This document shows positions 1 through 32,000 of a stretch of DNA of 32,000 bases, one piece after another. Location: NCBI RefSeq assembly GCF_014280195.1, contig NZ_CP047960.1, forward strand, positions 240,001-272,000, given 5' to 3'. The notes under the pieces were generated by a model. That model did not search any database. It was not told where the DNA came from and saw only the letters and a program-made list of their open reading frames with translations. This stretch comes from Synechococcus sp. A15-24 (lineage in GTDB: Bacteria > Cyanobacteriota > Cyanobacteriia > PCC-6307 > Cyanobiaceae). Every line of letters starts with the position of its first letter. Positions within the stretch are counted from its first letter, which is position 1. The translations under genes were made by a program, and so were the position numbers.

Positions 1-797
1 CAGCCTGGGGTTCGGCATCAACGTTCCGTGGATCCGATCGACGCGGTGGTGCCAATGGTGGCCGGATCCGTCTGCAACCCCAGAACAACTGGGAGGTGAA
101 TGATCCCGAGCAGCTGCGCACCGTGTTGACAGCGCTGGAGACGGTGCAGCGCGAGTTCAACGCGAAAGCCATCGGTGGTCAACAAGTGTCGATGGCGGAT
201 CTGATCGTGTTGGCTGGATCCGCTGCCGTTGAGCAAGCGGCCACTTCTGGTAGTCACACCGTGACGGTTCCGTTCATGCCCGGACGTATGGATGCATCCG
301 CAGATCAGACCGACACCGCCTCATTCAATTTGCTCAAGCCGATTGCCGATGGCTTTCGCAATTGGCAGCGCATCGGTCTGCCGCTTCGCGCGGAGGAGTG
401 CCTCGTGGACCGTGCTCAACAGCTCGGTTTGAGTACACCGGAGATGACGGTGCTGATTGCCGGCCTGCGGGTACTGGGCGCCAACACAGGCGGCAACCGC
501 CAGGGCGTATTGACCGATCGTATCGGCGTGTTGAGCAACGATTTCTGCGTGAATTTGCTCGATATGACTACTGTCTGGTCGCCGACCAGTGAGGCCATGG
601 AGGGTTATTCAGGCCGGGATGCCGGAGGCGCTGAACGATGGACCGCGAGCCGTGCTGATCTCGTGTTCGGCTCCAATAGCCAGCTGCGAGCCATCGTTGA
701 GGTGTATGCCCAGGACGATGGTGGCAGTCGTTTTGTGGCCGATTTTGTTCAGGCCTGGGTGAAGGTGATGAACCTCGACCGCTTTGATCTGAGCTGA
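1..797 (+). CDS. katG: Catalase-peroxidase KatG, C-terminal part (5' end lies upstream of the window)
   Basis: The frame of ORF 96..797 stays open to the window edge (from nt 3: [33 protein letters not shown]...). The tail ...[23 protein letters not shown] matches the conserved KatG C-terminus. TGA at 795-797. Confidence 0.9.
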
Positions 798-858
798 GTT
801 CGCCCCAGCACTTGGGTTCGATTGAGGAGGGGCACACCTTCGTCTCCCTCCCGATCAC

Positions 859-1704
859 TCAGTGCACCGAACACCATCGACTAGCGGTCGGCCAGAGCTG
901 GTTGAGGTCAAGTTCCGGGCAATGGAGCTGCACGGCCGCCAGGGTCGCCTCTTGCCATTGCCCCAGCTGCTTCAGCAGCTCCTCTGGCAGGTCCGTGTCG
1001 GTGCGGCTCACATTCACCCGTTGTTCCCACTGCGGTTCCTGGTACCGCACCCCGAGGAACCGGCAGAGCTCAGCCCAGCAGTCCCGATGGAACAGCTGCT
1101 CGTAAGTGCCGATGAAGCACTGCTTCAGGCCGAAGCTGTCCTGAAGGACCGTGAGGGTGTGGCCGTAGTCACTGCGCAGATTGATCCGTTCGGGGCGCTC
1201 GCGGCAGAGATCGCGCAGGGCCTGGATTTCGCCGGCGCTGTCCTGCAGCCCCTGCTTGCGCCGTTGCATGCGCAGGCTGGAGACGATGCGCTCGATCGGG
1301 TCCCGCATCAGGAACACCGGTCGCAGTGGAACCCCCTGGTCTTCGAAGCCAGTGCGAATGGTGAGCAGGGTGGCGGCGCTGAGCCCGCAGTAGGAGGGTG
1401 TGATGTCCCCGGTGAGTTGGATTCCCGGACGCCGCAGCAGCCTGGCGAAGTAGGCGTAATACCGCTCGGGGCGTTCTAGGAAACGCTGGCGACGCCATGT
1501 ACGGGGTTTCAACAAAGACCGTCGGCTGCGGCCGCTGAAGCCTGCGGCCGGCAGGGTGAGCGCGTCATGGATGTGGTACTCCTTCAAGAAGCCGAAATCA
1601 GCGTCCCGGCGTTGGTTCAGCTGAGCGTGCAGCCAGGACGTGCCAGCCTTCTGGGCCCCGAGCCCCAGCAGGAACACGCCAGGGGCGTCAGTCGTTGCGG
1701 TCAC
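859..1704 (-). CDS. PAPS-type sulfotransferase family protein
   Basis: N-terminal GAQKAGTSWLHAQL resembles the 5'-PSB loop (xKxGTT/SWL). LMRDPIERIVSSL resembles the 3'-PB motif (RxPxxRxxS). GTG start at 1704 overlaps the kdsC stop by 17 nt. An alternative GTG at 1677 gives MFLLGLGAQKAGTS. Confidence 0.7.
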   Translation of the reverse strand: MTATTDAPGVFLLGLGAQKAGTSWLHAQLNQRRDADFGFLKEYHIHDALTLPAAGFSGRSRRSLLKPRTWRRQRFLERPERYYAYFARLLRRPGIQLTGDITPSYCGLSAATLLTIRTGFEDQGVPLRPVFLMRDPIERIVSSLRMQRRKQGLQDSAGEIQALRDLCRERPERINLRSDYGHTLTVLQDSFGLKQCFIGTYEQLFHRDCWAELCRFLGVRYQEPQWEQRVNVSRTDTDLPEELLKQLGQWQEATLAAVQLHCPELDLNQLWPTASRWCSVH

Positions 1705-2254
1705 GCCAACCCCTCCGGCTCAAGCTGCGCCAGCCATCGCGAGCTTGAAGGATCCGTTCCGCTAGCTCCCGTACGGCCCCATGACCGCCGCGGCGCGCGA
1801 GCACCAGGTCGGCGCCCCGGCGCACGGGAGCGCAGGCATCGGCGGGCGCCAGAAGCAGACCCACCACTGGTCGCACGGCCAGATCATTGAGATCGTCGCC
1901 GACAAAAACGGTCTGCGAAACGGTCACCCCCACCTGCTGCTGCAGGGTCTGCAGGGCAGCGGGTTTGTCCTTGATGCCCACCAGGCAGTGTTGGATGCCC
2001 AGTTGGCGGGCCCGTACTTCGGTCGCGCCCCCACGGCCACCGCTGAGAAAGGCAATCTGCACCCCTGCCTGCTGCAGCAGACGGATGCCCAGACCGTCCC
2101 GCACGTCGAAGCGTTTGATCAGTTGCCCGTCGGCATCGAACCAGAGCCCACCATCGGTGAGCACACCATCCACATCCAGCACCAGCAGCTGCAGCTGGTT
2201 CAGCTGGCGGCGCAGTCTCCACCAGCCCAGCTGGTTCCAGCCCGGCAGCCTCAT
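1688..2254 (-). CDS. kdsC: HAD-IIIA phosphatase, 3-deoxy-D-manno-octulosonate-8-phosphate phosphatase (KdsC-like)
   Basis: LLVLDVDGVLTDGGLWFDADGQ..KRFDVRDGLGI...FVGDDLNDL is the KdsC/YrbI HAD signature. ATG at 2254 overlaps the kdsD stop (ATGA at 2251-2254). Confidence 0.85.
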   Translation of the reverse strand: MRLPGWNQLGWWRLRRQLNQLQLLVLDVDGVLTDGGLWFDADGQLIKRFDVRDGLGIRLLQQAGVQIAFLSGGRGGATEVRARQLGIQHCLVGIKDKPAALQTLQQQVGVTVSQTVFVGDDLNDLAVRPVVGLLLAPADACAPVRRGADLVLARRGGHGAVRELAERILQARDGWRSLSRRGWRDRND

Positions 2255-3270
2255 GCCAGCCCTGCCTGCACCAGATCGTGGAGCCGCAGCAGCCCCAGCA
2301 ACCGTTTCTGCTCCCCCACCACAGGCAGCACCGAGATCGGTTTGCGGCGGTTGTGTTCCATCCGTTCCAAGGCCTTCACCACCAGCACATCACCGTTCAC
2401 GGTGATCGGGTCCCTGGTCATCAGATCGGCTGCCGTCAGGCTGCTCCAGCTGTCGGCACTGTGGTCCTGCAGTGCTCGGCGCAGATCGCCGTCGGTGAGC
2501 AGTCCCACCAGGGAGCCTGGCTGCTCCGGGTGCTCCACCCAGCCACTGCCGATGCCGTCGCGGGTCAGACCGCCGATTACTTCAGGCAGGGGGGTCTGAG
2601 GGTGCATGGGATGCAGCTTGCTCACCGGCACCATCAGGTCGGCTGCCGTCAGCGTGAGTTGTTTGCCCAATGATCCCGCCGGATGATTGAGGGCGAAATC
2701 AGCGGGCGAGATGCCGCGCCGTTCCATCCACACGGCTGCCAGGGCATCGCCGATGGCCATCGCCACCGCAGTGCTGGCGGTGGGAGCGAGATTGAGAGGG
2801 CAAACCTCCCGGTCCACCCCGGCTTCCAGCACCACATCGCTGCCGCGGGCAAGGGAGGACTCGGCCCGGCCGACGATGGCGATCCGGCCCGTGCCGCGCC
2901 GTTTGAGGTGGGGCAGCACCTCCAGCAGTTCTGCGGTTTCGCCGCTGTTGGAGAGCAGCAGACAGACGTCTTCTGGGGCCACCACCCCCAGATCCCCGTG
3001 CAGGGCGTCCAAGGGGTTGAGGAACAGGGCCATCAGGCCGATGGAGGAAAACGTGGCGGCGATCTTGCGAGCCACGATGCCGCTTTTGCCAACACCGGTG
3101 ATCACCAGCTTGGCCTTGCGGTCGGCACAGCGCTCCAGCAGCCCTAGGGCTGCTTCCACTTGATCACTGCTGAGCCGTTCCGCCGCTGCAGCGATGGCGG
3201 AGGCTTCCTCCTGCAAACAGCGAGTGAGAGCGGACAACGCCGAGATCCGTGATGATCTGACCATTGTCAT
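2251..3270 (-). CDS. kdsD: Arabinose-5-phosphate isomerase (KdsD/KpsF family; SIS domain plus tandem CBS domains)
   Basis: The SIS motif KLVITGVGKSGIVARKIAATFSSIGL...LLLSNSGET is followed by two CBS-like repeats (...LMVPVSKL..., ...LMTRDPITV...VLPVV...LLGLLRLHDL). Confidence 0.88.
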   Translation of the reverse strand: MTMVRSSRISALSALTRCLQEEASAIAAAAERLSSDQVEAALGLLERCADRKAKLVITGVGKSGIVARKIAATFSSIGLMALFLNPLDALHGDLGVVAPEDVCLLLSNSGETAELLEVLPHLKRRGTGRIAIVGRAESSLARGSDVVLEAGVDREVCPLNLAPTASTAVAMAIGDALAAVWMERRGISPADFALNHPAGSLGKQLTLTAADLMVPVSKLHPMHPQTPLPEVIGGLTRDGIGSGWVEHPEQPGSLVGLLTDGDLRRALQDHSADSWSSLTAADLMTRDPITVNGDVLVVKALERMEHNRRKPISVLPVVGEQKRLLGLLRLHDLVQAGLA

Positions 3271-3282
3271 GCACGCCCCGCA

Positions 3283-4494
3283 ATGGATCTGCCGGCTGTG
3301 CCGTCAGCCCTGCTGGATGCCCTTAAGGCGGCAGCCACTGAAGCCGGTGTGCCGCGACTGGCGCTGGTGGGGGGTGTGGTGAGGGATCTGTTGCTGCATC
3401 AACGCCATGGCCGTCCCTGGACTGGCGTTCCCGATCTGGATTGGGTGGTGGAGGGCAGCGCCGCCCATCTGGCGGACGTCCTGCAAGAGCGTTGCGGGAC
3501 TGAACGGTTGAGCGGTGTTCAGCATCACGGTCAGTTCGGCACGGTGGCCCTGAACCTCGATGGTGTGCCCCTCGATCTGGCCACGGCGCGACATGAGCAC
3601 TATCCGGGGCCAGCACAGAACCCCGTGGTGCAGCCGGGGTCGTTGGCGGCGGATCTGGTGCGGCGTGATCTGACGATCAATGCCATGGCTCTGGACCTGA
3701 TTTCCGGGGAGTTGATCGATCCCCACGGCGGCCAGAGCGATCTGGCCGCAGGCCGCCTGCAGTTTCTGCATCCCGGCAGCATCAGCGATGACCCCACCCG
3801 GGTGATCCGGGCTGCGCGCTACGGCGCCCGGCTGGGGATGGCCCTGGGTGCCGAGGGGCTTGAACAGGTGGGTGCGACCGTCGCGGCGTGGCCCTGGAGC
3901 TGGCAAGTGGGGGATGCGCCGGAGACGGCACCGCCGGCCCTGGCCACCAGGTTGCGGATGGAGCTGGAGCGGCTGCTGGACCATGAACCGTGGCCCATCG
4001 CTTTGGACCTGCTGGAGTCCTGGCATGCAATGGCTCTGGTGGATCCCTGCTTGCAGCGTGATCCCGAACGAACCCGACGTCTGCGTTGGGGGCAACGCCT
4101 CGGGCTGCCACTGATGACGGCGCTGTTGGCGGCTGCGGCTGATCCTTGGGCTGTGGCGCGCCGCCTGCAGATTCCCGGCCAGCAGCAGCAGTGGTTGGAA
4201 CGGCTGCCATCGCTGCAGGGCTGGTTGGCGTCGCATCCACTGCCCGTCCAGGCATCCCCAGATGCCTGGACGACAGCGCTGGAGCGCGGTGGTTGGCCGC
4301 CGCAGACGGTGGCGCTGATGGTGACGCTGCGGCCTGCGGCGTGGAGGCCACTGCTGCGTTGGTGGGGCCGCTGGCGGCATATTCAGTCGCCCCAGAATGC
4401 GCGCCAGTTGATCGCCGAGGGATGGCAACCGGGCCCAGGTCTGGGTGAGGAATTGCGCCGCCGTCGCGGCGTGCTGCTGGATCAGGGGCGATGA
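3283..4494 (+). CDS. tRNA nucleotidyltransferase / poly(A) polymerase family protein (CCA-adding-enzyme-like, no HD domain seen)
   Basis: Head-domain motif LALVGGVVRDLLL...PDLDWVVEG (GGxVRD...DxD) and RDLTINAMA. TGA at 4492-4494 overlaps the next gene's ATG. Confidence 0.7.
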   Translation: MDLPAVPSALLDALKAAATEAGVPRLALVGGVVRDLLLHQRHGRPWTGVPDLDWVVEGSAAHLADVLQERCGTERLSGVQHHGQFGTVALNLDGVPLDLATARHEHYPGPAQNPVVQPGSLAADLVRRDLTINAMALDLISGELIDPHGGQSDLAAGRLQFLHPGSISDDPTRVIRAARYGARLGMALGAEGLEQVGATVAAWPWSWQVGDAPETAPPALATRLRMELERLLDHEPWPIALDLLESWHAMALVDPCLQRDPERTRRLRWGQRLGLPLMTALLAAAADPWAVARRLQIPGQQQQWLERLPSLQGWLASHPLPVQASPDAWTTALERGGWPPQTVALMVTLRPAAWRPLLRWWGRWRHIQSPQNARQLIAEGWQPGPGLGEELRRRRGVLLDQGR

Positions 4495-5918
4495 GACGAA
4501 CGGCTCAGCTCTGGACCCTTATGGCTGCGCTGGTGGCGGCGGCCTTCGCTCTGCGGACCCTGGTGTTGATCGATGCCACCGCCCTGTGGAGCGATGAGCT
4601 CTACAGCGTGGGTAAAAGCTTCCAGCCAAGCCCGCTGGAGCTGTTGGGAATGCTGCGGCAGGACACCCATCCACCCTTTTATTACGGCCTGCTCTGGGTC
4701 TGGGGGCAACTGGTGGGGCAAAGCCCCGTCAGTCTGCGGTTGCTCTCCTGGTTGGCCTATCTGGCAGGGGGTGCCGTGATGGTGGCCCAGGCGCTGGCCC
4801 TCAGTGATGGTCGGCAGCGGGTGCTGCCCCTGGCGCTTCTGCTGGCGTTCTGCAGTCCCTACCCCGTGCGCTTCGCCATCGAGGGGAAAAGCTATGCGCT
4901 GCTGGTGCTGCTGGTGGCGCTGGCCTGGTGGTGGCGTCGTGCCGAACGATCTGTGGCCTATGGAGTGGTGGCGGCGCTGGCGGGCCTCACTCACTTCTAC
5001 GGTCTGTTTCTGGTGCTTTCGGCAGCCGCCTGGGATGGGGCAAGGCGGCGCTGGCGTCTGGCGGGAGCTGCCGTGCTGGGGGCCATCCCAGCTTTGGGAT
5101 GGATCATTTATTCCGCGGATTATCTGTTCAGTTCCCGCTCCGGCAGCTGGATCGGCCCACCGGACTTCGCCCTGCTGGAGGAGTCCCTGGCTCGGGCTCT
5201 GGGGCTCTGGCCCCTTCCCAAGCTGCTGTTGCTGTTGGTGCTCTTCGGGGGGCTGCAGCGTTGGGGCGGGATGCAACCGCTGCCATGGCGACGGAACCGT
5301 TTGCTGGATCGCAGTGCGCTGTTGCCCTCTGCTGTGATGGTGCTGGCTGTGGTGTTGGTCTCCTTTGTTAAGCCGCTGGCCTTCAGTCGCTATTTCGTGG
5401 TGCTGTTGCCGTCGGTGCTGCCGCTGCTGTGTGTGCTGCTGACCGCCTCACCACTCCATCGCTGGGGGCAACGTGTGGTGCTGGGGGTGTTGGTGCTGCT
5501 GCTGATCAGTTGGTGGGGGCTAGGTTTTTCGGAGCTGGATCCCGCAGCCGGCGGGGTGCGTGAACAGGACCAGTTCCGTGCGATCAGCCAGCGCACCAGC
5601 GGACAGAGGGAGCGCTACAGCCCCCGGGCCCGCCTGTTCAACCTCAGTGATCAGATGGAGTTCTCCATGGGACGCATCACTGCTCCACAGCTGCCCTGGG
5701 GCGATCGCGATGAACTGCGGGAACGGCTGTTGCGTTCACCGCTGCCGGATGAGCTTTGGCTGGCCAGCAGCGGGCCTCCGCAGAAGCTGAATCGCAAACT
5801 CAAGCCGCTGCAGCAGCAGGCCGAAGCCGCTGGATATGCCTGTGCCGACCGTTCTGAAGGCCTCAGCCATGGTCGGCTGTTGCGTTGCCGATCGGGATCC
5901 AGGGGCCCTCGGCTGTGA
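4491..5918 (+). CDS. Polytopic membrane glycosyltransferase, GT39/GT83 (ArnT/PMT-like) family
   Basis: Many hydrophobic helices. The first-loop motif WSDELYSVGKS...DTHPPFYYGLLW is typical of ArnT/PMT_2 proteins. There is a soluble tail of about 110 aa. ATG at 4491 lies in an ATGA overlap with the upstream gene. Confidence 0.65.
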   Translation: MRRTAQLWTLMAALVAAAFALRTLVLIDATALWSDELYSVGKSFQPSPLELLGMLRQDTHPPFYYGLLWVWGQLVGQSPVSLRLLSWLAYLAGGAVMVAQALALSDGRQRVLPLALLLAFCSPYPVRFAIEGKSYALLVLLVALAWWWRRAERSVAYGVVAALAGLTHFYGLFLVLSAAAWDGARRRWRLAGAAVLGAIPALGWIIYSADYLFSSRSGSWIGPPDFALLEESLARALGLWPLPKLLLLLVLFGGLQRWGGMQPLPWRRNRLLDRSALLPSAVMVLAVVLVSFVKPLAFSRYFVVLLPSVLPLLCVLLTASPLHRWGQRVVLGVLVLLLISWWGLGFSELDPAAGGVREQDQFRAISQRTSGQRERYSPRARLFNLSDQMEFSMGRITAPQLPWGDRDELRERLLRSPLPDELWLASSGPPQKLNRKLKPLQQQAEAAGYACADRSEGLSHGRLLRCRSGSRGPRL

Positions 5919-7887
5919 GGGTCTGCGCTGTGGTTTCTGGACAGGCCAGCAGCAAGGGACCGCAGGTCTGGGGATCAACCAGCAGCTCAAGCAGTGCCTG
6001 TGAGGGTTCCTCATCCAGTTGGATGGGCCCATCCAGCCACTGCCAGCTGCGGCGGTTGGCCGGCGCCAGGCTGCTGGCGTAGCCCTGAGCCAATCGATCC
6101 ATGGCCTCGGGGTATGCCGGAATGCATTTGGCCCAAAGGGTGACTCGCAGGGGGGAGCTGCTCGCCAGCATTTCCCCCAGATGCCCGAGCAGACCGAAGC
6201 CGGTGACATCGGTGCAGGCGTGAATCGCCTGGCGATGGGGCTCCAGTTGATCCAGCAATCGGTGCTGACTGCGGCACATGTGCTGGAGCACGGTGTCCAA
6301 AGCTTCGGGTTGGCAGGCACCCGCCATCGCAGCAGCGAACAACACGCCGGTGCCCAGGGGGCGACTCAACAGCAGCACATCACCGTGGGCGATTCCCCCC
6401 TTGTTCCAGGGGGAAGCGCTGCGACCGTTGACGCAGAGGCTCAGCTGCACCCCAAGGCTGGGGCTGTGCGGGGGTTCACTGCGGGATTCCAGAGTGTGAC
6501 CTCCGATCAGCTGCGCCTGCTGTTCCTGCAGCACCGATCGCACACCGCACAGCGTCTGCACCAGCAGTTCCTGCTGCTCCGCCGCCTCCAGCACGGGCAG
6601 GGTCACGATCGCTTGCGCGCTGTCGACCCTTGCACCGCTGGCCCAGAGATCGGAGCAGGCATGGAGGGTGGTGAGTCGAGCGTTCAGCCAGGGGTCGCTG
6701 ACCAGTGCTGGGAACCCATCCACGCTCTGCAGCAGCGGCGGATCGCCCTCGATGCGTGCCGCATCCTCCGGCGGCCCGCTGAGCCCGGCCTGGTCCAGGG
6801 CGGCTTCGAGGGGCTGGGCCGGCAGCTTGGCCGCGCACCCCCGACACGCCATCGGTGCTGATGACGTCATTGGTTCGCTGCTGCGGAACCCCGCCATGAA
6901 GCGTCGGTCGATCCGTCGCTTCCACTGCCAGAGCCATCTGGAGGGCCCCAGCTGCCAACGTCCCCGGCGTGCCCAGGCCCGGCCCTGCTGATCGCCGATC
7001 AGCTGCAGTGCTTCGCGCTGCGGCCGCCAGGGGCGCAGCGGGCGATCCAGGCAACTGGCTTCCAGGTTCCGTGCCAGGGGGATGGCGGCTCTCACGGCCC
7101 AGACGCCGGAGGCCGGCCTGGGAGCTGCAGCCATAACGGCGCAGTCACCGCTGGCGAAGACATGCTCGCTGCCTTCCACTTGCATCTGGGCATTGGTGCG
7201 CAGGCGGCCATCGCCATCCACCGGCAGATCGCTGGCTGCCAGCCAGTGGGGGGCGCGACTGCCGGTGCAAAGCAGCCGGGGGCCAGCCAAGGCCTCGGGG
7301 GTCGTGACCAGGTCGATCGATGCCGCCGAAAGGATCCGCCGCTCCAGGGGACCTGGACCGTTTGAACGGGTTTGAAGCTGCAACGGGCGGTGAGGCCAGC
7401 GGCGCCGCAGCGCCAGCACCACCTCCATGGCAGCGGCGCCAGCCCCGACCACCGTGAAGGGGGTTGTGCTGTTGGGATCCTCGGAGGCGATGAAGGCCAG
7501 GGCCGGCTCCAGTGGCTTGATCGCGATGCCTTCAGCGCTTGGCCTGCTGATGGCACCGACATCGAGGCTGAGCAGACCGAAGTGGAGGGGCGGGCGTTCT
7601 GCGAGCAACAGACAGCGCTGGGCGGGGTCCAGGCCGGTGATCTCCGCCTGCACGAAGGCCACACCGGCGCGATCGCAGAGGGAGCGCAGATCGATGGCGG
7701 CTTCCTCCGGTGGGTCGATCCCGGCGATCAGGGCGGGAACCATGCCCGAATACAGCGCTGTACTGCAGCGGTTGATCAGCAGCACAGAACGGGCCGGCCG
7801 TCGGGTTGGATCCATGGCCCAGCGTTTGAGGATCAGCGCGTGGCTGTGGCCTCCGCCGGCCAGCAGCAGTGGCCCGGCAGGACTCAT
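5863..7887 (-). CDS. selD: Fusion protein: FAD/NAD(P) pyridine-nucleotide-disulfide-oxidoreductase-like domain plus selenide,water dikinase (SelD)
   Basis: N-terminus MSPAGPLLLAGGGHSH (Rossmann fold). The middle CRGCAAKL aligns with the SelD GxGC(G/A)xK active-site loop, so this is the Cys type. The C-terminal half has the PurM-like fold motifs (DSAQAIVTLP, HACTDVTGFGLLGHL). Start chosen at ATG 7887 (ATGA overlap with the galE stop) rather than ORF-track ATG 7944. Confidence 0.85.
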   Translation of the reverse strand: MSPAGPLLLAGGGHSHALILKRWAMDPTRRPARSVLLINRCSTALYSGMVPALIAGIDPPEEAAIDLRSLCDRAGVAFVQAEITGLDPAQRCLLLAERPPLHFGLLSLDVGAISRPSAEGIAIKPLEPALAFIASEDPNSTTPFTVVGAGAAAMEVVLALRRRWPHRPLQLQTRSNGPGPLERRILSAASIDLVTTPEALAGPRLLCTGSRAPHWLAASDLPVDGDGRLRTNAQMQVEGSEHVFASGDCAVMAAAPRPASGVWAVRAAIPLARNLEASCLDRPLRPWRPQREALQLIGDQQGRAWARRGRWQLGPSRWLWQWKRRIDRRFMAGFRSSEPMTSSAPMACRGCAAKLPAQPLEAALDQAGLSGPPEDAARIEGDPPLLQSVDGFPALVSDPWLNARLTTLHACSDLWASGARVDSAQAIVTLPVLEAAEQQELLVQTLCGVRSVLQEQQAQLIGGHTLESRSEPPHSPSLGVQLSLCVNGRSASPWNKGGIAHGDVLLLSRPLGTGVLFAAAMAGACQPEALDTVLQHMCRSQHRLLDQLEPHRQAIHACTDVTGFGLLGHLGEMLASSSPLRVTLWAKCIPAYPEAMDRLAQGYASSLAPANRRSWQWLDGPIQLDEEPSQALLELLVDPQTCGPLLLACPETTAQTLTAEGPWIPIGNATADHG

Positions 7888-8918
7888 GGTGCTGACCGAT
7901 AGCCCATTGGATTGGCCTGCTGCCAGGCCCAGCCATCGCGGCACATGTCCACCAGGCCGCGGCGGGCGGTCCAGCCCAAGACGGCTTCCGCCTGGCGGGG
8001 ACAGGCCTGCAGCCTTGGCACATCACCGGGACGGCGGGCGACCACCTCGTAGGGAATGGTGATGCCGGTGGCTTGCTCGAACCCCTTGATCACATCGAGC
8101 ACACTGAGTCCTGTGCCCGTGCCGATGTTCACGGTCAACTGGGTGGGTAACTCCTGGTTGAGCAGGTGGGTGAGCGTGACGCCGTGGGCTTCGGCTAGAT
8201 CCATCACGTGCAGGTAGTCGCGGATGCCGGTGCCGTCGGGTGTTGGGTAGTCCTGCCCGAAGACCCGCAGCTTGTCCCTGCGTCCTGCAGCCACCTGGGT
8301 GATGAAGGGAAAAAGGTTGTTGGGAATGCCGAGGGGGTCCTCCCCGATGCAGCCGCTGGGGTGGGCGCCTACCGGGTTGAAGTAGCGCAGGCAGGCCACC
8401 CGCCAGCTGCTGGAGCGGCAAAGTGCTCCCAGCATCTGCTCCACGGCGAGTTTGGTCTGGGCATAGGGATGCACCGGCGCGGTGGCCATGCCCTCATGCA
8501 AGGGGAATTGCTCCGGTTCGCCGTACACGGTGGAGGTGCTGCTGAACACAAGGGTTCGGCAGCCATTCCGTTCCATGGCTGCCGCCAGGACCCGACTGCC
8601 GTTGAGGTTCACATCCCAGTAGCGCAGCGGGTCGGCCACCGATTCACCCACGGCTTTGAGCCCGGCGAAGTGGATCACGCCATCCACTGGGCCGCCCGAG
8701 CGGAAGGCTCGATCCAGCACCTCAGGGTTGCGCAGATCCCCTTCCACCAGCTGTAGGGCATCGGACGCCGCCAGCTCCTGGACCCGGCGCAGGGCTTCCG
8801 GACTGCTGTTGTCGAAGTTGTCCAACACCACCAGGGAGTGGCCCTGCTCCAGCAGCACCAGGCAGGTGTGGCTGCCGATGAATCCAGCCCCTCCGGTGAT
8901 CAGGATTCTGCACGTCAT
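7884..8918 (-). CDS. galE: UDP-glucose 4-epimerase
   Basis: ILITGGAGFIGSHTCLVLLEQGHSLVVLDNFDNSS, SSTSTVYG, YAQTKLAVE (YxxxK); full-length GalE-like SDR. Confidence 0.9.
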   Translation of the reverse strand: MTCRILITGGAGFIGSHTCLVLLEQGHSLVVLDNFDNSSPEALRRVQELAASDALQLVEGDLRNPEVLDRAFRSGGPVDGVIHFAGLKAVGESVADPLRYWDVNLNGSRVLAAAMERNGCRTLVFSSTSTVYGEPEQFPLHEGMATAPVHPYAQTKLAVEQMLGALCRSSSWRVACLRYFNPVGAHPSGCIGEDPLGIPNNLFPFITQVAAGRRDKLRVFGQDYPTPDGTGIRDYLHVMDLAEAHGVTLTHLLNQELPTQLTVNIGTGTGLSVLDVIKGFEQATGITIPYEVVARRPGDVPRLQACPRQAEAVLGWTARRGLVDMCRDGWAWQQANPMGYRSAP

Positions 8919-9007
8919 GGGCGTGGGCAGCGCGTGACTCGATTGTGGATCAGGTCAGAGCCAGACCAGGTGTTTGCACCTAGGGTTCGACAACTAGTGA
9001 TCAACGT

Positions 9008-9763
9008 GTGGACGGCGGAACGACGCTTCCTGAGCTGAGGCGGGCTATAAGTCCTGACGGCCGTTCTCTTTTAAGGAAATACAACCTGCTGAAGCCTCTT
9101 GTGGAACAAATGATCACCAGCGAAGCCATCGCTGGTGTGCCTGTTCCAGCTGATGCTCTGAAAAAAGCGAAGCTTGAGCTTCTCGATCAACGGGGCTTCG
9201 AGACCATGGAGCAGTGGTCAGAGATGCTCGCTGATCTGGATCGATCCGATGACGAGGTGATTGATCGGCTCGAACGGGTGATCCGTCGCCAGGAGTACAT
9301 CAGGGAGCGTTTTGCACCCAAAGCGGAAGCTCGGTTTCTGGAGCGCAAGAACGAGCTGGATCAAGTGGTCTACAGCCTGCTGCGGCTGGCCAACAATTTT
9401 CTGGCCCGAGAGTTGTACCTACAGATCGAGTCTGGGGAATCCAACTTCGCTGATCTGGCCAAGCGCTATGCCGAGGGGCCTGAGCGCAACACCAACGGCA
9501 TCGTCGGGCCGGTCTCTCTGACGCAGGCCCATCCAGCGCTCGTCGAAAAGCTGCGGGTGGCCCAACCCGGTGTCCTGCTGGAGCCATTCCGCATCGCCGA
9601 TTGGTGGCTGGTGGTTCGGCTGGAGCGCTACTCCCCGGCCACGTTCACGCCAGAGGTCTCGGATCGAATGTGCCGGGAAATGTTCGATGCCTGGATTGCG
9701 GAGGAAACCGCCACTACCTTGAGCCGGCTTGAAGGCGAGTTCAGCGACTTCAGCATCTCCTGA
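9008..9763 (+). CDS. Parvulin/PpiC-like protein with an apparently degenerate active site, no signal peptide
   Basis: The C-terminal half FADLAKRYAEGPERNTNGIVGPVSLTQAHPALVEKLRVAQPGVLLEPFRIADWWLVVRLE follows the PpiC rotamase template. The N-terminal LLRKYNLLKPLVEQMITSEAI resembles a SurA-N-like helix. GTG 9008 is the first start after an in-frame TAG at 8981. The stop overlaps the ABC gene start (TGATG at 9761-9765). Confidence 0.6.
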   Translation: MDGGTTLPELRRAISPDGRSLLRKYNLLKPLVEQMITSEAIAGVPVPADALKKAKLELLDQRGFETMEQWSEMLADLDRSDDEVIDRLERVIRRQEYIRERFAPKAEARFLERKNELDQVVYSLLRLANNFLARELYLQIESGESNFADLAKRYAEGPERNTNGIVGPVSLTQAHPALVEKLRVAQPGVLLEPFRIADWWLVVRLERYSPATFTPEVSDRMCREMFDAWIAEETATTLSRLEGEFSDFSIS

Positions 9764-12681
9764 TGACCCAGTCCCCTCCCTTTCCTCTTCTCAACCATCC
9801 CGCCTTCAAGGGCGTGTCCGATGCCGCTCTGACGCAGTTGCAGGACTCCACCAAGCTGCTGCGCTTCGAGCTGGGTCAGCAGCTGTGCGAGCCGGATGAC
9901 ATCCCGGCCAGGATTCTCGTGTTGCTGAAGGGTCAGGCCCGTCTGGTGGGTCGTCACAACGGTCGTCTCACCACCGTTGGCAAGTTCGGCCCAGGCAGCG
10001 TGATCGGTGCCGCCAGCCTGCTCTGTGGCAATCCCTGCGAGAACGTGATCACCTCGGATGAGGTGATCGCCTGCGCGATCTCCGATGAGCAGTTGACCCA
10101 GCTGTACGGCCAGGAGGAAGCGTTCCGCCTCTGGTGTGATCAGCAGCTCTGGCCTCAGGAACTGCTCGCATTGCTGGAGGTTCTTGAGGAGGGAACGGCG
10201 GAGACCGACAGTTCCGCCCTTGAACAGCTGGAGCAAGCGTTGAAGACGGCCAAGCGCTGCCGCCCTGAACCCGAGGCGATTGATGCAGCATTGGCGACGG
10301 GCGGCCGTCTGTACCTCACCAGTTGCTGGGGAAACGCCACGGTGGGCCAGCCCCTCCAGGCGGCATCAGCGTTGCCCGTGGCGGATCGGTTCTCTCAACG
10401 CCTGGTGCTGTTCCCCAACGCATCGGACGTCAGCGATGGGCCGGAGCCCGGCGGTGATCTGGTGCCCGTGAATGCTGTGGAGGATGCGGAACTGCTGCCT
10501 CCGGTCAGTCGCTACAGCCCTGAGCGCAATGTGGTGGACAGCCTGAGGCTGATTCGCGCTGAAGGCCCGATACAGGAAACGCTGGCCTGCTTCCAGATGC
10601 TGGCCCAGTTGATGAAGCTGCCGTTCCGGCGCGACTCGATCGAGAAGGTCCTGCAGGACAACCTGCGCCGTGGTCTCACTCCCAATCTTCAGTTGTGCGG
10701 CCAGTTGGCGGCAAGTCTCGGACTGCACGTGATGGCGGCCAAGGTGCCGGCTGTGACGGGCACGCGTCTGCAGGTGCCATCGATGATTCCCTGGCAGGGC
10801 GGGTTCGCCCTGGTGGTGGCCAGCAATGAGCAGGGTCTGAAGCTTGCCTCGCCGAAACAAGGCATGGTCACGCTGGGTCCCGCTGACCTGGCGGACTGTT
10901 TCCCTGAGGGCATCGAGCTGCTTCTGATGGAGCGCTCTAATGCCACACCGGATCAGAAGTTCGGTCCGGGCTGGTTCTGGCCGGCGCTGAAGCGCTATCG
11001 GGGCGTGCTGATCCAGGTGCTGGCGGCCAGTTTTGTGGTGCAGCTGTTCACCCTGGCCAATCCCCTGCTGATCCAGGTGATCATCGACAAGGTGATCAGC
11101 CAACGCAGCCTGGACACCTTGCAGGTGCTGGGCATTGCCCTGGTGGTGGTGACCATTTTGGAAGGGGTGCTGGGCAGCCTCAAGACATTCCTCTTTGCCG
11201 AAACCACCAACCGGATCGATCAGCGCCTCGGCGCCGAGGTGATCGACCACCTGCTGCGGCTTCCCCTGGGCTACTTCGACCGCCGCCCGGTGGGTGAACT
11301 CGGCACCCGGGTGGCTGAGCTCGAGAAGATCCGCAACTTCCTCACGGGTCAGGCTCTCACCACGATTCTGGATGCCGCCTTCTCGGTGATTTACATCCTG
11401 GTGATGGTGATCTACAGCTGGTTGCTTACATTGATCGCCCTGTCTGTGTTGCCGATTCAGATCGGCCTCACGGTGCTGGGGGCTCCGCTGTTCCGCCGCC
11501 AGTTCCGTGCTGCTGCGGAAGAAAACGCCAAGACCCAGAGCCATCTGGTGGAAGTGCTCACCGGGATCCAGACGGTCAAGGCTCAGAACGTGGAGATGGT
11601 CAGCCGTTGGCGTTGGCAGGAGTTTTATTCCCAGTACATCGCTCGCACGTTTGAGAAGACGATCACCGGCACCGCTCTGAATCAGACCAGCCAGGTGCTG
11701 CAGAAGATTTCGCAGCTCATGGTGCTCTGGATCGGCGCCTCAATGGTGTTAAGCGGTGACCTGACCCTTGGCCAGTTGATCGCTTTCCGGATCATCTCCG
11801 GCTATGTGACCCAGCCACTGCTGCGGTTGTCGACGATCTGGCAGAGCATCCAGGAACTGCGGGTCAGCTTCGAGCGTCTTGCCGACGTGATTGACACCCC
11901 CGAGGAATCCGATGAGGTGGATAAATCCAAGGTGATGCTGCCGCCGTTAATGGGGGAGGTGCGGTTCGAGGATCTCTCCTTCCGTTTCCGCCCCGGACAA
12001 CCGGAGGTGTTGAAGGACATCAATCTGGAGATCAAGGCTGGCACCTTCGTTGGCATCGTTGGCCAGAGCGGCAGCGGCAAGAGCACCCTGATGAAGCTGC
12101 TGCCTCGGCTCTATGAGCCGGGTGACGGGCGGATCCTGATCGACGGTTACGACATCGCCAAGGTGGAGCTCTATTCACTGCGCCGACAGATCGGCATTGT
12201 TCCTCAGGATCCGTTGTTGTTCAGCGGCACCGTCAGCGAGAACATCGCGTTGACGAATCCGGAAGCGTCCAGTGAGGAGATCGTGCGTGCGGCCCGCCTG
12301 GCCAATGCCCACGACTTCATCATGGAGCTGCCCAGTGGTTACAGCACACCGGTGGGTGAACGGGGGGCGTCCCTCAGTGGTGGCCAACGGCAGCGGGTGG
12401 CAATTGCTCGGACCCTGCTGAGCAATCCCAAGTTGCTGGTGATGGACGAAGCCACCAGCGCCCTTGACTATGAAACCGAGCGCAAGGTCTGCGACAACCT
12501 GCTCGAGAACCTGGATGACCAGACGGTGTTTTTCATTACCCACCGCCTGTCCACCATCCGTCAGGCCGACGTGATTGTGATGCTGCACCAGGGGGCCGTG
12601 GTCGAGGTCGGCACCCATGAGGAGCTGATGAAGCATCGGGGTCGCTACTACGCCCTTTACCGCCAGCAGGAGAGCACCTGA
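9763..12681 (+). CDS. HlyB-type ABC exporter (type I secretion permease/ATPase) with an N-terminal cNMP-binding-like domain and a C39 peptidase-like domain
   Basis: 972 aa. Six-helix TMD (aa ~400-690). Walker A GQSGSGKST (nt 12061-12087), signature LSGGQRQRVAIARTLL, Walker B LLVMDEATSALD, H-loop FITHRLS. N-terminal domains are listed separately. Confidence 0.9.
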   Translation: MTQSPPFPLLNHPAFKGVSDAALTQLQDSTKLLRFELGQQLCEPDDIPARILVLLKGQARLVGRHNGRLTTVGKFGPGSVIGAASLLCGNPCENVITSDEVIACAISDEQLTQLYGQEEAFRLWCDQQLWPQELLALLEVLEEGTAETDSSALEQLEQALKTAKRCRPEPEAIDAALATGGRLYLTSCWGNATVGQPLQAASALPVADRFSQRLVLFPNASDVSDGPEPGGDLVPVNAVEDAELLPPVSRYSPERNVVDSLRLIRAEGPIQETLACFQMLAQLMKLPFRRDSIEKVLQDNLRRGLTPNLQLCGQLAASLGLHVMAAKVPAVTGTRLQVPSMIPWQGGFALVVASNEQGLKLASPKQGMVTLGPADLADCFPEGIELLLMERSNATPDQKFGPGWFWPALKRYRGVLIQVLAASFVVQLFTLANPLLIQVIIDKVISQRSLDTLQVLGIALVVVTILEGVLGSLKTFLFAETTNRIDQRLGAEVIDHLLRLPLGYFDRRPVGELGTRVAELEKIRNFLTGQALTTILDAAFSVIYILVMVIYSWLLTLIALSVLPIQIGLTVLGAPLFRRQFRAAAEENAKTQSHLVEVLTGIQTVKAQNVEMVSRWRWQEFYSQYIARTFEKTITGTALNQTSQVLQKISQLMVLWIGASMVLSGDLTLGQLIAFRIISGYVTQPLLRLSTIWQSIQELRVSFERLADVIDTPEESDEVDKSKVMLPPLMGEVRFEDLSFRFRPGQPEVLKDINLEIKAGTFVGIVGQSGSGKSTLMKLLPRLYEPGDGRILIDGYDIAKVELYSLRRQIGIVPQDPLLFSGTVSENIALTNPEASSEEIVRAARLANAHDFIMELPSGYSTPVGERGASLSGGQRQRVAIARTLLSNPKLLVMDEATSALDYETERKVCDNLLENLDDQTVFFITHRLSTIRQADVIVMLHQGAVVEVGTHEELMKHRGRYYALYRQQEST
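9784..10116 (+). other. cNMP-binding-like (CAP/Crp effector-type) domain of the exporter; phosphate-binding cassette looks degenerate
   Basis: LLRFELGQQLCEPDDIPARILVLLKGQARLV....GKFGPGSVIGAASLLCGNPCENVITSDEVIACAI follows the beta-roll pattern. The canonical FGE...PR(S/T)A positions read FGPGS...PCEN. Confidence 0.55.
10534..10938 (+). other. C39 peptidase-like domain (CLD) of the exporter, apparently non-catalytic
   Basis: ETLACFQMLAQLMKLPF aligns with the (D)CGxAxLxMIL helix. The strand expected to carry the catalytic His reads WQGGFALVVAS. There is no His between aa 323 and 400. Confidence 0.55.
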
Positions 12682-12683
12682 CC

Positions 12684-13874
12684 ATGAAGCTCAATCCGTT
12701 CAAGCGCGATACCCCAGCGCCCAACCAGGAGTCCACAGCCCTCGTCACCTACGACGAATCGGTGCTGCAGCAGGGACGTTTCTGGATGAAGACGGTCACC
12801 TGGACCTTGATCGGCACCACGGTGTTCGGTGTGGCCTGGCTGGCCCTGGCCCGAACAGAAGAGATCGTTGTGGCCCCCGGCCAGCTGGAGCCGGTGGGGT
12901 CCGTGCAGGACATTCAGATGCCCGTGGGTGGTGTGGCGGATCAGATCCTGGTGCAGGAAGGGGACTCCGTGAAGGTTGGTCAGGTGCTGATGAAGTTGGA
13001 CACCGAAGCCACGGAAGAACAGCGTCTCAGTCTTGAAACAACCATCAAGCTCAAGCATGAGCAGCTCCGTCTGAAGGACCAGGAGAAGCAGCGCTATCTC
13101 CAGGTGAACAACGAGGAGGTGCAGATGCTGGAGAACAACCTCGAGCTTCAGTCCGAGATCCTTGAGCGATTCGAAGAGTTAGAGGAAGCTGGAGCGACCT
13201 CTGAGCTCCAATATCTCAGCCAACAGAACGCTGTCGAGGAGACCCGCGGTCGTCTGCTGCAGACCAAGGCGGACCGTCTGCGGCAGGTGGCGCTGCTTGA
13301 GCAACAGGTGGCGCAGCTCAATTCGGAACTGGCCGACCTGACGGGCCGTTTGGCCGAAGCACGGGTCACCCTCCGCTATCAGCAGCTGAAGTCTCCGGTG
13401 GATGGCGTGGTGTTTGATCTGAAGCCAACGGCCACGGGCTTCACTGCACAGTCCACCCAGACGGTGATGAAGGTTGTCCCTTACGGATCTTTGGAAGCGA
13501 AGGTGGAGGTGCCGAGTAACAAGATCGGTTTCGTCACGATTCCACCTGGATGCCCCAAGGATCTTGAGAGCTGCATGAAAGCTGACATCAGCATTGATTC
13601 CTACCCATCCACAGATTTCGGGGTATTGGAAGGGAAGGTGACCCGCATCGGTTCCGATGCTCTGCCGCCGGATCCCCAGGAGCAACGTCAAGAACTGAGC
13701 TTTCCCGTCACGGTCAAGCTTGATCAGCAGACGTTGGCGCTGAAAAGCGGTACCTCACTGCCGTTGCAGGTGGGCATGAGCCTGACGGCCAACATCAAGC
13801 TGCGCAAGGTGTCCTACCTGCAACTGTTGTTGGGTGAATTCCAAGACAAGGCTGAATCGCTGCAGCGCCTCTGA
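12684..13874 (+). CDS. HlyD-family membrane fusion / periplasmic adaptor protein of a type I secretion system
   Basis: Single N-terminal TM (VTWTLIGTTVFGVAWLALA). Lipoyl-like hairpin (PVGGVADQILVQEGDSVKVGQVLMKLD). Long coiled coil (nt ~13020-13370). C-terminal beta-barrel with LKSPVDGVVFDL. ATG lies 2 nt after the ABC stop. Confidence 0.85.
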   Translation: MKLNPFKRDTPAPNQESTALVTYDESVLQQGRFWMKTVTWTLIGTTVFGVAWLALARTEEIVVAPGQLEPVGSVQDIQMPVGGVADQILVQEGDSVKVGQVLMKLDTEATEEQRLSLETTIKLKHEQLRLKDQEKQRYLQVNNEEVQMLENNLELQSEILERFEELEEAGATSELQYLSQQNAVEETRGRLLQTKADRLRQVALLEQQVAQLNSELADLTGRLAEARVTLRYQQLKSPVDGVVFDLKPTATGFTAQSTQTVMKVVPYGSLEAKVEVPSNKIGFVTIPPGCPKDLESCMKADISIDSYPSTDFGVLEGKVTRIGSDALPPDPQEQRQELSFPVTVKLDQQTLALKSGTSLPLQVGMSLTANIKLRKVSYLQLLLGEFQDKAESLQRL

Positions 13875-13879
13875 GCCGG

Positions 13880-15130
13880 ATGCGGATCCTTTTCGTTCAC
13901 CAGAACTTTCCCGGTCAGTACGTGCACATCGTGCAGCGTCTGGCCCAACAGGGGCAGCACCAGCTCGTGGCCTTGGGCATCAATCCTCTGGATCGAGGGC
14001 GTGGCATGCCCGAGAGCCTCAACCATTTCCGTTACCGCCTCGATCGAGGCAACACCGAGGGAGTTCATCCCCTTGTGATGGAGACGGAAACCAAGGTCAT
14101 TCGAGCGGAGGGCTGTGCCCGAGCAGCTGAGCAGCTCAAGGCAAAGGGCTTCACGCCAGATTTGATCTGTGCCCATCCCGGGTGGGGTGAACCACTGTTT
14201 CTGAAGGCGATCTGGCCTGATACGCCCCTGCTTTGCTACCAAGAATTTTTCTACAACGAGTTCGGCTTCGACTCCAACTTCGATCCGGAATTCCAGGACA
14301 ACCGCGGTTGGCAAGAGCAGGCGAAGCTCACGATGAAAAACGCCTATCTGCATCTCACCCTCGAGCAGGCGGATTGGAACATCTCTCCCACGCACTTTCA
14401 GGCCAGCAGCTTTCCCGAGCACTGGCGGCGTCGGATAAGCGTGATCCATGACGGTGTGGACACAAGTAAGGCCGTTCCTAATTCAGCCCCGGGGCCGCTC
14501 AAGCTTCCCGATGGCACTCTTCTTGAAAAGGGACAACTGATCGTCACCTTTGTGAATCGCTGTCTGGAGCCCTATCGGGGCTGTCATACGTTCATTCGAG
14601 CTATTCCTGAGCTGCAACAGAGCAACCCTGAGGCCCGTTTGGTGATCGTGGGACAAACCAAGGGGGTGAGTTACGGAGCTGCGTGTTCCGACGGTGAATG
14701 GAAGGATCGGTTTCTGGCAGAGATCGAGGGTCAGTACGACCCAAGCCGTGTGCACTTCACGGGCACGCTGCCTTATGGCCAATTTGTGCCACTCCTGCAG
14801 CTCAGTGCTTGCCACGTCTATCTCACCTATCCATTTGTGATGAGCTGGAGCCTGCTGGAGGCTATGGCCTGTGGTTGTGCTGTCGTAGGGTCCAACACCG
14901 CACCGGTGCGTGAAGCTATTCGCCATGGCCAGAACGGCCTCTTGGTGGATTTTTTTGCTCCTGCGGATCTTGCTGCTGCTGTTACCGAGTTGCTGCAGGA
15001 CCGAGAGCTGGCAGTGGCTTTCGGTCAGGCTGCACGACGCACGGTCGAGGCCACCTATGAGCTGGACTCTTGTGTGACCCGACAACTGGCATTAATGGAT
15101 CTGGTGGCCAGCGGCAGCATTAGCGACTGA
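13880..15130 (+). CDS. GT4 (group 1) glycosyltransferase
   Basis: [14 protein letters not shown] start. C-terminal GT-B motif with E-x7-E ([26 protein letters not shown]). ATG lies 5 nt after the HlyD stop. Confidence 0.8.
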
Positions 15131-15171
15131 GTTCACCGGGCAGACTGTTTCGTTGTTTTCGCATCCGGCAC

Positions 15172-16473
15172 GTGACTCAGCTCCAAAGTCTTAGGGGCAT
15201 GGTCGATCTCCTCCCGGAGGCTGTGCAGCGCTGGCAGGCCGTTGAAGCTGTTGCACGGGAGCATTTTCGCCGCTCTGGTTTCGGCGAGATCCGCACGCCT
15301 CTCCTGGAAACAACCGACCTGTTCTGTCGCGGAATCGGTGAGGCCACCGATGTTGTCGGCAAAGAAATGTACAGCTTCACAGATCGCGGTGAGCGCGCCT
15401 GCACACTGCGGCCGGAGGGCACCGCGTCGGTGGTGCGGGCGGCGCTGCAACACGGCCTGTTGAGCCAAGGTGCGCAGAAGCTTTGGTATGCCGGCCCGAT
15501 GTTCCGATACGAGCGGCCCCAGGCCGGTCGACAGCGTCAGTTCCACCAGATTGGGGTGGAGTGGCTTGGCGCGGAAAGTGCCCGCTGTGACGTTGAGGTG
15601 ATTGCTCTCGCCTGGGATCTGCTTGCCCGTCTCGGAGTGGGGGGCCTTGAGCTGGAAATCAACAGCCTCGGTTCTCCCGAGGATCGCCAGGTTTATCGAG
15701 CAGCACTGGTGAATTGGCTGGAGCAGCGGTCTGAGGCTCTGGATTCCGATTCCCAGGCCCGTCTCAGCACCAATCCCCTGAGGATTCTTGATTCGAAGAA
15801 CAAGGACACCCAGGCATTACTCGAGCATGCACCAACCCTGGCCAATGCCCTCAGCCCGGAGAGCAGGCAGCGCTTTGATGCGGTTCAGCGTGGGTTGACC
15901 GCCCTGGGCATTCCCTTCCGGCTCAATCCGAGGCTGGTGCGGGGTCTGGATTACTACGGCCACACCACCTTCGAGATAACCAGTGATCAGTTGGGGGCGC
16001 AGGCCACGGTCTGTGGTGGCGGCCGGTACGACGGTTTGATTGCCGAACTCGGTGGAGCCTCGACACCGGCAATCGGCTGGGCCCTTGGCATGGAACGCCT
16101 GCTTCTGGTGCTGGAAGCTTCGGCTCAGGTTGATCCCGAAGGCACCGCGGCCCGCTTGGTGGCCGGCTCTGCACCGGATGCCTTCATCGTCAACCGTGGT
16201 GTGCAGGCCTCTGTCGCCGCTTTGGCTCTGGCCCGTGATCTGCGAGGCCATGGCTTGTCGGTTGACCTCGATGACTCGGGCTCAGCCTTCGGGAAGCAGT
16301 TCAAACGCGCCGATCGCCGTGGAGCACGCTGGGCCTTGGTGATTGGCGATGACGAGGTGGAGCGTGGTGAGCTGCGTTTAAAGCCGCTTCAGCAGTCGGG
16401 GGAAGAGGGTTGTGTCCGGCTCGATGACCGGGAGACCATTGTGGCGATTCTCAAGTCCCTCCAAGGGAACTGA
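15172..16473 (+). CDS. hisS: Histidine--tRNA ligase
   Basis: [66 protein letters not shown]: class II HisRS motifs. GTG start at 15172. Confidence 0.93.
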
Positions 16474-16519
16474 TCCCACACGTGCGTGGTAATTTTCACT
16501 CATATACGGACATTGAGCG

Positions 16520-17479
16520 TTGATCAATCTGGTGACTGGAGGGGCTGGTTTTGTCGGCTCCCATCTGGTTGATCGCCTGATGCATGCCGGGCAGGAGGTG
16601 ATCTGTCTTGATAACTACTTCACGGGACGCAAAGGCAATATCACCCAGTGGATCGGTCATCCCAGGTTTGAGCTGATCCGGCATGACGTTACCGATCCGA
16701 TTCGGCTCGAATGTGATCGCATCTGGCATTTGGCCTGCCCGGCATCACCGATTCACTATCAGTTCAATCCGATCAAGACCGCCAAGACAAGCTTTCTAGG
16801 CACTTACAACATGCTGGGTTTGGCTCGCCGTGTGGGTGCTCGGCTTCTCCTTGCTAGCACGAGTGAGGTGTATGGCGACCCGGAGGTGCATCCACAACCG
16901 GAGAGTTACCGCGGTTGTGTCAACACCATTGGAATTCGCAGTTGCTACGACGAGGGCAAGCGCATCGCTGAAACCCTCTGTTTTGACTACCAGAGGATGC
17001 ACGATGTGGAAATCCGTGTCATGCGGATTTTCAACACCTATGGCCCACGGATGCTTCCCGATGATGGTCGTGTCGTGAGCAACTTCATTGTTCAGGCGCT
17101 CAAGGGTGAGCCACTGACCTTGTATGGCGATGGTTCGCAGACCCGCTCCTTCTGCTTCGTCGATGACCTTGTGGAGGGAATGATTCGCTTGATGAATGGG
17201 TCTCACACCGGCCCGATGAACATCGGCAACCCCGGTGAATTCACCATTCGGCAACTGGCCGAGCTTGTACGAGCTCGCATCCATCCAGACCTTCCACTGA
17301 TCGAGAAACCTCTGCCCGCTGATGATCCACTGCAGCGACAGCCCGTGATTGATCTGGCGCAGCGGGAACTCGGTTGGAGCCCGACCGTTTCATTGGAAAA
17401 CGGTCTGATCCCAACGATCGAATGGTTCCGTAAGGTCCTCGACCTACAGGCCACACAAACCGAGAGTGTCCGGGCATGA
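16520..17479 (+). CDS. uxs: UDP-glucuronate decarboxylase (UDP-xylose synthase)
   Basis: [63 protein letters not shown]: UXS-type SDR. TTG at 16520 is the only start after the in-frame TGA at 16514-16516 that keeps the Rossmann motif. Confidence 0.88.
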
Positions 17480-18879
17480 CCGTTCAACGCATCTGTTGCA
17501 TGGGTGCCGGCTATGTCGGCGGGCCAACCATGGCGGTGATTGCTGATCGCTGCCCTGAGGTGCAGGTCACGGTTGTTGATCTGAATGAACAACGCATTGC
17601 TGCCTGGAACGATGCGGACCTGAGTCGCTTGCCCGTTTATGAGCCAGGGTTGGATGCTGTGGTGGCCCGTGCCCGGGGCCGAAACCTCAGCTTTTCAACA
17701 GCGGTGGAAGCGACCGTCGCGGCGGCGGACTTGGTGTTCATCTCTGTGAACACGCCGACGAAAACGAAGGGACTGGGGGCGGGACAGGCCAGTGACCTGC
17801 GCTGGGTGGAGGCCTGTGCTCGCACGGTGGCCCAGGCAGCCACCGGCCACACGATCGTGGTGGAGAAAAGCACTCTGCCGGTGCGCACCGCCGCAGCGAT
17901 CAAGACGATCCTCGAGGCCGCCCAGGCGGATGATCAGCAGCGCAGCTTCACGGTGCTCTCCAACCCTGAATTCCTGGCGGAGGGCACAGCGATCCGGGAT
18001 CTTGAGGCACCCGACCGGGTGCTGATCGGAGGCGACGACACGGCATCGATCGAGGCGCTGGCGGCGGTCTACAGCCATTGGGTGCCGGAGCAGCAGATCC
18101 TGCGCACCAACCTCTGGAGCAGTGAGCTCTCCAAGCTCACGGCCAATGCGTTTCTGGCGCAGCGGATCAGTTCGATCAACTCCGTGGCGGCACTCTGCGA
18201 GGCCACCGGCGCCGATGTGCGGGAGGTGGCCCGGGCGATCGGCACCGACAGCCGCATCGGCCCGAAGTTTCTCAATGCAGGACCCGGCTTCGGCGGCAGC
18301 TGCTTCCAGAAGGACATCCTCAACCTCGTCTATCTCTGCCGTCATTTCGGCTTGCCGGAGGTGGCCGACTACTGGGAATCGGTGGTGGCGTTGAACACCT
18401 GGCAGCAGCACCGGATCGCACAGCTGGTAGTGCAGAAGCTGTTCGGCACGGTGACCGGCAAGCGCTTGGCCATTCTTGGGTTTGCCTTCAAGGCCGACAC
18501 CAATGACACCCGCGAGGCGCCGGCGATTCGCATCTGCGGCGATCTGCTGGAGGAGGGGGCACAGCTGGCCATCCACGATCCCAAGGTGGAGCCAGCCCAG
18601 ATGGCCCGTGACCTGAAGCAGGAGGCGGCAGCGGCGGCGGATGCCCTTAGCGGAACCGGCAGCTGGGCCCTGGCTGAGTCCGTTGAGGAGGCCGTCAGTG
18701 GTGCGGATGCGGTGCTGATCCTGACGGAATGGAACGACTACAGGCAGTTGAACTGGTCTGAATTGGCGGGACGGATGCGCAAACCGGCCTGGCTGTTTGA
18801 TGCCCGGGCGGTGGCGGATCCGGAGGCGGTGCGGGCGGCAGGCTTGACCCTGTGGCGGGTCGGGGACGGCGAAGGCTGA
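17476..18879 (+). CDS. ugd: UDP-glucose 6-dehydrogenase
   Basis: [37 protein letters not shown] (catalytic Cys), [18 protein letters not shown] overlap with uxs at 17476-17479. Confidence 0.92.
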
Positions 18880-19901
18880 TGACACGCACGGTTCTGGTCA
18901 CCGGTGCCGCGGGCTTCATCGGTGCAGCGCTCTCTCAGCGACTGCTGGCCCGCGGCGAGCGCGTGGTCGGTCTCGACAACCTCAACAACTACTACGACCC
19001 GGCCCTCAAACAGGCGCGTCTGCGCCAGGTCGAGGCCATGGCCTTGAAAGGAGCCTGGCGGTTTGAGCTGATCTCACTTGAGGACGGCGATGCGTTGACA
19101 GCTCTGTTTGCCGAGGAGCGTCCGGATGTGGTGGTGAATCTGGCTGCCCAGGCAGGGGTGCGTTACTCGCTGGAGAACCCTGCGGCCTACATCCAGAGCA
19201 ATCTGGTGGGGTTTGGCCACATCCTGGAAGGCTGTCGTCACCACGACGTTGGTCACCTGGTGTATGCCTCCAGCAGTTCCGTGTATGGCGGCAACAGCAA
19301 CCTGCCCTTTCACGAGCGCCAACCGGTCAACCACCCGGTGAGCCTGTATGCCGCGAGCAAGAAAGCCAATGAGCTGATGGCCCACACTTACAGCCACCTG
19401 TACGGGCTGCCGGCTACCGGTCTGCGCTTCTTCACGGTGTATGGGCCTTGGGGACGGCCGGACATGGCCCCGATGCTGTTCGCCCGGGCGATCCTGGCGG
19501 GTGAACCGATCAAGGTGTTCAACCATGGCCGGATGCAGCGGGATTTCACGTATATCGACGACATCGTGGAAGGAGTGCTGCGCTGCTGCGATCAACCAGC
19601 TACAGCAAACCCCGATTTCGATCCCCAGCAGCCGGACCCTGCAACGGCGGCGGCGCCGCACCGGGTGTTCAACATTGGCAACAGCCAGCCCACGGAGCTG
19701 TTGCGTTTCATCGAGGTGATGGAGCAGGCCCTTGGCTGTGATGCGATCAAGGATTTCCAGCTGATGCAGCCCGGTGATGTCGTGGCCACGGCTGCTGATA
19801 CCAAGGCATTGGAGGATTGGGTGGGATTCAGGCCCTCAACAGCGATTGAAGTTGGTATGGCGAAGTTCGCAGAGTGGTATCGGGACTTCTACGGGGTCTG
19901 A
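18879..19901 (+). CDS. UDP-glucuronate 4-epimerase (NAD-dependent epimerase, GAE/CapI type)
   Basis: VLVTGAAGFIGAALSQRLLARGERVVGLDNLNNYYDPALKQARL, SSSSVYG, YAASKKANE, FFTVYGPWGRPDMA. Start taken at ATG 18879 (TGATG overlap with the ugd stop) instead of the ORF-track start at 18852. Confidence 0.85.
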   Translation: MTRTVLVTGAAGFIGAALSQRLLARGERVVGLDNLNNYYDPALKQARLRQVEAMALKGAWRFELISLEDGDALTALFAEERPDVVVNLAAQAGVRYSLENPAAYIQSNLVGFGHILEGCRHHDVGHLVYASSSSVYGGNSNLPFHERQPVNHPVSLYAASKKANELMAHTYSHLYGLPATGLRFFTVYGPWGRPDMAPMLFARAILAGEPIKVFNHGRMQRDFTYIDDIVEGVLRCCDQPATANPDFDPQQPDPATAAAPHRVFNIGNSQPTELLRFIEVMEQALGCDAIKDFQLMQPGDVVATAADTKALEDWVGFRPSTAIEVGMAKFAEWYRDFYGV

Positions 19902-19934
19902 CTCTGAAGCGTGGCCACAGGAGAAGAGGAGGCC

Positions 19935-19959
19935 AAAAAAAACCGGCACAGGGCCGGTT
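19935..19959 (-). terminator. Intrinsic terminator downstream of psbJ
   Basis: The minus strand reads AACCGGC-CCTGT-GCCGGTT followed by a T-run (8 T in total, 2 of them in the stem). It lies 24 nt after the psbJ stop. In the plus direction there is no U-tract, so it should be weak for the epimerase transcript. Confidence 0.6.
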
Positions 19960-19983
19960 GAACAATCAAACGCAACCTGAAAA

Positions 19984-20184
19984 TCAGGCGGAACCGACGC
20001 CGGTGTATGAGCCGTAGAAAAACAGGCCGACCACGAACAGAACAGCCATACCACCTGCTGTGGCCACAAGCCACAGGGGCAGAACGCCTTCAGTCCAGCG
20101 GGAGCGCCAGGGCACTGCAGGACGACCATCAGGAAGACGGTCGGGAATTCGACCATCGGGGAAGGGAGACTTCTTGCCGCTCAT
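19984..20184 (-). CDS. psbJ: Photosystem II protein PsbJ (long, picocyanobacterial type)
   Basis: ...[32 protein letters not shown] is the PsbJ TM helix. The N-terminal extension of about 30 aa ([14 protein letters not shown]) is as I recall for marine picocyanobacteria. It is the last gene of psbEFLJ. Confidence 0.9.
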
Positions 20185-20194
20185 GGGTCGAACC

Positions 20195-20314
20195 TCAGTT
20201 GAAGAAGTAGCTGGACATCAACACGCCGGTGACAAACACAAACAGCAGGCCCAGGTAAAGGCTGGTGCGGTTGAGTTCAACCGGAAGATTGTTCGGATTG
20301 GGGTTGCGTTGCAT
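20195..20314 (-). CDS. psbL: Photosystem II protein PsbL
   Basis: Manual translation gives [39 protein letters not shown] (39 aa). In the ORF track it appears only as the tail of the spurious 174-aa ORF 20195..20719. Confidence 0.92.
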
Positions 20315-20322
20315 GGTGCTGA

Positions 20323-20460
20323 TCAGCGACGGATGAATTGCATCGCGGCGAGGGCGCCGAGGAAAAACACAGTCGGAACACCGAGTGTGTGAAGGGCCAG
20401 CCAACGCACCGTGAAGATCGGATAGTTGCGTGGGGTGGTGGCGACGGGGGTTTGTGACAT
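20323..20460 (-). CDS. psbF: Cytochrome b559 beta subunit PsbF
   Basis: Manual translation from ATG 20460 gives [45 protein letters not shown] (45 aa), with TGA at 20323-20325. It is below the ORF-track size cutoff. Confidence 0.92.
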
Positions 20461-20463
20461 GGG

Positions 20464-20712
20464 TTATTTCAGGCGGACGTCGAGTTCGGATTTGCCCTCG
20501 TAGCGCTGGCTCACCACAGGAGCCTTGCTCTCGGAGGCCTGGAAGTAAGCATCCGGACGAGGCGTGCCGAAAGCGTCGTAGGCCAGGCCGGTGGACACGA
20601 ACAGGAACCCGGCAAGGAAGATCGATGGAAGAGTCACGAAGTGAATCACCCAGTAGCGGATGCTCGTGATGATTTCGAAGAACGGGCGTTCCCCTGTAGA
20701 GCCTGCAGCCAT
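20464..20712 (-). CDS. psbE: Cytochrome b559 alpha subunit PsbE
   Basis: [51 protein letters not shown]: canonical PsbE with the heme-ligand His. Confidence 0.95.
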
Positions 20713-20728
20713 AGCTCATGCATATCAG

Positions 20729-20764
20729 CTCGGCGATCCTAGGGGGTGATGACGGGTCGCCGAG
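20729..20764 (-). promoter_or_regulatory. Stem-loop in the ycf48-psbE spacer (8-bp perfect inverted repeat, 20-nt loop)
   Basis: CTCGGCGA (20729-20736) pairs with TCGCCGAG (20757-20764). On the minus strand it sits 18 nt after the ycf48 stop and 16 nt before the psbE ATG. There is no U-tract, so it is not a classical terminator. Confidence 0.35.
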
Positions 20765-20782
20765 TGAGGCCTGAGCCCTTGG

Positions 20783-21784
20783 TTACACAGCGTTGCCCAC
20801 CCAACGCAACAGGTTGCCGCGCTCACCCAGCACAAAGGCGTGATCCCCATCGAACACCATGCGGGTGAAATTGCTGGGCTGGCGATCGCCCACGGGATCG
20901 ATCTCCCAGCTGTCAGCACCGTCGCGACTCACCAGCAGGGTGCCGTTGCCGCCGCCGGCCCAGATCGTGCCATCGTCATCCCAGGCCATATCCATGTAGC
21001 CGTAACCGTTGGTGATCGGGATGATCGCCTTGGTCCAGCTTTCGAGGTTCCCCGGTTCGTCGTTCAGGCGGATCTGAGCCCCACGGGCCACCATCCAGAG
21101 GTTGCCGTCGGGTTGGTAGCCAATGCTCTGCAGTCGCTGGCTGCTCACCCGCTGGTGCACCTGCCAGACGGCATCCCCAGGCTGCCAGGTGGCGTAGAAA
21201 TTACCCAGGCTGCTCACGCTCACGTAGCTGCCGTCATCACCGCGACGCAGATCACGCACAGCACCAGCGGCATCGGTGACCAGAGCCTCCCAGCTGCCTC
21301 CGTCGTCATGGGTCTCGTACACAGCCCCCACGTTGGTGGCCATTTCGGCGGAGTGGCTTCTCAGTGCCGTGATCAGGTACGGCTCACCAGGCAGCTTCGT
21401 GTCGAGGAACAGACGCGTCCAGTTCTGACCGCCATCGCTGGTGTGCATTAGCAGTCCAGGTTGACCGGCAATCCAGCCTTCATCGCCGTTGAAGTCGATG
21501 CTGATCAAACGGAAGTTTTCTTCCTCGGGCAGATCAAGGCTGCGATCGTTCCAGGTGGCCCCTCCATCGTTGGTTTCACGGATCATTCGGTTGCTGCCCA
21601 CGATGTAGCCGTGGAGTGAATCCGTGAAGGCCACATCCAGGGGATTGGCTTCGGTGTCGAGGTTGAGGGCCTGCCAAGGGCTGGTTGAAGCGACAGGCAG
21701 GTGCGTCGTGACGCAGCCACTGAGGCTCACCCCCAGCACCAGCACAAGCAGCAGATTGATCGCAGAAGAGACGAAGCGCGTCAT
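20783..21784 (-). CDS. ycf48: Photosystem II assembly/stability factor Ycf48 (HCF136)
   Basis: Lipoprotein signal ...LVLGVSLSGC. Beta-propeller repeats with (T/S)xDGGxTW-type motifs (TNDGGATWN, TSDGGQNWT, THDDGGSWE, SRDGADSWE). Confidence 0.9.
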   Translation of the reverse strand: MTRFVSSAINLLLVLVLGVSLSGCVTTHLPVASTSPWQALNLDTEANPLDVAFTDSLHGYIVGSNRMIRETNDGGATWNDRSLDLPEEENFRLISIDFNGDEGWIAGQPGLLMHTSDGGQNWTRLFLDTKLPGEPYLITALRSHSAEMATNVGAVYETHDDGGSWEALVTDAAGAVRDLRRGDDGSYVSVSSLGNFYATWQPGDAVWQVHQRVSSQRLQSIGYQPDGNLWMVARGAQIRLNDEPGNLESWTKAIIPITNGYGYMDMAWDDDGTIWAGGGNGTLLVSRDGADSWEIDPVGDRQPSNFTRMVFDGDHAFVLGERGNLLRWVGNAV

Positions 21785-21789
21785 GGCGT

Positions 21790-22206
21790 TCAGCGGAGCG
21801 AATAGAGGGAGAGGAAGAAGGCGAAGGCCAGGGCGAGACCACCGAAGATCAGAACGTTTTTCTGACCAGGGGTCATGCGATTGACTCCGATGCCGAAATT
21901 GAGGTTCTCCTCAAAACCACTGGCTTTTGTGCGGGGGCCGATGTCTCGGAAGGCCGGTTTACGACTGCGGCAGACCGGACAGCGGAAGCCGGCTGGGTCG
22001 AGATCGTCAAAGGCTGTACCGGCCTCAATCCCCACCTTCTTGACCCCTTCTTCAGGGTCGTAGACATATCCACAGCTGCGGCACTCGAAGCGGTGGGTGC
22101 GTGGATCGCTTTCTGGGGCAGCCTCAACAGCGGTCTTTGCCTCATCGGCAACCGGCGGCTGGTCCGTTGTCGGCGGCTGTTCGGCCGGCTGAAGCTCGTC
22201 GCTCAC
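21790..22206 (-). CDS. rubA: Membrane-anchored rubredoxin RubA
   Basis: [15 protein letters not shown]...[10 protein letters not shown] (two CxxC pairs) plus a C-terminal TM helix ([18 protein letters not shown]). GTG start at 22206. Its stop lies 5 nt upstream of the ycf48 ATG. Confidence 0.88.
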
Positions 22207-22289
22207 CGCTCTGTTGCTGTGCGCGCCGACTCTATCCGCGTCAACTCTTGGCAGTGAATGCCAGAATGACCCTGTATACGGGGACGTTC

Positions 22290-22652
22290 ATGTTTGCCCT
22301 GCCCGGCTACGACGCCTTCCTCGGGTTTTTGATGATCGCTGCGGCTGTTCCAGCCCTCGCATTGATCACCAACAAACTCCTGGCGCCCAAGAGCCGCGCC
22401 GGTGAGCGCCAGCTCACGTACGAATCCGGTATGGAGCCCATCGGTGGCGCCTGGATTCAGTTCAACATTCGCTATTACATGTTCGCCCTGGTCTTCGTCA
22501 TTTTTGACGTCGAGACCGTCTTTCTCTACCCCTGGGCTGTGGCCTTTCACCGCTTGGGGGTTCTGGCGTTCATCGAAGCGCTCATCTTCATCACAATCCT
22601 GCTGGTCGCCTTGGCCTACGCCTGGCGCAAGGGCGCCCTCGAGTGGAGCTAG
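22290..22652 (+). CDS. ndhC: NAD(P)H-quinone oxidoreductase subunit 3 (NDH-1 NdhC)
   Basis: [21 protein letters not shown]...[42 protein letters not shown] 22290 preferred (120 aa). ATG 22266 is possible. The ORF-track start at 22101 would overlap rubA. Confidence 0.92.
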
Positions 22653-22654
22653 CT

Positions 22655-23395
22655 ATGTCAGATCTCACCTCTCCTTCCATCACCGCAGTGCGCGACCTGC
22701 GGGAAGCCAGCTGCGGTCCGATCGGTGCCCCTAAGGTCACCAGTGACTTGAGCGAAAACGTCATCCTCACCAGCCTGGATGACCTTCACAACTGGGCCCG
22801 TCTCAGCAGCCTCTGGCCTCTGCTTTACGGCACGGCTTGCTGCTTCATTGAATTCGCAGCGCTGCTGGGATCGCGCTTTGATTTCGACAGCTTCGGACTG
22901 GTGCCCCGCAGTTCGCCACGTCAGGCAGATCTCCTGATCGTTGCAGGCACGGTGACGATGAAAATGGCTCCAGCTCTGGTTCGGTTGTACGAGCAGATGC
23001 CCGAGCCGAAATATGTGATTGCCATGGGCGCCTGCACGATCACCGGAGGCATGTTCAGTGCCGACTCCACCACTGCCGTGCGTGGCGTGGACAAGCTGAT
23101 TCCCGTTGATCTCTACATGCCCGGTTGCCCACCGCGGCCGGAAGCGATTTTTGATGCGGTGATCAAACTGCGTAAGAAAGTTGGCGATGAATCCCTCGCC
23201 GAGCGGCGCAAACACGTTCAGACCCACCGTTATTTCACCGTGTCCCATCAGATGAAACGCGTGGAAGCACAGGTGACGGGCTCCTATCTCCGGGCTGAAA
23301 CCCAGAAAACGGCCCTTGCCGCTGCACCTGCGGGTCAGACCCTGGCTACCGATGCGGCCGTTCTCACCCCCGCACCTGAAGCTATCGAGTCATGA
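22655..23395 (+). CDS. ndhK: NDH-1 subunit NdhK
   Basis: [82 protein letters not shown]...[11 protein letters not shown] 22655 lies 2 nt after the ndhC stop. Confidence 0.92.
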
Positions 23396-23958
23396 GCGAA
23401 ACCCCGAAGAATCCTCCTGCCTCCACCGAGGACACCTCTGCGGTTGTCGCCCCAACAGCGGGGCCTGTGAGCCATTGGCTGCAGCAGCAGGGCTTTGAGC
23501 ATCAGGTGCTCGAACCCGATCACGTTGGCATCGAGCAGATCGGTGTGGACGCTGAGGTGCTTCCAATCATCGCTGCAGCGTTGAAAAGCAACGGTTTCGA
23601 TTACCTCCAGTGCCACGGCGGTTACGACGAAGGCCCCGGCGAACACCTGGTCTGCTTCTATCACCTTCTGGCCATGGCCGAGCAGCTTGAGGCCATGGCG
23701 TCTGACCCCTCAGCCCAATTGCGGGAAGTGCGGTTGAAGGTCTTCCTCAGCCGTGAAGGAACACCCGTTCTTCCTTCGATTTACGGACTGTTCCGCGGTG
23801 CCGACTGGCAGGAGCGTGAAACATTCGACATGTACGGCATTCAATTCGACGGCCATCCCCACCCCAAACGCCTGCTGATGCCGGAAGACTGGAAGGGTTG
23901 GCCGCTGCGCAAGGACTATGTGCAGCCGGATTTCTACGAAATGCAGGACGCCTATTGA
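23392..23958 (+). CDS. ndhJ: NDH-1 subunit NdhJ
   Basis: ...[45 protein letters not shown] overlap with ndhK at 23392-23395. Confidence 0.92.
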
Positions 23959-25277
23959 TCCCGTTCACGGCGGTGGTTTCTGTAGAAGCGCATCACCGCC
24001 AGGGCGAGACTTCGTGAGTCATGCCGAAGTGTGGCCGTCGGTCTTGCTCCTTGAAGGGGAGCTTGGGTGACGTCGTATCCGTCACTGCGTAGATCGTCCG
24101 CATCACAGACTACGGGCTGAGCACCGCGGGACCGGTAATGTTCCACCAGGGGCGAATCCTCCAGATCATCCTGGGCCAGGACAGCTGTGAACAGCCGTTG
24201 GTCGATGCCGATGCTGGCCAGCTGTGCTTCGATCGCCCGCAGATGTCCACGCACATCCAGGCCATCCGTTTCCCCCGGTTGGGTCATCAGGTTGCAGATG
24301 TACAGCCGAGGCGCTCGGCTTCGACGGATGGCGCTGACCAGTTCCGGCACCAGCAGGTTGGGAAGCAACGAGGTGTAGAGACTGCCGGGACCTAGCAGGA
24401 TCAGATCAGCACTGGCGATCGCCTCCAGGGCTCGGGGCAATGCCGGGGGGCGTTCCGGCAGACAGCCCAGCCGCACGATCGGGCTGGGGGCATGGCCGAT
24501 GTTGCTTTCCCCCTCAATCCGATCACCATTCTCGAGCTCCGCCCAGAGCCGCACATCCACATTGGTGGCGGGCACCACTTGCCCCTGCACTGCCAAGACG
24601 CGACTGGAGGCCGTGATGGCGGTTTCCAGATTGCCTGTGATCGCCGTCAGGGCCGAAAGAAACAGGTTGCCGAAGCTATGGCCTTCCAGCCCGCTGCCGG
24701 CGGTGAAGCGGTACTGGAAGAGGCGGGTGAGCAGGGGTTCCTCGGTGGAGAGAGCTGCAAGGCAGTTGCGGATGTCCCCTGGGGGAAGCACCCCCAGCTC
24801 CCGCCGCAGTCGGCCGCTGCTGCCGCCGTCATCGGCCACGGTGACGATGGCGGTGATGTGGCTGCTATAGCGCTTCAGGCCACTCAAGAGGGTCGAGAGA
24901 CCGGTGCCGCCGCCGATGGCCACGATGTTGGGGCCGCGGTTGAGGCGGCTCTGGGTGCGGAGAGCATCCACCAGCACCGTGTCCTTGTCCGGCGCAAGGG
25001 CCTGCTGGATCGCCCCGAAACTGCGGCTCTGCCCCCAGAGCACCAGGCCAGTGCCGATGATCAACACCAATGGGCCGGTGATTTCGCGCGGCAGCACGGT
25101 GGTGATCGTGCTGAGAAACCAGCTGAGGGTTTCGAGAATCCAGTAGATCGGTTTGAGGTCCGCCCAGACCGCGGCCCCCAGCAGGGCCATCATCAGGCCG
25201 AGCCCCGAGGTCAGCACCCAGCGTTTGACCACCAGACCCGGTTGCAGCCAGCGGACAGCCCGCTGGGAGCGCGTCAT
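23952..25277 (-). CDS. YvcK/CofD-family (UPF0052, gluconeogenesis-factor-like) protein with N-terminal transmembrane segments
   Basis: [57 protein letters not shown] is the family signature. It is preceded by 2-3 hydrophobic helices. Start set at ATG 25277 ([10 protein letters not shown]); the 112-codon upstream extension in the ORF track runs into the divergent gene. Confidence 0.8.
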
Positions 25278-25431
25278 CAGGTCCCGCCGGCGATAGGCCC
25301 GCAGCACCCTGGCTTGACGACGTTTGCTGTGCGGTGTGACGGGCGGCAAGGGCCGGAGAGTCCGGTCGTTCTCTGAACTGTACGGAGCCCTATGGGGCAC
25401 GCCAGGATGGACGTGATTTTCGTCCCAGCGC

Positions 25432-26217
25432 GTGAGCCAGTCCCAGCAGCCGGTGGTGGAGATGCGGGATCTCACGATGCAGTGGGGCGCGCGGCCGGTG
25501 CTGGATCGCGTCAGTTTGGTGATGCAGCCAGGCGAGCGCCTGGCGGTGGTGGGGCCCTCTGGTGCAGGCAAATCCACGGTTTTGCGCCTGTTGGCGGGGC
25601 TGCAGCTGCCCACGAGCGGTGAATTGCGGCTGTTTGACCGACCGCAGACCTACCTGCGGTTGGACCAGACCGACCCTCCCGATGTGCGCCTGGTGTTCCA
25701 GAACCCGGCTCTGCTGGCGTCGTTGACGGTGGAGCAGAACGTCGGTTTCCTGCTGCGGGAACAGGGGCAGCTGACGCGGGAGGAGATCCGTGAGCGGGTG
25801 GAGGCCTGCCTCGAGGCGGTGGGGTTGTTTGATGTCGCCCAACAGTACCCCGGGGAATTGAGCGGTGGCATGCAGAAACGGGTCAGCTTTGCCCGGGCGC
25901 TGATTGACAACCCGCAGCGGGGAGATGAGGCGATGCCTCTGTTGCTCTATGACGAGCCCACGGCGGGGTTGGATCCTGTGGCCTGCACCCGGATTGAGGA
26001 TCTGATTGTCAAGACCACCACCGTGGCGAAGGGTTGCTCCGTGGTGGTCAGTCACGTGCGCAGCACAATCGAGCGCTCAGCAGAGCGGGTGGTGATGGTC
26101 TACGGGGGGCAGTTCCAGTGGTCGGGATCGGTGGAGGAGTTCCGCACGACCGACAACCCCTATGTCGAGCAGTTCAGGACGGGTAGCCTGCGCGGACCGA
26201 TGCAGCCCTCGCACTGA
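25432..26217 (+). CDS. ABC transporter ATP-binding protein, MlaF/TGD3-like
   Basis: Walker A GPSGAGKST, signature LSGGMQKRVSFARAL, Walker B LLLYDEPTAGLD. It is followed 5 nt later by an MCE-domain gene. GTG 25432 or ATG 25462 could be the start. Confidence 0.8.
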   Translation: MSQSQQPVVEMRDLTMQWGARPVLDRVSLVMQPGERLAVVGPSGAGKSTVLRLLAGLQLPTSGELRLFDRPQTYLRLDQTDPPDVRLVFQNPALLASLTVEQNVGFLLREQGQLTREEIRERVEACLEAVGLFDVAQQYPGELSGGMQKRVSFARALIDNPQRGDEAMPLLLYDEPTAGLDPVACTRIEDLIVKTTTVAKGCSVVVSHVRSTIERSAERVVMVYGGQFQWSGSVEEFRTTDNPYVEQFRTGSLRGPMQPSH

Positions 26218-26222
26218 TTGCC

Positions 26223-27146
26223 ATGCGACGCAGTGTTCGAGACGCGCTTGTTGGTTTCACCGTGATCGGGGGCATTGTTGGCTTTGCCGCCACGGCGATG
26301 TGGATGCGGGGCATACGGCTGGGGTCCGGCCATTGGACGGTGACGGCATCGTTCAGTGATGCCGGTGGTCTGGCGGAACGCTCGCCTGTCACTTATCGCG
26401 GCATCCTTGTGGGGTCGGTGCGATCTGTGCAGGTCACCCCTGAGGCGGTGGTGGCGGAACTGGAGATCGACAAGGGAGATCTGCTACTGGCCCTGCCGGT
26501 GACGGCCACGGTGGCCTCCGGTTCCCTGCTCGGGGGTGATGCCCAGGTGGCTCTGGTGAGTCGCGGTACCCCGCTTCCTGAGAACGCACCGCTGCCGAAG
26601 GCAGTCAGCTGCGAAGCCAGCCGTCAGCTCTGTGATGGCGCCACGATTCAGGGCCAGGAAGCCCCAAGCCTCACCACGGTGACCGAAAGCCTGCAGTTGC
26701 TGCTGTCCCAGGCCAAGGAGGCTCAGTTGGTACCCAACCTGGCCAAATCCACCAAGCAGTTCGAGCAGACCGCGATCGATGCATCGACGTTTCTCACCAA
26801 TGCGGATGCAACCTCGCAGGAGATCGACGCACTGGTGAAGCAGCTGCGGGTGGAGATCGCCAGGGCACAACCCATGATCGAGAACCTCAATGCCGCGACC
26901 GCCAATGCGGTGCAGGCGTCAGCCCATGTGAACAACATCGTGGCTGCTCTGGACAACCCCAAGGCCCTCAATGAGCTGCGTCAGACCGCAGCCAACGCTG
27001 CTGAGCTCACGGCCAAAATCGATGCAGTGGGAGGGGATGTGGCCAAACTCACCGCTGATCCGGCGTTCATGGCCGGCTTGCGCAACGTGACCATCGGTCT
27101 AGGTGAATTGTTTGCGGAGGTGTATCCCGCCAAAACCAGAAAATAG
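26223..27146 (+). CDS. MCE/MlaD-family substrate-binding protein (TGD2-like)
   Basis: N-terminal TM (ALVGFTVIGGIVGFAATAMW). MCE fold start (TVTASFSDAGGLAERSPVTYRGILVGSVRSVQV). Long helical C-terminal region. Confidence 0.75.
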   Translation: MRRSVRDALVGFTVIGGIVGFAATAMWMRGIRLGSGHWTVTASFSDAGGLAERSPVTYRGILVGSVRSVQVTPEAVVAELEIDKGDLLLALPVTATVASGSLLGGDAQVALVSRGTPLPENAPLPKAVSCEASRQLCDGATIQGQEAPSLTTVTESLQLLLSQAKEAQLVPNLAKSTKQFEQTAIDASTFLTNADATSQEIDALVKQLRVEIARAQPMIENLNAATANAVQASAHVNNIVAALDNPKALNELRQTAANAAELTAKIDAVGGDVAKLTADPAFMAGLRNVTIGLGELFAEVYPAKTRK

Positions 27147-27194
27147 GCACGATATTGCACCTATTTCAATACATTATTGAGTCAATATCGTGCC
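27146..27194. terminator. AT-rich compound hairpin between the convergent mlaD-like and chlD genes (probable chlD terminator, possibly bidirectional)
   Basis: Outer 12-bp perfect inverted repeat: GGCACGATATTG (27146-27157) with CAATATCGTGCC (27183-27194). Inner 6-bp stem: TCAATA (27166-27171) with TATTGA (27175-27180), loop CAT. On the minus strand it is followed by TATTTTCTGGTTTT. Confidence 0.55.
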
Positions 27195-27204
27195 AGTTGA
27201 AGCG

Positions 27205-29313
27205 TCAGATGTCGTTGATGGCATTCATCGCCACCGCCGCAATCGCCTGATCGCTGGCCTTGGGCAGTTGCACGTATTTGCCTCCAGCCGCTTCGGCGAG
27301 GTCCTTGCCCATGCCGCTGCCGATGAACTTGCGCTCGGTGTCGATCACCAGCAGCTTGATGCCCAGCATCCGGTAGCGGCCGGCCACGTCCAGCACCTCC
27401 TGCTTCAGGTCGGGTTTCTCCTCACCCTCCAGCTCGGGTTGGCCCAGGGAGGTGCTCAGGGGCACGTTGCCGCGACCGTCTGTGATGGCCACCACCACCA
27501 CCTGGCCGAGATCCCCCGTGGCTAGCGCATTGGCGCCGACGCGGGCCGCCTGGGTGAGGCCATGGGCCAGGGGTGAACCACCGCCGCAGGGCATCGATTC
27601 CAGCCGGCGGCGGGCGGCTGTGATCGAGCGGGTGGGGGGCAGCAACACCTCGGCCTGATCGCCGCGGAAGGGGATCAGGGCCACCTCGTCGCGATTTTCG
27701 TAAGCCTCGGTGAGCAGGCGAATCACGGCACCCTTGGCGCTCTGCATCCGGTTCAGGGCCATCGAGCCGCTGGCATCCACCAGGAACACCACCAGGGCAC
27801 CGGCCTTGCGCTGCAGCAACTTGGCGCGGAGGTCGCCTTCTTCCACGATCACTGAACGGCCTGGTTCCCGCTCTCGCCGAATCTTCTGGTAGGGCGCAGC
27901 CGCCCGCAGGGTGGCGTCCACGGCGATGCGGCGCACCGGACCGCGCGGCAGCATCGGTTTCACGTAGCGGCCGCGGCTGTCGCTGAGCACCACCGATCGG
28001 CTGCCGCTGTTGCCGCTCTTGGCCTTGGCGGCATTAAAGAGCAGCAGATCCGGATCCACCTCGATCGCCTCCGGGTCGAGCATGAACTCTTCAGGAACGG
28101 CTGGAGGGGCCTGATCCTCTTCGCCGTCACCATCGTCGTCTTCCGTGTCGTTGTCGTCGTTGCTGTCCTCAGGAGGATCGTTGTCCTCCGCATCGGAGCC
28201 TTCCGGTGGTGGGGGCGGATTGTCCTGCTGTTGATCGCCCTGGTCCTGGGGCGGTGGTGGCGGCTCCTGGTCCTGCGGCGGCGGCGGTTCCATTTGCTGG
28301 TCCGGTGGCGGCATCTGGGAGGCCCGCGGTGCGATCACCAGCGCCACGGCCACCTGCAGATCGTCGGCCTCCACGGTGTCGCGGCCGGAGAGGGCGGCAT
28401 GGGCCCGGGCCACCCGAACCGCGTAGAGCTCGGAACGATGCCCTTCCACACCGCCACGGATCGCCTCGGTGACGAGGTATTCGATCTGCTCGCGACTGAT
28501 CTGCACATCCGGCAGCCACTGGCGAGCCAGCAGCAGCTGGGTGGCCAAAGCATCGGTCTCCTCGCCCCACTTCTGAGCAAAGCTGCGGCTGCATTGGCCG
28601 TGGCTCAGCACGGCGCCGGTGATCTCCACCCGCTGCTCGGTGCTCACCAGCTGGTTGGCCGACAGCGCAATGGCGAAGCGATCGAGCAGGTGATCGCGAA
28701 CGTTGCCTTCCTCCGGGTTGTACGTGGCGATCAGAAGAGGCCTGCAGGGGTGGCTGAGGCTGAGGCCCTCCCGTTCCACCCGGTTTTCGCCGCTGCCCAC
28801 GGCCGCCAGCATCAAATTGACGATGCCGTCGTCCAGCAGGTTCAGTTCATCGACATAGAGCACGCCGCGGTGGGCATCTGCCAGCAAACCCGGCTGGAAC
28901 ATCGCGCTGCCGCTAGCCAGGGACGCGGCCACATCCACTGCGCCCACCAACCTGTCTTCGGTGATCCCCAGGGGGATCTGCACGAAGGGTGCCGGGATCA
29001 CCCTGGAGGGGGGGTCACCGCTGATGCGCTCAAGGGTGGTGGCATCCCACTCCTCAGGGTTCTGCGGATCGAGGTTGCGACCGACGCCGTTGTCGACATC
29101 GAGGATGTCGATGGGCGGCAACAGCGCGTGGAGGCCGCGGGCCAGAACGGATTTACCGGTGCCGCGCCCGCCGGCGATCACCACGCCGCCGAGGCCTGGA
29201 TCCACCGCCGCCAGCAACAGCGCCACCTTGAGCGTGCCGTGGCCGGTGATGGCGGCCAGGGGAAAGGCTCGGGTCGCCCGGTCGTCGGTCACCGCAACAC
29301 CGCTTGCCACCAT
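27205..29313 (-). CDS. chlD: Magnesium chelatase subunit D
   Basis: AAA+-like N-terminus ([45 protein letters not shown]), Pro/acidic linker, C-terminal vWA domain ([12 protein letters not shown]...[11 protein letters not shown]). Start set at ATG 29313 (MVASGVAV...); the ORF-track start at 29463 would overlap folK. Confidence 0.92.
28100..28320 (-). repeat. Low-complexity Pro/Gln/Asp/Glu linker region inside chlD, containing an imperfect 27-nt tandem duplication
   Basis: Encodes ...[79 protein letters not shown] recurs at 28240-28248 and 28267-28275, each time followed by a GGYGG-type run. Confidence 0.7.
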
Positions 29314-29351
29314 GGACGCGTTCAGCCCGCATGTGCGCGCCAGTCTCGCTG

Positions 29352-29840
29352 ATGCCCTCAACGGATGAAGCCCTGCTGGCGGTGGCCCTGGGGAGCAACC
29401 GACCCAGTGCGTTCGGAGATCCCCGCGACACCTTCCTGGCCGTGCGGCCTGTGTTGGAGGCAAACCTGGCCGCCTGGGCCGATCAGCCCCTGCGCTGCCG
29501 TTGGTCGTCCTTGCTCGACACCGCCCCGGTGGGCCCGGTGGAGCAGCCGCGCTACCTGAATGCGGTGCTGCTCGTGGAGGGCATCACGGCAAAGCCGATC
29601 GAACCGTTGGCCTTGCAGCTGCTCGACCGCCTGCATCAGCTGGAGAGGCAGTTCGGCCGGGATCGCAGCCGGGAGCAGCGCTGGGGACCCCGCAGCCTCG
29701 ATCTGGATCTGTTGTTCTGGGGAGAGCTGCGGATGGAGCATCCTCGGCTGGTGCTGCCCCATCCGCGTCTGCATTTGCGGCCCTTCGTGCTGGAGCCGCT
29801 GTTGCAGGCGATGCAGAGCCCTCACCCGCCATGCTGGTGA
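29352..29840 (+). CDS. folK: 2-amino-4-hydroxy-6-hydroxymethyldihydropteridine diphosphokinase (HPPK)
   Basis: AVALGSN...[25 protein letters not shown]...[28 protein letters not shown]...[21 protein letters not shown] 29352 chosen; earlier in-frame starts would overlap chlD head-on. Confidence 0.85.
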
Positions 29841-29859
29841 TCCTGTTCCTCTGATCCCC

Positions 29860-30423
29860 ATGGCGCCGCTGCCGGCACCGGAGCCTTTTGAGCTGCTGGA
29901 CACCGTTGAAGCGGTGGATGCGCGCAAGATCCGCTTCGAGCGCAACCGGATCAAATTGCCGATGGGCGTGGAGGCCACGTTCGGGATGATTCGCCACCCT
30001 GGGGCGTCCCTGGCGGTGCCGATCACAGCGGATGGCCATGTGGTGTTGCTGCGCCAGTACCGCTTCGCCGTGCAGGCGCGCTTGTTGGAATTTCCGGCCG
30101 GCACCCTGGAGGAGGGGGAGGACCCGCTGGAATCGATGCAGCGGGAACTGGGGGAAGAGGCCGGCTACAGCGCGGCCCGCTGGGATGCCTTGGGCCCGAT
30201 GCTGCCTTGCCCCGGCTATTCAGATGAGGTGATCCATTGCTTCCTGGCCCGGGAGCTGACGCCCCTGGAGAACCCGCCGGCTGGCGATGAAGACGAGGAC
30301 CTGGAGGTGGTGTTAATGACTCCTATGGATCTCGATGCGCGGCTGGGATCCGGCGATGAATGGCTCGATGGCAAAAGCGTCACCGCCTGGTATCGCGCCA
30401 AACAATTGTTAGGACTGGGATGA
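29860..30423 (+). CDS. Nudix hydrolase (ADP-ribose pyrophosphatase-like)
   Basis: Nudix box GTLEEGEDPLESMQRELGEEAGY (GX5EX7REUXEEXGU). ATG 29860 (MAPLPAPEPFELL). The ORF-track start at 29560 lies inside folK in another frame. Confidence 0.85.
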   Translation: MAPLPAPEPFELLDTVEAVDARKIRFERNRIKLPMGVEATFGMIRHPGASLAVPITADGHVVLLRQYRFAVQARLLEFPAGTLEEGEDPLESMQRELGEEAGYSAARWDALGPMLPCPGYSDEVIHCFLARELTPLENPPAGDEDEDLEVVLMTPMDLDARLGSGDEWLDGKSVTAWYRAKQLLGLG

Positions 30424-31853
30424 CTACGCCACGCGTTCTCTTCTGGCACCGGCGTGATCTCCGCCTGACGGACAACCTCGGTTTGGCTGCTGCTGCAGCG
30501 ATCAGCCCCGCCATCACTGGTGTCTATGTGCTGGATCCGCAGGTGATCTCCCCACCGGAGCATCTGCCGCCGATGGCTCCGGCTCGATTGTGGTTTCTGA
30601 TCGAGAGCCTGATTGAGCTGCAACAGCGCTGGCGGGATGCCGGCAGTCGACTGCTGGTTGTGGAGGGCGATCCTGTGCAGCTACTGCCGCAGTTGGCGGA
30701 GCAGATTGCTGCCGAGGCGGTGGTGTGGAACCGAGACGTGGAGCCCTATTCCCGTGAACGGGATCGTCAGGTGGCCCAGCGGCTGCAGTCCGATGGCCGC
30801 AAGGTGGTGGTGGATTGGGACCAGCTGCTGATTGCCCCGGAGCTGCTCAAGACCGGCGGTGGAGACCCCTATCGCGTTTATGGCCCATTCCTGCGCAACT
30901 GGCGCGGCCAGGTGCAGGCCAAACAGCCCGTCACTGTTCCAGCACCGGCGGGCCTCGTTGATCTCGATCCGGCATCCGTCCCATCGAGCGACCCCCTCAT
31001 GGCACGGCGGGACAGCCATGGTTTCAAGGGGACCGAGCTCTGCCCCTGCCGTCCCGGCGAGGCAGCGGCCATGCAGCAGCTCACCAGCTTCTGTGATGGC
31101 GCCTTGTTCGGTTACGAGCCGGACCGCAACTTCCCTGGCGTCGTCGGTACCTCGTACCTCAGTGCCGCGCTGAGCGTTGGCACCCTCAGCCCCCGCCAGG
31201 CCTGGTCTGCGGCCCAGGAGGCCCGTGGGCAGGCCCGCAGCGAAGAGCAGCTTCATGCCATTGCCGTTTGGGAGCAGGAGTTGTGCTGGCGCGAGTTCTA
31301 CCAACAGGCTCTGTTTCATTTCCCCGAATTGGCGGATGGTCCCTACCGCGAGCAGTGGCGCCGCTTCCCCTGGGAGAACAACGAAGACTGGTTCGATTTC
31401 TGGAGGGAGGGTCAGACCGGCATGCCGATCATTGACGCTGCCATGCGCCAGCTGAACCAGACCGGTTGGATGCACAACCGCTGCCGCATGATCGTGGCCT
31501 CTTATCTGGTGAAGGATCTGATCTGCGACTGGCGCTGGGGGGAGCGCTCCTTCATGGAACTGGAGGTGGATGGCGATCTGGCCGCCAACAACGGCGGCTG
31601 GCAGTGGAGTGCCAGCAGTGGCATGGACCCCAAGCCCCTGCGGATCTTCAACCCCGCCACCCAGGCCTCAAAGTTCGATGCAACCGGCGATTACATCCGC
31701 CAGTGGGTACCGGAACTGCGCCATGTGAACACCAAGGATCTGCTCGGTGGTGACATCGGTGCTCTTGAACGGCGCGACTATCCCGAACCACTGGTGAATC
31801 ACAAGACTCAGCAGGCCAAATTCAAGGCGCTCTACGCAACCATCCGCTCCTGA
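30420..31853 (+). CDS. phr: Deoxyribodipyrimidine (CPD) photolyase, class I
   Basis: VLFWHRRDLRLTDNLGL; GQTGMPIIDAAMRQLNQTGWMHNRCRMIVASYL; DGDLAANNGGWQW. ATG 30420 lies in an ATGA overlap with the nudix stop. Confidence 0.92.
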   Translation: MTTPRVLFWHRRDLRLTDNLGLAAAAAISPAITGVYVLDPQVISPPEHLPPMAPARLWFLIESLIELQQRWRDAGSRLLVVEGDPVQLLPQLAEQIAAEAVVWNRDVEPYSRERDRQVAQRLQSDGRKVVVDWDQLLIAPELLKTGGGDPYRVYGPFLRNWRGQVQAKQPVTVPAPAGLVDLDPASVPSSDPLMARRDSHGFKGTELCPCRPGEAAAMQQLTSFCDGALFGYEPDRNFPGVVGTSYLSAALSVGTLSPRQAWSAAQEARGQARSEEQLHAIAVWEQELCWREFYQQALFHFPELADGPYREQWRRFPWENNEDWFDFWREGQTGMPIIDAAMRQLNQTGWMHNRCRMIVASYLVKDLICDWRWGERSFMELEVDGDLAANNGGWQWSASSGMDPKPLRIFNPATQASKFDATGDYIRQWVPELRHVNTKDLLGGDIGALERRDYPEPLVNHKTQQAKFKALYATIRS

Positions 31854-32000
31854 CCGCCCGCTACCGGCAACGGTGTGGGTCTGGATCGCTCCAGTAATTG
31901 CGTCACGGTGTCGATCACGGTTTGCTGCTGCTCCTGTTCCAATTCCGGGAAGATCGGCAGGCTCAGAACCTGGCTGCAGAGCTGCTCTGTCACGGGAAGG
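31832..32000 (-). CDS. DegT/DnrJ/EryC1/StrS-family aminotransferase, C-terminal 55 codons (5' end outside window)
   Basis: Manual translation of the minus strand gives LPVTEQLCSQVLSLPIFPELEQEQQQTVIDTVTQLLERSRPTPLPVAGGQERMVA*. The LPxTE...VLSLP(I/M)(F/H)PxL..E....V pattern is the typical tail of this family. TAG at 31832-31834 lies inside the phr 3' end. Confidence 0.55.
   Translation of the reverse strand, partial: LPVTEQLCSQVLSLPIFPELEQEQQQTVIDTVTQLLERSRPTPLPVAGGQERMVA

Follow-up and report, generated by a model that had tools for sequence, protein, structure and literature searches.

Four abutting genes at one locus of Synechococcus sp. A15-24 encode a parvulin-like protein, an ABC exporter, an HlyD-family protein and a glycosyltransferase. 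We analysed the 32,000 nucleotides surrounding them (contig NZ_CP047960.1, positions 240,001 to 272,000; hereafter the window) and found that the locus as a whole is best explained, with a probability of roughly 0.8, as an ordinary, already-described cyanobacterial type I protein-secretion (T1SS) operon, orthologous to SYNW0192-SYNW0195 of Synechococcus WH8102.

Gene order, junctions and flanks

The four open reading frames, all on the + strand, and the spacers on either side are as follows:

8919-9007, no strand: divergent spacer between galE and the parvulin-like gene, 89 nt, presumed promoter region of the operon
9008-9763, + strand: parvulin-like (SurA/PrsA/NifM-like) protein, 251 aa (Pfam Rotamase, 31.7 bits)
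9763-12681, + strand: HlyB-type type I secretion ABC exporter of the "long type", 972 aa (TIGR01846, 733.1 bits)
12684-13874, + strand: HlyD-family membrane fusion protein, 396 aa, one N-terminal TM segment (Pfam HlyD_3)
13880-15130, + strand: GT4-family glycosyltransferase, 416 aa, predicted soluble and cytoplasmic, lineage-specific fourth gene (Pfam)
15131-15171, no strand: spacer between the GT4 gene and hisS, 41 nt, site of a PhoD-type phosphatase gene in WH8102-type genomes

A preliminary description of this DNA had reported four abutting + strand genes with TGATG, 2-nt and 5-nt junctions and 89-nt and 41-nt outer spacers, and the coordinates agree exactly. As read from the sequence, the parvulin-like and ABC genes meet at TGATG (9761-9765), where TGA and ATG share one base; the ABC and HlyD genes are separated by 2 nt ("cc", 12682-12683) and the HlyD and GT4 genes by 5 nt ("gccgg", 13875-13879), and no terminator-like site beyond chance expectation was found at the junctions of the four genes. 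The spacing is identical in the WH8102-type contigs (loci L081/L082), and the junctions in L084 and L085 are overlaps of 1-4 nt. Because tight or overlapping junctions recur in relatives at about 35-94% identity, they are not a product of chance, and judging by spacing the four genes are presumably co-transcribed in A15-24.

Upstream lies the divergent galE (7884-8918, - strand), 89 nt from the parvulin-like gene, a distance that hinges on the GTG start at 9008. This start is backed by a conserved N-terminal stretch of 34 residues and by a length of 251 aa in most gene calls; in the WH8102-type contigs the gene is called from a shorter start (217 aa). A sigma-70 consensus scan of 8919-9007 returned no promoter-like site on the + strand, which says little for a cyanobacterium. 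Downstream, hisS begins at 15172, 41 nt 3′ of the GT4 gene. The surroundings are rich in sugar-nucleotide and envelope-polysaccharide genes (kdsC/kdsD-like, galE, uxs, ugd and an epimerase).

Orthology to the WH8102-type locus

By gene order and sequence identity, the operon is a syntenic orthologue of a locus in WH8102-type genomes, where the same four genes stand in the same order and with the same junction spacing, the ABC, HlyD and GT4 proteins have the same lengths as in the window (972, 396 and 416 aa), and the flanks are likewise galE upstream and hisS-uxs-ugd downstream. Identities are 88% for the parvulin-like protein, 94% for the ABC protein (gapless to CAE06708.1, UniProt Q7U9R0), 92% for HlyD and 80.5% for GT4. 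The tie to WH8102 motility loci that had been suspected earlier is thereby substantiated, with syntenic orthologues at 80-94% identity. In the work of McCarren and Brahamsha of 2005 and 2009, motility transposon insertions reportedly fell in the cluster at about SYNW0192-0195 and were linked to loss or mislocalisation of SwmA.

The WH8102-type genomes differ from the window in carrying an extra gene between GT4 and hisS, which encodes a PhoD-type phosphatase with C-terminal RTX repeats; the sequence GGGCAGACTG, which in the window comes after the stop codon of GT4, comes in L081 after that of PhoD. With SYNW0196, a putative alkaline phosphatase (PMC3865332), as the anchor, the PhoD-RTX gene would by its position be SYNW0196 and the WH8102-type locus SYNW0192-0195.

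Assignment of the ABC exporter

The ABC protein is ordered as a cNMP-like domain, a linker, a degenerate C39-like domain, a TMD and an NBD, which map to the following parts of the gene:

9862-10110, + strand: cNMP-binding-fold domain, residues 34-116, with a non-canonical phosphate-binding cassette (Pfam cNMP_binding)
10582-10962, + strand: C39-like domain without the catalytic dyad, residues ~274-400 (sub-threshold Peptidase_C39; profile alignment to PCAT1)
11017-12459, + strand: ABC transmembrane domain (residues 419-686) and ATP-binding cassette (residues 750-899) (Pfam)

Pfam ABC_membrane and ABC_tran matched with 185 and 119 bits, and hydrophobic segments were found across residues 413-577. 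In sequence the protein is 100% identical to the database entry from Synechococcus sp. A15-24. The only NCBIfam model whose curated cutoff the protein passes is TIGR01846 (type_I_sec_HlyB), by the narrow margin of 733.1 bits vs 725.55, with model positions 2-693 aligned from residue 274. The bacteriocin and NHLP models remained under their cutoffs (TIGR01193, 411.7 vs 523.85 bits; TIGR03796, 451.9 vs 853.3 bits), and the MsbA, glucan and multidrug models gave strong but sub-cutoff matches. With the ABC protein as query, the best relative of solved structure was E. coli HlyB (557 bits; PCAT1, 357 bits), and ABCB1 scored close to HlyB. Across the four proteins, Pfam and NCBIfam searches bore out each domain named in the preliminary description, with C39 in the weaker form "C39-like".

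The near-equal ABCB1 score and the strong MsbA, glucan and multidrug matches, together with the UniProt name of the WH8102 orthologue Q7U9R0 ("Multidrug efflux ABC transporter"), would fit a small-molecule or lipid efflux pump of the multidrug, lipid A or glucan type instead of a protein exporter. We regard such a pump as very improbable, because the HlyB T1SS model alone passes its curated cutoff, and because the C39-like domain, the HlyD partner, the RTX genes that adjoin the operon in relatives and the function of the homologue Sll1180 (both described below) all argue for protein export.

The C39-like domain and the question of peptidase activity

Peptidase_C39 reached only 16.4 bits in the ABC protein against a Pfam cutoff of 22, and "C39-like" is therefore the right wording. 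In the family-profile alignment, Cys21 of PCAT1 is aligned to Glu in "QETLAC", and His99 of PCAT1 falls within an insertion that is missing from the exporter family. When the alignment was inspected by eye, none of ~40 reliably aligned diverse members had Cys or His at the dyad columns. With catalytic Cys and His both gone, the domain should be unable to cut GG leaders, and the missing dyad points to an RTX-type rather than a bacteriocin-processing exporter. The double-glycine leader motif had no match in any of the six frames of the 32-kb window.

These results bear on a second reading, in which the operon would mature and export a bacteriocin or signalling peptide (PCAT), the C39 domain cutting double-glycine leaders off small precursors whose genes lie elsewhere, the parvulin serving to modify the peptide and ABC/HlyD exporting the product. 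This reading has a published basis, as Wang, Fewer and Sivonen (2011) described SurA/rotamase, a long-type CAP_ED-C39 ABC protein and HlyD as the "group I" bacteriocin gene cluster, which was more frequent in cyanobacteria than any other cluster type, being present in 57 of 58 genomes and mostly without nearby precursors (PMC3140520). The gene content and domains of group I are those of the first three genes here, which are contiguous in the window; GT4 lies outside the group I definition. The NCBI name of the exporter, "peptidase domain-containing ABC transporter", the match of the family profile to the PCAT1 peptidase domain (E 5e-6) and a weak match of the parvulin-like protein to TIGR04500 ("putative peptide maturation system protein") lend it further weight, as does the paralogue HetC of Nostoc PCC 7120, an active peptidase exporter in which, as in the window exporter, a cNMP-fold domain at the N terminus precedes a C39-type domain, the TMD and the NBD.

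HetC, however, is an active protease in which the catalytic pair Cys347 and His420 is intact (PMC10986499), whereas the exporter in the window and its aligned family members have Glu in place of the Cys and lack the His segment; HetC also has no adjoining HlyD gene. Group I was labelled as carrying an active C39 peptidase, yet here the dyad is missing, Peptidase_C39 is under its Pfam cutoff, and the ABC protein passes the HlyB model while staying far below the bacteriocin and NHLP cutoffs. No frame of the window holds a GG-leader motif, the operon neighbours in relatives are RTX proteins and not small peptides, and the homologue Sll1180 is described as exporting a 1741-residue RTX protein. Peptide maturation is thus a very unlikely function for this locus. 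Applied to this clade, both "peptidase domain-containing ABC transporter" and "bacteriocin cluster" are misleading names, given the lost dyad and the RTX proteins encoded alongside the operon in relatives.

The E. coli HlyB/HlyD/TolC system shares with the window an HlyD adaptor and a C39-like domain that precedes the TMD and has no catalytic function; its TolC is unlinked, and its RTX cargo carries a C-terminal signal. Differences are that E. coli HlyB has neither a cNMP-fold domain nor a dedicated parvulin-like partner, and that genes for the cargo (hlyA) and for an acyltransferase (hlyC) are part of the hly operon. The family C39-like profile is closer to the PCAT1 peptidase domain (E 5e-6) than to the HlyB CLD (E 0.03), which makes cargo docking in the manner of HlyB an analogy; on that analogy, the domain probably docks unfolded cargo.

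HlyD, the outer-membrane channel and candidate cargo

HlyD_3 matched the third protein with 55.7 bits against a Pfam cutoff of 22.2, and its best NCBIfam match was TIGR01843 (type_I_hlyD), at 140.7 bits and below the cutoff of 208.65. Its single TM segment covers residues 38-56. In every locus with downstream sequence, the HlyD gene lies directly 3′ of the ABC gene.

Neither Pfam searches of the long ORFs tested nor a six-frame motif scan turned up an OEP/TolC, HemolysinCabind or GG-leader gene within the 32-kb window, in agreement with the earlier statement that neither cargo (with a C-terminal signal or a GG leader) nor an outer-membrane partner is encoded there. That absence had been treated as odd; it is in fact normal for T1SS and for group I clusters, which average 0.35 precursors per cluster (Wang et al.; PMC3140520), a figure that also speaks against peptide maturation.

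Candidate cargo was found in relatives. In L007, L009 and the WH8102-type loci L081/L082, the same-strand proteins encoded directly downstream contain tandem GGxGxD nonapeptides, and these RTX proteins are acidic, Cys-poor and signal-less. A homologue with an assigned cargo exists in Synechocystis sp. PCC 6803, where Sll1180 is 49% identical to the ABC protein over 977 residues and has the same cNMP-like, C39-like, TMD and NBD order; its catalytic Cys is likewise missing ("DAGVAC"), and an HlyD gene lies directly downstream. According to the passage in PMC11594277 that cites Agarwal 2018, Sll1180 (HlyB-like), Sll1181 (HlyD-like) and the TolC Slr1270 export the S-layer RTX protein Sll1951. The preliminary description's view that no cargo had been experimentally assigned to this arrangement, which was catalogued in 2011 (PMC3140520), does not hold up against that account. 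As in the window, cargo and TolC are unlinked to sll1180; differing from the window, Sll1181 is longer than HlyD (583 vs 396 aa), and neither a parvulin-like gene nor a GT4 gene adjoins sll1180.

In WH8102, the glycosylated RTX S-layer protein is SwmA (PMC3034196). Both swmA and swmB are reported missing from A15-24 (Doré et al., 2020; PMC7522525), and on that report the cargo of the operon must be other RTX proteins, whose genes lie beyond the window. That the operon persists, at 80-94% identity, in a clade III strain with neither SwmA nor SwmB according to the same report points to a general RTX exporter rather than a motility-specific one.

The cNMP-binding-fold domain

Pfam cNMP_binding matched at 35.9 bits against a cutoff of 27.5. 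When the PKA RI-alpha sequence IGAASLLCGNPCENV was aligned with FGEIALLMNRPRAAT of the exporter, the Glu was replaced by Ala and the Arg by Cys, and the resulting "PCE" was found again in most members of the exporter family. The domain had been described as a ligand-sensing cNMP domain; the fold stands (35.9 bits), whereas canonical sensing is not supported, given a cassette without the Glu and Arg and a homologous domain in HetC that binds ppGpp, GTP or GDP rather than cAMP and is needed in vivo (PMC10986499). The domain of HetC is the only studied homologue of this one. The exporter domain probably senses a ligand other than cAMP or cGMP, for which guanine nucleotides or (p)ppGpp would be the best precedent.

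The parvulin-like protein

Pfam Rotamase matched the first protein with 31.7 bits against a cutoff of 21.7, over profile positions 21-96 only, and the protein had weak matches to TIGR04500 and NifM. Both canonical His positions, read from SurA and PrsA alignments that are themselves weak (E 0.3-1), are replaced, one by Tyr or Leu ("VVYSLL") and the other by Leu ("DWWLVV"), and the replacements are kept across the parvulin-like family. No TM segment, signal peptide or hydrophobic segment was detected (maximum KD19 0.82), and the protein does not fit the extracytoplasmic placement of the SurA, PrsA and PpiD type. Structure prediction failed (pLDDT 52). From these sequence features, the protein is probably cytoplasmic and not an active prolyl isomerase, with the reservation that loss of both His residues is by itself no proof of lost isomerase activity.

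The parvulin-like gene lies 5′ of the ABC gene in most loci having upstream sequence (nine at >50% coverage, together with the WH8102-type L081/L082 and L085), and no such gene adjoins sll1180 in Synechocystis. We propose that the protein may be a cargo chaperone. We know of no classical T1SS with a dedicated chaperone of its own.

The variable fourth gene

The preliminary description had treated the locus as a four-gene module, and this requires correction, as the first three genes alone are co-conserved across relatives and the fourth position varies. The GT4 protein, which has no TM segment, matched Glyco_trans_4_3 (PF12000, 185.9 bits) and Glycos_transf_1 (PF00534, 98.7 bits), and no NCBIfam equivalog reached its cutoff, the best being EPS and PEP-CTERM glycosyltransferases far below theirs. 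Adjacency of GT4 to HlyD is confined to marine Synechococcus (L001, L002, L004, L011 and L081/L082). In L009 its orthologue lies 2.6 kb from HlyD, just past an RTX gene; in L007 and L010 the available sequence 3′ of the operon does not contain it; and elsewhere the fourth position is filled by a sulfotransferase (a TPR-sulfotransferase gene in L085), an RTX protein or a DUF4214 protein. The identity patterns also differ: GT4 is 91% identical to its counterpart in strain PH41509 and 80.5% to the WH8102-type protein, and GT4, hisS and uxs are together closest to PH41509 (91-97%), opposite to the first three genes, which are closest to the WH8102 type (88-94%). Separate histories of GT4 and the trio are thereby indicated.

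These observations raise the possibility that only three genes form the secretion system and that GT4 is a bystander belonging with the envelope-polysaccharide and nucleotide-sugar genes in which the region is rich, making LPS, EPS or another glycan independently of the exporter and of the secreted protein. The persistence of the trio in freshwater and distant relatives from which GT4 is displaced or gone (in the downstream sequence available), the other occupants of the fourth position, the differing closest relatives, the EPS/PEP-CTERM type of the far sub-cutoff matches and the retention of GT4 in A15-24 despite the reported absence of the glycoprotein SwmA (PMC7522525) are all in keeping with this. 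Conversely, the 5-nt gap without a terminator and the identical WH8102-type spacing argue for co-transcription in marine Synechococcus, and in L009 the orthologue is still near the operon. Known cyanobacterial RTX surface proteins are glycosylated, and swimming of WH8102 needs three glycosyltransferases according to the passage in PMC4293000 that cites McCarren and Brahamsha 2009, one of which may be the orthologue of GT4. Weighing both sides, we give the bystander role somewhat less than an even chance. In the type I secretion operon as we read it, GT4 would be a co-transcribed, lineage-specific accessory gene that either glycosylates the cargo or builds an envelope glycan to which the cargo binds, and the evidence favours neither. 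SwmA, Sll1951 and oscillin are glycoproteins.

Proposed mechanism and significance

As we read the locus, genes 1-3 supply the inner-membrane components for type I secretion of Ca-binding, RTX-type cargo with a C-terminal signal that is not cleaved. A TolC-like channel encoded elsewhere would be recruited by the dimeric HlyB-type ABC protein and the HlyD adaptor with its single membrane pass, and unfolded cargo would be threaded in a single step out of the cytoplasm to the cell surface. The cNMP-fold domain and the parvulin-fold protein would be two cyanobacteria-specific additions on the cytoplasmic side, the latter, which is signal-less, most likely keeping the cargo secretion-competent rather than isomerising its prolines.

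A more specific version of this scheme is possible, although we consider it doubtful: a regulated T1SS variant in which an isomerase-dead parvulin would hold the RTX cargo and a pseudo-cNMP domain (Cys-Glu at the Arg site) would gate export by guanine nucleotides, (p)ppGpp or redox, tying the secretion of RTX proteins that serve the surface or nutrient scavenging, among them the PhoD-RTX phosphatase beside the WH8102-type operon, to nutrient status, with the operon kept in A15-24 for cargo of this kind after loss of the motility proteins.

The system itself is already known: the arrangement is near-universal in cyanobacteria and was catalogued in 2011, a Synechocystis homologue has a cargo, and orthologues lie at a WH8102 locus tied to motility. 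A15-24 offers a clean background for finding other substrates, for which RTX phosphatases are obvious candidates, and ppGpp binding by HetC is the only lead on the role of the cNMP-fold domain across cyanobacterial T1SS.

Operon Layout and Assignment to a Known Class of Exporters

The locus is a near-identical orthologue of known cyanobacterial operons, those of "group I" for type I secretion by HlyB/HlyD, and the best explanation for it, to which we assign a probability of roughly 0.8, is the core of an RTX-type type I secretion system (T1SS). What the preliminary description had observed here holds, while its interpretation does so only in part. An ORF listing returned the four genes on the + strand with exactly the coordinates first reported, and an HMM domain search matched all of the domains named below.

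Genes of the module and their domain matches
9008-9763, +, parvulin-like protein: Pfam Rotamase
9763-12681, +, ABC exporter: cNMP_binding, ABC_membrane and ABC_tran; TIGR01846
12684-13874, +, HlyD adaptor: HlyD_3
13880-15130, +, GT4 glycosyltransferase: Glyco_trans_4_3 and Glycos_transf_1

Read directly, the junctions are TGATG (9761-9765), in which stop and start share 1 base, "cc" (12682-12683) and "gccgg" (13875-13879), and the flanks are a divergent galE 89 nt upstream and hisS 41 nt downstream, all as originally described. A terminator scan found no terminator-like sites at the module junctions beyond shuffled expectation; a promoter scan also gave no signal above shuffled expectation, with a sigma-70 consensus that says little for a cyanobacterium. 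The reported lack of a cargo or outer-membrane partner was borne out, in that Pfam scans of the tested long ORFs and a six-frame motif scan found no TolC/OEP, HemolysinCabind or GG-leader peptide in the window. Pfam scans identified the other genes around the module as housekeeping and envelope-sugar genes. A horizontally acquired island was considered and ruled out, because the GC content (0.57-0.64) resembles that of the flanks and synteny is conserved across clades.

As defined by Wang, Fewer and Sivonen (2011; PMC3140520), the group I cluster comprises a SurA/rotamase protein, a "long-type" ABC transporter (CAP_ED, C39 and ABC domains) and HlyD; only one of 58 cyanobacterial genomes had no such cluster, and the 57 clusters, three of them in WH8102, averaged just 0.35 candidate precursors each. 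That the window encodes neither cargo nor TolC is normal in this class.

An exhaustive representative search showed that residues 1-410 of the ABC protein belong to a restricted family, with 743 cluster representatives among 1.84 billion. One of these falls in a cluster with Synechocystis BAA18265.1 ("HlyB family", 1011 aa), which we take to be Sll1180. This protein and the one from the window share 49% identity across 977 residues, a span that takes in the cNMP-like and C39-like regions. The Synechocystis gene is directly followed by one for a 583-aa HlyD protein. It had been stated at the outset that no cargo was experimentally assigned to this arrangement, but a passage in PMC11594277, citing Agarwal et al. 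(2018), describes export of the S-layer protein Sll1951 by a type I system made up of Sll1180, Sll1181 and the TolC homologue Slr1270, so the architecture of this ABC protein does have an assigned cargo.

The Exporter Carries a Degenerate C39-Like Domain

Peptidase_C39 scored below threshold (16.4 vs. 22 bits, with the match beginning at profile position 15), so the "C39-like" label proved right; the catalytic residues are absent. With the C39-like region as a single query sequence, no solved structure was matched, and the alignment of the whole ABC protein to solved structures began only at residue 378, so we aligned a 35-sequence profile of this region, built from diverse family members, to the solved structures. 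The non-cyanobacterial loci (L013-L080), which encode plain ABC exporters of ~600 aa, were rejected as a comparison set for this region because they have no N-terminal domain. In the profile alignment, the catalytic Cys21 of PCAT1, a solved peptidase-containing ABC transporter ("TDCGAAC"), pairs with the Glu of "PIQETLAC" in the window protein, and PCAT1 His99 ("laHFVV") falls in an insertion missing from the window family. Inspection of the alignment by eye found Cys or His at the catalytic columns in none of ~40 reliably aligned family members; Sll1180 reads "DAGVAC" at the catalytic-Cys site. Among solved structures, E. coli HlyB ranked first for the whole protein (557 bits; PCAT1, 357 bits). 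Because the catalytic Cys is replaced by Glu, the His segment is missing and HlyB is the best structural match, the domain is predicted to be a degenerate C39-like domain of the sort that RTX exporters carry, unable to process GG leaders.

These results also bear on whether the module could instead export bacteriocins, that is, GG-leader peptides. The exporter does have a domain of the peptidase type, but both catalytic positions are lost in the window protein and its aligned family, and TIGR01846 (HlyB-type T1SS) was the sole family among the 189 matching the ABC protein to pass its curated cutoff (733.1 vs. 725.55), with Peptidase_C39 below its own. We therefore regard a bacteriocin exporter as very improbable, and favor an RTX-type exporter. 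Nostoc HetC, a paralogous long-type exporter, differs in that it has retained Cys347 and His420 and acts as a protease, whereas the window protein lacks the dyad (PMC10986499).

Two features of the module are additions specific to cyanobacteria, the cNMP-like domain of the exporter and the parvulin-like protein. The cNMP-like domain (residues 34-116), which had been described as being of a ligand-sensing type, scored above the Pfam cutoff, but its phosphate-binding cassette looks non-canonical: in an alignment to PKA RI-alpha, window "FGEIALLMNRPRAAT" pairs with "IGAASLLCGNPCENV", so that Ala replaces the ribose-contacting Glu and Cys replaces the phosphate-binding Arg. Most family members have "PCE" (Cys-Glu) at the site of the cyclic-phosphate-binding Arg (window 10021-10050, ABC residues ~87-96), and the best solved match to the domain, the Euglena PKA regulatory subunit (6rsx), also has "PC" there; the pair may be relevant to a ligand or to redox. 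The homologous domain of HetC, the only one studied, does not bind cAMP, cCMP, 2-OG or c-di-GMP; it binds GDP, GTP and ppGpp (Kd about 59 µM) and is needed in vivo (PMC10986499).

The Parvulin-Like Protein

The first gene product matched Pfam Rotamase at 31.7 bits (cutoff 21.7), and in alignments to SurA and PrsA both canonical parvulin His residues are replaced, with the replacements conserved in the family. Since a hydrophobic segment is absent altogether, the protein is predicted to be cytoplasmic, a location that would distinguish it from SurA, PrsA and PpiD alike. The loss of the His pair together with this location makes it reasonable to propose a chaperone or holdase role. An AlphaFold2 model computed from a 30-sequence alignment (71-98% identity) had a mean pLDDT of 52, with values <50 across the parvulin domain, and is too poor to use. 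Among the 120 matches listed in two homology searches, homologues came from marine Synechococcus only.

Two further observations concern this protein. With the canonical His gone, His175-Pro176 ("HP" in "QAHP", window 9530-9538) is invariant in nine of nine aligned homologues. Also, the gene calls in the WH8102-type contigs (L081/L082) give a protein of 217 aa, leaving out 34 upstream residues (window 9008-9109; L081 9246-9347); this N-terminus ("...LLRKYNLLKPLVEQ") is conserved down to 34% identity, in the relative L012, so the shorter start is probably a mis-annotation.

A Conserved Three-Gene Core With a Variable Fourth Gene

Comparison of gene neighborhoods upheld part of the proposed four-gene module: the first three genes stay together in relatives, but GT4 adjoins HlyD only in marine Synechococcus. 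The trio has tight or overlapping junctions in marine Synechococcus (72-94% identity), in Cyanobium and freshwater picocyanobacteria (44-65%) and in the more distant L085 (36-44%, with 4-nt overlaps). L012 encodes all three genes with a gap of ~400 nt between the parvulin-like and ABC genes, and Synechocystis retains the ABC-HlyD pair alone. The GT4 orthologue lies 2.6 kb off in Synechococcus sp. J7-Johnson (L009) and was not found in what sequence is available downstream in L007 and L010. As the fourth gene, L007 and L009 have one for an RTX protein, L084 has one for a DUF4214 protein with weak metalloprotease-family matches, and L085 has one for a TPR-sulfotransferase, with a weak RTX protein encoded after it. 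A conserved core of three genes, joined by a fourth that is lineage-specific, thus describes the unit best. In the window, GT4 is probably co-transcribed with the core, and we rate cargo and envelope glycan as about equally likely targets for it.

TPR-sulfotransferase proteins are encoded after the L085 trio at 9454-11235 and 13291-15504, where the window has GT4, and a weak sulfotransferase-like ORF lies 7 kb upstream in the window (859-1704, -; Sulfotransfer_1 E 1.4e-4, just under cutoff). Operons of this kind may repeatedly have a modification enzyme encoded nearby.

Identity to the window differed along the unit. The WH8102-type locus reached 88% for the parvulin-like protein, 93.5% for ABC and 92% for HlyD, with 80.5% for GT4 and 84% for hisS, and PH41509 reached 72, 85 and 79% for the trio, with 91% for GT4, 91% for hisS and 97% for uxs. 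Because the trio is nearest the WH8102 type while GT4, hisS and uxs are nearest PH41509, the unit appears to be mosaic, the breakpoint lying close to where HlyD meets GT4. The pattern over ~13875-17479 suggests a recombination tract that starts near this boundary.

Orthology to WH8102 and RTX Neighbors

A link to WH8102 loci had been suspected with orthology left unjudged; the module is an orthologue of a WH8102 locus. The window ABC protein is 100% identical to the "peptidase domain-containing ABC transporter" of Synechococcus sp. A15-24, and WH8102 CAE06708.1 / Q7U9R0, which shares one 90% cluster with an RS9915 protein, is 94% (93.5%) identical to it over all 972 residues, gap-free. The WH8102-type contigs encode the exact CAE06708.1 sequence within the same arrangement of divergent galE, Rotamase, ABC (972 aa), HlyD (396 aa) and GT4 (416 aa), with identical junction spacing, followed by hisS, uxs, ugd and an epimerase. 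The one difference from the window is an additional gene, located between GT4 and hisS, for a 749-aa PhoD-type phosphatase that carries HemolysinCabind repeats. This gene and the RTX genes near the core in other relatives are as follows.

RTX proteins encoded near the core in relatives
L007, freshwater Synechococcaceae: first gene after HlyD, same strand; 756 aa; HemolysinCabind and serralysin C-terminal domain; GGxGxD at 602, 611, 620 and 629
L009, Synechococcus sp. J7-Johnson: between HlyD and the GT4 orthologue; 433 aa; HemolysinCabind, eight motifs
L081/L082, WH8102-type: after GT4 (L081 15487-17736, L082 8400-10649); 749-aa PhoD protein; GGxGxD at 664, 673 and 682

All are acidic, have 0-1 Cys and lack a Sec-type N-terminus, which are standard features of T1SS substrates, as summarized for S-layer RTX proteins (PMC3034196). 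The PhoD protein has no Tat/Sec leader and starts straight at the mature PhoD domain. Its gene is cleanly missing at window 15131-15171, where "GGGCAGACTG" follows the GT4 stop just as it follows the PhoD stop in L081. The protein looks like a T1SS-dependent RTX phosphatase whose gene was either acquired or lost at the operon's 3' end.

Numbered by position, the counterparts of the module would be SYNW0192-0195, since the phosphatase after GT4 fits SYNW0196, which is listed as a putative alkaline phosphatase (PMC3865332). Apart from SYNW0196, a full-text literature search with SYNW0192-0195 and other motility locus tags yielded nothing useful. McCarren and Brahamsha reportedly obtained motility mutants with 17 transposon insertions that hit 9 ORFs, the three clusters involved including multicomponent transporters and glycosyltransferases, and later WH8102 mutant work is said to have tied these clusters to the production and localization of SwmA. 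Within clade III, swmA and swmB are stated to be missing from just two strains, A15-24 and A15-28 (Doré et al., 2020; PMC7522525). As the module is intact in A15-24, at 80-94% identity to the WH8102-type locus, and the operon is also found in non-motile clades and freshwater relatives, we conclude that the system is a general predicted RTX exporter and not a motility device.

Other Open Reading Frames in the Window

A 693-aa ORF (5863-7944, -) has a pyridine-nucleotide-disulphide oxidoreductase segment as well as AIRS/AIRS_C (SelD-like) domains. When the first start codon is used, it shares 61 nt with the 3' end of galE (7884-8918, -); its true start is probably further downstream, as the WH8102-type call is 674 aa with a 4-nt galE overlap. 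A 475-aa ORF (4491-5918, +) has no Pfam match and has a counterpart of the same length and position in the WH8102-type contigs, likewise without a Pfam match. The 174-aa ORF at 20195-20719 (-) is mostly spurious: its last 37 residues alone match PsbL, and it is an over-extended call running into the psbEFLJ cluster.
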